From Verrucomicrobiia bacterium (GTDB lineage: Bacteria > Acidobacteriota > Terriglobia > Terriglobales > Acidobacteriaceae): a stretch of 64,000 nucleotides of DNA. Position numbers and translations under genes: made by a program. Location of the stretch: the NCBI GenBank assembly GCA_035523795.1, contig DATKQB010000113.1:999-64998 (forward strand), read 5' to 3'. Position 1 is the stretch's first letter; the number at the start of each line of letters is the position of its first letter. Shown one piece after another: positions 1-64,000 of this stretch. The notes under the pieces were generated by a model. It had not been told where the DNA came from. It made no database searches and saw only the letters and a program-made list of their open reading frames with translations.

Positions 1-677
1 TCGTGATCATTAAAGGTCACGCAGGGAGAGACGACGTCGAGCATGACGGTGCCTTTGTGGGCGATGGCGGCTTTCAGCATGGCGCTGAGCTGGCGCTTGT
101 CGCCGGAGAAGGAACGGCCAACCAGCGTGGCCCCGAGCTGAATCGCGAGGGCGCAGGTGTCAATCGGAGGAAGATCGTTGGCGATGCCGGTCTTCAGGCG
201 CGAACCGAGATCGGCGGTCGCGGAGAATTGGCCTTTAGTGAGGCCATAAACGCCATTGTCTTCGATGATGTAGATGATCGGGAGATTGCGGCGCATGAGA
301 TGGATGAATTGGCCGATGCCGATCGATGCCGTGTCGCCGTCGCCGCTCACGCCGATGCAAACAAGTTTGTGGTTGGCGAGAAGCGCGCCGGTGGCGACGG
401 AGGGCATGCGTCCATGAACCGCGTTGAAGCTGTGCGAGCGGCTAAGGAAATAGGCTGGAGTTTTTGAGGAGCATCCGATGCCGCTGGGCTTGATGACGAA
501 TTCGGGCTCAACGCCCATCTCGTACATGGCTTCGATGATGCGTTCGGAGATGGCATTATGACCGCATCCGGCGCAGAGCGTGGTCTTGCCGCCTTTGTAG
601 TCGATGACGGTGAGGCCGATGCGATTGGTCTTCGGTCCGGGTGCGGAAGTGCCGGGTTCAACAGTCGTGGTCGACAT
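1..677 (-). CDS. korB: 2-oxoglutarate/2-oxoacid:ferredoxin oxidoreductase beta (TPP-binding) subunit; C-terminal end cut by window edge
   Basis: Not in the ORF track because it runs off the window. Hand translation of the minus strand from the ATG at 677-675 gives MSTTTVEPGTSAPGPKTNRIGLTVIDYKGGKTTLCAGCGHNAISERII...GVSGDGDTASIGIGQF, containing CxGCGH and the GDGD thiamine-PP motif. The start overlaps the korA stop as TAATG. Confidence 0.85.
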   Translation of the reverse strand, partial: MSTTTVEPGTSAPGPKTNRIGLTVIDYKGGKTTLCAGCGHNAISERIIEAMYEMGVEPEFVIKPSGIGCSSKTPAYFLSRSHSFNAVHGRMPSVATGALLANHKLVCIGVSGDGDTASIGIGQFIHLMRRNLPIIYIIEDNGVYGLTKGQFSATADLGSRLKTGIANDLPPIDTCALAIQLGATLVGRSFSGDKRQLSAMLKAAIAHKGTVMLDVVSPCVTFNDH

Positions 678-2515
678 TATTTCCCCTCCATGCTGGTTAG
701 TTCGTCGGTGATGGAGCGCGCGTCGAGCGGCAATCCGGTGATGTGGGCGATGCTGCGCAGGCGGCCGATTAATTCGGGCTTGAGATCGAGCTTGAGCAGC
801 GAGAGCATCTGCGCGTCGCGGTTCTGCTCGACCAGATAGATGCGTTCATGCTGCTCGATAAATTCGTGCACCTCGCGCGTGAAAGGATAAGCGCGCAGGC
901 GGAGATAGTCGGTTTCGATGTGATATTCCTCGCGCATCTGGTCGCGACTCTCGGTGATGCCCCAATGCGAGGTGCCGTAGCCGATGATGCCGATCTTCGC
1001 GTTGTTTCCCTTGGTGATTTCCGGCCGCGGAACGAAAGAACGCGCGGTTTCGAATTTGCGATTCAGGCGCTCCATGTTGTTTTCGAAATCGTCGGCGCGC
1101 TCGCTGTATTGCGCTTTTTCGTTGTGGCCGCTGCCGCGCGCGAAATACGCGGCGTGAGGATGCGATGTGCCCGGCAGCGTCCGATATCCGATACCGTCCC
1201 CGTCGATGTCCTTGTAGCGGGCGAAACCGCCGAGGCGGTCAAGATCCTCTTTGCCCAGAACTTTGCCGCGTTTGATCAGAGTCGTGGGATACGTGAAGGG
1301 ATCGGACATCCAATTGTTCATGCCGAGGTCGAGATCGGACATGACGAAGACGAGAGTCTGGAATTGCTCGGCGAGATTGAAGGCTTCTGTTGCCATGCTG
1401 AAGCATTCTTCGACTGAGCAGGGAATCAGCATGATGTGCTTGGTGTCGCCGTGAGAAAGTACGGCGGTGGAAAGAATGTCGCCTTGCGAAGTGCGCGTGG
1501 GAAGACCAGTGGAAGGACCGACGCGTTGGATGTCCCAGATGACGCCGGGAACTTCCACGTAATAGGCGAGGCCGGCAAATTCAGCCATAAGTGAAATTCC
1601 GGGGCCGGCAGTTGCCGTCATGGAGCGCGCACCCGCCCATCCGGCGCCGATGACCATGCCGATGGCGGCGAGTTCATCTTCTGCCTGCACGATGGCGAAC
1701 GTCGCCTTGCCGTCGGGACCGATGCGGTATTCCTTCATGTACTCGATCATCGTTTCAACCAGCGATGACGAAGGAGTGATCGGATACCAGGTGACAACGG
1801 TGCATCCGGCAAACATGCAGCCGAGCGCGGCGGCGGAGTTGCCATCAATGATGATCTTGCCGGCAGTCTTATCCATGCGCTCGATGTAGAACGCGCCGCG
1901 CTTTTCGAGATTGGCTTTCGCGTATTCGAATCCAGCTTGCGCCGCGGCAAGATTGAGATTCGCGGCTTTCACTTTCTTCGCGAACTGCTTGCGGATGGCC
2001 TTTTCGATTTCGGCCATCTCGATGGTCAGCAAGTTGGCGACGACGCCTACGTAAACCATGTTCTTGACGAGCTTACGCAGCTTGGCTTCCGGGCAGACCT
2101 GGGCGACGATCTTGTCGTAAGGGACGGAATAAAAAACCAGATCATTGCGCAGCTTGTGCAGTTGCAGAGGATCGTCGTAGAGAACCGAAGCGCCGGGGGC
2201 GAGAGACATCACGTCTTCGGTCGCGGTTTCGGGATTCATGGCGACAAGGAAATCGATTTCCTTCTTGCGGCCAATGTAGCCGTTCTTATTGGCGCGAATC
2301 GTGTACCACGTGGGAAGGCCGGCAATGTTCGAAGGGAACATATTCTTGCCGGAGACGGGAACCCCCATCTGAAAGATGCTGCGAAGAAGAACTGTATTTG
2401 AGCTTTGTGATCCGGAACCGTTCACCGTCGCGACCTGAATGCTCATGTCGTTGACGATGCGCTTGCGCCCCATCCCACCGGCTGACTCGTGGGGCACGAC
2501 ATCGGTAGTGGCCAT
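677..2515 (-). CDS. korA: 2-oxoglutarate/2-oxoacid:ferredoxin oxidoreductase alpha subunit (fused gamma-alpha type)
   Basis: 612 aa ORF with typical KorA/PorA-like sequence (GNSAAALGCMFAGCTVVTWYPITPSS, AEDELAAIGMVIGAGWAGARSMTATAGPGISLM). Translationally coupled to korB. Confidence 0.9.
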   Translation of the reverse strand: MATTDVVPHESAGGMGRKRIVNDMSIQVATVNGSGSQSSNTVLLRSIFQMGVPVSGKNMFPSNIAGLPTWYTIRANKNGYIGRKKEIDFLVAMNPETATEDVMSLAPGASVLYDDPLQLHKLRNDLVFYSVPYDKIVAQVCPEAKLRKLVKNMVYVGVVANLLTIEMAEIEKAIRKQFAKKVKAANLNLAAAQAGFEYAKANLEKRGAFYIERMDKTAGKIIIDGNSAAALGCMFAGCTVVTWYPITPSSSLVETMIEYMKEYRIGPDGKATFAIVQAEDELAAIGMVIGAGWAGARSMTATAGPGISLMAEFAGLAYYVEVPGVIWDIQRVGPSTGLPTRTSQGDILSTAVLSHGDTKHIMLIPCSVEECFSMATEAFNLAEQFQTLVFVMSDLDLGMNNWMSDPFTYPTTLIKRGKVLGKEDLDRLGGFARYKDIDGDGIGYRTLPGTSHPHAAYFARGSGHNEKAQYSERADDFENNMERLNRKFETARSFVPRPEITKGNNAKIGIIGYGTSHWGITESRDQMREEYHIETDYLRLRAYPFTREVHEFIEQHERIYLVEQNRDAQMLSLLKLDLKPELIGRLRSIAHITGLPLDARSITDELTSMEGK

Positions 2516-2723
2516 CCCAACACCTTCCTTCAGTTAACGGGCGAACCCTGGCCCGTGATTGTGGAGTAGGAGAACTTACTCATTATAAGGCGGAGCGTTC
2601 GTTTCGTGGGAGCAAATGGCGCGCCTGAAACGGACAGGAACCTGAGTTGAAAACGAGGAGTCACCGCATCGAATGCCCTACAAACTCAAGGCCCTCCGGT
2701 CCGGTGCTTCGGGAATGACGAAT

Positions 2724-3677
2724 CTATTCAGTCCTGAAGAACTGGGCCATGTTGCGGAACTTATTGTATCGTGACACGACCAAATCGGCAGGGGAGATCT
2801 TTTTCAGTTCAGCCAGCTGCTTCTGCAGGCTTACGTCGAGAAGATTGGCGGCGGCTTCATGGTCGCGGTGAGCACCACCTTCCGGCTCAGGGACAATAGC
2901 GTCAATGACGCCGAGCTCTTTCAGATCGTCGGCTGTGATGCGCATGGCCTCGGCGGCGAGCTCTTTTTTTGTAGCATCGCGCCACATGATGGCAGCGCAA
3001 CCTTCCGGCGAGATGACGGAATAAATGGAGTTTTCCATCATAAGGACGCGGTCCGCGACAGCAATAGCCAACGCTCCGCCACTTCCGCCAACGCCGATGA
3101 CGGTGGCGATAATCGGCACTTCGAGGCGCGCCATTTCGCGCAAATTGTAGGCAATGGCTTCGGCTTGTCCGCGCTCTTCGGCCTGCACGCCCGGGTAAGC
3201 GCCGTCAGTATCGATGAGAGTGAAAATCGGGCGATGAAATTTCGCGGCGATTTGCATGATCCGCAGGGCCTTGCGGTAGCCTTCCGGATGCGGCGTGCCG
3301 AAGTTGCGGAAGACGCGCTGCTTCATGTCGCGTCCTTTTTGCGTGCCAACGAGCAGGACTTCCTCGCCGTGAAAGCGGGCCATGCCGCAGACGATGGCGG
3401 CGTCATCGCCAAATCCGCGGTCGCCATGAATTTCGCTGAAGTCGGTGAAGACGCGCTCCACGTAGTCGAGCGTCTGAGGACGCTGAGGATGGCGGGCGAG
3501 TTCTGTTTTCTGCCAGGCGTTCGAAACTACGCTCATTTCGCGCCGGAGAGTGTCGATCCGCTCCTGCAACTGGGCGATCTCGCGGCGCGTCTCGGCGCTG
3601 GCGCCATTCAACTTGAGATGCGCGACCTGGCGCTCAATCTGTTCGAGTTCCTGTTGCACTTTTTCGGAAGCGGCCAT
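2724..3677 (-). CDS. accA: acetyl-CoA carboxylase carboxyltransferase alpha subunit
   Basis: 317 aa with an N-terminal coiled segment, then ARHPQRPQTLDY...IDTDGAYPGVQAEERGQAEAIA...GSGGALA, characteristic of AccA. Confidence 0.93.
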   Translation of the reverse strand: MAASEKVQQELEQIERQVAHLKLNGASAETRREIAQLQERIDTLRREMSVVSNAWQKTELARHPQRPQTLDYVERVFTDFSEIHGDRGFGDDAAIVCGMARFHGEEVLLVGTQKGRDMKQRVFRNFGTPHPEGYRKALRIMQIAAKFHRPIFTLIDTDGAYPGVQAEERGQAEAIAYNLREMARLEVPIIATVIGVGGSGGALAIAVADRVLMMENSIYSVISPEGCAAIMWRDATKKELAAEAMRITADDLKELGVIDAIVPEPEGGAHRDHEAAANLLDVSLQKQLAELKKISPADLVVSRYNKFRNMAQFFRTE

Positions 3678-3726
3678 CGAACTTGATGTCCCTCAGCGGC
3701 TCAACCCGCTTCTGACGCCCTTCTAT

Positions 3727-3753
3727 GCGGCGCGGCTGAAGCCACGCCCTTTC
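3727..3753. repeat. small hairpin repeat, family C (GGCRCGRCT-RAAG-YCRYGCC followed by CTTYC)
   Basis: gcggcgcggctgaagccacgccctttc lies in the accA-dnaE spacer. A second copy is at 41872-41898, with compensatory stem changes (cgGct/agCc versus cgAct/agTc). Confidence 0.55.
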
Positions 3754-3796
3754 TAATCAACGCGCGTTTTCCGGCACGAGTAACCTGGCGCCCTTT

Positions 3797-3834
3797 CCCA
3801 TGTCTCGCAAAAACGACAAAACATGGGGCATCCC
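3797..3834. repeat. small hairpin repeat, family A (CCCAYGTCTCG...ACATGGGGCATSCC)
   Basis: cccatgtctcgcaaaaacgacaaaacatggggcatccc. The arms cccatgt/acatggg can pair. A related copy is at 35935-35972. It sits just downstream of the dnaE stop and may be a terminator or REP-like element. Confidence 0.5.
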
Positions 3835-3854
3835 ATTCACTCAGAGATCCAAGG

Positions 3855-6800
3855 CTAGCTGATGATTCTTACGCTGCCTCGACCGCAAAGCTCCTCAACA
3901 CGGGCAATGAAATTGCGGTCTGGAACGACATTATATCCGTCCGCCTCCATGACCACCATGAAATCGCCCTGACGTTCCACGTCAAACAATACGCGGGCCT
4001 CTCCCTTGCGCTCCAGAAAGAGCGCGTGCAGGTCGTTAACAGTGGTTTCGGCAGAGGTTTCGAGCGGGATGCGGATGCGGATGGCGCGAGGGAGGGGAAC
4101 CTTCGCATCTTCGAGCGGCATGATTTCCGCGGCGGTGATCTTGGGGTTCGCCCCTTCTTCAATGCGAACTCCTGCTTTGATCAGTACGGGAACCTCGAGT
4201 TTCACTTTGTCGCCGAGGCGCTTGTAGGCCTCAGGAAAGACAATCAAGTCGATCGAACCCGACATGTCTTCGAGCGTGGCCTGCGCGTAGAAGTCGCCCC
4301 GCTTCGATTTGAGCACGCGCACGTTGCAGATGATCCCGGCGGTCGTGATGGTTTCATCCTTGCCGGTGGATCGCGTCATGGCGGCGATTTCCTGGATACT
4401 CAGCGCCTGCAGATCCTGCAACTTGTCTTTGTATTTTTCGAGCGGATGTCCGGTGATGAAGAAACCCAGGATCTCTTTTTCCGCGGCCAGGCGCGTGTGC
4501 TCATCCCAGTCAGGAACGCTGGGAAGTTTGTCATTCGCCGGAGCCGCGTCATCCTGGAAGACGCCAAACAGGCCATGCTGGCCGGATTCCGCGTCCCGCT
4601 GGGCTTTCTGCGCCTGCTCCATGGCCTTATCGAGAACTGCGATCAGTTGACTGCGACCGCCCATCGAATCCATGGCGCCGCTTTTGATCAGAGATTCGAC
4701 GACGCGCTTGTTGAGCAGGCGAAGGTCGACGTTTTCGCAGAATTCGAAAATGGATTTGAAACGCCCGAGTTTCTTGCGAGCGGCGACGATGGATTCGATG
4801 GCATTACCGCCGACATTTTTGACGGCGGCGAGGCCGAAGCGGATCGATTCTCCGTGTGGAGTAAAGTTCGCGTCGGAGACGTTGATGTCGGGAGCTTCCA
4901 CGGCAATGCCCATTTCGCGGCATTCATTGATGTACTTGACGACGTCATCGGTCGATCCCGTCACCGAGGTGAGCAGCGCGGCCATAAACTCGACGGGATA
5001 GTGCGTCTTTAAGTAAGCCGTGTGATAGGCAAGGAGCGCATAGGCGGCCGAGTGGGATTTATTGAAACCGTAGCCCGCGAACTGCGCCATGAGATCGAAA
5101 ATCTTCTCTATCTTTTTCGGTGGAAACTTGCGTTGGCTTGCTCCTTCGATGAAACGTTCGCGTTGCTGCGCCATCTCTTCCGGTTTCTTCTTGCCCATGG
5201 CGCGGCGAAGCAGATCGGCTTCGCCGAGGGAATATCCGGCGAGACGGTTGGCGATCTGCATGACCTGTTCCTGATAGACGATCACGCCCAGCGTCTCTTC
5301 GAGGATCTCTTTCAGTTCCGGCAATTCGTATTCGACTTTCTTCCGGCCATGCTTGCGATCGACAAAGTCGTCGATCATGCCGCCCTGAATCGGACCCGGG
5401 CGGTAGAGCGCATTGAGGGCTGTGAGATCTTCGATGGAGTTCGGCTTGTAACGCCGCAGCACGTCGCGCATGCCATGCGATTCAAACTGGAATACGCCCG
5501 ACGTCAGGCCGCTATGAAAAACCCTTTCGTAGGTTCTCTGGTCTTCCAGAGGAATGTCATCGAGTGTGCGCGGAACCTGCTTGGGCCAATCCTGCTCCTT
5601 GCTGAGAACGGGCATTCCGGCATCTTTGCCGTGGGTCTGCGCGATTAATTTCAGCGCATCGGTGAGGATGGTTAGCGTGGTGAGGCCGAGGAAATCCATC
5701 TTCAACAGTCCCATCTTCTCGATGGCGACCATGTCGAAGGCGGTCACGATTTCGTCGTTCTTGGTTTTATGCAGCGGGACGAGTTCGGTGAGCGGGCGCG
5801 GAGAAATCACCACTCCAGCAGCATGCACGCCAGAGTTGCGCACAAGGCCTTCGAGTTTGCGCGCGGTTTGAAAGAGTTCGCGAATCTGCCCGTCTTTCTC
5901 GATCGCCTCGCGCAATTGCGGCGAATCTTCGATGGCCTCTTCCAGCGTAATGTTGAGCTGGGTCGGGACCATCTTGGCGATGCGGTCGACGTCGGCGTAA
6001 GGGATGTCCATCGCGCGGCCAACATCTTTGATCGCGGCCTTGGCGGCCATGGTTCCGAAGGTGATGATCTGGGCAACATTATCGCGGCCGTATTTTCGCG
6101 TGACGTAATCGATGACCTCGCCGCGGCGGTTCATGCAGAAATCGATGTCGATATCGGGCATCGACACACGCTCGGGGTTGAGAAAGCGCTCGAAAAGAAG
6201 TTCGTGCTGAAGAGGATCGATGTCAGTGATGCCGAGCGCATAGGAGACGAGCGATCCTGCGGCCGAGCCGCGGCCCGGGCCGACGGGGATGTCGCGCTCT
6301 TTGGCGTAGCGAATGAAGTCCCACACAATGAGGAAGTAGCCGGGAAACTTCATCTGCTGAATGATGCCGAGTTCGCGCTCCAGCCGCTGTTCGTAGTCGG
6401 CGAGCGAGTGCTTGAGTTTCCCCTGGCTGCTTAGCGTGCGCAGAGTTTCGAGGCGCCGCGCGAAGCCTTCGCGAGCCACGTGCACAAAGTAGCTGTCGAT
6501 GGTGTAGCCCGCCGGGACTTCGAACTGCGGAAACGGCGTCGCGACTTTTTCCAGGCGAACGCTGCAGCGTTCGGCGATATCGACTGTACGCGTGAGGACT
6601 TCGGGAGAATCTTTGAAGACGCGTGCCATCTCGGTGCCGTTCTTGACGAAGAACTGCGTGCCATCAAACTTCATGCGCGCGGTGTCGCGGATAGATTTTC
6701 CCGTCTGAATGCAGACCATCACGTCCTGCGCGTGGGCGTCGTCTTCGCAGAGATAGTGGCTGTCGTTGGTTGCCACCAGCTGCAGCCCGAGATCTTTTTC

Positions 6801-7385
6801 CAGCTTGAATAAGCCGGGATGAATGCGGTGCTCGAGGTCGAGGCCCTGGTCCTGAATTTCGAGATAGAAATTGTCTTTGCCGAATATGTCGGTGAATTGT
6901 CCGGCAGCAGCGCGGGCAGCTTCGTAGTTGTTCTCGACCAGGCGTTCTGCCACTTCGCCTTTGAGGCATCCGGAAAGACCGATCAGGCCGCGCGAGTGCT
7001 CGGCTAGAAATCTCTTGCTCACTCGCGGCTTGTAATAAAAGCCGTGCAACGAGGCTTCGGACGTGATCTTGACAAGATTGCGGTAGCCTTCGTCGTTCTC
7101 GGCGAGCACAAGCAGGTGGTTGTAGGTGTCGCCCTCGGGCGGCGTGCGCTCAATGTTGTGATCGTCCTTTTTGCAGATGTAGAGCTCGCACCCGATGATC
7201 GGCTTGACCCCATGCTTATGTGCGGCGTTGACGAAGTGCACGGCGCCGAAGATGTTGCCGTGATCGGTCATGGCCACGGCGGGCATGCCGAGTTCGTGGA
7301 CGCGCTGGCAGAGTTTTTCGACGTCGCAAGCGCCGTCGAGCAGGGAATAGTCCGTATGCAGATGCAAGTGGACGAATTGAGACAT
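3855..7385 (-). CDS. dnaE: DNA polymerase III alpha subunit
   Basis: 1176 aa. N-terminal PHP domain (FVHLHLHTDYSLLDGA), then polymerase core, HhH and OB-fold regions typical of DnaE. Confidence 0.97.
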   Translation of the reverse strand: MSQFVHLHLHTDYSLLDGACDVEKLCQRVHELGMPAVAMTDHGNIFGAVHFVNAAHKHGVKPIIGCELYICKKDDHNIERTPPEGDTYNHLLVLAENDEGYRNLVKITSEASLHGFYYKPRVSKRFLAEHSRGLIGLSGCLKGEVAERLVENNYEAARAAAGQFTDIFGKDNFYLEIQDQGLDLEHRIHPGLFKLEKDLGLQLVATNDSHYLCEDDAHAQDVMVCIQTGKSIRDTARMKFDGTQFFVKNGTEMARVFKDSPEVLTRTVDIAERCSVRLEKVATPFPQFEVPAGYTIDSYFVHVAREGFARRLETLRTLSSQGKLKHSLADYEQRLERELGIIQQMKFPGYFLIVWDFIRYAKERDIPVGPGRGSAAGSLVSYALGITDIDPLQHELLFERFLNPERVSMPDIDIDFCMNRRGEVIDYVTRKYGRDNVAQIITFGTMAAKAAIKDVGRAMDIPYADVDRIAKMVPTQLNITLEEAIEDSPQLREAIEKDGQIRELFQTARKLEGLVRNSGVHAAGVVISPRPLTELVPLHKTKNDEIVTAFDMVAIEKMGLLKMDFLGLTTLTILTDALKLIAQTHGKDAGMPVLSKEQDWPKQVPRTLDDIPLEDQRTYERVFHSGLTSGVFQFESHGMRDVLRRYKPNSIEDLTALNALYRPGPIQGGMIDDFVDRKHGRKKVEYELPELKEILEETLGVIVYQEQVMQIANRLAGYSLGEADLLRRAMGKKKPEEMAQQRERFIEGASQRKFPPKKIEKIFDLMAQFAGYGFNKSHSAAYALLAYHTAYLKTHYPVEFMAALLTSVTGSTDDVVKYINECREMGIAVEAPDINVSDANFTPHGESIRFGLAAVKNVGGNAIESIVAARKKLGRFKSIFEFCENVDLRLLNKRVVESLIKSGAMDSMGGRSQLIAVLDKAMEQAQKAQRDAESGQHGLFGVFQDDAAPANDKLPSVPDWDEHTRLAAEKEILGFFITGHPLEKYKDKLQDLQALSIQEIAAMTRSTGKDETITTAGIICNVRVLKSKRGDFYAQATLEDMSGSIDLIVFPEAYKRLGDKVKLEVPVLIKAGVRIEEGANPKITAAEIMPLEDAKVPLPRAIRIRIPLETSAETTVNDLHALFLERKGEARVLFDVERQGDFMVVMEADGYNVVPDRNFIARVEELCGRGSVRIIS

Positions 7386-7548
7386 GGGCTAAAGCTAGTT
7401 TAGCGCAACACTGACAGAGGAAAAATTGGTAAAGCTGTGGGATTCTAGGGACAGTTTCCTCTGAGTTCCGGCCCAACAGCATTACCCCGCATTTCTATGT
7501 TGCGCGAGTACAACGACGTTTATGATAGGCGCGCCCACGGAGATCCTC

Positions 7549-8073
7549 ATGTCGAAAACACAAGACCAGAGCTTACTCTTGGCCCTGCTCGATTCTTGGG
7601 ACCGCAATAATACGATCCTCGTTAACTTGCTTCGCATCCTGCCCAAAGACAGCCTGAGAGCTCGCGCGACACCGGATAGTCCCACGGTCATCGAGATGTT
7701 CAACCATATCCATTACGTCCGCCTGATCTTCATCTCCGAAGACGCTCCAGAGCTTTCCCCACCCTTGCCCGTCACGTGGACCGAAGAGGACGATCGTGAT
7801 CGGGTCGCACAGATGCTCGAAGAAAGCGGGAGGGCGGTGCGCGATATCGTCCGGAACCGGATCGAAACTGGCAAAGATATGCAACTCCATTACGACCATC
7901 CAATCCTTTTCGTGCAGCATATGATTTGGCACGAGGGTTACCATCACGGCCAAGTGAAGGTGGCGCTGAAGGTGATGGGAGTTCCGATCGCAAATGAGCA
8001 GGCGGGGCCGGTCACCTGGCGTGTTTGGATGGATAAAGCGAAGCTGGTCGACGATGGCAGCAAAGGCCTCTAG
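7549..8073 (+). CDS. DinB/YfiT-like superfamily protein
   Basis: A His-containing four-helix-bundle-like pattern (MFNHIHYVRL ... MIWHEGYHHGQ). The ATG at 7549 has GGAG 6 nt upstream. The track ORF starts at 7522. Confidence 0.55.
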   Translation: MSKTQDQSLLLALLDSWDRNNTILVNLLRILPKDSLRARATPDSPTVIEMFNHIHYVRLIFISEDAPELSPPLPVTWTEEDDRDRVAQMLEESGRAVRDIVRNRIETGKDMQLHYDHPILFVQHMIWHEGYHHGQVKVALKVMGVPIANEQAGPVTWRVWMDKAKLVDDGSKGL

Positions 8074-8143
8074 CTCTGGGAATTCATGGGTTGTAGACCA
8101 CTGCGTTCTTGCGCATAAGGCTCCCCGCCAGGCCTCGGCCTCT

Positions 8144-9019
8144 TCATTTCGTGATGGACGTTCCCGCGCCCATTAGAATCAGAGAGCGTTCGGCGAAAGG
8201 GACATACAGCAGAATGGCGGTGAGGCCGAGGGCGAGGCCGTATCCGATTTGTGCGAGCAGCAGAAACGGAGCGAGCGCCCAGAGCTCGTCCAACGGAAAG
8301 AGAAGCGGGAACAGCCGGAGAAATTTGTCGCGTAAGCCGGGGGCGTTAAAACCGGCGGCGGCGATCAAATAAAGACGAACGGGAATGCCAACGATCGCGG
8401 TGACGATCAGCAGAACGATCGCCCACAGAGGACTCGCCAACATGGAAGCCACGATTTCCTGAACGACGTGCAAACGGGCGAGAGAGATCAGATAGAAGCA
8501 GAGATACATGATCTGCAAAAGCAGAAACAGGATTCGCACCAGTCGCGCGGAAGCGGGAGGTAGTTCGTGCGCGCTGGTCAGAAGACCAGCCGAGGTGTTT
8601 TTCATGGGTGCCGCGACGGTCTGTTGCGGCGATGGATCGGATGGCGACACGCTGAACGGAGCACCGTTCGTTTCGTCAGGCGTGGGGACTTCGACCGGCG
8701 CTACGAAACGATATCCACGGCGGGCGAGAGTTTCAATGAAACGCGGGTTGGTGGCAGAGTCGCCGAGCACATCGCGAATCCTGTTCACCGCAGTATTGAG
8801 GCTGTGGTCGAAGTCGACGAACGTGCCATCCGGCCAAAGGCGATCGCGAATCTCGGTGCGCAGAACGACTTCTCCCGGCCGCTCCAGCAGCATTACCAAA
8901 ATCTCGAAAGGCTGTCCGGTGAGGGAAACCACGCGACCCTGCTTCCGCATCTCTCCACTGCGCGGCTCGACTTCGAAAGGGCCGAACCGGAAGCAGCGTT
9001 TTTGAGGAAAAGTCTCCAT
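8144..9019 (-). CDS. membrane-anchored winged-helix (OmpR/CadC-type) transcriptional regulator
   Basis: The N-terminus FGPFEVEPRSGEMRKQGRVVSLTGQPFEILVMLLERPGEVV...LARRGYRF matches a trans_reg_C domain. The C-terminal half has about 4 hydrophobic helices. Confidence 0.75.
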   Translation of the reverse strand: METFPQKRCFRFGPFEVEPRSGEMRKQGRVVSLTGQPFEILVMLLERPGEVVLRTEIRDRLWPDGTFVDFDHSLNTAVNRIRDVLGDSATNPRFIETLARRGYRFVAPVEVPTPDETNGAPFSVSPSDPSPQQTVAAPMKNTSAGLLTSAHELPPASARLVRILFLLLQIMYLCFYLISLARLHVVQEIVASMLASPLWAIVLLIVTAIVGIPVRLYLIAAAGFNAPGLRDKFLRLFPLLFPLDELWALAPFLLLAQIGYGLALGLTAILLYVPFAERSLILMGAGTSITK

Positions 9020-9186
9020 TCCGGCTCTTAGTTTACCTTCTGAACTTCCTTTTGATTTGTCTGATCTTGCCGTAAGCCACAGTGATCACAAGAGTTAGAG
9101 ATTGAGAAGAAATTTACCTCGGATTGAGGCGGAATGCATTGCCGCGACGGTGCTGACGCGTCATTCTGCGCTTGAGGTCAGCCGCT

Positions 9187-10032
9187 ATGGACGTCGTCGC
9201 TAAGCAGATCACGGTTACGAAAATCACCGCTCTGTTCGTTGTGCTGATGTCGGCGCGGCTCAGCGGAGCGCAACCTTCCCCGCAAACATTGCAGGCATTC
9301 GACGCCTATGTCGCGCAAGCCGAAGCCCGCATTGCTCATAAGCGCGGTTCGAAAACGATGTTTCTCAGCCTGGATTTGCTTTCGGCCGAAAAGCGCTCTG
9401 AGATCGTCAATCGGCTGAAGAGCGGAGAGATCGTCATTGAAAGGCAAGGAAACGACAGGCCAGGAAACGGGAAGCAGGAAGACGCTCCGGCTGAGACTCC
9501 CGGCGGCTTGATCCACGATTGGAGCGGAGTGGTCTTCATCCCCGGCGCGACGATTGGGCAGGTTTTGGCCGTGGTGCAGGATTACGACCACATGACGCGC
9601 TATTACGCTCCGGACGTGATGCAGTCGCGGCTCATCTCGCGCTCCGGCGACGACATGCGCGTCTTCATGCGCATGCGCAAACACAAAGTCATCACGGTTG
9701 TCTTGGATACCGAATACGACGTGCATTATGGGCGCATCGACGCGGCGCATCAGTTCAGTTCTTCGCGCAGCACGCGCGTCACCGAAGTTGCCGACGCAGA
9801 TGCGGGGAGTGAGCGCGCGGCCGGTCAGGATCACGGCTTTATGTGGAAGCTGAATTCGTATTGGGCGTTCGAACAGGCCGACGGCGGAGTTTATGTGGAA
9901 TGCGAAGCGATTTCGCTGACGCGGGACATTCCCGCGGGGCTTGGCTGGCTCGTTGGACCGTTCATCAGCAGTATTCCGCGCGAGTCGCTGGAGTTCACAC
10001 TAAGCCGGACAAAAGCGGCGTTTGCGCAGTGA
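9187..10032 (+). CDS. hypothetical secreted protein (possible SRPBCC/START-like fold)
   Basis: Hydrophobic N-terminus ending in ARLSGAQ. I recognise no diagnostic motif; the fold guess is weak. Confidence 0.4.
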   Translation: MDVVAKQITVTKITALFVVLMSARLSGAQPSPQTLQAFDAYVAQAEARIAHKRGSKTMFLSLDLLSAEKRSEIVNRLKSGEIVIERQGNDRPGNGKQEDAPAETPGGLIHDWSGVVFIPGATIGQVLAVVQDYDHMTRYYAPDVMQSRLISRSGDDMRVFMRMRKHKVITVVLDTEYDVHYGRIDAAHQFSSSRSTRVTEVADADAGSERAAGQDHGFMWKLNSYWAFEQADGGVYVECEAISLTRDIPAGLGWLVGPFISSIPRESLEFTLSRTKAAFAQ

Positions 10033-10092
10033 GGCAGGGCCAAACCCCGAAATCGTTCAGGCCAAATGATCAATATTCATGGGAGGGTTGCA

Positions 10093-10791
10093 ATGTCTAC
10101 GGTGGCAAGTACAACAAGCTCCGCGCGGGGATTTCGCAATGCGGTTCGCGTGCAGGAGGCGATCACCGCTCGTCTGGAGCGGCGAATTCTGCTGTGGATG
10201 GCGGAACGCACGCCGGAGCGCATTTCTCCGGATCATCTGACCGCCCTCGGTTTTCTCGCGCAATTTATGGCGGGGGCGTGTTATGCGCTGGCGTTCTGGA
10301 ATAAATATTGGTTGCTGGCGGCAACGTTCTTTATCGCGGTGAACTGGCTGGGCGACAGCCTGGATGGCACTCTCGCACGCTATCGCCAGCGGTTGCGTCC
10401 ACGCTACGGCTTTTATGTCGACCACATGTCTGACACGTTTGGGGCCGTGTTTCTGATGGCCGGGCTGGCGTTGTCAGGATTTCTTCATTGGCAGGTTGCG
10501 GTGGGAATGCTGGTTGCGTTCCTGGTGCTTTCGGTCGAGAGTTACCTGACCACCTACACGATCGGGCAATTCCAGATGTCTCACGGTTTATTCGGGCCGA
10601 CGGAAATTCGCATTCTGCTGATGATCGGAAATGTTGCGCTGATTTCTCATCCCCATGCGCATTTGTTCGGACGCGAGTTCATGCTGTTCGACGTAGGCGG
10701 GACGATCGCGATTTTGGGAATGCTGGGCATGGCAGTCATCGCCACCATTCAACACACGGCGCAGCTTTACTGCGAGGAACGGCTGCCGTGA
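10093..10791 (+). CDS. CDP-alcohol phosphatidyltransferase family protein
   Basis: The signature D-x2-DG-x2-AR...G-x3-D-x3-D is seen as GDSLDGTLARYRQRLRPRYGFYVDHMSD. Multi-pass membrane protein. GGGAGG lies 6 nt upstream of the ATG at 10093. Confidence 0.85.
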   Translation: MSTVASTTSSARGFRNAVRVQEAITARLERRILLWMAERTPERISPDHLTALGFLAQFMAGACYALAFWNKYWLLAATFFIAVNWLGDSLDGTLARYRQRLRPRYGFYVDHMSDTFGAVFLMAGLALSGFLHWQVAVGMLVAFLVLSVESYLTTYTIGQFQMSHGLFGPTEIRILLMIGNVALISHPHAHLFGREFMLFDVGGTIAILGMLGMAVIATIQHTAQLYCEERLP

Positions 10792-11204
10792 GCACGCGCG
10801 GCACCTGGAACTCGGGCGTGCGCTGGATGAAGTTCAACCTGGTGGGAGCGGTTGGCATCGGGGTGCAACTGGCGGCGCTGTATCTGCTGACGACCTTCGG
10901 CCTGAACTATCTGATCGCGACGGCGCTGGCGGTCGAAGCGGCCGTCCTGCACAATTTCTTGTGGCATGAACGCTTCACGTGGGCAGATCGCAAAAGCAAC
11001 GAAAGGCTCGCACGCCTTTTGCGTTTCAACTTCACCACCGGCGCAGTTTCGATTGTGGGCAATCTGCTGCTGATGCGCTGGCTGGCCGGCGGCCTGCATA
11101 TCCGGCCGATGCTGGCGAACGGAATCGCCATTGCGGCGTGTTCGCTGCTGAATTTCCTGGTCAGCGACCGCTGGGTGTTTCGCAACAACGCTTGGCAAAG
11201 CTAA
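10788..11204 (+). CDS. GtrA family membrane protein
   Basis: KFNLVGAVGIGVQLAALYLL...HNFLWHERFTW...LLNFLVSDRWVF is typical of GtrA. The GTG start overlaps the upstream stop (GTGA). The 5' part of track ORF 10488 is an out-of-frame overlap with the upstream gene. Confidence 0.8.
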   Translation: MSTRGTWNSGVRWMKFNLVGAVGIGVQLAALYLLTTFGLNYLIATALAVEAAVLHNFLWHERFTWADRKSNERLARLLRFNFTTGAVSIVGNLLLMRWLAGGLHIRPMLANGIAIAACSLLNFLVSDRWVFRNNAWQS

Positions 11205-11249
11205 AGACGGGCGTGCGACGCGGGAGCGATCAGAAATGTGGGAAAAATG

Positions 11250-14200
11250 TTAGTCCGCGCCAGCACCGGCCGCTACCGCCTGCGTCTTCTGCAGCAGCTT
11301 GCGGGCCTGGCTGATCAGTTCGGCGACTTCGAATGGCTTCACGAGGAATGGGACATTCTTTTCCTGCAGGAACGTGCGGCCTTCACTCTGCTCGATTCCA
11401 TTCGAAAACGTGAACAGCACGTGAGCTTCTAGGTTGGCGCAGTTCTCTTTCAGCCAGGTATAGGATTCTCTGGAATTCCATTCGCCCGGCATTTTCCCGT
11501 TCATGATGACGGCGTCGAACGGCTCCGACAGCAGACGAGTCTTGACTTCGTCGCTGGTGCGGGCCGTGACCACAACGGCTCCGGCTCCGGCGAGCACGTC
11601 GCGTTCGAATTCGAGAACGGCCTCTTCTTCCTCGACCAGCAGAACGCGTCCGCTGAGCGCGCCTTCGTGCGGACGAACCGGAGCCTTCACCGGTTCGGGC
11701 TCCGCTGCGACGGCGGCAGCTACTGCCGGCAAGCGGACTTCAATCATGGCTCCGCCTTCCGGTGCGTTGTTGGCGGTGATGTCTCCGCCATGCTCTTTGA
11801 CGATGCCGTAACAGATGCTCAGACCGAGGCCGGTGCCTTTGCCGACTTTCTTGGTGGTGTAGAACGGATCGAAGATGCGCTTGGGATCCTTGATGCCCGG
11901 GCCATCGTCGGTGAACTGGGTGCAGACGTGTCCGTTTTGCGTGTAGATGCGGACTTTCAGCTTCCCGGTGCGTCCGGTTTCGAGAACGGCGTCGACCGCG
12001 TTATTGATGATGTTGAGAAAAACCTGCTCGATCTGTTGGGCGTCGGCGATGACGCAGACGGCTTCTTCCGGTACATCCCGCTCGATGCCGATGTTGTTGC
12101 TCTTGAGATCGTATTCGCGCAGGGTGAGCGTTTCGTCGAGCACCTTGCGGATATCGACTTCTTCCCGCTGCGGCGTGCGCTGGCGGGCGAATGACAGCAG
12201 ATTCTGCACCACTCGATGCGTGCGCTGCGCCTGCTTGAAGAGCTTGCTGACAAATTCCTGCGCGCGCGTGCCCAGGCCTTCGCTCTCGAGAAGCTGCGCG
12301 TAGCCAAGAATGGCAGTCAGAGGATTATTCAGTTCGTGAGCCACGCCGGCGATGAGCTGGCCGACCGCAGACATCTTTTCGCTCTGCAGCAGTTGCTCCT
12401 GCGTCTTGCGCAGGTCCTCGTAGGCGCGGCAGGTTTCTTCGTAGAGACGGACTTTCTCGATGGTGGTGGCGAGCTGACGGCTGATCGCGACCAGCAGATT
12501 CTCATCATTGCTGGAGTATTCGTATCCCGAGGGGCTGTTCAGACCCATGAGTCCAACAGGGTTGTCCTTGCCCCAGAACAGGACCCACAAACTGGAGCGG
12601 TCCGCCTCGGAGCGAAGAAACTCGGCAACGTTCGGCGGAAGGTGCGGCAAATATTCTGCCGTGATCACTTCAGCCCGCGAGCGCATGACCAGATCGCCGA
12701 AGCCTTCGGCAAAGGAAAAGTCGGCAGGACGCATTTTGTCGCGATTGCGCGGTCCCCAGGAGGCGCGTTTGCGATAGGTCGCGGAATCGGTGTCGGACAA
12801 GTAGACCGAGCCGCTCTCGGCGCCGAACAAGGTGACGACCTGGCGAAGCGTGAGATTCAGAATTTCGTCGAGATCGAACGATTGCGCCGCTACCACGGCC
12901 ATGGCGTTCAGCGCATTCAATTCGCGGTTGCGGCGGCGCATCTCATCTTCGGCGCGACGCTTCTCGGTCATGTCGAGAACGAATCCCTGATAGCGTTCCA
13001 GGTTGCCGGATGAATCGCGGGTGGCGAAACTGCTTTCCGAGGCGAGCAGCAGCGTGCCGTCTTTCCGGCGCAGGGTGACGTCGAAGTTGCGAACGTAGTT
13101 GTGAGCCTCGATTTCGCGGCGGAAGTTCTCGCGCTGGTGAGAATCGACGCAGATTTCCGAATCGAGATTCAGGACCAGCAGTTCGTCGCGCTTGTTGTAA
13201 CCGAGCATGTGGACAAAGGCATCGTTGCAGTCGATCAGGCGTCCGGCAGGCGTGGAAACGTAGACGCCCTCCTGCACCTGCTCGAATAGAAGCCGATATT
13301 TTTCTTCCGCCGAGCGACGGTCGGTAATGTCGCGAACGACGTGAATGATGCCTTTTTGCGAGGATTCCTGTTCGGCGTAAGCCGAAGTGGAGACGATGGA
13401 GAATCCGCCAAAGCAGGGATCGGCGCCTTCGGTAAATTCGTTATCGCCGCGGACCGCGCAATAGGGGCAGCCGGTCCATTTGCCGAATTTGTGGGGAAGC
13501 ACGGAATCGCAGGTGCTCCCGATGACGTCGGCCGGGGCCAGTCCGAGTTGTTCGAGGAGCAACTGGTTGACTTTGATGACGCGAAATTCCGAGTCGTGCG
13601 CCAGGATGATGTCATGGATGGAATCGAAGGTATTCATCCACTGCCGCTGCGAACGCAGAACCTGTTCGAGCAGGCGGGAATTTTCCAGGGCGATAGCCAT
13701 CTGCTGGGCACAGGTTTGGATGAGCTGCAGTTCGTCGTGCGTCCACTGGCGATCGCCGTGGACGCCCAGAAAGAGCAGGCCGACGGGAGACTTGTTTCCG
13801 ATGACCGGCGCGATGACGATCTGATGAATCTTCTCCGCCTTCAGGTATTCGGGAGTCTCTGAGAGAGCCGCATTGCGGCTGGTGACCTGCGGTTCGGGAT
13901 TGCTGAGGAACTTCTGGGCCTCTTCGCTCAGTTCGGCCGCGGCTACGTCGCGTTGAAACTCGGCAGACAATCCCACCGAGTGCGCCAGGATCAGCCGCTC
14001 GCCTTCGATGGTGCGAAGCCAGGCTGCGCGCGCGTTCAGCGTGCGCTGCATTTCTCCCAGCGTCGACACTGCTACATTGCCGAACGATTGTGCGCCGGAA
14101 ATGTTTGTCGTGATGAACTGGAGCGCCTGCGATCTGCGGGCGCGTGCGTGAGCGTCGCCAAATACTACCAGCAACATGCCGGTGCCGAGGGCGATCTCGG

Positions 14201-14771
14201 GAGTGATCGATAACACTGACGGAATGCGGTTGGTGAATGGCTGCCAGGAAAGATGAAGGAACGGCAAAGAAAACGCGACCATCCAGGCAGACAAGTGCCA
14301 GCGTCCCCGGCGCGCACTGAGCAGCGCGATAGTAGCGGTCAGCAAAAGGATGCGGTAGCTGATTTCCAGCGACATCCGCAAGGGAACCGAACCGGGAGCG
14401 AAGAGCACGCGCGCGGCGGCGAACCCTGTCAATAGCGGAGCGATGAAGGCCAGAGGAAGCGTGAGATTGCGGCTTTGCGTGTAGAGCAGAACCGAGCCCA
14501 CCAGCAAGCCCGTAGCCAGCACAAAGCTCGACTGAACGACGACAACGGCTAGTGGCTGGGGAAAAACCGGAGCCAGAGCATGCTCAGCCAGGTGCGAAAC
14601 GGCAAGAGACGCCCAGCCGGCAATCCAGAGTTGGAGATAGCGTTCCTGACAGGCTCGTAACGCCAGCAGGAAAGCAGCCAACAAAAGCATTGCGGCCCAC
14701 TCGGCTGCCGAGGGGCGCGCGATGCCGAGTTGATTTGCCGTGTTCCAAACCGACCAGACGAAAGCGCTCAT
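11250..14771 (-). CDS. hybrid sensor histidine kinase (multi-TM, GAF, PAS x2, GAF, HisKA, HATPase_c, degenerate C-terminal receiver)
   Basis: H-box VAHELNNPLTAILGYAQLL and G-box GTGLGLSICYGIVKEHGG. The C-terminal REC-like domain has VEEEE and AVIMNGKMPG in place of the DD and D acceptor residues. Confidence 0.9.
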   Translation of the reverse strand: MSAFVWSVWNTANQLGIARPSAAEWAAMLLLAAFLLALRACQERYLQLWIAGWASLAVSHLAEHALAPVFPQPLAVVVVQSSFVLATGLLVGSVLLYTQSRNLTLPLAFIAPLLTGFAAARVLFAPGSVPLRMSLEISYRILLLTATIALLSARRGRWHLSAWMVAFSLPFLHLSWQPFTNRIPSVLSITPEIALGTGMLLVVFGDAHARARRSQALQFITTNISGAQSFGNVAVSTLGEMQRTLNARAAWLRTIEGERLILAHSVGLSAEFQRDVAAAELSEEAQKFLSNPEPQVTSRNAALSETPEYLKAEKIHQIVIAPVIGNKSPVGLLFLGVHGDRQWTHDELQLIQTCAQQMAIALENSRLLEQVLRSQRQWMNTFDSIHDIILAHDSEFRVIKVNQLLLEQLGLAPADVIGSTCDSVLPHKFGKWTGCPYCAVRGDNEFTEGADPCFGGFSIVSTSAYAEQESSQKGIIHVVRDITDRRSAEEKYRLLFEQVQEGVYVSTPAGRLIDCNDAFVHMLGYNKRDELLVLNLDSEICVDSHQRENFRREIEAHNYVRNFDVTLRRKDGTLLLASESSFATRDSSGNLERYQGFVLDMTEKRRAEDEMRRRNRELNALNAMAVVAAQSFDLDEILNLTLRQVVTLFGAESGSVYLSDTDSATYRKRASWGPRNRDKMRPADFSFAEGFGDLVMRSRAEVITAEYLPHLPPNVAEFLRSEADRSSLWVLFWGKDNPVGLMGLNSPSGYEYSSNDENLLVAISRQLATTIEKVRLYEETCRAYEDLRKTQEQLLQSEKMSAVGQLIAGVAHELNNPLTAILGYAQLLESEGLGTRAQEFVSKLFKQAQRTHRVVQNLLSFARQRTPQREEVDIRKVLDETLTLREYDLKSNNIGIERDVPEEAVCVIADAQQIEQVFLNIINNAVDAVLETGRTGKLKVRIYTQNGHVCTQFTDDGPGIKDPKRIFDPFYTTKKVGKGTGLGLSICYGIVKEHGGDITANNAPEGGAMIEVRLPAVAAAVAAEPEPVKAPVRPHEGALSGRVLLVEEEEAVLEFERDVLAGAGAVVVTARTSDEVKTRLLSEPFDAVIMNGKMPGEWNSRESYTWLKENCANLEAHVLFTFSNGIEQSEGRTFLQEKNVPFLVKPFEVAELISQARKLLQKTQAVAAGAGAD

Positions 14772-14910
14772 AGGGGTTCGAGGCGTGCGACTCCCTCTTT
14801 TGTGAATATCACGGTGCGTGGAAATCTCGATGGAGATTCCGGACCTTAGTGATTACTTTCGGCATCTACAGGCTGGGTTACAATCGCCGATAGACTTTCG
14901 TGTAACTTCC

Positions 14911-15999
14911 ATGCCAGACCGCATACTTGTGGTTGACGACGAAGAGCCGATACGCGAAATCGTATCTTCCATGCTCGGAGCCGCGGGGTACGTCTGCAAA
15001 CAGGCAGCCTCGGGCACAGAGGCGCTCGCCCTTCTGACTTCGGGAGAAGAATTTGAACTGATGCTGTCGGACCTGATGATGGCTGATCTGGACGGCATTG
15101 GACTGCTGGAGCGGACGAAAGAAAGATATCCCGACATGCCGGTGGTGATGGTGACGGCGGTGCACGATATTTCCGTCGCGCTGGCGGCCATTCGCAACGG
15201 AGCTTATGACTATTTGCTGAAACCGTTTGAGCGCGAGCAGTTGCTCAACGCGGTGAGCCGTGCGCTGGAAAATCGCCGGCTGAAAGTGGAGAACCGCACA
15301 TACCAGACGAATCTGGAATCGTTGGTGGCGGCGCGGACGGAACAATTGCAGGTTGCATTACGAGATCTGGAGCGCTCGTACGACATTACCCTCGAAGTTC
15401 TCGTAGCCGTCTTGGACTATAAGGACCAGGAAACCCAATATCATTCTCAGCGCGTGACGGCTTACACCATCGCCATCGCGCGAGCCATGGGCATTCCGAA
15501 AGAACAGATTGACGTAATTGCGCGTGGAGCCCTGCTGCATGATGTCGGGAAGATGGCGATCCCAGACAACATTCTCAATAAGCCGGGAAAACTGACGCCG
15601 GAAGAGTTTGCGACCATGCGCGAGCACTGCTACAAGGGATACAAGCTGGTGCAGAAGATTCCGGTTTTGCGCGAGGCGGCCGAGATTGTTTATTCGCATC
15701 AGGAGCATTTCGATGGCAGCGGTTACCCGCGGGGGCTGAAAGGGGAGCAAATTCCGTTGGGTGCGCGAATCTTCTCGGTGGCGGATACGTTCGACGCGAT
15801 CACCAATGACCGGCCCTATCGCGCGGCAAGATCGATAGCTGTGGCGCGCGACGAGATCGTAAAATGGGCTGGGCGTCAGTTCGATCCCGAGGTCGTTACC
15901 GTGTTTCAGCAAATGCCGGACGCGGTTTTCGAGGACCTGCAGCGGCAAATCAGCGAGCAAGGCACATCGATGACGTATTCGGCAGGCGCCAAGGGTTAG
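14911..15999 (+). CDS. response regulator with HD-GYP domain (c-di-GMP phosphodiesterase, RpfG family)
   Basis: REC domain (ILVVDDEEPIRE...MLSDLMMADLDG...KP) plus HD-GYP (GALLHDVGKM ... HQEHFDGSGYPRGL). The track ORF begins at GTG 14818. I prefer the ATG at 14911, immediately before the REC domain; the start is uncertain. Confidence 0.85.
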   Translation: MPDRILVVDDEEPIREIVSSMLGAAGYVCKQAASGTEALALLTSGEEFELMLSDLMMADLDGIGLLERTKERYPDMPVVMVTAVHDISVALAAIRNGAYDYLLKPFEREQLLNAVSRALENRRLKVENRTYQTNLESLVAARTEQLQVALRDLERSYDITLEVLVAVLDYKDQETQYHSQRVTAYTIAIARAMGIPKEQIDVIARGALLHDVGKMAIPDNILNKPGKLTPEEFATMREHCYKGYKLVQKIPVLREAAEIVYSHQEHFDGSGYPRGLKGEQIPLGARIFSVADTFDAITNDRPYRAARSIAVARDEIVKWAGRQFDPEVVTVFQQMPDAVFEDLQRQISEQGTSMTYSAGAKG

Positions 16000-16113
16000 T
16001 CGCTCGTCCTGCAACTTCCTTCTTCCTTCGGGGTTCCTTCTTCTATAAAAACGCGAGCAGCAAATTCGTGCCTGCTCCCATCCAACTTGCTCAGAATCCC
16101 AGGAGTCGCTTCC

Positions 16114-16833
16114 ATGTTTCCTTTCTCACGACGTGTTCTTTTTGTAGTGGCGCTAGGCAGCCTGTTGTCTTTGCCGATGATTGCTCAGGATCGCCCAATC
16201 GGCGATGGCCCAACCGACGATCGTCCAATGCAAGATCGTCCAATGCAAGATCGTTCAATGAACGATCAGCTCAACAATTCCGATGTTCCGGCGAATACGG
16301 TTCCGCAAGGGACGGTCTTTCTGATCCAACTCTCCGATAAGTTGGATACCCACACGGTGAAGGCTGGCGATCATTTTCAGGCGCGTTTGGCCGAACCAAT
16401 CACCACGGCCGATGGTCAAACTCTTCGGCCGGGAGAAAAGATTAGAGGACACGTGAGCGCCGTCATTCCCGGTTTGCAGCGAAGATTGCTGTTGAGCTTT
16501 GACGAAATCGATACCGGACACGGTTGGATGCCGTTGATCGCGACGGTGACGGGAGTTCCGGGGGAGCATGGGCTGAAGGCGGTCGGGGACGAAGGGGAGA
16601 TCGGACACGAGCGACTGAACAAACAGCAGATTGCCGAAGCTGTGGTCGAGGGAGCGGGCGAGGGAGCGGAACAGGGCGCCCATCAAGGCAAGCGCGCGGC
16701 GGTGGTCGGCGCCGGAAATGGCGCAGCGGATGGCGCTTTGACCGCATTGGAAGATAATCACGAGCTGGTGCTGGCCAGCGGAACGGCGCTGGAAATTCGG
16801 CTGGACCGCAATCTGATGATCCCACCGAGATAG
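16114..16833 (+). CDS. hypothetical secreted protein with N-terminal D-x-P-x-x pentapeptide repeats
   Basis: Signal-like MFPFSRRVLFVVALGSLLSLPMIAQ, then DRPIG DGPTD DRPMQ DRPMQ DRSMN. The C-terminal region is Gly/Ala-rich. Confidence 0.5.
   Translation: MFPFSRRVLFVVALGSLLSLPMIAQDRPIGDGPTDDRPMQDRPMQDRSMNDQLNNSDVPANTVPQGTVFLIQLSDKLDTHTVKAGDHFQARLAEPITTADGQTLRPGEKIRGHVSAVIPGLQRRLLLSFDEIDTGHGWMPLIATVTGVPGEHGLKAVGDEGEIGHERLNKQQIAEAVVEGAGEGAEQGAHQGKRAAVVGAGNGAADGALTALEDNHELVLASGTALEIRLDRNLMIPPR
16189..16263 (+). repeat. 5 x 15-bp tandem repeat (coding)
   Basis: gatcgcccaatcggc / gatggcccaaccgac / gatcgtccaatgcaa / gatcgtccaatgcaa / gatcgttcaatgaac. Confidence 0.8.
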
Positions 16834-16876
16834 GGCGCGATAAAATCGAGAGAGGGGCGAGAAATGAGGCCCATCG

Positions 16877-17596
16877 ATGAGATCTCGATTATTGGTAGCG
16901 CTGCTGATTCTGGCAGCGTCTGTAATGTTATTAGCGCAGGAGCATCCCAGCGTCACCGCGCAGCCGAATACCATTTACGTCGGCGCGGATGGAAAATATG
17001 AGGCAGCGCCGGATACCGCGGTGCTGCAGTTCGATGTTTCGGTGCAGGCGGATACATCCCAAGCCGCATACGATCGCGCTTCGAAAGACGTCGAGCAAGT
17101 TCGGCAAGTGATGCGCGCGAATGGAATCGAACCGAAAGCGGCGACCATCGGATTTTTCGCCGTACAGCCTATGTACGAGTACAAGCCGAAACAAAAAGTC
17201 ATTGGTTATCGTGTCACAACCGACGTGACGCTCAAGCTGAAGGATTTCTCGAAGATTGGCCCCGTCACGCAACAGCTGGCTGACGCCAATGTCAGTGAGA
17301 GCCAGACGCTGAATTACACGCTCGAAAACATGGACGAAGCGAAAAACAAAGCCGTTGAAGATGCCTATCGACGGGCGCATAACTCGGCCGAAGCTCTGGC
17401 TCGCACCAGCGGGCGAGTGCTGGGTGATCTTTCCTACGCGTCAATCGACACTTTCGAAAATCAGCGCCCGCCGTTTCCGCGGATGATGCGCGCCATGACT
17501 GCAAATGCGAATGCTGCTCCCCCGCCGACGGAGGAATTTACTCCTCAAAGCGTGACGGTGACCGCGCATGTGAACGCGGTATTCAACCTGAAATAA
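16877..17596 (+). CDS. SIMPL (DUF541) domain periplasmic protein
   Basis: Signal peptide, then a layout typical of the SIMPL / 26-kDa periplasmic immunogenic protein family (AAPDTAVLQFDVSVQA...GYRVTTDVTLKLKD...VTVTAHVNAVF). Confidence 0.7.
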   Translation: MRSRLLVALLILAASVMLLAQEHPSVTAQPNTIYVGADGKYEAAPDTAVLQFDVSVQADTSQAAYDRASKDVEQVRQVMRANGIEPKAATIGFFAVQPMYEYKPKQKVIGYRVTTDVTLKLKDFSKIGPVTQQLADANVSESQTLNYTLENMDEAKNKAVEDAYRRAHNSAEALARTSGRVLGDLSYASIDTFENQRPPFPRMMRAMTANANAAPPPTEEFTPQSVTVTAHVNAVFNLK

Positions 17597-17646
17597 GGAT
17601 TGGCGTTGAGGCTGCGAGCGATAATGCTTCGCGGAAGAGAGGAATC

Positions 17647-18942
17647 TCAGCCGCCCAGAGGATCGACTTCGAGCGTCAGGCCTTCTACTTTTCGAACCAC
17701 TACCATTTGACCAGCCGGAAGCGATTTGGAAGCGACCGCATCCCAAAGCTCGCCGTGGATGAAGACCTTGCCCATGGGCGAGAGCGCGCTCTGCACAACT
17801 CCGGTTTCGCCGACCAGCCCCTGCACTCCGGTGACGATTTTATTGCGGCGAGCTCGCAGCGCGATGCTCATCAGGAAGGCCGTAATCAATCCGAAGGGAA
17901 CGCTCACTGCCAGCGCAGTCACGAGGTGAACGCGCATCTGTGGAATGGGGGCATCGACGAGCAAAAGACCGCCGAGCGTGAGCAAGACGATTCCGCCGAT
18001 CGTGGCGACCCCGTGGGTGGCGAACTTCGCCTCCGCCGCGAATAAAACGAATGCGCCCAGGATCAATCCGAGGGCCGCGAAACGCGTGGGCAGGAAATTC
18101 AGCGCAAATGCCGCCAGGAGGATGAAGACCAGGCCGACCGTGCCGGGAATAACGGCGCCGGGATGATTGAACTCGACATAAAGTGCGAGCGCGCCGATGG
18201 CAAGCAGAAGAAAGGCGAGATTGGGATCCATGAGCGCATCGAGGATGCGCTCTTTCAATGTCATTTCATAGGGAACCAGAGGCTGGCCCACGAGATTCAG
18301 GGAATCGGTTGCGCCATTGAAACGCTTGAAAGGCTTACCTTGCATCTGGCGGAAAAGATCCTCAGGACTCGAGGCAATGTAGTCGATGAGATGTTGCTCG
18401 AGCGCTTCCTGATCGGTGAAGGACTGTGATTGTCGCACTGCCGCTTCAGCCGCGATGACGTTGCGTCCGCGCTTGCTGGCGACCGAGCGGATGAGCGCCG
18501 CGGCATCGTTTTCGATTTTCTTGTTCATCTCGTCATCAGGCTTAACGGTGACGGGGCCGATCAGAGTGACGGGATGGGCCGCACCCGCGGCCGTGCCCGG
18601 CGCCATGGCGGCGATGTCCGCGGATTCGAGGATGAAGATTCCCGCGGAGCCCGCATGGCCTCCGGTGGGCGTGACGTAGACAATCACAGGCACAGGCGAA
18701 GAGGTGATCTTCTCAATGATGTCGCGCGTGGAGCTCACGAGGCCGCCGGGCGTGTTCATCTCGATCAGCACAGCCTGCGCATTGGTGCGATGGGCCTGAT
18801 CAATAGCGCGGGCGATGTATTCGGCGCTGATGGGCTGAATCGTGTCGTCGACTTTGACGGTGAGAACCTGAGCGTGGGCGATTGAGGAGAGGAAGAGAAA
18901 GACAAATGCGAGCGCAAGGATGGGAACGCAGTTTGAGGGCAT
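17647..18942 (-). CDS. NfeD family membrane-bound ClpP-class serine protease
   Basis: N-terminal ClpP-like domain (INTPGGLVSSTRDI...GGHAGSAGIFI), central TM helices and a C-terminal NfeD OB domain (VFIHGELWDAVA). ATG 18942 is preferred over the track GTG 19020. Confidence 0.8.
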   Translation of the reverse strand: MPSNCVPILALAFVFLFLSSIAHAQVLTVKVDDTIQPISAEYIARAIDQAHRTNAQAVLIEMNTPGGLVSSTRDIIEKITSSPVPVIVYVTPTGGHAGSAGIFILESADIAAMAPGTAAGAAHPVTLIGPVTVKPDDEMNKKIENDAAALIRSVASKRGRNVIAAEAAVRQSQSFTDQEALEQHLIDYIASSPEDLFRQMQGKPFKRFNGATDSLNLVGQPLVPYEMTLKERILDALMDPNLAFLLLAIGALALYVEFNHPGAVIPGTVGLVFILLAAFALNFLPTRFAALGLILGAFVLFAAEAKFATHGVATIGGIVLLTLGGLLLVDAPIPQMRVHLVTALAVSVPFGLITAFLMSIALRARRNKIVTGVQGLVGETGVVQSALSPMGKVFIHGELWDAVASKSLPAGQMVVVRKVEGLTLEVDPLGG

Positions 18943-19074
18943 CCGCAGGAAAAGTCTCTGAGAGGCGCGAGGGGCTTTCGATGTTGCGGATGCAGCGCGA
19001 AGTGTCGTGCAGCCTGCCACGGCAGCTTCTATTTTAGCAGTTCAGGTGCGGTTGGCTGAGTGCTTCGGGCGGTA

Positions 19075-19125
19075 GGGATTCTTCGATTCGAACTCGCCTA
19101 TGCTAGCGCTCACTCAGAATGACAC
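19075..19125. repeat. possible degenerate third copy of repeat family B
   Basis: gggattcttcg...cgctcactcagaatgacaca resembles the 3' half (agatccttcg...cgcctcaggatgacaaa) of the elements at 36667 and 45201. Confidence 0.3.
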
Positions 19126-19188
19126 AGGGTGCGAGCAAGCCGCGGGCCCATTAAAGATCCGGATGGAAATGGACGATGGTTTATATCC

Positions 19189-19743
19189 ATGGCCGAGATC
19201 TTGCTGAAGGAGGGGGAGCGGCGCCGAAGTCCGCGGTTTCATTGTGGCGGGATGGCGAGGCTTTATTGTCTTCCGTTAGACGGAAACTCACTGCGTGGAG
19301 AGATCCACGACTTGAGTGTAGGCGGCATGCGCCTGGGCCTAATCCAGCCGCTCGAGGTGGGTAGAGCTACTGAGGTTGTGGTGGCCGTGAATGCGGAGTC
19401 GTTCCGGGCGGCGGCGCTAGTCAAAGGACTTCATCCGCTGTGTGGCACGCGGCTCGAGTTCACGCGCATCGGTGATTTCGGCAAAGAAATTCTTGCCGAC
19501 CTGGTGCAACGGCTGGCTACAATGCAATCTTTGAACCGTAAGCTGCGCGGGCCGCAGATGGAGAAAGAAACTGCCCAATTGCTTTTGAAGCAAGAAATTT
19601 TTCAACTCGTGAGGCGAGGCGATGCGCTAGCGAGCGCGGGTGAAAAAAATCCCGGCCAGAACGAAACTGACACGAAGCGCGCGGAAGAAGGGGACGCGAT
19701 CGAAGGGAAGCCGCTGGTGATTCAAGTGGACGTGTTCGTTTAA
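19189..19743 (+). CDS. PilZ domain protein (putative c-di-GMP receptor)
   Basis: RRRSPRF...(about 25 aa)...DLSVGGMRL matches the PilZ RxxxR / D-x-S-x-x-G motifs. Confidence 0.7.
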   Translation: MAEILLKEGERRRSPRFHCGGMARLYCLPLDGNSLRGEIHDLSVGGMRLGLIQPLEVGRATEVVVAVNAESFRAAALVKGLHPLCGTRLEFTRIGDFGKEILADLVQRLATMQSLNRKLRGPQMEKETAQLLLKQEIFQLVRRGDALASAGEKNPGQNETDTKRAEEGDAIEGKPLVIQVDVFV

Positions 19744-20149
19744 TTCTCATCCATGAAATAAGAATTGAGCCGCGCTCGAACTTGAGCTCGCAGGGCGCAC
19801 TCAGGCTCGTTTCGCGCTAAGTTGTTGAGTTTTCGTGTAAGTCATTGATTTGTCGTAGAAGGCCTCTAGAAGGCCGCAGGAGCCGCGATTCATCCTTTTC
19901 AGGTAATCACCACGGCCAGCAAGTCGATCGTCGATCCTGGGGCAATTGTGGCGCCGCAATCGATATTTTAGGGAAGAGGCTTGGGGGATTTTGAGACCGA
20001 GTCGCCAGCAGCCGTCTATGAGCGTCTCAAAATGAAACATGTCATGTACATGCTTGTGAATGCATATTTGTACTTACCATTATCGCGCACAGAAACGAAT
20101 GTACAATGCAAGCAGTACATAATTGCACTTATATTCAGAGGCAGATGAA

Positions 20150-21106
20150 CTACTTCACGGCGGCTTCTTCGGCGACAGCTTGCCTGAAGTAATCGAGCGA
20201 CAGGCGAAGTCCGGTTTCCAGATCGATCTTCGGTTCCCATCCCAGAAGAGTGCGGGCTTTATCGATATTGGGGCGGCGCTGCTTGGGATCATCCTGCGGC
20301 AATGCTTCGTAGCGAATCTTGCTCTTCGATCCGGTAACCTTCAAGACGTGTTGCGCACACTCGAGAATCGAGAACTCAATCGGATTGCCGATGTTCACGG
20401 GCAGGTGCTCGTCCGATTTCGAGAGCCGCATGAAGCCATCAATTTCATCGCTCACATAGCAGAAACTGCGGGTCTGGCTGCCGTCGCCATAGACGGTGAG
20501 ATCTTCGCCACGCAAGGCCTGCTTCATAAAATTTGGAACGACGCGGCCATCATTGAGTTGCATGCGTGGGCCGTAGGTATTGAATATGCGCACGATCCGC
20601 GTGTCGACGTTGTAATAACGCCGATAGCCCATGGTGACGGCTTCGGTGAAACGCTTGGCTTCGTCATAGACCGAGCGTGGGCCGATGGGATTGACGTGTC
20701 CCCAATACGTTTCCGATTGGGGGTGTTCGAGAGGATCGCCATAGCACTCGGAGGTGGAAGAGACCAGATATTTCGCGCCGTATTTGCGGGCAACGTCGAG
20801 CGCATGGAAAGTCCCCAGTGATCCGACCTGCAGCGTTTCGATGCCGTGAATGCTGTAATCGACGGGACTGGCGGGGCTGGCGAAATGGAAGACGTAATCG
20901 ACCCGGCCGACATCGAAGGGTTGGCAGATATCTTGTTCTACAAATTCGAAAGCCGGTTCATTTCGTAAATGCTCGAGATTGGCGCGGCGGCCGGTGAGCA
21001 GATTATCAACGACGACGACGTTCCAGCCTTCGCCAAGAAGAGCGTCGCAGAGATGCGATCCTAGGAAACCGGCACCGCCGGTGACAACCGCGCGTTTCTT
21101 CGTCAT
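20150..21106 (-). CDS. uxs: UDP-glucuronate decarboxylase (UDP-xylose synthase)
   Basis: [15 protein letters not shown]ossmann motif, YDEAK catalytic YxxxK, and strong overall SDR-e UXS-like sequence. ATG 21106 is preferred over TTG 21130. Confidence 0.88.
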
Positions 21107-21141
21107 GTTCTCTTTAAATGTTAGCGCCAAACGTGCGGTCG

Positions 21142-22554
21142 TTACGCTTTCTTGTCGTGTCCGTTGCGCAAGACCGCGGCAGGCACGCCATCAGGATGTG
21201 ACGCCGCACGGCCCACACTGTAGTAAGTGAATCCCTGCGCGGCCATCACTTCGGGGTCGTACAAATTGCGGCCATCGATGACGATGGGATAACGCAGCTC
21301 CGAGCGCAAGCGATCGAGATCGAGATTGGCGAATTCTTCCCACTCGGTGAGGACGAGCAGTGCATCCGCACCGTGCGCGGCTTCATAAGCGGAGTTCACG
21401 AAGGTGATGCCGGAAGACATGATTTCCTGCGTGCGCTCCATCGCTGCTGGATCGTAAGCCGTAATCTTGCTGCCTTCCTGCAATAGCGCCTGCACCAGAA
21501 AAAGCGCGGGCGATTCGCGAATATCGTCGGTGCCACCCTTGAAAGCGAGGCCGAGCACGCCGAGGTTCTTGCCGCGCAGCGTCCACAGGGCACTGCGGAT
21601 TTTGCGCAGGAAGCGCTGGCGCTGCTCTTCATTGATGCGCATGACTTCATCGAGCAAGCGGAATTCGTATCCGCATTCGCGGGCTACCGCGCGGAATGCC
21701 ATGACATCTTTCGGGAAGCACGAACCGCCATAACCGATGCCGGGGTTCAGGAAGCGAGGACCTATGCGCGAATCGGTGCCGACGCCATGCACGACCTGGT
21801 TCACATTCGCGCCTACTGACTCACAAACCGAGGCCACGGCGTTGATGAACGAAATCTTCATCGCGAGGAAGGCGTTGGACGCATGCTTGATCAGTTCCGC
21901 GCTCTTGGTGCTGGTCACGATGATTTGCGGAGGAATGGTCACGCGATCCGGCTGGGGAATCGCACCCGGTTTTTCGTAGTAGCTGCCGTCCGTCATAGGT
22001 GCGTAGATGGCGCGCAGTACCTCGGCGGAGCGCTCGCTGTCGCAACCGACGACGATGCGGTCGGGAAAAAGAAAGTCGGTAACGGCCGTGCCTTCGCGCA
22101 GAAATTCGGGGTTCGAGGCTACGTCGAACATTTCGGCATCAGTGCCATTGCGAAGAATGATTTTGCGCACCCACTCGCTGGTGTAAACCGGCACTGTGGA
22201 TTTTTCGATGATGACCTTGTAACCGTTGATACCGCCGGAAATCTCGCGGGCGACGGATTCCACGTAGGACAGATCGGCCTCACCGCTCTCGGTGGGAGGC
22301 GTGCCGACGGCAACAAAGATGACTGAGCTTTGGCGGACGGCTTCCTGCAGATCGTCAGAGAAGGTCAGGCGCTGGCCGCGATGGCGTCCGAGCAACTCGG
22401 GCAGAAACTTCTCGTGAATGGGTGTTTGGCCGTTGCGTAGCGCGGCCAACTTATGCTGGTCGTTATCGACCAGGATGACGTCATGGCCAAGGTCGGCGAA
22501 GCACGCGCCTGCCACGAGTCCAACATATCCGGAGCCAACCACAGCGATCCGCAT
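21142..22554 (-). CDS. ugd: UDP-glucose 6-dehydrogenase
   Basis: [33 protein letters not shown] catalytic Cys motif and C-terminal UDP-binding domain. GGGGAG lies upstream of ATG 22554. Confidence 0.93.
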
Positions 22555-22728
22555 ACTCAACTCCCCTGACGGCATTTGCTCAACCGTCTTGCTATAAAGT
22601 GCTTTCGCGAGAAAAAGCGCGGGGGGAAAGTCTGGCTTGGCAGCTTCATGGGCAAGCCGAAGATTGCAATCATAGTAGCAGCATCAGACTACCATTAACC
22701 AGTGGAGAAAAGTTATCACACGGTAGTG

Positions 22729-23328
22729 CTATTTCTTTTCATTCTGCCGATTTGGGACAGGGCGGGTGAGCGGTTTGATCGGCCGGTGGAGGGCGGAATC
22801 GCTGATTAAAGTATCCAAGCGTTTCTGGCGAGTTTCCTCTTTCTTCGCACTGACGACCCAGAAGGTCGCGGTGCGGCGATACCACGGCGGCTGCGACTGG
22901 AAAAATTCCCAAGCGGCGCGATTGGTCTGGAATTCACGTTCTTGTTCTTTGGTAAAGCAGGATTCATTGCGCTGTTCGTAGGAATAGGTTCGCTTCTGTG
23001 ATTCGGCTTGTTTGAAGGCCTGCAGGCCAGGAGGCTGCATCCGTCCAGACTTCGCAAGTTCTTGCACACGGCGGATGTTGACCGCGCTCCATTGGCTCTT
23101 GGGCTTCCGCGGAGTGAATCGGATGGTATAGGCGTCGCCACCGAGGCTGTGACGAACGCCATCGATCCAGCCGAAACAGAGGGCCTCATCCACAGCCTCG
23201 GGCCAGGTGATGCTGGGCTTCCCGGGCGACTTCTTATAGAAACCGACGAGAAGTTCGTCGCTTTCGTGCCCGTTGGCCTGAAGCCAGCGGCGAAAGTGGG
23301 CGGGGCTTGCAAAGAAGATGGGGCGCAT
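22729..23328 (-). CDS. YdeI/OmpD-associated family protein
   Basis: FFASPAHFRRWLQANGHESDELLVGFYKK...EALCFGWIDGVR...WVVSAKKEETRQKRL is typical of the family. Start set at the internal ATG (MRPIFF). Confidence 0.65.
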   Translation of the reverse strand: MRPIFFASPAHFRRWLQANGHESDELLVGFYKKSPGKPSITWPEAVDEALCFGWIDGVRHSLGGDAYTIRFTPRKPKSQWSAVNIRRVQELAKSGRMQPPGLQAFKQAESQKRTYSYEQRNESCFTKEQEREFQTNRAAWEFFQSQPPWYRRTATFWVVSAKKEETRQKRLDTLISDSALHRPIKPLTRPVPNRQNEKK

Positions 23329-23575
23329 GATTTGTCGGCACTCGATTTTACGGCTGAAGCTCCGTTTGTAGCGGAATCTCAAGGCACGGTTGGTGGCAGG
23401 TTCGGGCGGATTCCCATCCCACCTGATCCCTCCGGGTTCCCGAATTCGAAACAGGGGCAAGTCAGGTGACTTAAGATATCGTTGACAACCAACAAAAATA
23501 AGGGGAAACTCCGCTACAGCGCCTCCCCTTCGGCGGTGTGTCTGCTCCTGTGGTTGCTTTTGCGCTGCGCCCTTT

Positions 23576-25060
23576 ATGTCTCCGCTACCCAGGCCCGGCC
23601 CAGACTCTCTCCATCAGCTTGGATCTGAATCCGTCACCCCGGCGAATCCCGCGCCGGAAACGGATGTAGCCGAACTGGCAGCGCGATTTCGGGAAAAAAG
23701 CGGCGGCAATCTCACGCCGGAGATGGCTGCCGAATTAGCTCTGGAAGTCGTCCTCAATGAAATCGTGGAGCAGGCTTGCCGCGCGACGAACGCGACCGGG
23801 GCGGCCATTGCGTTGATGCGGGGCGGGGAGATGGTTTGCCGCGCCAGTAGTGGATCGACTGCGCCCGATCTGGGCTTGCGGCTCGATACTGCTTCGGGCC
23901 TGACCGGCGAATGCTGCATCACACGGGAGACGCAACGCTGCGCGGACGCGCTAGCGGATGCGCGGGTCGATATCGAAGCGTCAGCGCGACTCGGGGTGCG
24001 CTCGGTGATCGTGATGCCCCTGCTGCGGGGTAGGGAACTGGCGGGAATATTCGAATTGCTCTCCTGCTGGCCGTCGGTTTTCAGCGAGCGGGAAGAACGC
24101 ATTCTCGAAGAACTGGCGAAGCGCACGATTCTCGCCTTGGAGCGCACGGAACAGGCGGCTCGGCCGCGAGTGGAGGTGAGGACAGAATCGAGGCCAGCAG
24201 TGCGAAGGGAAACGTCACAGGATGGGGACCATCCTCAGGAACCATTAGCAGCAGGATTACAAGAGAAAGCGGAGGAAAAACGGGAGAAGGTCAGTGGTGA
24301 AGCATTTCCGCCGACTCCGTTGTCGATTACGCATGTAGAAGAAAGCCAACTTGCGAATTTCGGGGTCCCGGTGATCGTGCGGCGCGGCGGATTCGATTTA
24401 CTTTCGTTCGCGCTCGGAGCCGCGGTGCTGGCTTGCACGGCACTCCTGGGAGTGGGTTTGGGGCGCAGGTTTGAAGCGCGGCGAGTGGCTGCGAAAACTG
24501 TCGCCGTACAAACCCAGAGTGCGGAAACAGTTCCGCGTCAGGCGGCACAAACTCAACAACAGCCGGCCGCAGCGGATCCGAATGCGGCAAGTGGCTCGTC
24601 GGCAACGACCGCGCCTGCGGCCAATGCACGCAGCAATAGCTCAGCGGTTCCTCCCGGCGGATTAGTGGTTTTTCAAGGTGGGAAAGAGGTGTTCCGCTTG
24701 CCGCCGAATTCTTCAGGCCCGGCGGCTGCAAAGGAAACAACGAGCGGGGATCTTGTTGTTTCCTCAACAGAAGTTTTGCAAGTATCTCCGGCGGACGCGC
24801 AGGCGCTGTTGGTGCATCGAGTCGAGCCGGATTATCCGTCAGAGGCGCGGCTGAAGAGGGTTCAGGGAACGGTCGTGCTGGGTATCAAAGTTGGAACGGA
24901 TGGACGTGTCGAAGATCTGCAATATTTAGGCGGGCCTCCCGCGTTGGCGCCGGCCGCGGTGAACGCGGTGAAGCAATGGAAGTTCAAGCCGCAGAGCGTA
25001 AATGGAATTCCTGCCGAAATGCAGACGACGGTGGCATTGCTGTTCCGGCTGCACGATTGA
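23576..25060 (+). CDS. GAF domain / TonB C-terminal domain fusion protein
   Basis: N-terminal GAF-like region (ATGAAIALMRGGEMVCRASSGS...SVIVMPLLRGRELAGIFEL), one TM helix, a low-complexity linker, and TonB_C (VEPDYPSEARLKRVQGTVVLGIKVGTDGRVEDL...VKQWKFKP). Confidence 0.8.
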   Translation: MSPLPRPGPDSLHQLGSESVTPANPAPETDVAELAARFREKSGGNLTPEMAAELALEVVLNEIVEQACRATNATGAAIALMRGGEMVCRASSGSTAPDLGLRLDTASGLTGECCITRETQRCADALADARVDIEASARLGVRSVIVMPLLRGRELAGIFELLSCWPSVFSEREERILEELAKRTILALERTEQAARPRVEVRTESRPAVRRETSQDGDHPQEPLAAGLQEKAEEKREKVSGEAFPPTPLSITHVEESQLANFGVPVIVRRGGFDLLSFALGAAVLACTALLGVGLGRRFEARRVAAKTVAVQTQSAETVPRQAAQTQQQPAAADPNAASGSSATTAPAANARSNSSAVPPGGLVVFQGGKEVFRLPPNSSGPAAAKETTSGDLVVSSTEVLQVSPADAQALLVHRVEPDYPSEARLKRVQGTVVLGIKVGTDGRVEDLQYLGGPPALAPAAVNAVKQWKFKPQSVNGIPAEMQTTVALLFRLHD

Positions 25061-25087
25061 AAAGCAGGGCTGAAAAACAAGACGAGT

Positions 25088-25867
25088 TTAGGTTGCGGTC
25101 TTGCGGATCGGAACGGAGAGGCCAGCCGCTTTGGGCGATACAGCCAAGGACTGCACCTTGCCGCGAGCCGAAGGGCCGGCAGGCGAATGAGGGACGCCAT
25201 TTCCCAAGGCGTAGAGCACGACTTCCACGCGGCTCGACACACCTAGTTTGTCGAAGATCCGGAAAAGATAATTTTTGACGGTGTGTTCGGTGAGCTTCAG
25301 CCTTTGCGCGATCTCGCGATTGGTGAGGCCTTCGGCAACGCAGCGGACCACATCGGTTTCGCGCGCCGACAGCAGGGAACCGCCGTTGGCCTGCAGGTTC
25401 AATAGCGTCGGCTTGGCGAGCGCTTCGAGCAGAAAGTGCAATTCGTTGCTGCTCGCCCAGACTTGCCCGTTGTGAACGCACTGAATGCACTTGCCCAGCA
25501 TGCGCACTGGCTCGCTGCGGGAGAAAACCCCGTGAGCTCCGGCGCGGAAAGCTTCGACGACGTTGGCACGCTCAGAAGAATCCAGCAAGACGACGACTCG
25601 CGTTGTGGGCGATTGACTACGAATCTCGCGGACGAGTTCATAGCCGTTGCCCGCGGCTTCGCCGAGTGCGGCGCTGATCAGCACTACTTGCGGCTTCTCG
25701 CGTTTCAGGGAAGTCAGGACGGCGGCTGAATTGGAGGGCGATTCGATCATGTGCAACTGAGGGTCGCGCGAGAGCGCGTCGACCAGCAGTTGGGTGCTCA
25801 TCGAGGTGCTGTCAGCGGTCAGAACACGAAGGCGATTTTGATTGGGAAGTGTGCTTAAGTGAGCCAT
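25088..25867 (-). CDS. LuxR/NarL-family regulator with atypical (non-phosphorylatable) receiver domain
   Basis: C-terminal HTH_LuxR (LSARETDVVRCVAEGLTNREIAQRLKLTEHTVKNYLFRIFDKLGV). The REC-like N-terminal domain has LTADS and VVLISAAL where DD and the acceptor Asp are expected. Confidence 0.8.
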   Translation of the reverse strand: MAHLSTLPNQNRLRVLTADSTSMSTQLLVDALSRDPQLHMIESPSNSAAVLTSLKREKPQVVLISAALGEAAGNGYELVREIRSQSPTTRVVVLLDSSERANVVEAFRAGAHGVFSRSEPVRMLGKCIQCVHNGQVWASSNELHFLLEALAKPTLLNLQANGGSLLSARETDVVRCVAEGLTNREIAQRLKLTEHTVKNYLFRIFDKLGVSSRVEVVLYALGNGVPHSPAGPSARGKVQSLAVSPKAAGLSVPIRKTAT

Positions 25868-25977
25868 TTTCGAAAGACCCCTGATCTTTTCCGGGCCTAA
25901 TAAATCAGCAAGCAGCCACCGAGAAAACCCTTTCGCTCGCGGCCAAGAATGAGGAGGAGCGCTCCCGTCGTCGTTAC

Positions 25978-25997
25978 CGTTCACACCATTGTGAACG
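25978..25997. promoter_or_regulatory. 20-bp dyad CGTTCAC-N6-GTGAACG in a divergent promoter region (candidate operator)
   Basis: Perfect 7-bp inverted arms read directly from the sequence, about 110 bp upstream of the LuxR-like gene start, between it and the giant secreted protein gene. Confidence 0.3.
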
Positions 25998-26256
25998 AGA
26001 GCGGCACGAAAGATTTCCACAACGTTAGGAGAATTTTGGCTCCGGGTAAATAGCACTCCCGTGTAGGGTCGGAAACAGGGGTAATCCCGCGCTGGTTACC
26101 GGTTTTCGGGTACTGACGGTGCACAAAACTGCAACTTAGGTGGCATTGACAAGCTTTCGGCGTGCCCTGATACTCACGCAATCGAGTCCGTGGGGTCCCG
26201 TAGTCTCTAATCCTCTCCCGAGGTTCAGTCTTAGCATTCGCGACGGAGTTTCCTTG

Positions 26257-29200
26257 GTGGGCAAAATCAGAACTGATTTGTGCCAAACGACTGTTTTATG
26301 CGCTGGAGCCGTCTTGTTGTTCGGCGTAGTGGCGGCTGCTCAGAATCAGCACAGCCAGGTGCTGAAGGAAGTTAAGCATGATGTGTCGCCGGCGCTAAGA
26401 ACCATTAAACCGGCGCCAGCGAAGCGTGCGCCCGTAGTGGGCGGCCTCAACGAGGAAGGCGCGGAGATTCGGGAATCAGCGACGCAGCAGACGGAAGCCA
26501 GCAAGGCCGCATCGGTTGCGGGCGGTTATACCGCGGATCCTGTGGCTCAAACAAATACGAACGCTCGGGCCATGACCACCGCCGGATTAAATTTCGCGGG
26601 AGTGACTGCGCCGTCAGGGCGCGCGGTTCCGGACACCAACGGCGCGGCGGGCGCGACACAGTATTTTCAATGGGTCAACACAGATTTCGAAATCTTCAAT
26701 AAAACTACGGGCAATTCGATTTACGGGCCGGTAGATGCGAGCACGATCTGGACCGGTTTTCCGCCGTGCACGACGACTGACGACGACGACATCGTCGTTG
26801 AATACGACAAGATGGCGAATGTGTGGGTGCTGGAGCAACATGTCGCTCCGACAAATGGAGCGAATTATCAGTGCATTGCGGTGTCGACGACTTCCGACGC
26901 GACCGGCACCTATAACCGATACGTATTTTCGCTGCCCGCGAATTTTCCCGATTATCCGAAAATTTCCGTTTGGCCGGATGCCTATTACCTCACGATGAAT
27001 GAGGAGAGCAACTCCAATGGCGCGGCTCTTGGCGCTTACGTGTGCGCACTCGAGCGCAGCAGCATGTTGCAAGGTGCCACGGCCTCGTCGCAATGCTTCC
27101 AGCTGGCTTCAACGTACAACAGTCTGCTTCCTGCGGATCTCGATGGCAGCATCCTGCCGCCGACAGGGTCGCCGAATTACCTGATGAACATTGGCACGAA
27201 CTCGCTCAATTTGTGGCAATTCCACGTGGATTGGGTGAATCCGGCGAATACGACGTTGACCGGGCCGGTGAATCTTCCGGTAGGTGCGTTTACGGAAGGC
27301 TGTAAGGCGTCATCGACGTGCGTGCCACAACTCGGCACGACGCAGTTGGTCGACGGGATCGGCGACCGCTTGCTGTTCCGCCTGGCCTACCGGCACTTCG
27401 CTGATGGGCATGAATCGCTGGTCGCCAACCACACGATCAACGCTTCGATTCCTGTGGCAGTGCGCTGGTACGAGGTGCAGAGCCCGGGAAACAATCCTTA
27501 TGTGTTCCAGCAGTCGACGTTCGCGCCCGATTCGAACAATCGTTGGATGGGCTCGATCGCCATGGACCAGATGGGCGATATCGCAGTCGGCTACAGCGTT
27601 TCGAGTTCAAGCATGTATCCGGCGATCCGCTACACGGCTCGATTACAGAGTGATTCGTTGAACACGATGGAATCGGAGACAAGCATTATCGAGGGGACGG
27701 GATCGGAAGTGGGCAGCAATCGCTGGGGCGATTACAGCGGGATGAGCATCGATCCGTCGGACGATTGCACGTTCTGGTACACGACCGAATACTTTCCGGT
27801 CAGCGGCGATTACAACTGGAATACACGCATCGCTTCGTTTTCATTTCCCTCCTGCACGAGCAATCCTCCGGTGACGCTGGCACCGAATGGCTTGTACTAC
27901 ACGCCATTGAACGTGAGCACGACCAGCGCGCCGCAGACGGTCACGCTGACGAACATGCAGAGCGTGGCGCTGAATATTTCGAGCGTTGTGGCCAGCGGCC
28001 CTTATAGCGAGAGTGATAACTGCGTGAGCAGCAGCCCGCTTGCTTCGGGTGGAACTTGCACGCTTACTGTGGCGTTCACGCCCACAGCAGGCGGAACACA
28101 GACCGGGCAGGTGACGGTGAACGACGATGCCCCGAACGGGTTTCAAGTAGTGAATATGACAGGTTCGGGAACGGCGCCGGCTGCGACGTTGGCGCCGACG
28201 AGTTTGAGATTCACGGCTTTAACCGGTTCTTCGAGCGCGGCGAAAGCTGTGACCCTGACCAACAGCGGCTTTGGGCCGTTGACGATCACTTCAATTACGG
28301 CGAGCGGAGACTATTCGGAAACTGACAACTGCGTGGGGAATAGTCCGATTGCGCAGGGAGCGTCGTGCAAAATTAATGTGACGTTCTCGCCGACGGTCAC
28401 AGGAAACGTCGCGGGCACGATTACGATCTACGACAATGGCGTGAATGGAGCGCCGCACCGCATTCCACTATCCGGTACAGGGCAACTGACAATTGCGGTT
28501 TCTCCAGCGACGCTGACATTCCCGTCAACAGCCGTAGGCAACACCAGCGCAGCCCAGTACGTCACGGTGACGAATAATGCCACGACGGCGCAGAACATCG
28601 CCTGGGCTGCTGGCGGAGATTACTCAGCGGTAGCTGGCGGCGCCACGCCGTGTGGAAGCACGTTGAATGCTGCATCGGCGTGCACGTTAAGCGTGACGTT
28701 TAGTCCGACCACGAACGGATTGAATGGGACAATTAAGGGCGGGTTGGCAGTCCGCGATACAGCCACTGGTGTCCCATACAACCCGCAATCGGTGAATCTG
28801 ACGGGAACTGCGACCGGCGGTGCGTCAGCGAATCCGCTGGCGTTCTCGCCGACATCGTTGAATTTCGCGAACAGCGCGATTGGAGCGACCAAGAGCGCGT
28901 CGGTGCAGATGCTGAATGCGAGCGGAGCGGCACTGACGATTTCGAGTTTGAACGCCTCGGGCGAGTACAGCATGAATCCTTCCGGTGCGAGGCCATGCAC
29001 CTCGGGATTGGTGTTGAACGCGAATACAAAATGCGGATTTACGGTATCGCTGACTCCGACATCGGGCGGATCGATTGTGGGATCGGTCACTGTGACCGAT
29101 AACGCGGCGTCGGGTGTAACAGCGCAGACGTACAATCTCGCGGCGGTGGGATATTGGCCGATCACGCTGACGCCAGCGAATTTGAGTTTTCCGGCAACCG

Positions 29201-29484
29201 CGGTGGGAACGACGAGTTCGCCATTGCAAATTACGGTCACGAATTACAGCACCACATCGGTGACGCTGAACGGTTTTTCTGTCAGCGGGGACTACGCGCT
29301 GGTAAGCGCGGGATCGAATCCGTGCGTAGTGGGAACGGTGTTGAATGTTGCAGGAAAGTGCACACTGGGGATAACGTTCTCGCCAACAGTGACAGGAACT
29401 ATCACTGGAGCGGTGACGGTGACTCACAGTGCCCCGAACAGTCCGCAGGTGGTGTCGTTGACCGGTTCGGGTGAGCAAAATTAA
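26257..29484 (+). CDS. giant secreted protein: N-terminal propeller-like domain plus 5 tandem choice-of-anchor-D/Ig-like repeats
   Basis: The track ORF starts at 26140. GTG 26257 gives VGKIRTDLCQTTVLCAGAVLLFGVVAAAQ, which is signal-like. The N-terminal domain is paralogous to the 58533-60047 protein. The C-terminal repeats follow the pattern (V)TLTN.G...L.I.S...SG-YS....C.......C...V.F.PT..G...G..T. Confidence 0.8.
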   Translation: MGKIRTDLCQTTVLCAGAVLLFGVVAAAQNQHSQVLKEVKHDVSPALRTIKPAPAKRAPVVGGLNEEGAEIRESATQQTEASKAASVAGGYTADPVAQTNTNARAMTTAGLNFAGVTAPSGRAVPDTNGAAGATQYFQWVNTDFEIFNKTTGNSIYGPVDASTIWTGFPPCTTTDDDDIVVEYDKMANVWVLEQHVAPTNGANYQCIAVSTTSDATGTYNRYVFSLPANFPDYPKISVWPDAYYLTMNEESNSNGAALGAYVCALERSSMLQGATASSQCFQLASTYNSLLPADLDGSILPPTGSPNYLMNIGTNSLNLWQFHVDWVNPANTTLTGPVNLPVGAFTEGCKASSTCVPQLGTTQLVDGIGDRLLFRLAYRHFADGHESLVANHTINASIPVAVRWYEVQSPGNNPYVFQQSTFAPDSNNRWMGSIAMDQMGDIAVGYSVSSSSMYPAIRYTARLQSDSLNTMESETSIIEGTGSEVGSNRWGDYSGMSIDPSDDCTFWYTTEYFPVSGDYNWNTRIASFSFPSCTSNPPVTLAPNGLYYTPLNVSTTSAPQTVTLTNMQSVALNISSVVASGPYSESDNCVSSSPLASGGTCTLTVAFTPTAGGTQTGQVTVNDDAPNGFQVVNMTGSGTAPAATLAPTSLRFTALTGSSSAAKAVTLTNSGFGPLTITSITASGDYSETDNCVGNSPIAQGASCKINVTFSPTVTGNVAGTITIYDNGVNGAPHRIPLSGTGQLTIAVSPATLTFPSTAVGNTSAAQYVTVTNNATTAQNIAWAAGGDYSAVAGGATPCGSTLNAASACTLSVTFSPTTNGLNGTIKGGLAVRDTATGVPYNPQSVNLTGTATGGASANPLAFSPTSLNFANSAIGATKSASVQMLNASGAALTISSLNASGEYSMNPSGARPCTSGLVLNANTKCGFTVSLTPTSGGSIVGSVTVTDNAASGVTAQTYNLAAVGYWPITLTPANLSFPATAVGTTSSPLQITVTNYSTTSVTLNGFSVSGDYALVSAGSNPCVVGTVLNVAGKCTLGITFSPTVTGTITGAVTVTHSAPNSPQVVSLTGSGEQN
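27861..29481 (+). repeat. five tandem ~105-codon domain repeats (coding)
   Basis: Repeat units start near PVTLAPNGL, PAATLAPTSL, LTIAVSPATL, NPLAFSPTSL and WPITLTPANL. Each has the conserved Cys pair and the F(S/T)PT motif. Confidence 0.8.
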
Positions 29485-29690
29485 GCCTATTCACAAGCTA
29501 GACTTTGCGCGATTAACTGTGTGTTAGCAATAGCTTACAAAGGATTACTTTAGATGCAGGTTCAGGTGACTAGAGACTTTCTTCTCCCCACTTTCCGCCT
29601 CTTGCAGTATTTTGCATAGGTCGTTATTATCGGTGCAAGTTTGCAGGGTTTTAGTGCTCAAATAGTCCACTTCGGTGTTGTTTTAGTTCT

Positions 29691-29698
29691 CCCCCCCC
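29691..29698 (+). repeat. C8 homopolymer in the leader/promoter region of the glycan locus
   Basis: ttctccccccccgaaat, about 106 nt upstream of the NusG-like gene ATG. Confidence 0.9.
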
Positions 29699-29803
29699 GA
29701 AATAACAGAAGCATAAGAGAAGTCGTCGGAATGATTTCCCGGCGGGCACCGTGTGTTCGTTCGCGTGGGGCGGGTCATGGAATGTGACTCAGAGGGCGAA
29801 GCT

Positions 29804-30358
29804 ATGAGCAGCGGCGTAGCACAAGCGGTACTGGCGGAAGTGGCGGCAGAAGCACTGGTGGCTCCCGCGCAATGGTACGCAATCCGAACCCGTTCTCGTC
29901 ACGAAAAGATGGTGGCGGACCAACTGGACAAGCAGGGAATCGAAAATTTTCTTCCTCTGATCAAGCGTGCGCGGCAGTGGAGTGATCGAGTGAAGGAAGT
30001 AGAACTGCCGCTGTTTGCGGGGTACACGTTCGTACATGTTGTGCTCTCCTCGCGGGACCGGCTGCGGGTTTTGCAAACGCATGGCGTGGCCGGATTTGTA
30101 GGCATCAATTGTTGCGGTACTCCGATTCCTGACAGCCAGATCCGGGACATTCAAACTCTGCTGGCCAGCAAGGAGCCATTCGAGGAGCAACCATTCCTGC
30201 GAGTGGGGCAGCGAGTGCGAGTGCGGGGCGGTGCGCTGGACGGAGTGGAAGGAATTCTCGCGGCCCGCAACGACGATCGCAGTTTAGTCATCTCCCTGGA
30301 GCCCATCCAACGATCATTGTCAGTTCGGATTCAGGGCTACACCGTTGAGCCCGTCTGA
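29804..30358 (+). CDS. NusG paralog, UpxY/RfaH-like operon-specific transcription antiterminator
   Basis: NGN domain (WYAIRTRSRHEKMVADQLDKQGIENFLPL...PLFAGYTFV) plus KOW (GQRVRVRGGALDGVEGIL). It is the first gene of a polysaccharide locus, as UpxY genes are. Confidence 0.8.
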   Translation: MSSGVAQAVLAEVAAEALVAPAQWYAIRTRSRHEKMVADQLDKQGIENFLPLIKRARQWSDRVKEVELPLFAGYTFVHVVLSSRDRLRVLQTHGVAGFVGINCCGTPIPDSQIRDIQTLLASKEPFEEQPFLRVGQRVRVRGGALDGVEGILAARNDDRSLVISLEPIQRSLSVRIQGYTVEPV

Positions 30359-30504
30359 AGTTCCCCCTGTTTCCCCTTCAACACAAGTTCCGCGAACAAA
30401 CGGCTGGCAGCACAGCATGGGCTGGCCGCGGGAACCTATTCCTCGCGGACAAATTGGACCAGGGTGTTGCAGCTCTGGCTTAAAGGAAAAAGTGAGGGTC
30501 ATTT

Positions 30505-30846
30505 ATGAACGAAGTTGATACGAAGACCGGCAAGATAAACGGAAATGGGAGCCGGGAACTGCGCGAAGATTCAGCGCAGGGCTGGGACAACGGCCAGGAA
30601 TCGCGGCGGGGAACGGTGTACGTCTCGTCGGTGGGCGAGTCGTCTCTGCGCAGCTTCCGCGATGAGGCAGAGATTCACGCCATCAGCAATGCTCTGAAGC
30701 AGACGGGCTGGAACCGCAAGCGGGCGGCGCAATTGCTGAGCATCAGCTATCGTGGCCTGCTGTACAAGATTCGGCGGCACAATATCACGCCGAACGGCAA
30801 CGGCGGCCTGAAGTCGGTGACCGAGAGCGGAGAAGTACAATCGTAG
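30505..30846 (+). CDS. stand-alone Fis-type (HTH_8) DNA-binding protein
   Basis: FRDEAEIHAISNALKQTGWNRKRAAQLLSISYRGLLYKIRRHNI matches the C-terminal DNA-binding domain of NtrC-type activators. No AAA+ or REC domain is present. Confidence 0.7.
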   Translation: MNEVDTKTGKINGNGSRELREDSAQGWDNGQESRRGTVYVSSVGESSLRSFRDEAEIHAISNALKQTGWNRKRAAQLLSISYRGLLYKIRRHNITPNGNGGLKSVTESGEVQS

Positions 30847-30874
30847 GCGTCCGCAGTGGGGAATTGAAACGACC

Positions 30875-31612
30875 ATGCGATTTTCTTCTCTAGTTCGAGG
30901 TCTGGCGGTTGGTTTAACGCTTTCGCTGTGCCTGTGCGCAGGCCAGGAAGCTGTTTCCAACCCGAAGACGAATGTGCCGGATTCCAATCCCGCCGCGGCC
31001 AATGCAGCGGGGACGAAGGATGCAGGTGCAGGCGAGGGTTTTCAGACGCGGCGCCCGCACTACCGGATTGCTCCGGGAGACTCCTTCGATCTGAATTTCG
31101 ATCTGAGTCCGGAGTTCAACCAGACAGGCGTCGTGGTGCAGCCCGACGGATATGTCACGCTGCGCGGCGTCGGCGATCTCAAGGTGCAGGGCTTGACCGT
31201 GCCAGAACTGACGGACAAGATTCACACGGCCTACGCGACGATCCTGAACGACCCAGTGGTTTCCGTGATCCTGAAGGATTTCGAGAAGCCGTACTTTATA
31301 GCGGACGGACAAGTGGGTAAGCCGGGCAAGTACGATCTGCGGGGAACGGTCACGTTGACGCAGGCGGTTGCGATCGCAGGCGGATTCACGGAAGCGTCGA
31401 AACATTCTCAAGTGGTGTTGTTCCGCAGGGTCAACGATCAGTGGACCGAAGCGCGGATATTCAATCTGAAGAAGATGGAGAAGTCGGGAAATCTGAAGGA
31501 AGATCCGACACTTCATCCCGGGGACATGCTGTTCGTGCCGAAAAATACGATGTCGAAGATCGACCACTTCATTCCCACCGCGAGTATGGGAACGTTCTTC
31601 CCAGTGCCATAA
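30875..31612 (+). CDS. polysaccharide export protein (short Wza-like: Poly_export + SLBB), copy 1
   Basis: Signal/lipoprotein-like N-terminus (LTLSLCLCAG), YRIAPGDSFDLNF, VVQPDGYVTLRGVGDLKVQGLTVPEL, ADGQVGKPGKYDL, LTQAVAIAGGF. Confidence 0.85.
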   Translation: MRFSSLVRGLAVGLTLSLCLCAGQEAVSNPKTNVPDSNPAAANAAGTKDAGAGEGFQTRRPHYRIAPGDSFDLNFDLSPEFNQTGVVVQPDGYVTLRGVGDLKVQGLTVPELTDKIHTAYATILNDPVVSVILKDFEKPYFIADGQVGKPGKYDLRGTVTLTQAVAIAGGFTEASKHSQVVLFRRVNDQWTEARIFNLKKMEKSGNLKEDPTLHPGDMLFVPKNTMSKIDHFIPTASMGTFFPVP

Positions 31613-31666
31613 GAGTTTAGCTGTGCGCGCGAAAGAAATGCTTCCCGCGCGAGAAGGTTTTGAGTA

Positions 31667-32389
31667 ATGACGATCTTTGAAAAAACCCGCACAAGTCTGC
31701 TGCTGGCTGCGCTGATATTGAGCCCATTCGCGACGGCGCAGGAGGTCAAGCCGGATCCGGCCATCAAACCTGCGGCAACGGCGCCGGGCGCGTCGGCGAA
31801 GACCGACACGCCGCAACTGCAATCGCGCGATGAACGCTACCGCGTGGCTCCCGGCGACTCGTTTGATGTGACCTTCGAATTGAGTCCCGAGTTCAATCAG
31901 ACCGGGGTGTCGATTCAACCGGATGGCTTTGTCACTCTGAAGACCGTAGGCGAAGTTTATGTGCAAGGCGAGACGGTGCCGGAATTGACGAACACGTTGC
32001 GGGCAGCCTACGGCAAGGTCCTGCATCAGCCAATCGTGACTGTAACTTTGAAGGACTTTGAGAAACCGTATTTTGTTGCGGACGGCCAGGTAGGGCGTCC
32101 GGGAAAATACGACCTGCGCGGAGACGTCACGCTGACGCAAGCCATTGCGATCGCCGGCGGATTCAAAGATGAGGCGAAGGGTTCGCAGGTGTTGCTGTTC
32201 CGTCGGGTTTCCGATGAATGGATGGAAGCGAAGATTTTCAATGTGAAGAAGATGCATAAGACCCTCAGCCTGAAAGAAGATCCAACGCTGCATCCGGGCG
32301 ACATGGTGTTTGTGCCCAAGAACGCGCTGTCGAAGATCGACAAGTTCTTCCCCTCGGCCCAGATGGGTTCGATGCTCCGTCCGAATTAG
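31667..32389 (+). CDS. polysaccharide export protein (short Wza-like), copy 2 (tandem paralog)
   Basis: Collinear with copy 1 and clearly more than half identical by eye (YRVAPGDSFDVTF, ADGQVGRPGKYDL, LTQAIAIAGGF). Confidence 0.85.
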   Translation: MTIFEKTRTSLLLAALILSPFATAQEVKPDPAIKPAATAPGASAKTDTPQLQSRDERYRVAPGDSFDVTFELSPEFNQTGVSIQPDGFVTLKTVGEVYVQGETVPELTNTLRAAYGKVLHQPIVTVTLKDFEKPYFVADGQVGRPGKYDLRGDVTLTQAIAIAGGFKDEAKGSQVLLFRRVSDEWMEAKIFNVKKMHKTLSLKEDPTLHPGDMVFVPKNALSKIDKFFPSAQMGSMLRPN

Positions 32390-32429
32390 TTTTTCGAATG
32401 TCCCAGGCAGGTGTTCGTAAGGAGAATTT

Positions 32430-33989
32430 ATGAACCAGATTCCAACCGGCAGCGGCGACCAGAATCTTGAATTCAATGTAAAAGAGCTGATCGCCATCGG
32501 ATTTCGCCACCAGCGGGCGATGCTGCTGTGCTTTATGGCCGTGTTCTGTGGCGCGGTGCTCGTCGGGCTTTTGATGCCGACCCGGTACCAGGCGCATACC
32601 AAGATCCTGATCAAGCGCGAGCGCGTCGATCCTGTGGTCAGCGCCGGGCAAAATGAGCAGGTGATGGTCAAGGACGAAGTCAGTGAAGAAGAACAGAACT
32701 CGGAAGTCGAGCTTTTGGAAAGCGACGATGTGCTGCGCCAGGTGGCGGTGAGCTGCGGCCTGGACAAGCGCGTGTCGACGCTGGGAAAGATTTTCGGGCG
32801 CGAGGACGAAGCCGGCAAGATTGCCAAGGCTGCGCAGCGGCTGCGAAGCACTCTCGTCATCGAGCCCATGAAGAAGACCAACCTGATCAGCATTACCTAT
32901 GCGTCAAGCGATCCGCAGCAAGCCGCGCAGGTGCTGAAAGTGTTGAATGATGCCTACATCAAGAAGCACGCGGAAGTGAATCGTCCGGCGGGGCAATTCA
33001 AATTTTTCGATCAGGAAGCGGAGCGGTATAAGAGCGAGTTGACTGACGCGGAAGGCCAGCTTTCGCAGTTTGCGGCCGAGCAGGGTGGAGTAGCTCCGCT
33101 GGTGGAACGCGATCAGGCCTTGCAGCGCCTGGCGGAATTTACCGCGACGCTTTCTTCGACACGCGCGGACATGGCAGCGACGGAGCAGAAGATTCGCACG
33201 CTCGAGAGCCAGTCGGGCGCGGTGCCATCGAAGATCACCACTTCGTCGACGGAGACGGATGATGCCCAAGTGTTGCAGCAGATGAAGAGCCAGTTGATGA
33301 CGCTGGAGCTGAAGCGGACGGAGTTGCTCACCAAGTACCAGCCGACGTATCCGCTGGTGAGCGAAGTCGATAAAGAGATTGCCGACACGCGGGCTTCGAT
33401 CGAAAAAGAAGAGGCCAAGCCGCTGCAACAGGTCACCACCGGGCAGAACCCGACGTATGAGTACGTCAGTACCGAACTGGCCAAGTCGAAGGCGGATTAC
33501 AGCGCATTGCAGGCGCGGGCTGTGGCAACTGAAGGCATCATTGCGCAGTACAAGAAGCAGGCGACCGATCTGGAGCGCAAGGGCATTCAGGAGCAGGACT
33601 TGCAACGAGTAATCAAGACCGACGAAGAAAACTACCTGCTGTATCAGCAAAAGCGCGAAGAAGCGCGCATGTCCGACGCCCTCGATCAAACGCATATTTT
33701 GAACGTGGCTGTGGCCGAAGCGCCGTCGGTACCCGTGCTTCCGACCGGTTCGCGACTGGTTTTTATCGTGCTCGGACTAGTTCTGGGCGCGGTGATGAGC
33801 GTAGGATTGGCGTTAGCGCTGGATTATTTCGATCCGTCGTTGCGCACACCTTCCGAGGTGCTGAGCGAGCTCAATATTCCAGTTCTGGCCGCTGTTCCGC
33901 ACCGTGTAGCGGGCGATTTCGGATCGAATTATGGCGAAGGCGAAGCAGTAGCAGCGTACTCGACGGCCGTTCCAACACAACAACAGTAA
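32430..33989 (+). CDS. polysaccharide chain-length determinant / co-polymerase (Wzz/GumC-like, no kinase domain)
   Basis: N-terminal TM with Wzz motif region, a long coiled-coil periplasmic part, and a C-terminal TM (LVFIVLGLVLGAVMSVGLALALDYF). AGGAG RBS. Confidence 0.85.
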   Translation: MNQIPTGSGDQNLEFNVKELIAIGFRHQRAMLLCFMAVFCGAVLVGLLMPTRYQAHTKILIKRERVDPVVSAGQNEQVMVKDEVSEEEQNSEVELLESDDVLRQVAVSCGLDKRVSTLGKIFGREDEAGKIAKAAQRLRSTLVIEPMKKTNLISITYASSDPQQAAQVLKVLNDAYIKKHAEVNRPAGQFKFFDQEAERYKSELTDAEGQLSQFAAEQGGVAPLVERDQALQRLAEFTATLSSTRADMAATEQKIRTLESQSGAVPSKITTSSTETDDAQVLQQMKSQLMTLELKRTELLTKYQPTYPLVSEVDKEIADTRASIEKEEAKPLQQVTTGQNPTYEYVSTELAKSKADYSALQARAVATEGIIAQYKKQATDLERKGIQEQDLQRVIKTDEENYLLYQQKREEARMSDALDQTHILNVAVAEAPSVPVLPTGSRLVFIVLGLVLGAVMSVGLALALDYFDPSLRTPSEVLSELNIPVLAAVPHRVAGDFGSNYGEGEAVAAYSTAVPTQQQ

Positions 33990-34001
33990 GGACCCTCCAT
34001 C

Positions 34002-35048
34002 ATGTTTTTGGAATATTACGGATTTCGGGAACAACCATTCGGGGTGACTCCCGATCCGCGCTTTCTTTACCTGAGCCCGGCACACCGCGAGGCGCTGGCT
34101 TCTCTCTATTACGGAATTGAGTCGGGCCGCGGCTTTCTGGCACTGATCGCGAAGCCAGGGATGGGCAAGACCACGCTCTTGTTTCATCTGCTGGAGAAGT
34201 TCCGCCACAATGCCCGCACTGCGTTCCTGTTCCAAACGCAATGCAGTTCGCGCGAGTTCATGCGTTTTCTGCTGGCGGAATTGGGCGTCGAGAGTTACGA
34301 CCAGGACTTCGTGCGCATGCACGAAGAATTCAACAAGATGCTGCTGCAGGAGGCGCGTGCCGGGCGGCGTTTCATCGTGGTGGTAGACGAAGCGCAGAAC
34401 CTGGATTCGAGCGTACTGGAGACGGTTCGGCTGCTGTCGGATTTCGAAACGCCGCGGGCGAAGCTGGTGCAGATCATTCTGGCCGGCCAGCCGGAATTGG
34501 CCGACAAACTGGCCAGCAAGCACTTGGCGCAGTTACGGCAGCGCGTGTCGCTACTGAACCGGCTGACGCCGCTCTCTATCGATGAGACCAAAAAGTATGT
34601 CGATCACCGGCTGAAGGTCGTGGGCCATTCCGGAGCACCATTGTTTACGCCGGAAGCGCTGGTGGCCATCGCGCGCTTCACCGAAGGCATTCCGCGCAAC
34701 ATCAATAACTTCTGTTTCAATGTGCTTTCGCTGAGTTGTGCCGTGCGGCAGAAAGTCGTGGATCTGGCGCTGGTCGAAGAAGTGATCGGAGATCTCGACA
34801 TCAGCCAGCACGTGACCGAGGTTGCTCCCCAGCGAGCCATCGATTTTCAGGAAATTGCTTCGATGATGGCGGGGAATCCGGCGAATGGGCGTGCTCCGGC
34901 TCCGGCTACCGATCGCGTGGAATCGCTGACCCCAGCCGAGGCCCGAGCCTACATGCAGCAGCTCTCAGGACAGTTAAAAGATTGGCAACACACGCTGGAT
35001 CGCATGGCGCCACACCGCTCGAGTGCGCGCGTGAAACGTGAAGGATAG
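34002..35048 (+). CDS. ExeA-like AAA ATPase (type found in PEP-CTERM/EPS loci)
   Basis: YYGFREQPFGVTPDPRFLYLSPAHREAL...IAKPGMGKTTLL (Walker A)...FIVVVDEAQNL (Walker B). Confidence 0.8.
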   Translation: MFLEYYGFREQPFGVTPDPRFLYLSPAHREALASLYYGIESGRGFLALIAKPGMGKTTLLFHLLEKFRHNARTAFLFQTQCSSREFMRFLLAELGVESYDQDFVRMHEEFNKMLLQEARAGRRFIVVVDEAQNLDSSVLETVRLLSDFETPRAKLVQIILAGQPELADKLASKHLAQLRQRVSLLNRLTPLSIDETKKYVDHRLKVVGHSGAPLFTPEALVAIARFTEGIPRNINNFCFNVLSLSCAVRQKVVDLALVEEVIGDLDISQHVTEVAPQRAIDFQEIASMMAGNPANGRAPAPATDRVESLTPAEARAYMQQLSGQLKDWQHTLDRMAPHRSSARVKREG

Positions 35049-35088
35049 TTCGAGAGAGTCGAAAATCGTCAGGCACTGACAGGACAAT

Positions 35089-35919
35089 ATGAGCCGTAAC
35101 TTCGAACTTCTACAGAACATCGGCAAAGACCAAGACTATTTCCAGCCGGACCGTGTACTGACGGAGCCGGTACCCGCGCCGGCCGAACCGCTTCCCGACA
35201 AGCTGGTCGAGGCGCTGGAGGCCGCGACCGCCAATGCTGAGCCGGTGCCGGCAGACGTCGTCAGCGCGGAGCCGCTGCAGCTCAACTTCGAACCTGCGCA
35301 ACTGGCGGAGCTTTCGAAGTTGGTGCAACGCGTGTTCTTGCTGCCGGGCGGCGAGTACAACCACACAGTGGTGTTTACCGCCAGCGATTCCGGCAATGGC
35401 TGCAGCTGGATTACGGCGCGAGTCGGCGAACTATTGGCCAATCAAGTGACGGGGCGGGTTTGCGTGGTGGACGCGAACCTGCAGAATCCCACGCTGCACG
35501 AACAGTTTGGAGTAGCGAATCATCACGGGCTGGCGGATGCGTTGCGGTTGTCGGGCTCGATCCGCGGATATGTGAGCCAGCTTTCGCGGCGCAATCTGGC
35601 GCTGCTGAGTTGCGGATCGGATCTGCGCGAAGGACAAAACCTCGTGACTTCCGATCGCATGCGGGCCCGCATGCTGGAGCTGCGGTCGGAGTTCGACTAC
35701 ATCCTGATTGATTGCCCGTCGGTCAGCTCGAGCAACGAAGCGCTCTCGGTGGGATCGATTGCGGATGGCGTCGTTCTGGTATTGAAGGCCAACTCAACCC
35801 GCAAAGACCGCGCGCGTAGCGCGGTGCATGATCTGCAGACCGCCAACGTCAAGATTCTCGGAGCGGTTCTGAATCAGCGGACGTTCCCGATACCGGATTC
35901 GATTTACAGCAAGCTGTAA
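35089..35919 (+). CDS. BY-kinase-like (CpsD/CapB/MinD-fold) protein with degenerate Walker A
   Basis: TASDSGNGCSWI aligns to the S-x-P-G-E-G-K-S-T Walker A, with Lys replaced by Cys. Walker A' is VVDANLQNP (canonical D-x-D-L-R) and Walker B is ILIDCPS. There is no C-terminal Tyr cluster. Confidence 0.75.
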   Translation: MSRNFELLQNIGKDQDYFQPDRVLTEPVPAPAEPLPDKLVEALEAATANAEPVPADVVSAEPLQLNFEPAQLAELSKLVQRVFLLPGGEYNHTVVFTASDSGNGCSWITARVGELLANQVTGRVCVVDANLQNPTLHEQFGVANHHGLADALRLSGSIRGYVSQLSRRNLALLSCGSDLREGQNLVTSDRMRARMLELRSEFDYILIDCPSVSSSNEALSVGSIADGVVLVLKANSTRKDRARSAVHDLQTANVKILGAVLNQRTFPIPDSIYSKL

Positions 35920-35934
35920 GTGGGGCATGCCGTT

Positions 35935-35972
35935 CCCACGTCTCGGAATAGCGGGGAGACATGGGGCATGCC
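35935..35972. repeat. small hairpin repeat, family A (second copy) plus a partial upstream copy at 35920-35931
   Basis: cccacgtctcggaatagcggggagacatggggcatgcc, with a 10-bp stem containing one mismatch. tggggcatgcc occurs twice (35921 and 35962) and GGCATGCC is itself palindromic. Confidence 0.55.
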
Positions 35973-36011
35973 ACCTAGATACCCGAAGTTAGAGAATCTC
36001 CCAAATTCATC

Positions 36012-36644
36012 ATGTTTGAGAATCTGATCGCTGACCTGCGCGCTTCCCAGGAAGACCGCGTACTTGAAAAGAGTATGGGTTTGTGGCGCGTGTTGTTTCG
36101 CATGGAGACGCCGGCGATCGTATGCTACCGGTTTGGGCACTGGGTCGAACATGTGAACGTGCCGGTGGTGAGTTTCATTCTGCGAATCGTGGCGGGAGTT
36201 TTCCAACGGTTGGTGCAGATGCTCATCGGGATTTACATATCGCCGGACGCCGAGATCGGACCGGGGTTGGTCATTCACACGCCGTTCGGAATTATCGTTG
36301 GACCGAATAAGATCGGGTCGCATTGCACGATCCAAAGCGGAGTGGTGCTGGCGGCGGGAACGCGCGGCATCGGCGACAACGTCTATTTCGGGGCGGGCGC
36401 CAAGGTGATGGGCGGAGCGAAGATTGGCAATAACGTTGTGGTGGCGGCGAACAGCCTGGTGCTGACGGATGTTCCGGACAATATGACTGTCATCGGCGTG
36501 CCGGCCAGAATCCGCATTCCGGGCGGACGGCCGAAGCGATTTAAGTGGAATACGGTGAAGCCGCAGAACGGGAATGCTGCGATGGCACCGACGAATGGCA
36601 ATCAGCAGGTCGTGAAGCAGCCGGAAACAGCAGGGAAGAATTAA
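36012..36644 (+). CDS. hexapeptide-repeat O-acetyltransferase (serine acetyltransferase-like)
   Basis: Left-handed beta-helix repeats: IGPGLVIHTPFGIIVGPNKIGSHCTIQSGVVL...IGDNVYFGAGAKVMGGAKIGNNVVVAANSLV. Confidence 0.8.
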   Translation: MFENLIADLRASQEDRVLEKSMGLWRVLFRMETPAIVCYRFGHWVEHVNVPVVSFILRIVAGVFQRLVQMLIGIYISPDAEIGPGLVIHTPFGIIVGPNKIGSHCTIQSGVVLAAGTRGIGDNVYFGAGAKVMGGAKIGNNVVVAANSLVLTDVPDNMTVIGVPARIRIPGGRPKRFKWNTVKPQNGNAAMAPTNGNQQVVKQPETAGKN

Positions 36645-36666
36645 AGAAGCGAGCCAAACGCGCGAC

Positions 36667-36754
36667 TTTGCATTCGCGCAAAGAACGCGTGAATGATCGC
36701 GCGGCTCGCCCAGATCCTTCACAGCGCAAAAGGCACGCTGCTCAGGATGACAAC
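36667..36754 (+). repeat. two-hairpin intergenic repeat, family B, copy 1
   Basis: Aligns with 45201-45287. The shared core is atcgcgcggctcgYccagatccttc...caaaaRg...tcaggatgacaa. The stems differ by compensatory changes. Confidence 0.7.
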
Positions 36755-36813
36755 ACTTCTTAATTGTAAATTCATAGCTAGGAATTTATAGGCAGGAGAA
36801 AGCGGGGCGGACC

Positions 36814-37959
36814 TTGGATTTTGCATGGAGTGAGGAACAACAGGACTTCCGCAAGGAAGTTGTTCGATTCGCGAAGCAGGAGCTGACGTGCGACATGATC
36901 GCCAACGATCATGACGAGAAGTTTTGCCGGGATTGCTGGAATAAATGCGCGCAGTTTGGCATTCATGGTTTGCCAATTCCCGCCGAATATGGCGGCGGCG
37001 GCGCGGACACGCTCACGACGGTTTGCGGATTGGAAGCGCTCGGTTACGGCAGCCACGATAACGGACTTATTTTTTCAATCAATGCGCACATGTGGAGCTC
37101 GGAGATTCCGATTCTTTCTTTCGGAACGGAAGCGCAGAAAAAGAAATATCTGCCTAAGCTGGTCAGCGGCGAATGGGTAGGAGTGCATGCGATGACTGAG
37201 CCGATGTCCGGCTCGGACGCTTACAGCCTTCGCACCCGCTATGAGCGTAAGGGTGACCGCGTCATTCTGAATGGATCGAAGACATTTATTACGAATGGCC
37301 CGTATGCGGACATGGTAATCGTGTTTGCGACGGAGGATCCGGCGAAGGGGCCGGCGGGAATTTCGGCGTTTATCGTGGAGAAGGGAACGCCGGGCTTTGA
37401 AATCAGCCGCAAGCTGCACAAGATGGGACTGCGTACTTCGCCGATGGCGGAATTAGCGTTCGTGGATTGCGAAGTGCCGGCGGAGAATCAGCTGGGGAAA
37501 GATGGCGCGGGCCCGGCGATTTTCACCGCCTCGATGGAATGGGAGCGCATCTGCATCCTGGCGAGTCATCTTGGCGTGATGCAGCGGCTGCTGGAAACAT
37601 CCGTCGCTTATGCGCGCGCGCGCAAGCAGTTTGGAGAGAACATCGGAAAGTTTCCGGCGGTTTCGGCGAAGATTGCCGACATGGAAGTGCGGCTCGAAAC
37701 CGGGCGGCTGGTGCTGTACAAAGCGGCGTGGATGAAGAGCCAGGGCAAGCATCCGCTGCGCGAAGCGGCGATTGCAAAGACGTACGTGGCTGATGCCTGC
37801 ATCCAGAGTTGCATGGATGCGATCCAGATTCATGGCGGCTACGGATACATGACCGAGTTTCAGATCGAGCGCGAGTTGCGCGACGCGATCTCGGGAAAAA
37901 TTTACTCAGGCACTACGGAAATTCAGAAGATGATTATTTCCGGATTGCATGGTTTGTGA
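36814..37959 (+). CDS. acyl-CoA dehydrogenase family flavoprotein (probably acting on a carrier-protein-bound substrate)
   Basis: ACAD N/M/C domains (MDFAWSEEQQDF..., TEPMSGSDA, GGYGY). The MCAD-type catalytic Glu in Y-E-G is replaced, giving IYSGTTEIQ. An alternative Glu sits in MEWERICIL. TTG start. Confidence 0.85.
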   Translation: MDFAWSEEQQDFRKEVVRFAKQELTCDMIANDHDEKFCRDCWNKCAQFGIHGLPIPAEYGGGGADTLTTVCGLEALGYGSHDNGLIFSINAHMWSSEIPILSFGTEAQKKKYLPKLVSGEWVGVHAMTEPMSGSDAYSLRTRYERKGDRVILNGSKTFITNGPYADMVIVFATEDPAKGPAGISAFIVEKGTPGFEISRKLHKMGLRTSPMAELAFVDCEVPAENQLGKDGAGPAIFTASMEWERICILASHLGVMQRLLETSVAYARARKQFGENIGKFPAVSAKIADMEVRLETGRLVLYKAAWMKSQGKHPLREAAIAKTYVADACIQSCMDAIQIHGGYGYMTEFQIERELRDAISGKIYSGTTEIQKMIISGLHGL

Positions 37960-38074
37960 TTTTCGACAGAAGTTTTTATGTTGCCGTAATTGTTCTTCGA
38001 TAAAGTTGTTTCAAAGTAAGTTCTAGCTCACCCCCCAACAATTCAATCGCGAACACAAGGGGTAAAGAACTCTC

Positions 38075-39682
38075 GTGGCATACATCCTTCAGCAACTTCT
38101 CACGCGCAGTGCGGCGAAGTATCCGGAAAAGACAGCAGTTTGGGCCCGAAAGCGCAGTCTGACGTATCGCGAGCTGGATCAGCGATCGACGCAGCTGGCG
38201 CATCTTCTGCGGCGGCGTGGATTGAAGAAGGGCGACCGCGTTGGACTGTTTTCTCCTAAGTGCGTGGAGTCGCTGGTATGCATGTTTGGGGTGCTGAAGG
38301 CGGGTGGCGTGTATGTGCCGCTCGATCCGCAGGCTCCAGCCGATCGCATCGGATACATCATCGCGAATTGCGGCATTCGGGTGCTGCTCACTAATAAGGA
38401 GCGGCGCTCGGCGCTGGCTGCGGAGACAATTGCGTCGCTCGATTATTGCGTGATGACCGATGATTCCGGCTCGAACGGCTCGGGCAATAAGATCGTGCCG
38501 TGGACGATGCTGGGCGAATTTCCGGGGGATTGCGCACCGGAAGTGGTGATGACCGAGACCGACCTGGCCTACATCCTGTACACATCGGGTTCAACCGGGC
38601 GGCCGAAGGGCGTGATGCTGTCGCATCAGAATGCGCTGACCTTCGTGGAATGGTGCGCAGAGAAGTTCCAAGTCACGAGCGAAGACCGGTTATCGAATCA
38701 CGCGCCGCTGCACTTCGATCTTTCGGTTTTCGATGTGTACAACGCAATGGAAGCGGGCGCGACGGTTTATCTTGTCACGGAAGATCTGGCGCTGTTTCCC
38801 ACGACGCTGGCCAGCTTTATTGAGACGCAGAAGATCACGATCTGGTACTCGGTTCCGTCGGCGCTGATGCTGCTTCTGCTGCACGCGAAGATGGAGGCGG
38901 AGAAGCTGCCGCATCTGCGGACGATTTTGTTCGCCGGGGAAGTATTCCCGATGAAATATCTGCGTCAGCTGGCCGATTTGCTTCCGAACACCGAACTCTA
39001 CAACCTCTACGGACCAACCGAGACCAACGTCTGCACGTACTATCGCGTCGAGCGCGAGCGGTTGGCGGGAATGGACAAGCTGCCGATCGGCATCGCGTGC
39101 GAGAACACGGAAGTATTCGCAGTCAATGATCAGGATCAGGTTGTGACCAAGCCAGGCGAAAGCGGCGAGTTGTATGTCCGCGGACCGGCGGTGACTTATG
39201 GATATTGGGCGGACGTGGAAAAAACGAGAAAGATGGTCGTGCCCAACCGATTCCAGCCAAACTTCAACGAGAACATGTACCGCACCGGCGATTTGGTGAC
39301 ACTGGCCGAGGACGGCAATTACTACTTCCAGGGCCGCCGCGATAGCCAGATCAAGAGCCGCGGGTACCGCATTGAGTTGGGAGAGATCGAGAGCGCGCTG
39401 CTGAGCCATGCGGGCGTGCGCGAGGCCGCCGCGGTGGCGATCCCGGACGATCTGATTGGCAACCGCATCAAGGCAATTGTCGCGCCGCACGCAGGCGAGG
39501 AGTTGCGCATTGCAGATTTGCAGCAGTTCTGCTCCACGCGCATTCCGAAATACATGATTCCCGAGCAGATCGAGTTCATGGAGATTCTGCCCAAGACTTC
39601 GACGGGCAAGATCGATCGCGTGCGCCTGGCCCAGGCAAGTATTGAGGCGGCGAAGCAGGTGGCGGAAGTCGTCCGAAATTGA
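38075..39682 (+). CDS. stand-alone adenylation enzyme (DltA / aminoacyl-AMP ligase-like)
   Basis: A3 LAYILYTSGSTGRPKGV, A4 HFDLSVFD, A5 NLYGPTE, A7 YRTGD, A8 GRRDSQIKSRGYRIELGEIE, A10 PKTSTGKIDR. No C or T domain. Confidence 0.9.
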   Translation: MAYILQQLLTRSAAKYPEKTAVWARKRSLTYRELDQRSTQLAHLLRRRGLKKGDRVGLFSPKCVESLVCMFGVLKAGGVYVPLDPQAPADRIGYIIANCGIRVLLTNKERRSALAAETIASLDYCVMTDDSGSNGSGNKIVPWTMLGEFPGDCAPEVVMTETDLAYILYTSGSTGRPKGVMLSHQNALTFVEWCAEKFQVTSEDRLSNHAPLHFDLSVFDVYNAMEAGATVYLVTEDLALFPTTLASFIETQKITIWYSVPSALMLLLLHAKMEAEKLPHLRTILFAGEVFPMKYLRQLADLLPNTELYNLYGPTETNVCTYYRVERERLAGMDKLPIGIACENTEVFAVNDQDQVVTKPGESGELYVRGPAVTYGYWADVEKTRKMVVPNRFQPNFNENMYRTGDLVTLAEDGNYYFQGRRDSQIKSRGYRIELGEIESALLSHAGVREAAAVAIPDDLIGNRIKAIVAPHAGEELRIADLQQFCSTRIPKYMIPEQIEFMEILPKTSTGKIDRVRLAQASIEAAKQVAEVVRN

Positions 39683-39783
39683 AGCGCAGGATCTTGCAAG
39701 AAACAGACGATGAAGGCGAGCGGCCGCGCGCTTTAGAGAAGAAGCAAAGAAAGATCCCATTCCAACAGGAGAACTAAAATTTC

Positions 39784-40047
39784 ATGGCAACGGAGACGGC
39801 ATCGGTAAAAGATCAGATTCGCGAATTCATTCTGCGCGACCTCGCCAGCGCAAAGGGCGTCAGTTCGTTTACTGACAGCGAATCGCTGATGGAAAGCGGC
39901 GTGATTGATTCCCTCGGAATTTTTCGCCTGGTGGCGTTCCTGGAAGAAACGTTTCGCGTGCGCATTGGAGATGAAGAGATCACCCACGACAACCTCAAGA
40001 GCGTGGACTCCATTGAGCAGATGGTGAGCAACAAACTCAAGAAGTAA
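39784..40047 (+). CDS. acyl/peptidyl carrier protein
   Basis: 87 aa with the GVIDSLGIFRLVAFLEE phosphopantetheine Ser motif. Confidence 0.9.
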   Translation: MATETASVKDQIREFILRDLASAKGVSSFTDSESLMESGVIDSLGIFRLVAFLEETFRVRIGDEEITHDNLKSVDSIEQMVSNKLKK

Positions 40048-40129
40048 TCTCGCTTCCCCAGCCGGGCGCTGCCCCCACCGCCCTGATTCTCCATGTTCGA
40101 CCTAAGTAGGTAATTTGGAGGGACTCCCA

Positions 40130-41566
40130 GTGGGTACGATTCGGCGTCAAGTACTGCTGAATTTGTTGAAGGTGTTTGACCTGGTACTGATGGTGTTTGC
40201 TTTTGGTCTGGCCACGGTCGTTGTGTCGCATGCTTCGATGGCGTCGCTGAGAGATGTTCTGGCGATGCGGATCAAAGTTGCGAACTTCCTGATATTTTCC
40301 GGGCTGCTGTTCAGCTGGCATCTGATTTTTTCGATGTGCGGCATGTATGCCTCGCACCGGTTATCGAGCCGTCGGGATGAAATTCTGGATCTGGCGAAGG
40401 CCATCTCCCTCGGGACAATACTCATTTATCTCGGCCACCGTCTCTTTCATATTTCACTGGTCAAGCCGGAGTTTATTGCGGCGTTTTGGGCAGCGGCTAT
40501 TCTTGCCGGAAGCTTCAGCCGCCTTGGTCTGCGCGTGTTTTTGGCGCAGGTTCGAATTCACGGGCGCAACCTTCGCAATATGCTGATTGTGGGCACGAAT
40601 GCCCGTGGGCTGCAGTTCGCAAAGAAGATGAAAGAGAGTCCGGCGCTGGGCTACCGCGTGCTCGGTTTTGTCGACTACGACCGGCCGCATGCCGCCGATG
40701 TGTCAGGCTCAGGGTTCGAGCGGGTTGTGGACTTCGCGGGGTTACCAGCCTATCTGCGCAAGAGCGTCGTCGATGAAGTGGTGATCGCGCTGCCGATGCG
40801 CTCGATGCACGCCGAAGCCACAGAAATCGCGGAGTTGTGCGAACAGCATGGAATCTTAATTCGCTTTGCATCGACGCTGTTCGATCTGAAGCTGGCGCGC
40901 AAGCGCGTGGAAGAGATCGAGGGTGACTCGCTGATCACGCATTACACGGGCAGCCTGGAGGGTTGGCCGGTAGTGGTCAAGCGCATCATCGATATCGTTG
41001 CTTCGGCGATCATGTTGGTTTTCCTGTCGCCGATTTTGCTGATTGCAGCCTTGCTCATCAAGCTGACTTCACCGGGACCGGTGATGTTTGTGCAACAGCG
41101 GCTGGGACTGGGAAAGCGGCATTTCGGAATTTACAAATTCCGCACCATGGTGATTGATGCGGAGAAGCGGATGAAGGAGATCGAACACCTGAATGAAGTC
41201 AGCGGCCCAGTATTCAAGATCAAGAACGATCCGCGCATCACACCGGTGGGCAAGTTTCTACGCAAAACCAGCATCGACGAACTGCCACAATTGCTGAATG
41301 TTCTGAAGGGCGATATGAGCCTGGTCGGCCCGCGGCCCTTGCCGATTCGCGACTATGAAGGATTCAGCGAGGATTGGCAGCGGCGGCGGTTCAGTGTAAA
41401 GCCGGGAATCACTTGCTTGTGGCAGATCGGCGGGCGCAGCGGGATTTCATTCGAGAAGTGGATGGAGTTGGATCTGCAGTACATCGATAAGTGGTCGTTG
41501 TGGCTCGATCTGGAAATTCTGCTGAAAACGATTCCGGCCGTGTTGAGGGGATCGGGAGCGGCCTAA
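40130..41566 (+). CDS. polyprenyl-phosphate glycosyl-1-phosphate transferase (WcaJ/WbaP-type priming sugar transferase)
   Basis: N-terminal TM helices, a central Rossmann-like domain and a C-terminal bacterial sugar transferase domain ([21 protein letters not shown]...[42 protein letters not shown]). GTG 40130 follows GGAGGGA; the track start is TTG 40115. Confidence 0.9.
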
Positions 41567-41574
41567 AATCAGTC

Positions 41575-41602
41575 GCCAGTTGCCAGTGCCCAGTTGCCAG
41601 TA
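41575..41602 (+). repeat. 4 x tandem heptamer (G/C)CCAGTN
   Basis: gccagtt gccagtg cccagtt gccagta, immediately after the sugar-transferase stop. Confidence 0.85.
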
Positions 41603-41652
41603 AAAAGCAGAATTTATTTGCACTCAGAGTTTCGATTCCAAGGAGAAATGAA

Positions 41653-41832
41653 ATGGGTTTCATGAAGACTACGGTTCGTAATGTGCAGACTGCCGGCCAG
41701 CTGTTCGGCTTTTTCGGAAAGCAGAAGCGGTGGTGGATTCTGCCGATTATCGTAACCCTGTTCCTTTTGGGAGCACTCATCGTGGTGGCGCAGAGTTCTT
41801 CGCTGGCGCCGTTCATTTATACGATGTTCTAA
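41653..41832 (+). CDS. DUF5989 / SxtK-like small membrane protein
   Basis: 59 aa: MGFMKTTVRNVQTAGQLFGFFGKQKRWWILPIIVTLFLLGALIVVAQSSSLAPFIYTMF. AGGAG RBS. The C-terminal APFIYT(L/M)F is typical of the family. The upstream part of track ORF 41491 overlaps the previous gene. Confidence 0.7.
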   Translation: MGFMKTTVRNVQTAGQLFGFFGKQKRWWILPIIVTLFLLGALIVVAQSSSLAPFIYTMF

Positions 41833-41871
41833 AGCTCAGCGGCTGAAGCCGTCCGGAAGTTGCGGGATTGT

Positions 41872-41898
41872 GCGGCACGACTAAAGTCGTGCCCTTCC
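41872..41898. repeat. small hairpin repeat, family C (second copy)
   Basis: gcggcacgactaaagtcgtgcccttcc. The stem ggcacga/tcgtgcc matches the element at 3727-3753 with covarying positions. Confidence 0.55.
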
Positions 41899-41933
41899 CC
41901 TTCATAACAAGCAAAAAAGGGAAACGGGGTTTC

Positions 41934-43001
41934 ATGGGAACGGAAGTAAAGAAAAAGGGTTGGTTCTGGCGGGGTTTTGCATGGTTCATTGCCATCTGCA
42001 TCGGGTTCGAACTGGTGCTCCGCCTGTTTGGGTTCGGCAATTACACCATCTATCGCCCGGACGAAAAGCTGTTGTGGGTTCCGGTGCCGGGACGCACGGT
42101 AACGGTTGACAATCATCAACCGATCACGATCAATCACCAGGGGCTGCGCTATGCCAGCGATTTGACCACGAAGTCGAAAGGCGAGTTTCGCGTGATGGCC
42201 TTTGGCGATTCGGCGACCCAGGGTTGGGGCGTGGACGACAAATCAACGTACGCGGCGTTTCTGGGGGACATGCTGAATGCGAGCAGTTGCCCCGGCGAAC
42301 ATTTTTTGTCGGTGTCGGCCGGAGTGAATGCCTATCCTAATGCGCTGGTGGGCGAGAAGCTGAAGGAAGTGGAAGAGGATCCGACGTTCCAGCCGGACAT
42401 CGTGATTCGCGCCTACAGCTTCAATTCGAACTTTGAGCGCTTGCCAAAGCTGCAAGGTGCGGCGCGCGAGAAATTTCTGCGGCAGGTGGAATTCAAATCG
42501 ATCATCCGGCGCAGCGCGATTTACAACTTCGTGATTGAAGACCTGCTGCGACGCGCGGTTTACTACCGCATGCGGCACATGTTGATGGCGGGTACGCTCG
42601 ACACGGTCGGCGGCATGGATAATCTCGATGTCAACGCCGTGACCGAAAGCCTGCAGCAGAGCCTGGATGAGACTCGTGCGCACAATGCACAGCTGGTTTT
42701 GCTCGTTCTCGCCAGCAAAGATCAGAAGGCGAACGACCTGCATCCGTTTCAGAAGGCGATGCTGGATTTCGCGGCTGCGAACCACGTTCCAGTCGTGAAC
42801 ATGGTGGATGTGCTGAATGGCAATGCGCCGGCCAATTTCTACATGGATCCAGTGCACCCCACGGCATCTGGGCACAAGATCATCGCGCAGCAGCTCTACA
42901 ACTTGATCCGCACTCTCCCAGTCTATGAAGCCGCATGCCAGCAGTCAGCGGTGAACGTAGCAAATTCCGCCGTAACTCCCTCCAGCGCGGCGGCACATTA
43001 A
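41934..43001 (+). CDS. SGNH/GDSL hydrolase family protein (membrane-anchored)
   Basis: Block I is VMAFGDSATQGWG and block V is DPVHPTASGH. N-terminal TM (WFWRGFAWFIAICIGFELVL). ATG 41934 is preferred because the track start lies inside the hairpin repeat. Confidence 0.8.
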   Translation: MGTEVKKKGWFWRGFAWFIAICIGFELVLRLFGFGNYTIYRPDEKLLWVPVPGRTVTVDNHQPITINHQGLRYASDLTTKSKGEFRVMAFGDSATQGWGVDDKSTYAAFLGDMLNASSCPGEHFLSVSAGVNAYPNALVGEKLKEVEEDPTFQPDIVIRAYSFNSNFERLPKLQGAAREKFLRQVEFKSIIRRSAIYNFVIEDLLRRAVYYRMRHMLMAGTLDTVGGMDNLDVNAVTESLQQSLDETRAHNAQLVLLVLASKDQKANDLHPFQKAMLDFAAANHVPVVNMVDVLNGNAPANFYMDPVHPTASGHKIIAQQLYNLIRTLPVYEAACQQSAVNVANSAVTPSSAAAH

Positions 43002-43028
43002 TCCCAAGCAACAGGAGTCAGGCAGGCC

Positions 43029-43367
43029 ATGGTACATCTCATTCATTTCTTGAAACATGTCGCGGAATTGCTGGCGATTTTGGCCGGCGCGGGACTCGTG
43101 ATTTTTCTCGTCCTGTCAGTATTCATGGGACCGAGCGCGGCATGGAATCTCTACAAGCGCGCGTGGCAAGCATGGAAGGATCTGGCGCACAAGATCGGCA
43201 ACTTCCAGGCGCGTGTCATTCTATCGATCTTTTACGGAATTCTGGTGCTGCCGTTCGGGCTGGCAGCACGATGGTTCAGCGACCCCCTGCGGATCAAGAA
43301 GCGTCCCGAACAGTGGCTGGACCATCCCAACGAAGCCTACGATTTGGAGTGGGCGAGAAAGCAATAG
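43029..43367 (+). CDS. SxtJ-like small membrane protein
   Basis: 112 aa with two hydrophobic segments. KIGNFQARVILSIFYGILVLPFGLAARWFSDPL resembles SxtJ family proteins that accompany NodU/CmcH carbamoyltransferases. Confidence 0.6.
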   Translation: MVHLIHFLKHVAELLAILAGAGLVIFLVLSVFMGPSAAWNLYKRAWQAWKDLAHKIGNFQARVILSIFYGILVLPFGLAARWFSDPLRIKKRPEQWLDHPNEAYDLEWARKQ

Positions 43368-43373
43368 GAGCTT

Positions 43374-45152
43374 ATGTACATACTCGGAATCAGTTGTTAC
43401 TACCACGATGCCGCAGCCGTTCTGCTGGATGACGGCGTGTTGGTGGCGGCGGCGGAAGAAGAGCGCTTCACGCGCAAGAAGCACGACTTCGACTTCCCGA
43501 AGAATGCGATCAAGTTCTGCCTGGAGCAGGCGGGAATCACGGGGCATGATCTCGATTACGTAGTCTTCTTCGAGAAGCCCTTCCGCAAACTCGACCGCAT
43601 CCTGATGATGACACTGCAGACCTATCCGAAATCTTACAAGGTGTTTCGCGAGTCGATGATTACCTGGATGGTCGACAAGCTCTGGGTCGCCTCGAAGATT
43701 GAGAGCGAAGTTGGCGTCGACTACAACAAGATTCTGTTCAGCGAGCATCATCTTTCGCATGCTGCCAGTGCCTATTTCTGCTCGCCGTTCGAGGAGTCGG
43801 CAATTTTGACTGTGGACGGCGTCGGTGAATGGGTAACGTCGACCTATGGCGTGGGCAAGGGAAATGAAATTAAGATTCAGAAGCAGTTGGAATTCCCGCA
43901 CTCGCTCGGCTTGCTTTATTCGGCATTCACCGCGTTTCTCGGCTTCGAGGTGAATGAAGGCGAGTACAAGGTGATGGGCATGGCGCCCTATGGCGAGCCC
44001 AAGTACGTGGACAAGGTATGGAAGGTGATTCAGCAGAATCGTGACGGCTCGTTCTCGCTCGACATGAGTTATTTCAGCTTCCATCACTCAACCGAGCGGA
44101 CTTACAACGAGAAGTTTGCGGCTCTTTTCGGCGAGCCTCGGCCGGAGAAGATGCTGTTCTTCACGGAAGAGACGGGCTTTCCCAAATATTTTGGGGCACC
44201 TCCGTCGAACATGGCCGAGCTATCGAAGTTGAACAAGCACTATGCCGACATCGCCGCCAGCATTCAGAAGGTAACCGAAGACGTGCTGGTAGGTATGGCA
44301 AAGCATTTGCGGCAGACAACTGGCATGAAGAATTTGTGCATGGCGGGCGGCGTCGCGCTCAATTGCGTGGCCAACACGCGCATCCTGCACGAAGCTGGTT
44401 TTGAGAAGATGTATGTACAACCGGCTGCGGGCGATGGCGGCGGTGCTTTGGGTGCAGCATTGTGGGCATATAACACTCTGCTAGGGAAACCACGCACGTT
44501 CCATATGGAGCATGCCTATTGGGGGCGCGCGAACTCGGACTCCGAAATTGGAGACTTCCTCAAGGCGAACGGCATCAAGCACACTCGCTACGACGACGAG
44601 GACAAACTGCTCGATGCCGTGGTGAATCGATTGACTCAGGAGAATGTGATTGGATGGGCGCAAGGCCGATTCGAGTGGGGGCCGCGCGCGCTGGGAAGCC
44701 GCTCGATTCTGGCCGATCCGCGCAATCCAAACATGAAGGACATCGTCAACACGAAGATCAAATTCCGCGAGCCATATCGTCCGTTTGCGCCGTCGGTGCT
44801 GGCGCAGGCTGCGGAGAAATACTTTGATCTGCCCGATGCAGCCAAACATGATCCCGCGCGCTACATGCTCTACGTGGTTCCGGTGAAGCCGGAGGCGCAT
44901 GCGACCTTGCCTGCAATTACGCACGTGGATGGCACGGGCCGCTTGCAGACAGTGTTCAAAGAGCAGAGCCCACGGTATTACAAGATGATCGAGAAGTTCG
45001 GGCAGGCGACTGGCGTGCCGGTGGTGATGAACACGTCTTTCAATTTGAAGGGCGAGCCGATCGTCAACACTCCGGCCAACGCTCACAACACGTTCATCAA
45101 GAGCGAAATGGACGCGCTGGTGCTGGAGAACTTCATCATCGAGAAGAACTGA
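43374..45152 (+). CDS. carbamoyltransferase (NodU/CmcH/SxtI family)
   Basis: MYILGISCYYHDAAAVLLDDGVLVAAAEEERFTRKKHD, a Kae1/YrdC-like architecture, and C-terminal NTSFNLKGEPIV. AGGAG RBS. Confidence 0.93.
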   Translation: MYILGISCYYHDAAAVLLDDGVLVAAAEEERFTRKKHDFDFPKNAIKFCLEQAGITGHDLDYVVFFEKPFRKLDRILMMTLQTYPKSYKVFRESMITWMVDKLWVASKIESEVGVDYNKILFSEHHLSHAASAYFCSPFEESAILTVDGVGEWVTSTYGVGKGNEIKIQKQLEFPHSLGLLYSAFTAFLGFEVNEGEYKVMGMAPYGEPKYVDKVWKVIQQNRDGSFSLDMSYFSFHHSTERTYNEKFAALFGEPRPEKMLFFTEETGFPKYFGAPPSNMAELSKLNKHYADIAASIQKVTEDVLVGMAKHLRQTTGMKNLCMAGGVALNCVANTRILHEAGFEKMYVQPAAGDGGGALGAALWAYNTLLGKPRTFHMEHAYWGRANSDSEIGDFLKANGIKHTRYDDEDKLLDAVVNRLTQENVIGWAQGRFEWGPRALGSRSILADPRNPNMKDIVNTKIKFREPYRPFAPSVLAQAAEKYFDLPDAAKHDPARYMLYVVPVKPEAHATLPAITHVDGTGRLQTVFKEQSPRYYKMIEKFGQATGVPVVMNTSFNLKGEPIVNTPANAHNTFIKSEMDALVLENFIIEKN

Positions 45153-45200
45153 CGTACTCACCGCTCGGGTGCTGTAATGAAGGATGCGAGCCGGGCGCGC

Positions 45201-45287
45201 TTTTGTTGCGTCGCAAACAGCGCGACGCATCGCGCGGCTCGTCCAGATCCTTCGGCGAGCAAAAAGCTCTCGCCTCAGGATGACAAA
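45201..45287 (+). repeat. two-hairpin intergenic repeat, family B, copy 2
   Basis: See 36667-36754. Hairpins are tgcgtcgc/gcgacgca and ggcgag/ctcgcc here, versus cattcgcg/cgcgtgaatg and cagcg/cgctg in copy 1. Confidence 0.7.
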
Positions 45288-45319
45288 CGCGATCGTCTAA
45301 AGCTCCTCCACTCTCCAAC

Positions 45320-46567
45320 ATGGTTACAGCGATTGCACCGGCTGCCGTGAAGGTGGCGAGTCTCAGCGTGTTGTGCGTGCACAACCGCTACATCCAGCCA
45401 GGCGGCGAAGACCAGGTCTTTGAGTCGGAGTCGCGGCTGCTGGCAGAGAACGGCGTTCGGGTGCATAAGGTTGAAGAGCAGACCACGTATCCGAGCGGCT
45501 TGGTGCGGAAAATCGGAGCGGCGGTCGATTGCGTCTGGTCGCGCAGCTGGCATCAGAAGTTCAAAACGATTTTGCGCGATGTCCAGCCGGATGTAGTTCA
45601 CATCCACAACTTTTTCTCGGTGATCTCGCCTTCGATTTATTACGCGTGCAGGGAAGAAGGCGTGCCGGTGGTGCAGACGCTGCATAATTACCGGCTGGCG
45701 TGTCCGGCGGCGAGCTTCTATCGCGACGGAAAGATTTGCGAAGAGTGCATTGATCGCGGTCCATTTCACGCGGTGGGATATGGCTGCTATCGCGAATCGA
45801 AGCTGGCGACCGCGGCCTTGGCGGCGATGCTTGAATTTCATCGCACGCGGGAAACCTGGTCCGAGATGGTGGACTGCTACGTGGCGCTCACGGAATTTGC
45901 GCGGCAGAAAATGATACAAGGCGGCCTGCCGGCAGAGAAAATTGTGGTCAAGCCGAATTTTGTTCTTCCCGATCCCGGGCCACGGGCCTTCGACGGCGAA
46001 TATGCGTTGTTCGTCGGACGGCTGGTTGATTTGAAGGGAATCGGCACGCTGATCAAGGCGTGGTCTAAGCTTTCAGCACCGATTCCGCTGGTGATTGCCG
46101 GGGATGGACCATTCCGTCCGGAGATGGAGAAGCTGATCGCCGATCTGAAGCTATCGAATATCGATTATCGCGGACGCCTTTCGCGACAGGATACTTTGGC
46201 CGCGATGAGAGGCGCCCGCTTTTTGATATTTCCCAGCGAATGGTACGAAGGATTTCCGGTAACGATCGCGGAATCCTTCGCGTGTGGCGTTCCCGTGCTC
46301 TGCTCGCGGCTGGGCGGAATGCAGGAGATTGTGGAAGACGGCCGCACGGGTCTGCACTTCAATCCCGGCGATGTCGCGGACATTGCGGAGAAAGTTCAAT
46401 GGGCATGGCTAAATGAAAAGGAAACCCGCGCGATGGGAATGGCTGCACGCGCCGAATTTGAGTTGAAGTACAGCGCCGACAGAAATTTTGGGATGCTCAC
46501 TGAAATCTACGAGAACGTCATTGCTCGTACGAAAGGAGTCCGGGTTTCCCATGTCCACTCGTCTTGA
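45320..46567 (+). CDS. glycosyltransferase family 4 (GT-B, retaining)
   Basis: VLCVHNRYIQPGGED N-terminal domain and the E-x7-E motif region FPSEWYEGFPVTIAESFACGVPV. Confidence 0.9.
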   Translation: MVTAIAPAAVKVASLSVLCVHNRYIQPGGEDQVFESESRLLAENGVRVHKVEEQTTYPSGLVRKIGAAVDCVWSRSWHQKFKTILRDVQPDVVHIHNFFSVISPSIYYACREEGVPVVQTLHNYRLACPAASFYRDGKICEECIDRGPFHAVGYGCYRESKLATAALAAMLEFHRTRETWSEMVDCYVALTEFARQKMIQGGLPAEKIVVKPNFVLPDPGPRAFDGEYALFVGRLVDLKGIGTLIKAWSKLSAPIPLVIAGDGPFRPEMEKLIADLKLSNIDYRGRLSRQDTLAAMRGARFLIFPSEWYEGFPVTIAESFACGVPVLCSRLGGMQEIVEDGRTGLHFNPGDVADIAEKVQWAWLNEKETRAMGMAARAEFELKYSADRNFGMLTEIYENVIARTKGVRVSHVHSS

Positions 46568-48365
46568 TCAATTTATCGAGATTGGCCGGCAGGTAGCGCA
46601 GCATGCGGCTTCCGCACCGGATTCTCTTGCGGTGAAGGCCGGTGCTGAAAGTCTTAGCTATGCGGAGCTCGAAGCGCGGTCAAATCAATTGGCCGCACAT
46701 TTGCGTTCGTTGGGCGTGGGACCGGAGTCGCTAGTGGGGATTTTCCTCGAGCGGTCAGTAGAATCGGTAATGAGTTCATTGGCAGTGCTCAAGGCTGGAG
46801 CGGGGTATCTCCCGCTGAACCCCGCAACTCCTGAAGACCGGCTTGCATTCATGCTGCACGACTCGGATGTCGCAGTCGTGCTTACCCGGGAAGGTTTGGC
46901 GGGGAGACTTGGCGCGGGATCATGGAGCGTCGTAAAGCTTGACACTGATGCCGATCGCATCAAGACATTCCCCGTAGCAAATGTTGCAGTGGCCGCGAAA
47001 TCCGAGCATTTAGCCTACGTGGTTTACACGTCCGGTTCGACGGGGCAACCGAAAGGCGTGGAGATCACGCGCGGCGGGCTGGCAAATCTGATTGCGTGGC
47101 ACCTGCGAGCATTTGAAGTGACGGCTCAGGATCGCGCCAGCTTGCTGGCTTCCATCGGATTTGATGCGACCGTATGGGAACTGTGGCCTTACCTCGCAGC
47201 CGGTGCAAGCGTGCATATTCCAGAAGACTCGGTTCGGCAGCAGCCGGAACCGCTGCGCGATTGGATGGTCGAGGAAAAGATCACGATTTCATTTGTGCCG
47301 ACGCCGCTCGCCGAGATGCTGATTCAGCTGAACTGGCCAGCGGATACTGCGCTGCGCATTCTGCTGACGGGCGCTGACACACTGCATCGCCGTCCCGCGC
47401 AAGACCTGCCGTTCACTTTGGTCAACAATTACGGACCGACGGAGTCGACCGTGGTTGCGACGTCCGGAGTCGTTTTGCCTGTGACTGCGGATTCGAAACA
47501 GCCATCGATTGGGCGGGCGATCGACGGCACGCAGATCTTCATTCTTGACGAAGAAATGCAGCCGGTGGCTGCGGGAACTTCGGGCGAATTGTTCATTGGC
47601 GGAGCCAGTTTGGCGCGCGGGTATAGAAACCGTCCGGATCTTAGTGCGGAAAAGTTTGTGGTGAATCCGTTCAGCACCAGTAAGGATCGGCTCTACCGTA
47701 CGGGCGACCGCGCCAGGTTTCTGCCGAACGGCGAAATTGAGTTTCTTGGACGATTGGACGACCAGGTGAAGATCCGGGGCTATCGCGTAGAACTGGACGA
47801 GATTTCGAGCGTGCTGGATTCGCATTCGGAAGTAAAGGCGAGTACGGTCACGGTTTCGGGATCGGACGAGAAAAGGTTGATCGCCTATCTGGTGCTAAAT
47901 CCAAGTTGTCAGTGTACGGCCAGTGTGTTTCGCGAACACCTGCAACGTCGCCTGCCGGACTACATGATTCCAGCTGTGTTTGTTCGAATTGCCGCGTTGC
48001 CAGTGACCACGAATGGCAAAGTGGACCGGGCTGCGCTGCCTGCCCCCAATGGCAACGCGTTGCCCGAGGAAGCCTACGTCGCTCCGCGCAGCATTGTGGA
48101 ACAACGGCTGGCGGAATTGATCGCGCCACTATTGCATGTAGATCGCGTGGGCGCGAACGACAATTTCTTTCTGCTCGGTGGACATTCTCTGTTAGGGACA
48201 CAGCTGCTTACGCGAATTGGCGAAACTTTCGGAATAGAGCTGTCGCTGTTAGCCATTTTTGATCACCCTACCCTCGCGGGAATGTCGGGCGAGATCGAGC
48301 GGCTGATCCTTGAAAAAATCGAACCTCCCTCTGAGCTCTCCCAACCAGCAGGAGACTACCGGTAG
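46551..48365 (+). CDS. NRPS loading protein, adenylation-thiolation (A-T) didomain
   Basis: A3 LAYVVYTSGSTGQPKGV, A4 FDATVWE, A5 NNYGPTE, A7 YRTGD, A8 GRLDDQVKIRGYRVELDEI, A10 NGKVDR, T LLGGHSLLG. AAGGAG lies upstream of ATG 46551, and the gene overlaps the GT4 by 17 nt. The track ORF starts at 46488. Confidence 0.93.
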   Translation: MSTRLDQFIEIGRQVAQHAASAPDSLAVKAGAESLSYAELEARSNQLAAHLRSLGVGPESLVGIFLERSVESVMSSLAVLKAGAGYLPLNPATPEDRLAFMLHDSDVAVVLTREGLAGRLGAGSWSVVKLDTDADRIKTFPVANVAVAAKSEHLAYVVYTSGSTGQPKGVEITRGGLANLIAWHLRAFEVTAQDRASLLASIGFDATVWELWPYLAAGASVHIPEDSVRQQPEPLRDWMVEEKITISFVPTPLAEMLIQLNWPADTALRILLTGADTLHRRPAQDLPFTLVNNYGPTESTVVATSGVVLPVTADSKQPSIGRAIDGTQIFILDEEMQPVAAGTSGELFIGGASLARGYRNRPDLSAEKFVVNPFSTSKDRLYRTGDRARFLPNGEIEFLGRLDDQVKIRGYRVELDEISSVLDSHSEVKASTVTVSGSDEKRLIAYLVLNPSCQCTASVFREHLQRRLPDYMIPAVFVRIAALPVTTNGKVDRAALPAPNGNALPEEAYVAPRSIVEQRLAELIAPLLHVDRVGANDNFFLLGGHSLLGTQLLTRIGETFGIELSLLAIFDHPTLAGMSGEIERLILEKIEPPSELSQPAGDYR

Positions 48366-49650
48366 TGTCTCCAGATTTGCCCTGCAACGACGTGCCTTCC
48401 AGTTCTATGTCCTCTGCTTCAACCCCTTCCAGAGTCGAGCGTCCGGACACGGCATTGAGCCTGTATCACCTGCTTGACCCGCAGGTGCTGGCCAATCCGT
48501 ATCCGCTCTTCCATCGCCTGCGCCGGGAAGATCCGGTGCATTGGGATCCATTTCTGCACGCCTGGATCGTGACTCGCTACAACGATGTGATGGAAGTGCT
48601 GCACACTTACTCTGCCGACCGCACGCCCACGCCGGAACAACTTTCCGCCATGGGCTTGTCGCAGCTCAATCCCATTGCGCAGGTGATGGTGAAGCAGATG
48701 TTGTTCATGGATGCGCCTGCTCATGTACGCCTGCGCGGGTTGGCCTCGAAGGCGTTCACTCCGGCGCGCGTCGAGCAGTTGCGCGATCACATACGCGAGA
48801 TCGTGGATCGGCTGCTGGAAGGCATCGAGCCCAAAGGCGGCATGGATGTTATTGCCGATTTCGCCGAACCGCTTCCTGCGATCGTCACGGCCGAGTTGAT
48901 GGGCCTGCCGACGAGCGACTGGCGAAGGCTGAAAGCGTGGTCGGCCAACTTTGCCGAGATGCTGGGGAACTTCCAGCACAATCCGGAGCATGCCCCGGTC
49001 ATGCTGAAGACAGTCGAAGAAATGACCGGATACTTCCGCGATGCGGTACGGGAAATCACGGCGCATCCGCGGGAGGGACTGATTGATTCGCTGATCACGG
49101 CAGAGATCGATGGCGATCGATTGACCGAAGAAGAAGTCATCGCCAACGCGATCGTGACCATGGTCGGCGGGCAGGAGACGACGACCAATCTGATCGGAAA
49201 TGGTCTATTGGCCCTGCTACGAAATCCGCAGGAAATGGAGCGCGTGATTTCCGATCCGAAGCTGATTCCTTCGGCTGTGGAAGAAATGCTGCGCTACGAG
49301 AGTCCGAGCCAGCATACGGCGCGGCTGGCCCCGAGCGATAGGGAACTGGGCGGCAAGTCGATTAAGAAGCGGCAGGCAGTGATTGCCGTAATGGCAGCCG
49401 CGAACCGCGATCCGGAAAGATTTGCAGATCCGGACCGATTTGATATCACGCGCAGCGACAACCGGCATCTCGCTTTCGGATATGCGGCGCACTTCTGCTT
49501 TGGGGCGCCATTAGCGCGTGCCGAAGGCCAGATCGCATTTGAGCGAATGCTGAGCCGATTCCCGCATATCCGGCTTGAGCCGCAGAATCTCGTGTGGCGA
49601 ACCAATCTTGGATTACGCGGGTTGGTTTCGTTAAAGATCAGTTTTGATGG
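48365..49650 (+). other. cytochrome P450 domain of the NRPS fusion protein
   Basis: The Cys ligand codon TGC is at 49496-49498 within FGYAAHFCFG. The domain ends near SLKISF and is followed by a Ser/Thr/Pro/Lys-rich linker before C1. Confidence 0.85.
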
Positions 49651-52600
49651 CGGGAAAAGCGACGGGAAAAGTCCCCGGCCGGCAAGTACCGAGACTGTCT
49701 CCCAGACTCTGCCTCCGAACTCTAACACCGCTGGAAAAGTTTCCTCTGCTGCGACAAAGAACAGCCTGGTTGAGAAATATCTCAGCCAGCGGCCGCAACA
49801 GAGTCGCATCACAAAGCGAGCGCAAAGCGGTCCCGCGCCGCTGTCGTTTCCGCAGCAACAGATATGGCTGCATGCGCAGATTGCGCCCAATGTTCCGGTC
49901 TACAACGAGCCGGTAACCATCTACCGGGACGGTCCGCTGGACCTGGCGGCGCTGCAGAAGTGTTTTGCGGAAGTCATGCGCCGGCACGAAGCGTGGCGCA
50001 CAACCTTCGATGTGGTGAATGGTGAAGCGGTACAGATCGTGAATTCCGTTCCGGATCTCAAACTGCCGCTGGTCGATTTGCGCCATATGCCTGAGGCAGA
50101 GCGCGACAGTGCGGCGCTGAAACTGGCAACGGAAGACGCGCGCCGTCCCTTTGATTTGAAAAAATGTCCGTTGCTGCGGGCGCTGGTGGTGCGGCTAGGC
50201 GATGAGCGCTACCGAATTTACATCACACTGCATCATCTGATTTTTGATGGGCTTTCGATTTATCGCGTCTTTCTGCCGGAATTGGCGGCACTTTATGCAG
50301 CGTATTCGCGTGGGGAAGAGTCTCCGCTCGTGGAACTGCCTATCCAATACGCAGATTTTGCCGAGTGGCAGCGGCAATACATGCGTAATGGCGTGCTCGC
50401 GAAGCATCTCGACTATTGGCGGGAAAAACTGAGAGGGGAGTTGCCGGTGCTGGAGTTGCCGGCAGATTTCGCGCGACCTCCGGTGCAAACCTTCCGTGGC
50501 GCTATTCAGACGCTGCACCTCCCGAAAAATCTGAGCGATCGGCTCAAAGCTGTCAGCCGTGCGGAAAATTCCACGTTCTTCCTTACGCTGCTCGCCGCAT
50601 TTCAGACGCTGCTGCACCGCTACAGCGGGCAGGACGATGTCCTCGTAGGCACACTCGCAGGGGCACGCAAGCGATCAGAGCTTGAGAATCTGCTGGGTTG
50701 TTTTCAGAACCCGATTGTCGTGCGCACGGACTTCGGCGGCAATCCAAGCTTCCGACAAGTTCTAGGCCGTGTGCGGGAGAGCACGATCGGCGCGCTGGAA
50801 CACGACGAGCTTCCCTTTGAGCTGGTAGTGAAAGAGTTGCGCACGGAGCGCGATCTGAGCCGCAATCCGCTGGTGCAGGTTGCATTCACGCTTGTGCCTA
50901 AGGGCGCATCGCCGGATGCAGGCTGGAGCGCGGGGCAATGGGACGTGGACACTGGCGCGACCAAGTTCGACCTTTATCTGGAAATGGAGGACGGCGCCGA
51001 CGGACTGACAGCGCGCTTCATGTACCGCACCGATCTGTTTCGGGCGGACACGATCGAGCGGCTGAAAGCACATTTGAATGTCTTGCTCGAAGGAATCGCG
51101 GCCGATCCCTCAGCGAGCGTGCACACGCTGCCGCTGCTCAGCGAAAGAGAACGCCAGCAACTGCTTATTGATTGGAACGATTCACGGCTGGACTATCCCG
51201 ACAATCTTTGCCTCCACGAGTTGGTGCAGCGAGCGGCACAGCACTCGCCGCAAGTCCAAGCGGTGGTGTTTGGCGATCAAGCGCTCACATATCGTGAGTT
51301 GGATCAGCAGAGCGATGCGCTGGCGGCTGTTCTGGTTAAGACGGGCGTAACTCCTGAGCAATGTGTCGGGTTGTATTTCGAACGCTCGCTTGAGATGGTG
51401 GTTGCCATCATGGCGGTGCTGAGAGCCGGTGGCGCATGCCTGCCGCTGGATCCGGCGTATCCGCAGGAGCGCCTGGCATTCATGCTGGCGGACTCCAAGG
51501 CGCCGGTCGTGCTCACTACTTCGGAACTGCTGTCGCGGGTGCCCGACAGTCAAGCTCGCGTGATTTGCGTCGATCGAACGCAAGAAAAATGTGGGAGTGA
51601 GCTTGCCCGACAGACCAACCCGGATGGCATCGCTTATGTGATTTATACATCTGGTTCCACGGGCCAGCCGAAGGGAGTACGCCTGACGCATCGTGGGCTG
51701 GTGAATTCCACCTTGGCGCGCAGCGCGTATTACACCGCTTCGCCGAAAGTGTTTCTGCTGTTGTCGTCATTCGCTTTCGACAGTTCCCTTGCCGGAATTT
51801 TCTGGACTTTGGCGACCGGTGGCACGCTGGTCTTACCCCCAGATCAGTCCCGGTGGGATTTGGATGCGTTGCCCGGAATGATCCGCAAGCATCGGGTCTC
51901 GCACCTGCTCTGCGTCGCGTCGCTGTATCAGGCGATCCTCGAATCCGGCAGCCAGCGCGACTTCGAATCATTGCAGGTTGCGATTGTGGCGGGCGAAGCG
52001 TGCCTGCCCGGACTGATTGCACAACATTATGATCGGGCGCCTCAGGCGACGTTCTACAACGAGTATGGCCCGACAGAGGCGACGGTCTGGTGCTCCGTCC
52101 ACAAATGCGAACGGCAGACGGCGAACGCGGGGCGTGTACCGATTGGGCGGCCGATTGCGAACACAAAGTTGTATGTGCTGGATTCGCACATGCAACCTCT
52201 GCCCGTCGGAGTGAGTGGAGAGTTATGTGTTGCTGGTGCGCAGATGAGTGCCGGCTACCTAAATCATCCAGAGTTAAACGAAGGAAGATTCGTTCGTAGT
52301 CCGTTTTCGGCGGAAGAAAAGATGTACCGCACGGGGGATCGCGCGCGATATCTCGCCGACGGAAATATCGAGTGGCTGGGCCGTAATGACGGGCAGATCA
52401 AGCTGCGCGGATTCCGCATTGAATTGGGTGAGATCGAATCGGCACTGCTCTCGCATAAGGCGGTGCGCCAGTGCGTCGCTCAGATTCGCCAAGATCAGAC
52501 GGGGAAAGATCAGACAGGAAATGCAAGACTGGTTGCCTATGTAGTGCTCGAACCGGAAACAGCCGTTGAAGATCTGCGCGAGCATCTCGCAAGGCGCCTG

Positions 52601-55600
52601 CCGGCCCATGAAATTCCATCTGCGTTTGTGGTCCTCCCGTCGATCCCGCAGTTGCCGAATGGCAAAGTCGACGTTCGCCGACTACCGTCTCCGGAATCGC
52701 AAACGGAATCAAAGGCAGGTCCAATTGCGCCGCGCACACCTGTGGAAGAAGTGATTGCCGGGATTTGGGAGCAGGTGTTGAAGCTGCCCAGCGTCAGCGT
52801 GCGCGATGATTTCTTCGCCCTCGGCGGACATTCGTTGTTGGCGGCGAAAGTTGTTTCCCGGATCTTGCTGGCTCTCGATGTAGAGTTGACACTGCGCGCG
52901 ATCTTCGAGCGTCCCACGGTAGAAGGCCTGGCGGCGCTGATTGAGAGCAGTCGCAGCGAGCAATCGGCATCGGCGAGCATTCCGATCTCACGGATCTCTC
53001 GCGAGACGGATCCCCGGCTATCGTTTGCGCAGCAACGCCTCTGGTTCCTCGATCAGTTGGAGCCGGGCAATCCACTGTACAACGTTCCTTGTGCGGTGCG
53101 GATTTCCGGCGACTTGAACGTCCCGGCATTGGAGCGCAGCATCAACGAAATCATTCGCCGACATGAGATTCTGCGCACGCGTTTTGCCAGCCGTGCCGGG
53201 CAGCCGGTGCAGGTGATCGCGCCCTCGTTGAACATTCCGCTTCCGGTTACGGATTTGGAGCGCATTCCGCTGGCTGAAATCAGGGCTGATCAACTGGCCG
53301 CGGAAGAGGCGCGGCGACCTTTCAATCTTGGAGCCGGGCCGCTGTTGCGCGCGAACCTTCTCCGGCTTTCGGCTCAGCAGTATGTGCTGCTGCTAAGTAT
53401 TCATCACATCGCCAGCGATGAGACTTCGCGCGAAATCATCGTGAGGGAGCTGATTGCGCTCTATGAAGCGTTCTCGCAAAACAAGCCCTCTCCGCTGCCA
53501 GATCTAAGGATGCAGTATGCGGATTATGCGGCATGGCAGCGTGAATGGCTGCAAGGCGAGCCGCTGGAGAAAGAGTTGGCGCACTGGCGTCTACGCCTCG
53601 AAAGAGCTCCGGGATTGTTAGAACTGCCGGCCGACCGTCCGCGGCCTGCGGTGCAAAGTTTCCGCGGCGCGAACGAAACGGTCGAGCTTGATGCAGCTGT
53701 AGCGAGCCGATTGAAGGGTCTCAGCCAGCGCGAAGCCACGACGCTGTTCATGACACTGCTGGCGGCGTTCAATGTATTGCTGAGCCGCTACACGGGCCAG
53801 GATGACATTGTGGTAGGTTCGCCGTTTACGAATCGTCAGCGGGCCGAAGTGGAAGGGTTGATCGGATTCTTCGTCAATACCGTGCCGCTGCGCACCAGCC
53901 TTTCGGGTGACTTGAGCTTCCGGCAATTGTTGCAGCAGGTCAAGGCAACGGCGCTTGAGGCCTATGATCACCGCGAACTTCCATTTGAAAAGCTGGTCGA
54001 GTCGTTACGGCCAGAACGCAACTTAAGCTACAACCCGATGTTCCAGGTACTGTTCGCTGTTCAGAATAGCGCAGCAGTTACGGAGAAGGTGGCTGGCATC
54101 ACTCTTCAACTGCAGGACGTCGATACCGGAACCAGCAAATTCGATCTCACCTGCACCGTAATTTCCCACGACGACAAATTCGAAACCAATTTCGAATACA
54201 ACACGGATCTATTTGAGCCTGCGACCATCCGCCGGATGATCGATAGCTTTCACTCGATTTTGCAGGCGGTGGTTGAGAATCCGGAGATGCCGATTTCCCG
54301 GTTGCCGCTGCTGAATGAAAAAGCGCGGCAGCGGGTGCTGGCGGAGTGGAATGCAACCCAGAGCGCATATCCGAAAGAGAAGTGCATTCAAGAATTGGTG
54401 GAAGCGCAAGTCGCGCGGCAGCCTGAAACAATCGCCGTCGTGCATGAAGGCAACAAGCTCACGTATCGCGAATTGAACCAGCGTGCCAATCAACTGGCGC
54501 ACTATCTGCGCCAACAAGGCGTTGGGCCGGATGTGCCTGTCGGCGTGTGCCTGGAAAATTCGCTGGATTTGCCGATCGCTTTGCTCGCAGTACTCAAGGC
54601 GGGGGGCGCGGTTCTGGCACTCGATCCGGCATATCCCAAAGAACGACTGCAACTGATGCTCGAGGATTCAGGCGCTCCGCTGCTACTGTCGCGGGAAGGG
54701 TTGTTACCGGAACTCGCTGGCGGAAGCACAAAACGGCTGTGTCTGCTCTCCATCACGGAATTTGTGGAGCGCGAGAGCAGAGAAAATCCGGCGCGGATCA
54801 CTACGCCACAGAGCCTTGCCTACGTGATTTATACCTCGGGGTCGACCGGAAAGCCGAAAGGCGTGATGCTGACGCACGGTGGCCTGGTGAATTACATTTG
54901 CGCGGCAATTCAGCTCTACGATCTGCGCTCGAGCGATCGTTTCTTGCAGTTCTCGTCCATCAGCTTCGATATTGCGATAGAAGAAATCTTTCCGACCTGG
55001 TCCGCCGGGGCAACCCTGGTGCTGCGCTCGGGACATTTTTCATTGGCGGGCTCGGATTTCCTGCGCTTCGCGCGCCAACAAAAATTGACGGTCATTTCAG
55101 TGGCTACGGCCTACTGGCACGAACTGGTGCATGAGCTCTCGGAATCGGGAGCGGAGTTGCCGGATAGCTTGCGGCTGGTGATTGTGGGCGGAGAAAAGGC
55201 GCAAATCCAGGCGCTGGAGACGTGGAGGAAAGCGGCGGGTGATCGTGTGCGTTGGATCAACACCTACGGTCCGACGGAAACCTGCGTCATTGCGTCATCG
55301 TATGAGCCTTCGGCCTCCGGCTCGTTGCCTTCGCCGCTTCCTATTGGGCGGCCGGTGAGCAACGTGAAGATTCACATTCTCGATCGCAATCTGCAGCCCG
55401 TGCCGGTAGGGATTCCGGGAGAACTCCACATCGGCGGACCGGGTGTGGCCCGCGGATATTTGAATCATCCCGAACTGACGGCGGAGAAGTTCATTCGCGA
55501 TCCGTTCAGCACGAATCCCAATGCGCGGCTGTACAAGACGGGCGATCTGGCGCGCTATCTGGAAAATGGCGAAATTGAATTTGTGGGCCGTCGGGATTTT

Positions 55601-56950
55601 CAGGTGAAGATCCGCGGATTCCGCGTCGAGCTGGGAGAAATTGAGGCCGCGCTGGCGAAACATGCTTCCGTTCGCGAAGCGCTGGTGATCGCACGCGAGG
55701 AGGGCCTGAACAACAAGCGGCTGGTGGGATACGTGATTGCCGCGGCTGGATTTGGCCCCGATGCGAATGAACTGCGCAAGTTCCTCAAGCATCAATTGCC
55801 GGAATACATGGTGCCCTCGGACATCGTCGTAATGGAGGAATTTCCGCTAACGCCAAACGGTAAAGTGGATCGCAAGGCGTTGCCTGTGCCCGTTCCGAGC
55901 GCGATTGCAGGCGATCATGTGGCTCCAACGAATCCAACCGAGGCACAGTTGGTGGCGATGTGGGAGGAAATTCTTGCCCGCAAGCCGATCAGCGTGCGCG
56001 ACAACTTCTTTGATCTTGGGGGGCACTCGCTGCTGGCAGTGCGGCTGATGCGCCGTATTGAGCAAAGTTTCAAACGGAAGCTGCCGCTGACCACGCTATT
56101 CGAGGCGCCGACCGTCGAGCAATTCGCCGCACTGCTTCAGCAGAATGAGTGGAAGCCCTCGCAGGCGTCGTTGGTCGCGATTCAGCCGGAGGGAGATCGC
56201 GCGCCGTTCTTCTGCATCCACGGATTGGGCGGAACGGTTCTCCGCTTCAACGCGCTGGCTCGCCACATGGGAACGGATCGTCCTTTCTATGCGGTGCAGG
56301 CGCAGGGTCTCGAAGGGGACCGTGCATTTCACTCCCGCGTGGAAGAGATGGCATCGTTCTACATCAAGGAAATTCGGTCGCTGCAACCGGAAGGACCTTA
56401 TCACATCGGCGGCTATTCGCTCGGGGGCTTGATCGCGTTCGAAATGGCTCGGCAATTGCAGGCGGACGGTCAAGAAGTGGGATTACTGGCGCTGCTCGAT
56501 ACGTATCCCGGCAAACCGAAGTCGAGCAAGTTATTGCTAAAGACGCTGCTGAGACTGCCGCGGAAAGAACAAATCGACTACATCAAGCATCGCGCGAAAC
56601 GCATTCGCAAGGGAATCAGGCGGCGGATTGAAGCCCTGTTTCTTCCGCGGCCGCTCAAGCAAGTGCGCAGAGTATTTGCCGCAGCAGAAGAGAAATACAA
56701 GCCGCAGGTCTACTTCGGATCGGCGACGTGGTTCCGGGCGACCGAAAAGGGTTTACGCGGCGCGGACAATCCTACCGATGACTGGTCGAAGTGGGTGACT
56801 GGCGGCGTCGAGGTGCACGAGATTGTCGGCGATCACGGCAGCATTCTGAAAGAGCCCGACGTATGCCTACTGGCCGAAAGTCTGCGCGAATGCCTGAACC
56901 GGTCGGAAGAAGAACGCAGCGAAGCCGCACTCCAGGAACAGACAACATAA
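48365..56950 (+). CDS. cytochrome P450 fused to bimodular NRPS: P450-C-A-T-C-A-T-TE
   Basis: 2861 aa. P450 motifs: I-helix VGGQETT, EEMLRYESP, heme loop FGYAAHFCFG. C1 has HHLIFDG. A2 has YVIYTSGSTGQPKG and FAFDSS. T2 has LGGHSL. C2 has HHIASDE. A3 has YVIYTSGSTGKPKG and SFDIAIEE. T3 has LGGHSL. TE has GYSLGG. The GTG start overlaps the upstream stop by 1 nt (TAGTG). Confidence 0.93.
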   Translation: MSPDLPCNDVPSSSMSSASTPSRVERPDTALSLYHLLDPQVLANPYPLFHRLRREDPVHWDPFLHAWIVTRYNDVMEVLHTYSADRTPTPEQLSAMGLSQLNPIAQVMVKQMLFMDAPAHVRLRGLASKAFTPARVEQLRDHIREIVDRLLEGIEPKGGMDVIADFAEPLPAIVTAELMGLPTSDWRRLKAWSANFAEMLGNFQHNPEHAPVMLKTVEEMTGYFRDAVREITAHPREGLIDSLITAEIDGDRLTEEEVIANAIVTMVGGQETTTNLIGNGLLALLRNPQEMERVISDPKLIPSAVEEMLRYESPSQHTARLAPSDRELGGKSIKKRQAVIAVMAAANRDPERFADPDRFDITRSDNRHLAFGYAAHFCFGAPLARAEGQIAFERMLSRFPHIRLEPQNLVWRTNLGLRGLVSLKISFDGGKSDGKSPRPASTETVSQTLPPNSNTAGKVSSAATKNSLVEKYLSQRPQQSRITKRAQSGPAPLSFPQQQIWLHAQIAPNVPVYNEPVTIYRDGPLDLAALQKCFAEVMRRHEAWRTTFDVVNGEAVQIVNSVPDLKLPLVDLRHMPEAERDSAALKLATEDARRPFDLKKCPLLRALVVRLGDERYRIYITLHHLIFDGLSIYRVFLPELAALYAAYSRGEESPLVELPIQYADFAEWQRQYMRNGVLAKHLDYWREKLRGELPVLELPADFARPPVQTFRGAIQTLHLPKNLSDRLKAVSRAENSTFFLTLLAAFQTLLHRYSGQDDVLVGTLAGARKRSELENLLGCFQNPIVVRTDFGGNPSFRQVLGRVRESTIGALEHDELPFELVVKELRTERDLSRNPLVQVAFTLVPKGASPDAGWSAGQWDVDTGATKFDLYLEMEDGADGLTARFMYRTDLFRADTIERLKAHLNVLLEGIAADPSASVHTLPLLSERERQQLLIDWNDSRLDYPDNLCLHELVQRAAQHSPQVQAVVFGDQALTYRELDQQSDALAAVLVKTGVTPEQCVGLYFERSLEMVVAIMAVLRAGGACLPLDPAYPQERLAFMLADSKAPVVLTTSELLSRVPDSQARVICVDRTQEKCGSELARQTNPDGIAYVIYTSGSTGQPKGVRLTHRGLVNSTLARSAYYTASPKVFLLLSSFAFDSSLAGIFWTLATGGTLVLPPDQSRWDLDALPGMIRKHRVSHLLCVASLYQAILESGSQRDFESLQVAIVAGEACLPGLIAQHYDRAPQATFYNEYGPTEATVWCSVHKCERQTANAGRVPIGRPIANTKLYVLDSHMQPLPVGVSGELCVAGAQMSAGYLNHPELNEGRFVRSPFSAEEKMYRTGDRARYLADGNIEWLGRNDGQIKLRGFRIELGEIESALLSHKAVRQCVAQIRQDQTGKDQTGNARLVAYVVLEPETAVEDLREHLARRLPAHEIPSAFVVLPSIPQLPNGKVDVRRLPSPESQTESKAGPIAPRTPVEEVIAGIWEQVLKLPSVSVRDDFFALGGHSLLAAKVVSRILLALDVELTLRAIFERPTVEGLAALIESSRSEQSASASIPISRISRETDPRLSFAQQRLWFLDQLEPGNPLYNVPCAVRISGDLNVPALERSINEIIRRHEILRTRFASRAGQPVQVIAPSLNIPLPVTDLERIPLAEIRADQLAAEEARRPFNLGAGPLLRANLLRLSAQQYVLLLSIHHIASDETSREIIVRELIALYEAFSQNKPSPLPDLRMQYADYAAWQREWLQGEPLEKELAHWRLRLERAPGLLELPADRPRPAVQSFRGANETVELDAAVASRLKGLSQREATTLFMTLLAAFNVLLSRYTGQDDIVVGSPFTNRQRAEVEGLIGFFVNTVPLRTSLSGDLSFRQLLQQVKATALEAYDHRELPFEKLVESLRPERNLSYNPMFQVLFAVQNSAAVTEKVAGITLQLQDVDTGTSKFDLTCTVISHDDKFETNFEYNTDLFEPATIRRMIDSFHSILQAVVENPEMPISRLPLLNEKARQRVLAEWNATQSAYPKEKCIQELVEAQVARQPETIAVVHEGNKLTYRELNQRANQLAHYLRQQGVGPDVPVGVCLENSLDLPIALLAVLKAGGAVLALDPAYPKERLQLMLEDSGAPLLLSREGLLPELAGGSTKRLCLLSITEFVERESRENPARITTPQSLAYVIYTSGSTGKPKGVMLTHGGLVNYICAAIQLYDLRSSDRFLQFSSISFDIAIEEIFPTWSAGATLVLRSGHFSLAGSDFLRFARQQKLTVISVATAYWHELVHELSESGAELPDSLRLVIVGGEKAQIQALETWRKAAGDRVRWINTYGPTETCVIASSYEPSASGSLPSPLPIGRPVSNVKIHILDRNLQPVPVGIPGELHIGGPGVARGYLNHPELTAEKFIRDPFSTNPNARLYKTGDLARYLENGEIEFVGRRDFQVKIRGFRVELGEIEAALAKHASVREALVIAREEGLNNKRLVGYVIAAAGFGPDANELRKFLKHQLPEYMVPSDIVVMEEFPLTPNGKVDRKALPVPVPSAIAGDHVAPTNPTEAQLVAMWEEILARKPISVRDNFFDLGGHSLLAVRLMRRIEQSFKRKLPLTTLFEAPTVEQFAALLQQNEWKPSQASLVAIQPEGDRAPFFCIHGLGGTVLRFNALARHMGTDRPFYAVQAQGLEGDRAFHSRVEEMASFYIKEIRSLQPEGPYHIGGYSLGGLIAFEMARQLQADGQEVGLLALLDTYPGKPKSSKLLLKTLLRLPRKEQIDYIKHRAKRIRKGIRRRIEALFLPRPLKQVRRVFAAAEEKYKPQVYFGSATWFRATEKGLRGADNPTDDWSKWVTGGVEVHEIVGDHGSILKEPDVCLLAESLRECLNRSEEERSEAALQEQTT

Positions 56951-56973
56951 CCCGTCCTCAACTGCCCTCAAGG

Positions 56974-58404
56974 ATGATGAAGCCTTTGCCAGAAGAATCG
57001 AACACGAACGTCGCCCTATTGCCGGAACGGCCTCCGGAAGCCGCGTCGGAGGAGAAGTCTGCCAAGCTGCAGAAGATGATGCGCTGGGGCACGAAGGGTA
57101 GCCTTGCCATCCTGGAATACGGGTTGATCGCGGGCTCGAATTTTATCCTCGGCTTCCTGCTAGCTCGCTGGATGACTCCCGAACAATACGGAGCGTATGG
57201 ACTCGGCTTCAGCATTTTCCTGCTGCTTTCTTTTTTGTATCAGGCGCTGCTGCTCGAGCCGATGTCGGTTTATGGCGGCTCGACCTTCCGCGAGAATCTG
57301 CGCGGATACATGAAGACATCGCTCAAGATGCATCACGCGATTTCGGCGGTGATCTTCGTGGTTTTCGCGATTGCCGCCGCCGTGACGTACGGAATTGGCA
57401 GGTCGACCATCGATTTGCATCGTCAGCAGGAGTTGTTTGCGCTGGCGGGCGCGCTGGCTGGTTTGACGATTGCCGCGCCCTGCATTTTTCTGTTCTGGTT
57501 TGGACGACGCGGGTTCTATCTCAAGATTTCTCCGGGTCCTGCAGCGCTGGGAGCGGTGTTGTACTTCATTCTGGTGGTCGGTGGAGTCTTCGCCGTCAAC
57601 CGCCTGCACGTGCTGTCATCTTTTTCTGCATTCTTGCTGATGGGGCTGGCGGCGCTGGCATGCGGTATCGCTTTGATGATCGCGCTGAAATACGCGCTCG
57701 ATCCGGGCAGTGGAATCCCGGAATTGCGTCCCACGTGGAGCAAGCACTGGACGTACGGCCGCTGGGCGCTAGCCAGCTCGATCGTGGGATGGATTCCCAC
57801 TTATCTTTACTTTTCCATCGTCAGCATTTTTGCGGGTATGGCGCATGCCGGCGAGTTGCGCGCTTTGATGAACCTGGCGGGGCCAGTCCTGCAGACGTAT
57901 GCCGCGTTGTCGATGCTGTTTCTGCCTTATGCTTCGCGCGTGCAAAGCCAGGAAGGGAATCGCGGAACCTACGCATTAACGTGGAAGATGACGGCGCTGT
58001 TCACTGTAGGAGCGGTCGTCTATTGGGCCGCGGTGATTCCGTTCCGTGGGCAGATTCTGCATCTCCTCTATGCGAACAACTACTCGAATGTCGGCGTATA
58101 TCTGCCGTTTTTTGCGCTGGAAACGATTGTCTGGTCGGCGAGCGTCGGGGCATCGATCGTGCTGCGGGCGATGGAGTCGCCGCGATCAATCTTCTTCGCA
58201 AACTGCGCGGCCAGCGTTATCACGCTGGTGGTCGGAATTCCGGCCACGAAGTTATTCGGACTGTGGGGAGTCGTGTGGAGCATCATTCTTGCCAATACGG
58301 CGGCATTGGTGATGGTCATCATACTTCTGCGGCGAAAGGCCGCAGAGCCCAGCACCTCCACTCTGGAATTCACAACTCCGTTGCCCTTGGAAGATCAGAT
58401 TTAA
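56974..58404 (+). CDS. Wzx-like (MOP superfamily) oligosaccharide flippase
   Basis: About 477 aa with about 12 predicted hydrophobic helices. Its position and composition are typical of polysaccharide biosynthesis flippases. ATG 56974 is 24 nt after the NRPS stop; the track ORF start at 56791 lies inside the NRPS gene. Confidence 0.7.
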   Translation: MMKPLPEESNTNVALLPERPPEAASEEKSAKLQKMMRWGTKGSLAILEYGLIAGSNFILGFLLARWMTPEQYGAYGLGFSIFLLLSFLYQALLLEPMSVYGGSTFRENLRGYMKTSLKMHHAISAVIFVVFAIAAAVTYGIGRSTIDLHRQQELFALAGALAGLTIAAPCIFLFWFGRRGFYLKISPGPAALGAVLYFILVVGGVFAVNRLHVLSSFSAFLLMGLAALACGIALMIALKYALDPGSGIPELRPTWSKHWTYGRWALASSIVGWIPTYLYFSIVSIFAGMAHAGELRALMNLAGPVLQTYAALSMLFLPYASRVQSQEGNRGTYALTWKMTALFTVGAVVYWAAVIPFRGQILHLLYANNYSNVGVYLPFFALETIVWSASVGASIVLRAMESPRSIFFANCAASVITLVVGIPATKLFGLWGVVWSIILANTAALVMVIILLRRKAAEPSTSTLEFTTPLPLEDQI

Positions 58405-58532
58405 TGTAAGTCCCCCTTGCTTGCACCGATCAGGAGCAGGCGCTCCAGAAACCTTCACCATCAACGTAACAACGAAATCGGCAGTCGTGAGAGCCCCCAT
58501 CTCGATGTCGAAACAGAAAAGGGAGATGTCAG

Positions 58533-60047
58533 ATGAGGACCCAAACAATTCGTGCCTGGATTCTGTGTGGTTCATTGCTGTTTCTTGCTAGTCTCGGGTA
58601 CGCCGAAAATAACGGAAAGCCTGTGGTTGTCGCCTCTAAGCATGCAGTCTCGGCTCGCCTGAGCGATTTGGCGGGATCGAGTTTCAATGCTGCGGAACAT
58701 GAGCTTTCGACCCTACATCCTGCAGCAACGACTGCCGGATTGAATTTCGACGGTACGAAAGGCACGGGATACAACTATTCAGATGTGACCGGCGCAGTGG
58801 GCGCTACGCAGTACGTGCAAGTCACAAATTTGAGGTACACAATCTTCAACAAGACGACTGGTGCCAAGATTCTTGGTCCGGTCAATGAAAATGCGCTGTG
58901 GAGCACGTTCGGCGGTCCGTGCCAGACCAGCAATAACGGCGACGGCACGGTGATGTACGACGCGGCGGCGAATGTCTGGGTATTCCAGCACCACGCGGAA
59001 CCGGCGGGCGGTCCGTATATGGATTGCATCGCCGTTTCTCAGACCTCTGATGCAACCGGCGCGTACTATCTCTACGGTTTTGAGCTGACGGTGAACCTGC
59101 CCGATCAGCCGAAGCTGGCAATCTGGCCGGATGCATATTACATCGGACAAAACCTGCTGAATCCCACTACGAAAGGGTTTCTGGGATCACAAGCCTGCGC
59201 GTTGGACCGCACGAACATGCTATTAGGCAATGCCGCGAATGCCATCTGTTTTCAGGGAAGCATCAGCTTGCCGACCATTTTGCCCGTAACCTGGGTTGGA
59301 CCGACGCCGCCTCCGGCAGGAGCCGAAGCGTACTACTTCGAGCTCGATCAGCGACCGGGAGTGGGTCAGAACACGATGAACGAATTCCTGTTCCACGTGG
59401 ACTTCGTGACTCCGAGTAACTCGACCTATACGTTTGCCCAGTCATTCACGTTGCCGGCCTATAAAGATGCTTGCCCGACGGCGTGCGTTCCGCAGCTGGA
59501 TACAACCAACCTGATCAAGGCGACGGGTGATCGCTTGATGGCGCCGTTGGTTTATCGCAATTTCGGCGACCATGAGTCGATTTTGCTGACCCATAGTGTT
59601 TCGACCGGAAAGACGATGACTGCGCCGTCGGGAATCCGGTGGTATGAATTGCGCACGCCGCTTACGCCGGTAATCTATCAGTACGGCACGTTCGCACCCG
59701 ACATTAACTATCGTTGGGTGCCAAGCATGGGCATGGATCAGATGGGCGACATTGCCGTGGGATACAGCGTCTCCAGTGCGACCATGCATCCGTCGATCAG
59801 CTATACGGGGTGGCAGACGAGCGTCGATCCACTTGGCCAGATGGAATCCGAAACCAGCGTGATGGCCGGTTTGGGATCGCAGCAGGCGTCAAACACAACC
59901 TGGTCGAATTACAGCGGCATGTCGATCGATCCGACCGACGATTGCACGTTCTGGTATACGAACCAGTACTACGCGGCGGACTCGACTAACAGGTGGAACA
60001 CACGGATTGTGTCGTTCTCCTTCCCGTCGTGCTCGGGAAGCAATTAA
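58533..60047 (+). CDS. secreted protein, paralog of the N-terminal domain of the 26257-29484 protein
   Basis: Signal peptide (ILCGSLLFLASLGYA). Collinear similarity to the larger protein: GATQY.Q..N....IFNKTTG, NVWV, CIAVS.TSDATG, WPDAYY, GDR, RWYE, MDQMGDIAVGYSVSS, SGMSIDP.DDCTFWYT, WNTRI.SFSFPSC. Confidence 0.8.
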   Translation: MRTQTIRAWILCGSLLFLASLGYAENNGKPVVVASKHAVSARLSDLAGSSFNAAEHELSTLHPAATTAGLNFDGTKGTGYNYSDVTGAVGATQYVQVTNLRYTIFNKTTGAKILGPVNENALWSTFGGPCQTSNNGDGTVMYDAAANVWVFQHHAEPAGGPYMDCIAVSQTSDATGAYYLYGFELTVNLPDQPKLAIWPDAYYIGQNLLNPTTKGFLGSQACALDRTNMLLGNAANAICFQGSISLPTILPVTWVGPTPPPAGAEAYYFELDQRPGVGQNTMNEFLFHVDFVTPSNSTYTFAQSFTLPAYKDACPTACVPQLDTTNLIKATGDRLMAPLVYRNFGDHESILLTHSVSTGKTMTAPSGIRWYELRTPLTPVIYQYGTFAPDINYRWVPSMGMDQMGDIAVGYSVSSATMHPSISYTGWQTSVDPLGQMESETSVMAGLGSQQASNTTWSNYSGMSIDPTDDCTFWYTNQYYAADSTNRWNTRIVSFSFPSCSGSN

Positions 60048-60054
60048 GGGGTAG

Positions 60055-60087
60055 GCGGGATCTCGTGAGAGGTCCCGCTTCTTTCTG
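60055..60087 (+). terminator. Rho-independent terminator
   Basis: GCGGGATCTC-GTGA-GAGGTCCCGC, a 10-bp stem with one G-U pair, followed by ttctttctg. It begins 8 nt after the stop at 60047. Confidence 0.7.
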
Positions 60088-60104
60088 ATTCAGCGAGATC
60101 ATCT

Positions 60105-60926
60105 ATGCCGATACTTCGAAAATTGCGTCATCAAGTCGCGAAGACAGGAGTTCGTGCCCCGTTAGTTTGGGTACGTCACAAGAGCCTTCGCGCGGACGAT
60201 GTTTTCTTTGCGTCCTACCCGCGCTCGGGCAGCACCTGGCTGCGATTTGTGCTGTTTGAATCGATTGCCGGGCAGGCGTCGGGCTTTGGCAATGTCAATG
60301 AGTCCATTCCGGATGTGAAAGAGCACAAGACCGGATTGCCGCTGATGCCGAACGGCGGGCGTCTGATTAAGACGCATGAGGTCTACCATCCCGAATACAA
60401 GCGGGCGGTTTACCTGGTACGCGATCCGCGCGACGTGGCTCTCTCGGAATACGCGTATCAGACTGCGTTGGGATTGGTAAACATGCCGCTCGACGAGTAT
60501 CTGCGTGTGTTTCTGACGAAGGGGGTGAATCCCTTTGCCTCGTGGTCGGAGCATGTGCAATCGTGGATTTCATCTCCGCTTTCGCAGGAAAATCTGCTGA
60601 TTGTTAAGTTCGAAGACCTGCGCCGGGATACGGTGCAGGGCGTTTCGGCGATCGTCCGCTTCTTCGGGCTTACTCCGGACGAAGAGCACATTCGCGCGGC
60701 GGTAGCCAACAATTCGGTCGAACGTATGAAGGCCAAAGAGAAAGAAACACCGCAGCGGGCTTCCAAGAAGGGGCAGTTTATCCGCAGCGGATCGGTGGGC
60801 GGGTGGCGCAAACAGCTGACCGAAGGACAAGTGAAAATTGTCCGCAATCACGCCTCGGCTCTGCTGACGCGTTTGCAATATCCCTTGGAAGCGGAAATGC
60901 AAGAGCCGGCATTAGCGGCGCAATAG
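60105..60926 (+). CDS. PAPS-dependent sulfotransferase
   Basis: 5'-PSB motif YPRSGSTWLRF and 3'-PB motif VYLVRDPRDVALS. Confidence 0.85.
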   Translation: MPILRKLRHQVAKTGVRAPLVWVRHKSLRADDVFFASYPRSGSTWLRFVLFESIAGQASGFGNVNESIPDVKEHKTGLPLMPNGGRLIKTHEVYHPEYKRAVYLVRDPRDVALSEYAYQTALGLVNMPLDEYLRVFLTKGVNPFASWSEHVQSWISSPLSQENLLIVKFEDLRRDTVQGVSAIVRFFGLTPDEEHIRAAVANNSVERMKAKEKETPQRASKKGQFIRSGSVGGWRKQLTEGQVKIVRNHASALLTRLQYPLEAEMQEPALAAQ

Positions 60927-60946
60927 CTTCGATCTTGAAGGCGTTC

Positions 60947-62473
60947 ATGGCCACAGGCACAAAACCCGTGTTCAATCCAGAACCGGTGCGGTCCGCTCCG
61001 AGCCGCGCGGTTACGCTGCTGAAGTGTTTGCCATTCCTCTTTGTGGGTGTGTTCGGCAGCATTACGGGCGGCTGGCTGGTGATCGACAAGGGCGTCAATC
61101 TCGGGCTGGTGTCGGTGGCTCTGATTGTTATGTTGCCGGCGACTTGGGGGGCGTGGATCGGACTTAAAGAAGTCTGGCGCGTGCTGGTCCAGTTCTGGCC
61201 GCAAGTGAAATGGTGGCATTGGGTCTGGTTTCTGAGTCTGAGCAGTTCGTTTGTATTTCGCTACCGCAGCGCCTCAGAAATCTCACAAAGTCCCGTCGAT
61301 TCGACGGCAGCCTTGCGACTCGGGCCGGAAGTGATCGTGGCTTGCATTCTGATATTGCGGCTGATCTTCCGCAAACCCGATTGGGGGCCATCGATGACCC
61401 GGGGCATCGTCGGCATGATGACGATCTTCGGCACGGTTTGCCTGCTGTCCTCGTTGTGGTCGGTGAAGTTTTCCTGGACGATGTACAAGTCGCTCGAGTA
61501 CCTTCTCGACCTTTCGATCATCGCGGTGGTGCTCGCGGTGGTGCGAACCGCGGAGGAATACAAGTCGTTCATCGACTGGACGTGGGTGATTGCAGGCATA
61601 ACGACGGCATGGGTATGGGTCGGAGTGCCAATCTGGTTTGAACAAAGCTGGGCCGAAGAGAGCCGGCTGGCGGGAGCTTATCCCATTGTGTCGTCGAACG
61701 AGTTGGGCGACACCGGAGCGATTCTGATACTGGTGGCGGCCATTCGATATTGGCCTCTGATAGGAAAGAGCAAGAACAAGGCGTTCTACGTACTGACCGC
61801 GCTGCTAGGGGCCGCGACCATGATCGCCGCGCAAACGCGTAGCGCCTTTGGTGGCCTGGTTATCGCGGTATTGGTGGTGCTTTATTTTGCAGGACGAACC
61901 CGATATGCGATCTGGGGATCGATTGTGGCCGTGCCGGCGATCATTTTCACCTCGATCGGACCGGCGATTTTAAGTTACCTGCAACGTGATCAGAGCACGG
62001 AAGAACTGACCTCGATGTCCAGCCGTTTGGACTGGTGGTCCATCGGCTACAAGATGTTCATGACGCATCCCTTCACCGGCTTGGGAGCGTATGCTGGCAG
62101 CCGCTTCGCAGTGCTGGCGAATATTGGAGCTCCGCAGTTGCACAGCGATTGGCTGGAAGTGATCGTGGGAACAAGTATCTGGGGCTTGACTCCATTTCTG
62201 ATTTCACTGATCTGGATTTGGGCCATTTTGATTCGCTACTACCGCAGCCACTGGCTCAGCGCTGAAGATCGCCAACTCACGCTCGAAATGATTGGCGTGA
62301 TGACCGTCATCACCATTCACTCATTCGTAAACGTGGAGATGACCTGGCACCATCCCACGCTGTTCCTGATGGTGCTTGGCTGGGCGGAATTTATGCGGAG
62401 GCGAATGAAAGCGCGATCGCCTGGGCCAGCCCAGCTCTATCAAACGCCTGCTTTGGCCGGGCAATCTAGATAA
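60947..62473 (+). CDS. O-antigen ligase/polymerase family (Wzy_C) membrane protein
   Basis: Multi-TM protein with a loop region ...AAQTRSAFGGLVIAVLVVL... and ...HPFTGLGAYAGSRF...PQLHSDWLEV typical of the Wzy_C domain. ATG 60947 follows the sulfotransferase stop; the track start at 60803 overlaps that gene. Confidence 0.75.
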   Translation: MATGTKPVFNPEPVRSAPSRAVTLLKCLPFLFVGVFGSITGGWLVIDKGVNLGLVSVALIVMLPATWGAWIGLKEVWRVLVQFWPQVKWWHWVWFLSLSSSFVFRYRSASEISQSPVDSTAALRLGPEVIVACILILRLIFRKPDWGPSMTRGIVGMMTIFGTVCLLSSLWSVKFSWTMYKSLEYLLDLSIIAVVLAVVRTAEEYKSFIDWTWVIAGITTAWVWVGVPIWFEQSWAEESRLAGAYPIVSSNELGDTGAILILVAAIRYWPLIGKSKNKAFYVLTALLGAATMIAAQTRSAFGGLVIAVLVVLYFAGRTRYAIWGSIVAVPAIIFTSIGPAILSYLQRDQSTEELTSMSSRLDWWSIGYKMFMTHPFTGLGAYAGSRFAVLANIGAPQLHSDWLEVIVGTSIWGLTPFLISLIWIWAILIRYYRSHWLSAEDRQLTLEMIGVMTVITIHSFVNVEMTWHHPTLFLMVLGWAEFMRRRMKARSPGPAQLYQTPALAGQSR

Positions 62474-62497
62474 TCACCTTTTATTTTCGGGGATCTT

Positions 62498-63301
62498 ATG
62501 CAAGCAGCAACCATGCAGTTGGCAAGGGAGGCGCACCGGGTGGACGCGCCGACCTTCAAAGTTCTGGGCGTGCGGGTGGATGCGGTGCAGATTCCGGATG
62601 CGATTCGTGTGCTCGAGCGCTGGATTGCGGAGCGCGATGGATCGCGCTACGTGGCCGTCACCGGGATGCACGGTGTTTCGGAATCGCTGGTCGACAAGCC
62701 TTTTCGCGCCATGCTGGATGCGGCTTCGATGGTCGTTTCCGACGGCATGCCGCTGGTTTGGCTGGGCCGCTGGCATGGCTACAAGCGTATGCAGCGCCGC
62801 GTCTATGGGCCTGAATTGATGGAAACCTTTTGCCGCGAGACTGGCAACCGCTATCGCCACTTTTTTTACGGCGGAGCGGAAGGCGTTCCCGAATTGCTGG
62901 CGAAGGTGATGCACGAGAAATATGGGGTCAAGGTTGCTGGATGTTATTCGCCTCCTTTTCGCCCCCTGAGCGCCGAAGAGGATAAGGCCGTCATTGACAT
63001 GATCGAGGCCTCGCGCGCCGACGTTTTATGGATAGGTCTTAGCACTCCCAAGCAGGAGAAGTGGATGTATGAGCACTGTCCGAAACTCACTGTCCCTGCA
63101 GTACTTGGCGTGGGTGCGGCGTTCGATCTTAATACCGGTCGCTTGACCCAGGCTCCGCGCTGGATGAGGGAAAACGGCCTGGAATGGGCGTTCCGGCTCT
63201 ATGCCGAGCCTAAACGGCTATGGCGCCGTTACCTCGTCAATGGCCCTATCTTCCTATGGAATGTGGGTCTGGAATTGCTTAATCTAAGGAAGTTCAATTG
63301 A
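62498..63301 (+). CDS. WecB/TagA/CpsF family glycosyltransferase (GT26)
   Basis: VLGVRVDAV...AVTGMHGV...MVVSDGMPLVWL...FFYGGAEGV...LWIGLSTPKQEKWM. Confidence 0.88.
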   Translation: MQAATMQLAREAHRVDAPTFKVLGVRVDAVQIPDAIRVLERWIAERDGSRYVAVTGMHGVSESLVDKPFRAMLDAASMVVSDGMPLVWLGRWHGYKRMQRRVYGPELMETFCRETGNRYRHFFYGGAEGVPELLAKVMHEKYGVKVAGCYSPPFRPLSAEEDKAVIDMIEASRADVLWIGLSTPKQEKWMYEHCPKLTVPAVLGVGAAFDLNTGRLTQAPRWMRENGLEWAFRLYAEPKRLWRRYLVNGPIFLWNVGLELLNLRKFN

Positions 63302-63465
63302 TCTGCGGACCACTTTTTCGCGGCCCGGTTTTCTTCTTGTAGGGCAAAGAGTTCGTGCTAGAATTTCAAGCAATTAGTTAAAAAAGCCGCGTCGTTACTT
63401 TACCCGCCCCCATAGGACTTAGAAATCTGAACATTTCAAACCGAAGGTGAAAGGGGTCTATCTCA

Positions 63466-64000
63466 ATGAGTGCGCAAAAACGTGTGCTTGTCACAGGTGC
63501 AGGCGGTTTTATCGGCCACCATCTGGTTCGCCGTTTGAAAGCCGACGGGTGCTGGGTCCGCGGCGCCGACATCAAGTCGCCGGAATATGAAGCCAGCCCT
63601 GCGGACGAGTTCGAATTGCTCGACCTGCGTGAGTTCGACAAGTGTCTGTTGGCGACGCGCGGCGGAATCGACGAAGTTTACAATCTGGCTGCCGACATGG
63701 GCGGCATCGGCTATATCACCGCGTATCATGCCGCGATCAGCCGTCACAACATTTTGATCAACGCCAACATGCTGGAAGCGGCGCGTAAGAATACCGTGCA
63801 GCGCTTCCTGTTCTCCTCCTCGGCGTGCGTCTACGCGCAGAGCAAGCAGAAGGATGCCAATGTTGCGCCACTGCGCGAAGAAGATGCTTATCCTGCCGAC
63901 CCCGAGCCAGGCTATGGCTGGGAGAAGCTCTTCGCGGAAGAACTCTGCCGCTACTATCGTCACGATTACGGATTTGAGACCCGCATTGTGCGCTTCCACA
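63466..64000 (+). CDS. NAD-dependent sugar epimerase (GDP-mannose 3,5-epimerase-like), 3' end cut by window edge
   Basis: Not in the track because it has no stop. Hand translation gives MSAQKRVLVTGAGGFIGHHLVRRLKADG...NLAADMGGIGYI...FSSSACVY...PGYGWEKLFAEE (YxxxK). Confidence 0.8.
   Translation, partial: MSAQKRVLVTGAGGFIGHHLVRRLKADGCWVRGADIKSPEYEASPADEFELLDLREFDKCLLATRGGIDEVYNLAADMGGIGYITAYHAAISRHNILINANMLEAARKNTVQRFLFSSSACVYAQSKQKDANVAPLREEDAYPADPEPGYGWEKLFAEELCRYYRHDYGFETRIVRFH

Follow-up and report, generated by a model that had tools for sequence, protein, structure and literature searches.

In the biosynthesis of clorobiocin and coumermycin (CloN1-N7), a carrier-made pyrrole-2-carboxyl group is esterified to a hydroxyl of noviose, and in novobiocin the position analogous to clorobiocin's pyrrolyl ester is carbamoylated. 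To our knowledge, this pyrrolyl ester is the sole established case of a carrier-made pyrrole-2-carboxyl group on a sugar hydroxyl. Delivery of an aminoacyl group to a cell-surface polymer by a stand-alone adenylase and a small carrier is seen in the Dlt system (DltA/DltC) of teichoic acid D-alanylation, and the exosortase-A (PEP-CTERM) family TIGR03098 covers an acyl-CoA ligase, an adenylate-forming enzyme which according to the family description is known by its genome context in PEP-CTERM-type exopolysaccharide (EPS) loci; the family is annotated as a hypothetical equivalog only, and we found no dehydrogenase partner described for it. In the anatoxin-a pathway of Oscillatoria PCC 6506, proline is loaded onto a free-standing carrier protein and then oxidised, such that AnaC, AnaD and AnaB yield (S)-pyrroline-5-carboxyl-AnaD (PMC3252866), and in pyoluteorin biosynthesis dichloropyrrolyl-S-PltL is formed by PltF, PltL and PltE, with PltA acting last (PMC5395296). 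RedM/O/W, PigI/G/A, Bmp and CloN3-5 are related sets.

The window analysed here, a stretch of 64,000 nucleotides from the metagenome-derived genome of a soil acidobacterium of the Terriglobia (Acidobacteriota), carries a comparable cassette inside an EPS gene cluster. The preliminary description had placed a flavoenzyme of the acyl-CoA dehydrogenase (ACAD) fold, an adenylase and a carrier protein upstream of a priming glycosyltransferase; open reading frames are found exactly there, directly upstream of that gene, with the same gene models for all three proteins in independent calls on identical metagenome contigs. The relevant genes are:

29753 to 35919, + strand: head of the EPS locus, with a NusG paralogue, a Fis-type HTH protein, two Poly_export/SLBB proteins, a Wzz-type chain-length determinant, a PEP-CTERM-type AAA ATPase and a tyrosine autokinase.
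36012 to 36644, + strand: hexapeptide-repeat (left-handed beta-helix, LbH) acyltransferase of the serine-acetyltransferase/EpsC/WcaB type, 210 aa, Pfam Hexapep.
36814 to 37959, + strand: predicted FAD-dependent L-prolyl-S-carrier-protein dehydrogenase/oxidase of the ACAD fold, 381 aa, TTG start.
38075 to 39682, + strand: stand-alone adenylation enzyme, predicted to be L-proline-specific, 535 aa, AMP-binding (E 8e-96) and AMP-binding_C.
39784 to 40047, + strand: type II carrier protein, 87 aa, PP-binding at 21.4 bits against a cut-off of 20.8.
40130 to 41566, + strand: priming polyprenyl glycosylphosphotransferase (EPS pathway), Bac_transf 240 bits, TIGR03025 427 bits against a cut-off of 296.

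The glycosylphosphotransferase starts at 40115 or 40130, the latter being the independent gene call. The export, chain-length and ATPase genes near the cassette match PEP-CTERM family models (NCBIfam) at scores below the family cut-offs, and no exosortase was found among the window ORFs scanned (14818-63301).

The order dehydrogenase, adenylase, carrier protein is that of the anatoxin-a genes, and each of the three proteins separately supports a type II cassette that would convert prolyl-S-carrier protein to the dehydroprolyl or pyrrolyl form. The flavoenzyme contains the Pfam domains Acyl-CoA_dh_N, _M and _1 (E 4e-27 to 5e-42), and its closest solved relative is the prolyl-ACP dehydrogenase AnaB (4IRN; 480.9 bits, 54% identity), followed in the PDB by 6cxt (317 bits), a generic ACAD (305 bits) and PigA (297 bits); identity is about 40% to PigA and 6cxt and 43-44% to generic ACADs. 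RedW (413.6 bits) and PigA (411.9 bits) are the top NCBIfam models, both under their equivalog cut-offs (650 and 500, respectively), and all acyl-CoA enzyme models rank lower. The PDB scores, the NCBIfam ranking and a neighbour-joining (NJ) tree agree in placing the flavoenzyme with AnaB, PigA and 6cxt and not with two ordinary acyl-CoA dehydrogenases; in the tree AnaB groups with the acidobacterial clade, PigA and 6cxt together form the sister of this group, and the two generic enzymes stand apart. The motifs singled out earlier, IYSGTTEIQ (from residue 363) and MEWERICIL (from residue 241), are both present. The catalytic Glu of the MCAD type is replaced by Ser, as had been claimed (YSGT against YEGT of ordinary ACADs), and the Glu kept in MEWER (Glu244, the second of the motif) aligns with the same residue in AnaB, PigA and 6cxt. 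All four proteins share W-E244 and SGT, where generic ACADs have G-R and EGT, and Glu242, Glu244 and the SGT of YSGT are identical in each of 88 orthologues.

The adenylase passes the amino-acid adenylation model TIGR01733 (397.8 bits, cut-off 317.4), and its best single-domain PDB match is PltF (6o6e, 365.7 bits), the next single A domain scoring 281 bits; when the pocket fragment is used alone, PltF scores 123.5 bits and DltA at most 85. The specificity code D-L-F-Y-L-A-L-V-C-K, derived by hand and left unassigned in the preliminary description, was obtained again from a gap-free alignment to PltF and matches proline ligases: DLFYLALVCK is identical to the PltF code DLLYLALVCK at 9 of 10 positions and to that of the proline ligase of 7thn at 8 of 10, and it is unchanged in 83 of 84 orthologues. 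The A4 motif FDLSV is common to this enzyme and DltA, as had been pointed out. The carrier protein has its phosphopantetheine serine, Ser43, in GVIDSLGIF (DSLG), a D-S motif kept in all 80 recovered orthologues, and its PDB matches are the PCP 2my5 (33.9 bits), PltL (30.1 bits), the Bmp1 ACP (6cxt_A, 25.5 bits) and PigG (24.4 bits). The proposal of a prolyl cassette is thus borne out by the company of the flavoenzyme, by the PltF-like code and by a carrier resembling PltL, the Bmp1 ACP and PigG.

These scores also bear on a more ordinary acyl or D-alanyl chemistry, in which a fatty-acid or D-Ala ligase and its ACP, of the Dlt or exosortase-A-associated kind, would stand beside a true acyl-CoA dehydrogenase with free acyl-CoA as its substrate. 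The adenylase also scores 341 bits against DltA, 365 bits against TIGR03098 (cut-off 592) and matches fatty-acid CoA ligases, and the flavoenzyme has the identity to generic ACADs given above. However, none of these adenylase scores reaches its family cut-off, in contrast to the score on the amino-acid adenylation model, and of the nine pocket positions read, six (239, 278, 299, 301, 322 and 331) hold a residue other than that of DltA. No DltB- or DltD-like gene was found with Pfam among the window ORFs from 14818 to 63301, and an oxidising flavoenzyme, in which the AnaB-type Glu244 takes the place of the MCAD-type Glu throughout the orthologues, is integral to the cassette. We regard this explanation as highly improbable.

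In the prolyl cassette, the adenylase would activate L-proline and attach it by a thioester bond to the 87-aa carrier protein in its holo form, and the flavoenzyme would oxidise the tethered prolyl group with Glu244 as base. The product is most likely pyrrole-2-carboxyl-S-carrier protein (four electrons), and would be at least (S)-pyrroline-5-carboxyl-S-carrier protein (two electrons, as for AnaB). Full oxidation is favoured by the presence of PltA-type pyrrolyl-carrier-protein halogenases (555-585 bits against PltA, 5buk and ChlB4) beside the cassette in 9 of 80 related loci, with the gene orders halogenase, acyltransferase, ACAD, adenylase, carrier protein (L026, L027, L035) or the same four genes followed by the halogenase (L033); the ACADs of these four loci nest within the acidobacterial clade of the NJ tree. 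In such relatives, the pyrrole would be halogenated before its transfer. The window itself encodes no halogenase, unlike the Plt-type sets, and AnaB stops at two electrons, so that pyrrole formation here is suggested by the context of the relatives only. A single two-electron oxidation, with (S)-1-pyrroline-5-carboxyl (dehydroprolyl) and not pyrrole-2-carboxyl as the transferred group, would agree with AnaB being the nearest characterised enzyme and the tree partner of the clade, well ahead of PigA and 6cxt, and with the two tandem ACAD paralogues of L089 and L090, which could provide one enzyme per oxidation step. Yet the halogenases, which have as their nearest relatives of solved structure enzymes working on aromatic acyl-S-carrier proteins, occur in the same operon as the ACADs in the four loci named, and a cyclic imine thioester would presumably be unusually labile for a surface polymer; we therefore consider the dehydroprolyl variant possible but rather doubtful. 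The halogenases of the relatives likewise set the cassette apart from the Ana set, in pointing to four-electron oxidation, as do its setting in an acidobacterial EPS locus and the lack of the AnaE-G polyketide synthases. The Plt set and those related to it differ from the cassette in the modest ACAD identity to PigA and 6cxt and in the sub-threshold RedW and PigA scores, and neither a PKS nor a CloN2/CloN7-type transferase nor bipyrrole machinery was found.

The cassette further differs from the Ana set in having a fourth partner that is constant, namely the hexapeptide-repeat acyltransferase encoded just before the triad, a candidate for the off-loading enzyme that the preliminary description had advised looking for. 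Of 62 related species-level loci with full flanks, 58 have this gene next to the triad, 60 have the adenylase and 60 the carrier protein beside the ACAD, and 57 have EPS export genes no more than 10 kb from the cassette. The acyltransferase stays beside the triad, on either side, in L034 and L036, and still does so in L008, where the priming transferase has moved. On one contig (L017 and L092) ACAD and adenylase lie at the locus head and acyltransferase and carrier protein at the tail, so the acyltransferase remains with the carrier protein, and in L089 and L090 a second set of acyltransferase, ACAD (one or two copies) and carrier protein is found at the far end of similar loci. The halogenase-containing locus L035 has neither PKS nor NRPS within 8 kb, which leaves the acyltransferase as the only candidate off-loader there.

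We suggest, with a probability of about 0.6, that the proline cassette and the hexapeptide acyltransferase decorate an EPS sugar with a proline-derived acyl group. The triad and the acyltransferase would work as a four-gene unit, the latter taking the acyl-S-carrier protein as donor, much as the LbH enzymes LpxA and LpxD use acyl-ACP, and acylating the sugar at a hydroxyl or an amino function, either as a nucleotide sugar or within the lipid-linked repeat unit. The link to a glycan is drawn from the proximity of the EPS export genes and from 13 of the 62 loci (L006, L022-L035) that possess the four-gene unit but lack an NRPS within 10 kb, and an oxidised aminoacyl decoration would fit the strong linkage to export. 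The acyltransferase resembles CoA-dependent serine/sugar O-acetyltransferases weakly (best PDB match a serine acetyltransferase at only 55 bits; EpsC 90 bits and CysE 84 bits, both below the NCBIfam cut-offs), no signature of a carrier-protein donor was seen in its sequence, and its position may reflect synteny alone, the enzyme being an ordinary EPS O-acetyltransferase. In the literature searched, we found no description of this cassette and no polysaccharide with a pyrrole-2-carboxyl or dehydroprolyl group; since the four genes recur in dozens of relatives at the species level, the slime layer of these bacteria may well carry an undescribed chemical decoration.

Further genes, among them another possible destination and an alternative candidate transferase, are encoded downstream:

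41934 to 43001, + strand: GDSL/SGNH acylhydrolase-family protein, Lipase_GDSL_2 51 bits, an alternative candidate acyl transferase.
43374 to 45152, + strand: carbamoyltransferase of the NodU/CmcH type, Carbam_trans_N 297 bits and _C 235 bits, NodU 146 bits and far below cut-off.
46488 to 48365, + strand: stand-alone NRPS A-T didomain, AMP-binding and PP-binding, code DAWSLGNVVK.
48365 to 56950, + strand: NRPS with Pfam domains P450-C-A-T-C-A-T-TE, 2861 aa.

The NRPS region (46488-56950) starts 6.4 kb downstream of the triad; the haem Cys motif of its P450 domain reads FGYAAHFCFG, and the PDB entry that this domain matches best is BioI, a P450 acting on acyl-ACP. The NRPS, the acyltransferase and the PltA-type halogenases of the relatives had gone without mention in the preliminary description. 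The main rival to glycan transfer is that the cassette supplies a starter or capping unit to this NRPS, a C domain condensing the pyrrolyl- or dehydroprolyl-S-carrier protein with an amino acid and the TE releasing a product that might still reach the polysaccharide, with the hexapeptide transferase as an unrelated O-acetyltransferase. Of the 62 relatives, 47 have NRPS genes no more than 10 kb from the cassette, and in L008, L019, L021 and L060 an A-T didomain and then P450-C-A-T-TE directly follow the carrier-protein gene. In L038, a complete C-A-T-TE module without a loading module sits directly upstream of ACAD, adenylase and carrier protein, in the place of the acyltransferase, so that some lineages may hand the group to a condensation domain. 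Pyrrolyl-S-carrier proteins also commonly feed assembly lines, as with PltBC (PMC5395296) and AnaE (PMC3252866). Against this, the NRPS is missing within 10 kb in the 13 loci mentioned, and the number of modules varies from 0 to 3 among the relatives while the four-gene unit is constant. The domain count, moreover, leaves the extra carrier without a C domain: in the window, two C domains would serve A-T, T1 and T2, in L008 a single one would serve A-T plus T1, and loci of the L061 type have only a truncated C before A-T-TE. We therefore judge delivery to the NRPS to be unlikely, and retain decoration of an EPS sugar as the better explanation.

The comparison with clorobiocin and novobiocin has two sides. 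The carbamoyltransferase cited in the earlier parallel between carbamoyl and ester decorations is present, but its link to the cassette is weak, just 12 of the 62 relatives having it within 10 kb. No equivalents of CloN1, CloN2 or CloN7 were identified, and the proposed transferase is a hexapeptide-repeat enzyme whose acceptor would be a polymer repeat unit and not an aminocoumarin glycoside. Only 10 of the 62 relatives have the GDSL/SGNH gene within 10 kb of the cassette, and this gene moves as a block with the carbamoyltransferase.

The flavoenzyme, adenylase and carrier protein genes that the preliminary description grouped as a triad are present as three plus-strand reading frames carrying the domains attributed to them, and every motif quoted there recurs in the window proteins. 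The gene models are identical in independent calls on metagenome contigs with the same sequence, the intergenic gaps within the triad are approximately 100-115 nt, and the next gene 3' of it encodes the priming polyprenyl glycosylphosphotransferase. An acyltransferase gene lying beyond the coordinates originally considered is the triad's most constant neighbour, and the functional unit comprises four genes rather than three:

36012-36644, hexapeptide-repeat protein (Hexa), a short serine-acetyltransferase/EpsC/WcaB-like left-handed beta-helix enzyme
36814-37959, plus strand, protein of the acyl-CoA dehydrogenase (ACAD) fold, 381 aa, with all three acyl-CoA dehydrogenase domains
38075-39682, plus strand, stand-alone AMP-binding enzyme (A), 535 aa, passing the amino-acid adenylation model TIGR01733
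39784-40047, plus strand, carrier protein (CP), 87 aa, with phosphopantetheine attachment site Ser43

By its fold, its catalytic residues and its clustering, the ACAD is predicted to be a prolyl-carrier-protein dehydrogenase/oxidase, although its model scores do not make it an equivalog of RedW (NF045652; 413.6 against 650) or PigA (NF053553; 411.9 against 500). These two models nevertheless head its NCBIfam ranking, with acryloyl-CoA reductase (341) and every other acyl-CoA enzyme lower. The Pfam N, M and C domains are full-length, and the three-domain fold is also apparent from an end-to-end alignment with 4IRN (AnaB). The PDB search identified AnaB, the prolyl-ACP dehydrogenase of anatoxin-a, as the nearest solved relative (480.9 bits, 54% identity), followed by 6cxt (317 bits; its crystal also contains the carrier-protein chain 6cxt_A), a generic ACAD (305 bits) and the L-prolyl-PCP dehydrogenase PigA (297 bits). 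In the alignment, the window protein shares MEW-E244-R and IY-S-GT with AnaB, PigA and 6cxt, whereas in two generic ACADs, 5lnx and 5ol2, W-E244 is replaced by G-R and YSGT by YEGT. Glu242, Glu244 and SGT are invariant in all 88 ACAD orthologues, and Glu244 is, reportedly, the base in AnaB according to the paper on its structure. A phylogeny had been proposed as a check, and a neighbour-joining tree with only five reference sequences (AnaB, PigA, 6cxt and two generic ACADs) and no bootstrap places the acidobacterial ACADs as sister to AnaB, then to PigA and 6cxt, with the generic ACADs outside. This small tree and the PDB scores agree in setting the enzyme on the AnaB side, apart from generic ACADs.

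The adenylase scores 397.8 with TIGR01733 (cut-off 317.4), is free of C or T domains and retains Lys517, the lysine of the GKID motif. Among single-domain structures in the PDB, PltF, which is the L-proline-[L-prolyl-carrier-protein] ligase, matches it best (365.7 bits; next single domain 281). With a 144-aa pocket fragment as query, PltF again came first, in a gap-free alignment (123.5 bits), followed by the proline ligase 7thn (88) and DltA (no higher than 85). Gap-free HMMER alignments, read at what we take to be the ten Stachelhaus positions relative to GrsA, gave DLFYLALVCK for the window, DLLYLALVCK for PltF (9 of 10 identical) and DLFYIAWVCK for 7thn (8 of 10). The code derived by hand and left unassigned in the preliminary description was thus re-derived independently and can now be assigned as a type II proline code, given its near-identity to PltF and 7thn and the mismatch with DltA, which departs from the window enzyme at six of nine pocket positions read from the same alignment. 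As a full-text literature search for the ten-residue code and its variants returned nothing, the assignment was made by alignment. The code is unchanged in 83 of 84 adenylase orthologues.

The same alignments bear on a Dlt-like or fatty-acyl reading, which was rejected: in addition to the pocket mismatch, the DltA models score below cut-off, and the window genes that were scanned contain no MBOAT (DltB) or DltD domain. The window enzyme is also a more distant relative of the exosortase-A-associated ligase TIGR03098 (365.2 against 592.35). The adenylase is accordingly best described as a predicted L-proline enzyme of the type II kind, and proline as the predicted substrate of the cassette.

The carrier protein has Ser43 within DSLG and a PP-binding score barely over the cut-off; its best solved relatives, at modest scores of 24-34 bits in the PDB search, are the PCP 2my5, PltL, the Bmp1 ACP domain and PigG. 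It has the features expected of a type II peptidyl carrier protein such as PltL, AnaD or PigG. Judged from the three proteins together, the predicted mechanism is that of the AnaBCD/PltFLE type II proline cassette, and the interpretation originally advanced, of a prolyl cassette, holds.

The cassette is widespread. In a scan of one genome per species, a relative of the ACAD is encoded in 288 species genomes; the best 80 of these (69-92% identity) are all labelled Acidobacteriota, save two labelled Dormiibacterota, and close homologues carry the annotations Candidatus Acidiferrales, Terriglobales, Terriglobia and Sulfotelmatobacter. We mapped the window proteins by tblastn onto the related loci and counted in the 62 loci with full 10-kb flanks. 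The adenylase and the carrier protein each lie within 10 kb of the ACAD in 60 of the 62, exopolysaccharide (EPS) export genes in 57, NRPS genes in 47 and the priming transferase in 46, and the acyltransferase is adjacent to the triad in 58. The four-gene unit is a hallmark of Terriglobia EPS loci. The carbamoyltransferase and the GDSL protein, found within 10 kb in just 12 and 10 of the 62 loci, respectively, were rejected as obligatory partners. In one related locus (L006; numbers of this form denote related loci in other genomes) the adenylase is called as two ORFs of 103 and 345 aa (11251-12820), which could reflect a frameshift, pseudogenisation or faulty assembly. A promoter and terminator scan of 29400-48500 found no convincing intergenic terminator inside the unit, and promoter-like matches in this region were rarer than in shuffled sequences.

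The neighbourhood had been flagged as the place to look for an acyltransferase that off-loads the carrier, and the gene at 36012-36644 is the candidate. It stays beside the triad where the priming transferase switches sides (L008, L019, L021, L060), and in L034 and L036 it lies 3' of the carrier protein gene instead of 5' of the ACAD. In L006 the order Hexa-ACAD-A-CP is followed by ATP synthase genes, with no glycosyltransferase or NRPS nearby. One genome has the unit split on a single 303,184-bp contig (contig_110812), where the head of the EPS locus carries the ACAD and adenylase (L017), and its tail, approximately 12 kb on, the acyltransferase and carrier protein (L092). The acyltransferase matches CoA-dependent serine and sugar acetyltransferases best, at 55-90 bits and in each case under the cut-off, and LpxA and LpxD models reach only 24-37 bits; since all matches are weak, the donor cannot be read from the sequence. 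Gene linkage marks this protein as the leading candidate for unloading the carrier, and it would then take acyl-S-carrier protein as its donor.

Homologues of the acyltransferase, at 63-66% identity, also mark a second gene set, comprising the acyltransferase, one or two tandem ACADs and a carrier protein, which similar EPS/NRPS loci have at their far end:

L089, 8001-12539, order Hexa-ACAD-ACAD-CP
L090, 8001-15704, order Hexa-ACAD-halogenase-halogenase-ACAD-CP
L092, 8001-10226, acyltransferase and carrier protein

No adenylase adjoins these sets, and the gene that follows them encodes in every case a protein of 370-410 aa that matches nothing in Pfam and lacks a homologue in the window. The window acyltransferase is 63-66% identical to such far-end copies from distant genomes and only 47-52% identical to the copies adjoining the triad in loci with an ACAD of approximately 72% identity, which suggests exchange between the two sets.

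Whether the predicted oxidation stops after two electrons or proceeds to four bears on the nature of the acyl group. AnaB produces (S)-pyrroline-5-carboxyl-AnaD (PMC3252866), and PltE acting with PltA leads to dichloropyrrolyl-S-PltL (PMC5395296). No halogenase was detected anywhere in the window by tblastn, in which the triad differs from the halopyrrole cassettes with their FADH2-dependent halogenases (PltA/Mpy16/Bmp2). Such halogenases do, however, adjoin the cassette in 9 of the 80 related loci:

L026, 7742-9058, halogenase
L027, 1890-3206, halogenase
L035, 7931-9247, halogenase
L033, 5595-6926, halogenase
L084, L086, L087, L045 and L047, halogenase beside the cassette, in two tandem copies in the first four of these

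Since NCBIfam holds no model specific for PltA-type halogenases, they were classed by PDB search; the two checked, from L087 and L026, score 555-585 bits against PltA, 5buk and ChlB4 and no more than 152 against all else. Four of the halogenase loci show the order HALO-Hexa-ACAD-A-CP, or Hexa-ACAD-A-CP followed by the halogenase (HALO), and their ACADs are nested within the clade. In L035 no PKS or NRPS lies within 8 kb of the five-gene group, which faces a divergently transcribed EPS export operon. PltA-type halogenases act on aromatic acyl-S-carrier proteins, and their position beside the cassette in relatives points to pyrrole formation, so that we favour pyrrole-2-carboxyl-S-CP as the product of the ACAD; a dehydroprolyl product like that of AnaB, the nearest solved relative, is a live alternative. 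An aldehyde dehydrogenase also lies near the cassette in L084, L087 and L045.

The export genes linked to the cassette encode a NusG paralogue, a Fis-type regulator, Poly_export, Wzz, a PEP-CTERM-type ATPase and a tyrosine kinase. The near-universal linkage to these genes, together with units that have no NRPS nearby, argues for delivery of the proline-derived acyl group to the polysaccharide pathway. The rival destination is the NRPS that starts 6.4 kb downstream:

46488-56950, NRPS, an A-T didomain protein and a 2861-aa P450-C-A-T-C-A-T-TE protein

Its N-terminally fused P450 has the haem cysteine motif FGYAAHFCFG and, as top structural match, BioI, which acts on acyl-ACP; the adenylation codes of the NRPS are DAWSLGNVVK, DSALIAEVWK and DIEIIGTVIK. 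The condensation domains are already taken up by the NRPS's own carriers, and the NRPS itself varies, from an A-T protein with two further modules in the window to one further module in L008 (A-T and P450-C-A-T-TE, 13169-20463) and a shortened C followed by A-T-TE in L061 (14733-17990), whereas some related loci have the unit and no NRPS nearby. In L038, however, the place of the acyltransferase just 5' of the triad is taken by a full C-A-T-TE protein without a loading module (5770-9954), making hand-over to a C domain plausible in at least this lineage. Of the two destinations, the polysaccharide pathway is the one that we tentatively favour.

Taken together, we suggest that Terriglobia acylate their main EPS, or its lipid-linked repeat, with a proline-derived pyrrole-2-carboxyl group made on a dedicated carrier protein and halogenated in some lineages, the hexapeptide-repeat enzyme using the acyl-S-carrier protein as donor, and that many species add short NRPS peptides, carbamoylation and sulfation to the same polymer. 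To this reading as a whole we would give roughly one chance in three. Within it, the destination of the acyl group and the role of the acyltransferase are the parts that we infer.

The arrangement differs from known systems in several respects. Compared with the ana cluster, the window lacks a type I PKS (AnaE-G), domain scans finding no KS domain, and the genes after the triad encode glycosyltransferases, a carbamoyltransferase and an NRPS; compared with plt, it has neither a PKS nor a halogenase. The searchable literature, which is incomplete, yielded no acidobacterial EPS/NRPS/prolyl cassette of this kind, and no bacterial polysaccharide bearing a pyrrole-carboxyl group or another heterocyclic acyl group derived from proline. 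If the proposal is correct, it would add a type of glycan decoration not known before and give type II prolyl cassettes a new route of off-loading. The Terriglobia rank with the most abundant bacteria of soil and peat, and their EPS is thought to be important for soil aggregation and desiccation tolerance; to our knowledge, its chemistry is barely known. The nearly constant tie between the cassette and EPS export genes predicts a proline-derived heterocyclic acyl modification, halogenated in some lineages. For natural-product enzymology, the family provides a sister clade of AnaB that is large and cleanly delimited, natural variants with single or tandem ACADs and with or without halogenases for the question of two- versus four-electron stopping, and what may be a new class of hexapeptide transferase that depends on acyl-carrier protein.

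Further genes in and around the locus add to its picture. At its head (29753-30846), a NusG paralogue is followed by a small Fis-type HTH protein, a pair that is kept in most relatives and seems dedicated to the antitermination and regulation of a long EPS operon. The stretch 41653-45152 groups a DUF5989 protein (59 aa) with the GDSL protein, an unknown protein of 112 aa and the carbamoyltransferase, and the last three relocate jointly in relatives (L056, L088, partly L036 and L038), independently of the proline cassette. Seven kb upstream of the locus head, on the minus strand (20150-22575), a UDP-glucose/GDP-mannose dehydrogenase and an NAD-dependent epimerase/dehydratase likely supply uronic-acid precursors; L035, too, has a UDP-glucose dehydrogenase gene flanking its export genes. 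The locus further encodes a sulfotransferase (60105-60926), found within 10 kb in 12 of the 62 relatives as well, and a fused ATP sulfurylase/APS kinase lies nearby in L045 (17488-19248), which together suggest a sulfated polymer.

Downstream of the NRPS, proteins of 537 and 504 aa gave no NCBIfam or Pfam match. The longest ORF of the former (56791-58404) shares 160 nt with the 3' end of the NRPS gene, and its true start is therefore probably later; homologues of this protein come after the TE domain in, for example, L061 and L066. The 504-aa protein (58533-60047, within the locus) is paralogous to part of an 1114-aa protein with ASH, DUF1573 and Cep192-like Ig domains encoded just upstream of the locus (26140-29484). 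A 516-aa relative in L089 matches both at 36-39% identity, and proteins like this pair flank the locus in many relatives.

Follow-up and report, generated by a model that had tools for sequence, protein, structure and literature searches.

Thiotemplate genes interleaved with a Wzx/Wzy polysaccharide locus in a soil acidobacterium

The window, by which we mean the whole stretch of 64,000 nucleotides analysed, comes from a soil acidobacterium and contains 22 co-directional genes from Wza to WecG with gaps of no more than 169 nt throughout (Table 1). This is one long operon-like unit with a UpxY-type antiterminator gene at its head, 516 nt before the next gene. The locus has every polysaccharide assembly part (PGT, GT4, WecG-family glycosyltransferase, Wzx, Wzy, Wzz, tyrosine kinase and two Wza), and two thiotemplate sets, both catalytically intact, lie among these genes. 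A hairpin that is the strongest plus-strand match in our scan counts against a single unit, as it may set the sulfotransferase, Wzy and WecG genes apart from the rest. The housekeeping genes DnaE and AccA lie upstream of the locus, and G+C is even over the whole window. Contigs from four separate samples encode an identical A-T protein, together with neighbouring locus genes as far as each contig extends, and the two long contigs carry the same locus; this recurrence makes an assembly artefact unlikely.

Table 1. Features of the locus. Starts of the sulfotransferase, Wzy and WecG genes are public gene calls.
Feature	Position	Strand	Evidence
NusG-paralog transcription antiterminator (UpxY family), locus head	29753-30358	+	NCBIfam antiterm_UpxY 126.6 bits (cut-off 100); Pfam NusG 1e-19
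Tandem short Wza/OPX genes (n=2)	30875-31612, 31667-32389	+	Pfam Poly_export 3.9e-17, 1e-15; SLBB domain in each
Chain-length determinant	32430-33989	+	Wzz 1e-6; TIGR03007 143 bits
AAA ATPase, XrtA/PEP-CTERM-associated type	34002-35048	+	TIGR03015 255 bits, below cut-off 324.5
Tyrosine autokinase	35089-35919	+	EpsG/TIGR03018 ~87-90 bits
Hexapeptide-repeat (left-handed beta-helix) acyltransferase	36012-36644	+	Pfam Hexapep 8.6e-12
Prolyl-carrier-protein dehydrogenase, acyl-CoA dehydrogenase fold	36814-37959	+	Best PDB match 4irn
Stand-alone adenylation enzyme, predicted L-proline	38075-39682	+	TIGR01733 398 bits; code region nearest PltF
Stand-alone 87-aa carrier protein	39784-40047	+	GVIDSLG serine motif; Pfam PP-binding 3e-4, 21.4 bits (cut-off 20.8)
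Priming polyprenyl-phosphate glycosyl-1-phosphate transferase (PGT)	40130-41566	+	Pfam Bac_transf 1.4e-71; TIGR03025 427 bits (cut-off 296)
DUF5989 (carbamoylation cassette)	41653-41832	+	DUF5989 2e-20
Membrane-anchored GDSL/SGNH protein (carbamoylation cassette), anchor predicted from a hydrophobic stretch in the translation	41934-43001	+	Lipase_GDSL_2 2.6e-13
SxtJ-like small membrane protein (carbamoylation cassette)	43029-43367	+	SxtJ weak match, 0.033
Carbamoyltransferase (carbamoylation cassette)	43374-45152	+	Carbam_trans_N 2e-88; Carbam_trans_C 5e-70
GT4 glycosyltransferase	45320-46567	+	Glycos_transf_1 2.4e-33; stop 17 nt inside A-T gene
NRPS loading didomain A-T	46551-48365	+	ATG 46551 to TAG 48365; AMP-binding 1e-75, PP-binding 3e-14
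Cytochrome P450 domain, N-terminal fusion in large NRPS	48365-49714	+	Pfam p450 1.8e-24
Module 2: C1, A2, T	49814-52954	+	Pfam domains; C1 motif HHLIFDG; A2 code DSACIAEVWK
Module 3: C2, A3, T, TE	53015-56851	+	C2 HHIASDE; A3 code DIESIGTVIK; TE GYSLGG
Divergent Wzx-type (MOP superfamily) flippase	56974-58404	+	ATG 56974, 23 nt past NRPS stop; fold and ortholog Pfam
Secreted 504-aa beta-propeller protein	58533-60047	+	N-terminal hydrophobic signal-like segment; predicted model pLDDT 84
Terminator-like hairpin, beta-propeller/sulfotransferase intergenic	60053-60080	+	12-bp stem, 7 G-C pairs, T-rich tail
Sulfotransferase	60105-60926	+	Sulfotransfer_1 3.6e-34
Wzy polymerase	60947-62473	+	Wzy_C 3.5e-14
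WecG/TagA-family glycosyltransferase	62498-63301	+	Glyco_tran_WecG 5.4e-56

The original prediction, made from the sequence alone, had placed an A-T gene and a P450-C-A-T-C-A-T-TE gene amid glycan genes, and Pfam domains, motifs and junction reads reproduce the coordinates and domain order of both exactly. A GGAG lies 12 nt upstream of the A-T start, and the claimed 17-nt overlap with the GT4 gene is as described. The large gene (48365-56950, GTG start, TAA stop, 2861 aa) follows through a TAGTG junction in which its GTG has one base in common with the A-T stop. Gaps at the NRPS borders are −17, −1 and +23 nt, and the NRPS runs in the same direction as the glycan genes with effectively no gap between them, as had been proposed. 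Alongside the P450 domain, Pfam finds two Condensation, two AMP-binding and two PP-binding domains and one Thioesterase on the large protein; with the A-T protein this gives the three proposed modules, and a starter C domain is absent, as had also been proposed. In module 3 these span aa 1551-1990 (Condensation), 2013-2366 (AMP-binding), 2528-2591 (PP-binding) and 2614-2829 (Thioesterase). Three LGGHSL carrier-serine motifs occur across the NRPS, that of the A-T protein starting at aa 542 with the serine at aa 546.

The adenylation code of the A-T protein is DAWFLGNVVK, which we take to be the canonical leucine code; the pattern DAWxLxNVVK is kept in orthologs, and the didomain is predicted to activate leucine. 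A3 has a predicted acidic pocket and a Lys-like code, and DIE[DSN]IGTVIK is present in 51 of 72 terminal A domains. The P450 domain has an intact heme Cys motif (FGYAAHFCFG) and I-helix (GGQETT); its best PDB matches are BioI (272 bits), which acts on acyl-ACP, and PksS (266 bits). Relatives encode it either as a free protein of 430 aa or as a P450-C didomain. The TE is by sequence an ordinary type I thioesterase with the NRPS TE 7crn as its best PDB match, while the sugar-acylating Pks13 TE reaches only 51 bits.

While the co-located three-module NRPS of the original prediction stands, the thiotemplate machinery is larger than was noted. A second cassette, absent from that account, occupies 36012-40047 upstream of the PGT, on the opposite side from the NRPS. 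Its dehydrogenase matches the prolyl-ACP dehydrogenase AnaB (4irn) with 481 bits compared to 317 bits for the next acyl-CoA dehydrogenase, and scores 414 and 412 bits with the NCBIfam RedW and PigA models, each below its cut-off. The substrate-code region of the adenylation enzyme best matches PltF, the L-proline-[L-prolyl-carrier protein] ligase (6o6e): in the printed alignment DLFYLALVCK here and DLLYLALVCK in PltF are identical at 9 of 10 residues. This code is unchanged in 52 of 56 orthologs. The 87-aa carrier protein is also called as a gene in public assemblies. The hexapeptide acyltransferase is a candidate for moving the Pro-derived acyl group off its carrier. Each of the 42 genome loci in which dehydrogenase, adenylation enzyme and carrier protein were detected together also has this acyltransferase, and a partial set of the four was seen at no locus within range. 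Presence or absence of the cassette is independent of C-domain number across loci.

The Wzx label given to the gene after the TE is supported by orthologs and predicted fold. The window protein itself has no Pfam or NCBIfam match, even at E<=10. However, 13 of 30 aligned orthologs match Polysacc_synt or Polysacc_synt_3 and none matches any other Pfam family, MatE included, and JGI names homologs 'O-antigen/teichoic acid export membrane protein'. The AlphaFold model (pLDDT 83.6, 12 long helices) has the lipid III flippase WzxE (9g9p) as its top Foldseek match with a TM of 0.81, compared to at most 0.70 for MATE and MurJ. We found no second MOP-like gene among ORFs from 14.8 kb to the window end and in the 10 kb downstream of WecG, a scan that left several membrane or unknown ORFs of the locus without a family match. 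The gene is thus the sole flippase candidate found in the locus, Wzx-like by predicted fold and by the Pfam matches of its orthologs. The Wzy label is supported by its Pfam match.

We compared 60 Terriglobia species-level genomes with full flanks. In 52 of the 60 fully flanked loci the A-T/P450/NRPS core sits amid genes for Wza, Wzz, kinase, PGT, Wzx and Wzy, counted as two or more core EPS assembly/export genes next to the A-T/P450 pair; flanking-protein identities go as low as 45-60%. This argues against a recent insertion, which the original prediction had named as a finding that would overturn it. The A3-T-TE end lies directly before Wzx with a gap below 300 bp at 54 of 55 loci, the A-T gene directly follows the PGT at 32 loci, and look-ups begun from Wzx homologs ended directly behind a TE-ending NRPS gene in all three cases. 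Thiotemplate genes of relatives also flank Wzx, a GT4 gene and a CE4 deacetylase gene on both sides. Module content is variable. The predicted tripeptide holds for this clade only: two modules are found in most relatives, and 23 loci have a C-less A-T-TE before Wzx (confirmed by Pfam at L090 and L091) plus a separate C-A-T-TE. At 21 related loci the C-A2 unit lies downstream of Wzx, as a C-A-T-TE gene of its own. The CE4 polysaccharide deacetylase, which would expose sugar amines, is found at 13 of 25 loci with no or partial C domain and at none of 46 full-C loci. In more distant EPS-embedded relatives the last A domain is Gly-like and not of the basic type, so the attachment chemistry is not uniform.

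What do these genes make? The operon output is probably a peptide-decorated slime polymer that is so far undescribed; our literature search turned up no account of it. We infer, at about even chances, that the Wzx/Wzy polysaccharide is sulfated and carbamoylated and that thioester-borne peptidyl and acyl groups are moved onto its repeat unit while this is lipid-linked. Proline would be loaded onto its carrier protein and oxidized to a pyrroline- or pyrrole-carboxyl thioester, which would pass to a sugar, probably via the adjoining hexapeptide acyltransferase, because no C domain is on hand for it. Leucine tethered to the A-T protein would be hydroxylated by the fused P450 and extended by the large synthetase to (hydroxy)Leu-X-(Lys-like). 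The terminal TE would then transfer rather than hydrolyse: at the cytoplasmic face, it would join the peptidyl group via its last-residue carboxyl to the undecaprenyl-diphosphate-linked repeat unit, at either a hydroxyl or an amino group. The decorated unit would be flipped by the dedicated Wzx encoded beside the TE, polymerised by Wzy and exported by the Wzz/kinase/Wza machinery. Thiotemplate genes on both sides of the PGT support attachment to the glycan, as do the tight gene spacing, the conservation among species, the units that have no C-domain partner, the distribution of the CE4 deacetylase, the sole flippase candidate after the TE and the even G+C. Against it count the resemblance of the TE to ordinary NRPS TEs, the Gly-like last A domain of more distant relatives, the NRPS cores that stand apart from polysaccharide genes and the fact that no known type of peptide-to-glycan transferase (DltB/MBOAT or AlmG, for example) was found.

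Alternatively, the NRPS product may be a free small peptide that is only co-transcribed with the polysaccharide genes and exported by the MOP protein, a reading we regard as rather unlikely yet the strongest competitor. Such a peptide, linear or with a C-terminal lactam, could serve as a signal, as a metal binder or as an antibiotic; where the last residue is Lys- or Orn-like, release could instead proceed by lactam formation. At 5 of 60 loci, L075 among them (flanked by BON, AAA and recombinase genes), an A-T/P450/C-A-T-TE core stands with no polysaccharide genes within 10 kb, so a free product is chemically possible. The TE resembles standard releasing TEs, the MOP fold is common to MATE drug and metabolite exporters (TM 0.6-0.7), and a related complete-genome locus (L005) has an extra Lys/Orn N-monooxygenase-like flavoenzyme, a siderophore-type tailoring gene. 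Nevertheless, the free-standing L075 version has no MOP transporter, and TonB-dependent receptor and siderophore uptake genes are absent from our locus. A MOP protein devoted to the peptide would leave the Wzy-dependent pathway without a flippase in the locus examined, and its fold and ortholog families point to polysaccharide instead. A C-less A-T-TE would spend ATP just to free the same amino acid, unless as a lactam, and co-regulation alone hardly accounts for interleaving on both sides of PGT, Wzx, GT4 and CE4 genes across 52 fully flanked species loci.

The carrier-bound units of the C-less A-T-TE and the Pro cassette have no NRPS acceptor and therefore need one from outside. It is conceivable, though we judge it improbable, that this is another envelope component (membrane lipid, lipopolysaccharide, peptidoglycan or a secreted protein) and that the genes share an operon with the polysaccharide genes because the two sets alike act in cell-surface remodelling. 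To our knowledge, the carrier-dependent aminoacylations described so far act on teichoic acid (Dlt) and on lipid A (AlmEFG) rather than on Wzy polymers, and these precedents favour such an acceptor. However, the locus has no lipid-handling or MBOAT/LpxL-type transferase, the TE-to-Wzx and PGT-to-A-T adjacencies point to the Und-PP-linked unit, and the CE4 deacetylase co-occurs with the C-less type. Pairs of A-T and P450 (BpsD/OxyD/Bhp) are precursor suppliers in glycopeptide antibiotic pathways, and one relative (L057) retains the A-T and P450 alone. We give very little credence to the resulting view that the pair here only supplies a free beta-hydroxy amino acid and that the remainder is an assembly or annotation artefact or a decaying gene set: every catalytic motif is intact, reading frames are full-length in orthologs of 45-85% identity, and the A-T protein and locus recur across samples as described above. 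With a C domain right after the P450, the A-T protein is a normal loading module.

The secreted 504-aa protein encoded after Wzx had no Pfam, NCBIfam or PDB sequence match and has more than 6000 homologs, all 'hypothetical'. It is possibly a glycanase; fold matches of its modelled beta-propeller are weak (endosialidase, PL25 ulvan lyase and GH43, TM at most 0.43). At 24 related loci a GH10 gene occupies its position.

An NRPS encoded inside a polysaccharide locus is real and conserved in these bacteria. The arrangement combines known machineries, the NRPS and Wzx/Wzy pathways being textbook subjects that are usually treated as separate, and as far as our literature search reached it is undescribed: within an incomplete coverage, which makes this absence of evidence only, we found no NRPS described inside a Wzx/Wzy, O-antigen, capsule or acidobacterial EPS locus. 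Every real gene from 29753 to the end of the window lies on the plus strand, with intergenic gaps of at most 169 nt across the 22 genes from Wza to WecG. The GT4 gene stops at 46567 and overlaps the start of the A-T gene by 17 nt, and the gene of the Wzx candidate begins 23 nt past the stop of the large NRPS gene. The original prediction had placed a three-module NRPS at this site, and its coordinates and domain order are borne out at base resolution.

Features of the polysaccharide locus and of its surroundings, in window order
Feature	Position	Strand	Details
Hybrid PAS/GAF histidine kinase	11250-14771	-	1173 aa; upstream of locus
Response regulator with HD-GYP-type HD_5 domain	14818-15999		upstream of locus
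PilZ-domain protein	19129-19743		upstream of locus
Protein of ASH/Cep192/DUF1573-type Ig-like repeats	26140-29484	+	1114 aa; directly upstream of antiterminator gene
UpxY-family NusG paralog		+	predicted antiterminator
Two tandem Wza-type export proteins	30875-32389	+	245 and 240 aa; one Poly_export and one SLBB each
Chain-length determinant		+
AAA ATPase, XrtA-associated type		+
Tyrosine kinase		+
Hexapeptide acyltransferase		+	first gene of the proline cassette (36012-40047)
Dehydrogenase, acyl-CoA-dehydrogenase fold	36814-37959	+	prolyl-ACP dehydrogenase AnaB, 481 bits
Stand-alone adenylation (A) enzyme	38075-39682	+	substrate-code region best matches proline ligase PltF
Carrier protein	39784-40047	+	87 aa; DSL serine motif; PP-binding 21.4 bits, just over Pfam cut-off
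Priming glycosyl-phosphate transferase (PGT)		+
Carbamoylation cassette		+	DUF5989, GDSL, SxtJ-like, carbamoyltransferase
GT4 glycosyltransferase		+
A-T gene	46551 (ATG) to 48365 (TAG)	+	GGAG 12 nt upstream
P450-C1-A2-T-C2-A3-T-TE gene	48365 (GTG) to 56950 (TAA)	+	2861 aa; one base common with A-T stop (TAGTG)
Wzx candidate	56974 (ATG)	+
Secreted protein	58533-60047	+	504 aa
Terminator-like hairpin	60053-60080	+	12-bp stem, 7 G-C pairs, T-rich tail
Sulfotransferase		+
Wzy		+
WecG-family glycosyltransferase		+
Spurious ORF	63463-63999	-	178 aa
NAD-dependent epimerase/dehydratase	from 63466	+	cut by window end

Pfam identifies AMP-binding and PP-binding domains in the A-T protein and one p450, two Condensation, two AMP-binding, two PP-binding and one Thioesterase domain in the large protein, as had been anticipated. 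The cysteine ligand and I-helix motifs of the P450 are intact, LGGHSL carrier sites occur three times, the TE has the motif GYSLGG, and the C motif reads HHLIFDG in C1 and HHIASDE in C2, where the final G of HHxxxDG is replaced by E. A domains, carriers with their serine, C domains and a terminal TE together define a modular type I NRPS. Three A domains are in-line and one is stand-alone (398-912 bits against TIGR01733). The motifs TSGSTGxPKG and GRxDxQxKxRGxRxE are present in the three in-line domains, to which the motif scan was confined, and D...K substrate codes (Asp235/Lys517 pair) were read for all four. Regular-expression scans of the window in all six frames gave neither a phosphopantetheinyl transferase (Sfp/AcpS-type) nor an MbtH-like motif; as such genes are often encoded elsewhere in the genome, this is no argument against function. 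The A-T protein is identical on contigs from four separate samples, as are the flanking locus genes wherever the contig extends, and an assembly artefact is thus an unlikely source of the locus. Intact motifs and conservation rule out a reading as decay or artefact.

For the substrate codes we used an alignment to a GrsA fragment, with the numbering checked for internal consistency. The A-T protein has DAWFLGNVVK, which we take to be the canonical Leu code, A2 has DSACIAEVWK (residue X), and A3 has DIESIGTVIK, with an acidic pocket and presumably closest to the Lys code DAESIGSV. The product predicted from these codes is (hydroxy)Leu-X-(Lys-like). Hydroxylation of Leu is suggested by analogy with known beta-hydroxylating A-T and P450 pairs (NovH/NovI, NikP1/NikQ, P450sky type); the nearest solved P450s are BioI (272 bits), whose substrate is an acyl-ACP, and PksS (266 bits), and the scores single out no aminoacyl-carrier hydroxylase clade. 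A lipopeptide was rejected because a starter C domain and a fatty-acyl ligase are both missing, and a siderophore because receptor and uptake genes are absent and an N-monooxygenase occurs only in the distant relative L005.

The original inventory was right about the NRPS pair and overlooked a second thiotemplate cassette, which lies on the opposite side of the priming transferase and encodes a Pro-specific A enzyme, a small carrier and a prolyl-carrier oxidase together. The next-best acyl-CoA dehydrogenase match of the oxidase after AnaB reaches 317 bits, and its scores stay below the NCBIfam equivalog cut-offs for RedW (414 vs 650) and PigA (412 vs 500). In the printed alignment, nine of the ten code residues of the stand-alone A enzyme (DLFYLALVCK) are identical to those of PltF (DLLYLALVCK). 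We therefore predict that the genes from 36814 to 40047 are a classical proline to pyrroline/pyrrole carboxyl-carrier cassette. Among related loci, 52 of 56 stand-alone A enzymes have the Pro code unchanged, and the four-gene cassette behaves as an all-or-none block (42 loci), independent of the number of C domains.

The polysaccharide genes comprise a priming PGT (Bac_transf 1.4e-71; TIGR03025 427 bits, over the cut-off), a Wzy (Wzy_C 3.5e-14), a chain-length determinant (Wzz 1e-6; TIGR03007 143 bits) with a tyrosine kinase (TIGR01007 77 bits, below the cut-off of 108), and two Poly_export/SLBB proteins. The latter are far shorter than E. coli Wza and may need a separate outer-membrane barrel partner, none of which was identified. 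The Wzy pathway also requires a flippase, and the candidate is the gene after the TE. This protein itself has no Pfam or NCBIfam match even at E <= 10. Its homologs carry the JGI name O-antigen/teichoic acid export protein, and Polysacc_synt or Polysacc_synt_3 is matched by 13 of 30 aligned orthologs (best 3e-7), with no other Pfam family in any of them. The AlphaFold model (pLDDT 83.6) has twelve long helices, and its best fold match is the lipid III flippase WzxE (TM 0.81), MATE and MurJ reaching at most 0.70 (MurJ about 0.65). The ORFs scanned in the locus and the next 10 kb include no further MOP-like gene. Ortholog matches and structure model point to a Wzx-type flippase.

We scanned one genome per species with a pattern for relatives of the P450 and obtained 540 matching stretches; the best 80 of these 540 loci were kept with 10-kb flanks, and all window proteins were mapped to them by tblastn. 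Sixty of the best 80 are fully flanked (at least 9 kb on both sides). The NRPS core lies among polysaccharide genes in 52 of these 60, with at least two core polysaccharide assembly genes, and five of the 60 have none. The P450 domain has hundreds of close homologs with 58-88 % identity, either stand-alone proteins of about 430 aa or joined to a C domain, and those with a source name carry the label Candidatus Sulfotelmatobacter or Terriglobales. The usual gene order is NusG, Wza, Wzz, ATPase, kinase, the proline cassette (acyltransferase, dehydrogenase, A, carrier), PGT, A-T, P450, NRPS-TE and Wzx, followed by sulfotransferase and Wzy, or by GT4. A-T and P450 remain adjacent in 77 of 80 loci, in 32 loci the gene just before A-T is the PGT, and TE and Wzx lie less than 300 bp apart in 54 of 55. 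When the search began from Wzx homologs, all three look-ups led to a place immediately after a TE-ending NRPS gene. Flanking proteins are 45-65 % identical to those of the window, indicating that the arrangement is old. A recent horizontal insertion, named in the original prediction as a finding that would speak against it, was rejected on the uniform G+C (flat at 0.54-0.59 across the window) and the deep synteny. In a minimal locus (L016: PGT, A-T, P450-C-A-T-TE, Wzx, GH10, Wzy, WecG) the NRPS occupies the usual place of the repeat-unit glycosyltransferases.

The number of modules differs among loci. After A-T, 40 loci have P450(-)C-A3-T-TE, two modules in total, and the six loci of the window clade have C1-A2-T inserted before C2-A3-T-TE, which makes three. 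A further 23 have a free P450, then an A3-T-TE gene without condensation domain (C-less) that starts in the C-A linker, then Wzx; half a C domain is kept before A3 in two. Sequence (L020, 11281-13974) and Pfam (L090 and L091) bear out the C-less form. A tripeptide, as originally thought probable, hence agrees with the window clade and not with the two-module or C-less loci. A separate C-A2-T-TE gene lies downstream of Wzx in 21 loci, after a GT4 and/or CE4 polysaccharide deacetylase gene where present. Of the terminal A domains, 51 of 72 keep the A3 code DIE[DSN]IGTVIK. The CE4 gene is found in 13 of 25 loci with no or partial C domain and in none of 46 full-C loci, and once more in L084, where no A domain is within range. 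It sits between Wzx and the separate C-A-T-TE gene in L090 (10486-11283), L091 (10444-11265) and 13 further loci. Such a deacetylase could expose a sugar amine, a possible aminoacyl acceptor.

Some loci depart further from the usual order. L091 has a full embedded locus without P450 (4146-8975), and L057 has A-T and P450 only (8136-11359), beside the UDP-glucose dehydrogenase and GAF-TonB_C genes that are also found upstream in the window. EPS-embedded relatives at a greater distance, of which L005 in the complete genome OY969780.1 is an example, differ in their tailoring genes and in a Gly-like last A domain. In L005 (5258-7820 and 12796-13950) a Lys/Orn N-monooxygenase-like flavoenzyme and an ATP-grasp-like protein replace the proline cassette, and a 384-aa protein without Pfam match, with homologs in five other loci, is encoded between the P450-C and C-A-T-TE genes.

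Two kinds of carrier-bound unit lack a C domain to condense with. One is the proline-derived acyl group, wherever the proline cassette occurs; the other is the basic amino acid that the C-less A-T-TE carries in 23 loci. Short of wasteful hydrolysis or lactam formation, both need an acceptor outside the NRPS. What stays constant is an A3-T-TE directly before the flippase and after the priming transferase, and given this fixed position the simplest acceptor is the undecaprenyl-diphosphate-linked repeat unit. We hypothesize that the TE would acylate a sugar hydroxyl or amine via the C-terminal carboxyl of the amino acid or peptide, and that the hexapeptide acyltransferase would do likewise for the proline-derived group. 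After that, its own Wzx would flip the decorated repeat unit for polymerisation and export, and the other tailoring genes would add carbamoyl and sulfate groups. All steps from the sugar transfer onward are what we infer, and we give peptidyl or acyl thioester transfer to the lipid-linked repeat unit of a Wzx/Wzy polymer about an even chance of being correct. Alternatively, the NRPS may make a free peptide that is merely co-regulated with the polysaccharide genes. The TE is ordinary in appearance, and free-standing versions of the core exist, such as L075 (8052-15427), where A-T, P450 and C-A-T-TE lie beside recombinase and BON-domain genes with no polysaccharide genes. A free peptide would however leave the Wzy pathway without a flippase and the interleaving and the C-less A-T-TE unexplained, and we consider it unlikely. 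Attachment to another acceptor in the envelope appears quite improbable.

Transfer to the repeat unit leads to a broader and more tentative proposal, which we place somewhat short of an even chance. Terriglobia may make unrecognised 'peptido-exopolysaccharides' in which NRPS modules tailor the repeat unit and the TE acylates the undecaprenyl-linked sugar before a dedicated Wzx flips it. The polymer would be sulfated and carbamoylated, with a proline-derived acyl group and cationic peptides of the hydroxy-Leu/Lys type; its peptide part would evolve modularly (one, two or three residues) with the A-T-TE/Wzx junction fixed.

The closest known logic is that of DltABCD (D-alanylation of teichoic acid) and AlmEFG (lipid A glycylation in Vibrio cholerae), where an A enzyme loads a small carrier and the aminoacyl group ends on a surface glycopolymer or glycolipid. 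Thioester-activated aminoacylation of a surface glycan is what we propose here too, and NCBIfam DltA models match the A enzymes of the locus with 266-341 bits. What sets the window locus apart from those systems is its C domains, its TE and P450 and its modules, of which there are up to three, giving a peptide and not a single residue; the proposed acceptor is a Wzx/Wzy repeat unit. No MBOAT (DltB), DltD or AlmG/LpxL-type transferase was found among the locus genes by Pfam and NCBIfam. Lipid II biosynthesis (Mur ligases and MurJ) is alike in outline, with a lipid-linked saccharide and a non-ribosomal peptide joined in the cytoplasm, flipped by a MOP-superfamily protein and polymerised outside. 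Its peptide, however, is added to a sugar carboxyl by ATP-dependent Mur ligases and not by a thiotemplate NRPS with TE, and in place of a SEDS or PBP enzyme the window locus has Wzy as polymerase. We identified no enzyme for cross-linking in the locus. As the defining transferases are absent, the locus resembles Dlt/Alm and lipid II in logic only and is a member of neither.

The proline cassette belongs to a known cassette type, and the A-T/P450 pair probably does too. Aminocoumarin tailoring (NovH/NovI, CloN3-N5, NovN) has an A-T didomain followed by a P450 that acts there, as it would here, on the tethered amino acid, with a carbamoyltransferase in the same locus, and PltF/PltL/PltE or AnaC/AnaD/AnaB likewise combine a Pro-specific A enzyme, a small carrier and an oxidase, ours being closest to AnaB. 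These pathways differ in that their products are small-molecule antibiotics or toxins and their acceptor is a PKS or one deoxysugar. Clorobiocin synthesis moves the pyrrolyl group from its carrier thioester onto a sugar hydroxyl; we found no transferase of the CloN2/CloN7 type in the window locus, where the conserved neighbour is the hexapeptide acyltransferase. Clorobiocin, the Pks13 TE, which transfers mycolate to trehalose in an assembly-line off-loading onto sugar, and the lincosamide and streptothricin synthetases, which condense a carrier-bound Pro derivative or beta-Lys to an amino sugar, are precedents for a sugar hydroxyl or amine, not water, as off-loading acceptor; in the last three the donor is an assembly-line TE or C domain. 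They differ in that the acceptors are small sugars in lipid or antibiotic pathways. The Pks13 TE matches the window TE with 51 bits, lower than ordinary NRPS TEs, and so lends no specific support to sugar transfer.

The mycobacterial glycopeptidolipid locus (Mps1/Mps2 NRPS with glycosyl-, acetyl- and sulfotransferases) also encodes an NRPS and glycosyltransferases together for one surface glycoconjugate, and its gene set can include a sulfotransferase. There, however, the peptide is a lipid-initiated scaffold with single-sugar glycosylation and MmpL export, whereas the window locus has no lipid loading or MmpL and a full Wzx/Wzy/Wzz/Wza pathway instead. In XrtA/PEP-CTERM EPS loci an adenylating enzyme and a carrier protein have been noted before beside polysaccharide genes, a pairing that is uncharacterised. 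The best NCBIfam matches of our export protein, chain-length determinant, ATPase and kinase are all from the PEP-CTERM set, and the stand-alone A enzyme scores 365 bits (cut-off 592) against TIGR03098, 'acyl-CoA ligase (AMP-forming), exosortase A-associated'. We know of no XrtA/PEP-CTERM EPS locus that holds a multimodular NRPS, P450, C or TE domain. Membership of this system was rejected, as all scores are below cut-off (TIGR03015 255 vs 324.5, TIGR03007 143 vs 279, TIGR03027 87 vs 180) and no exosortase was found among the window ORFs scanned.

Terriglobia are among the most abundant soil and peat bacteria and dominate acidic soils and peat, where the exopolymers they make influence how soil aggregates, retains water and stores carbon. 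Should the peptide be attached to the polymer, the NRPS would be a tailoring enzyme of a Wzx/Wzy polysaccharide. A sulfated polymer that bears peptides and is zwitterionic would be unusual in its metal binding and adhesion. Many 'NRPS clusters' of Acidobacteriota may encode no free natural product. The C-less A-T-TE beside Wzx offers a handle on whether a thioesterase can acylate a lipid-linked sugar. Wide occurrence in dominant soil bacteria and direct testability make the whole system of high interest.

The first gene of the co-directional block is predicted to encode a UpxY-family antiterminator (NF033644 126.6 bits, cut-off 100), and a NusG paralog heads 24 related loci. The only strong terminator-like hairpin of the locus lies 6 nt past the stop of the 504-aa gene, and the sulfotransferase gene starts 25 nt after it; an internal attenuator that the UpxY-type antiterminator reads through is a possible role. 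An Rfam scan of the whole window gave no match, and a sigma-70 consensus scan gave fewer sites than shuffled sequence, the consensus being uninformative for this phylum.

The family of the secreted 504-aa protein comprises more than 6000 'hypothetical' members without Pfam domain, with paralogs within single genomes. The protein has no match in Pfam, NCBIfam or PDB sequence searches. Its AlphaFold model is a confident beta-propeller with weak fold matches to endosialidases, PL25 ulvan lyase, whose substrate is a sulfated polysaccharide, and GH43. A GH10 hydrolase occupies the post-Wzx position in 24 related loci. Identical contigs continue downstream with the epimerase, a second sulfotransferase and a second carbamoyltransferase, and the minus-strand ORF at the window end was rejected as spurious because a plus-strand gene covers it on those contigs.

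Upstream of the locus lie housekeeping genes (DnaE, AccA) and signalling genes, the latter, between 11250 and 19743, hinting at cyclic-di-GMP control of the polysaccharide. A protein similar to the Ig-like repeat protein before the antiterminator gene, with FG-GAP repeats, follows the locus in an identical contig (L087), and both types may be polymer-associated surface proteins.
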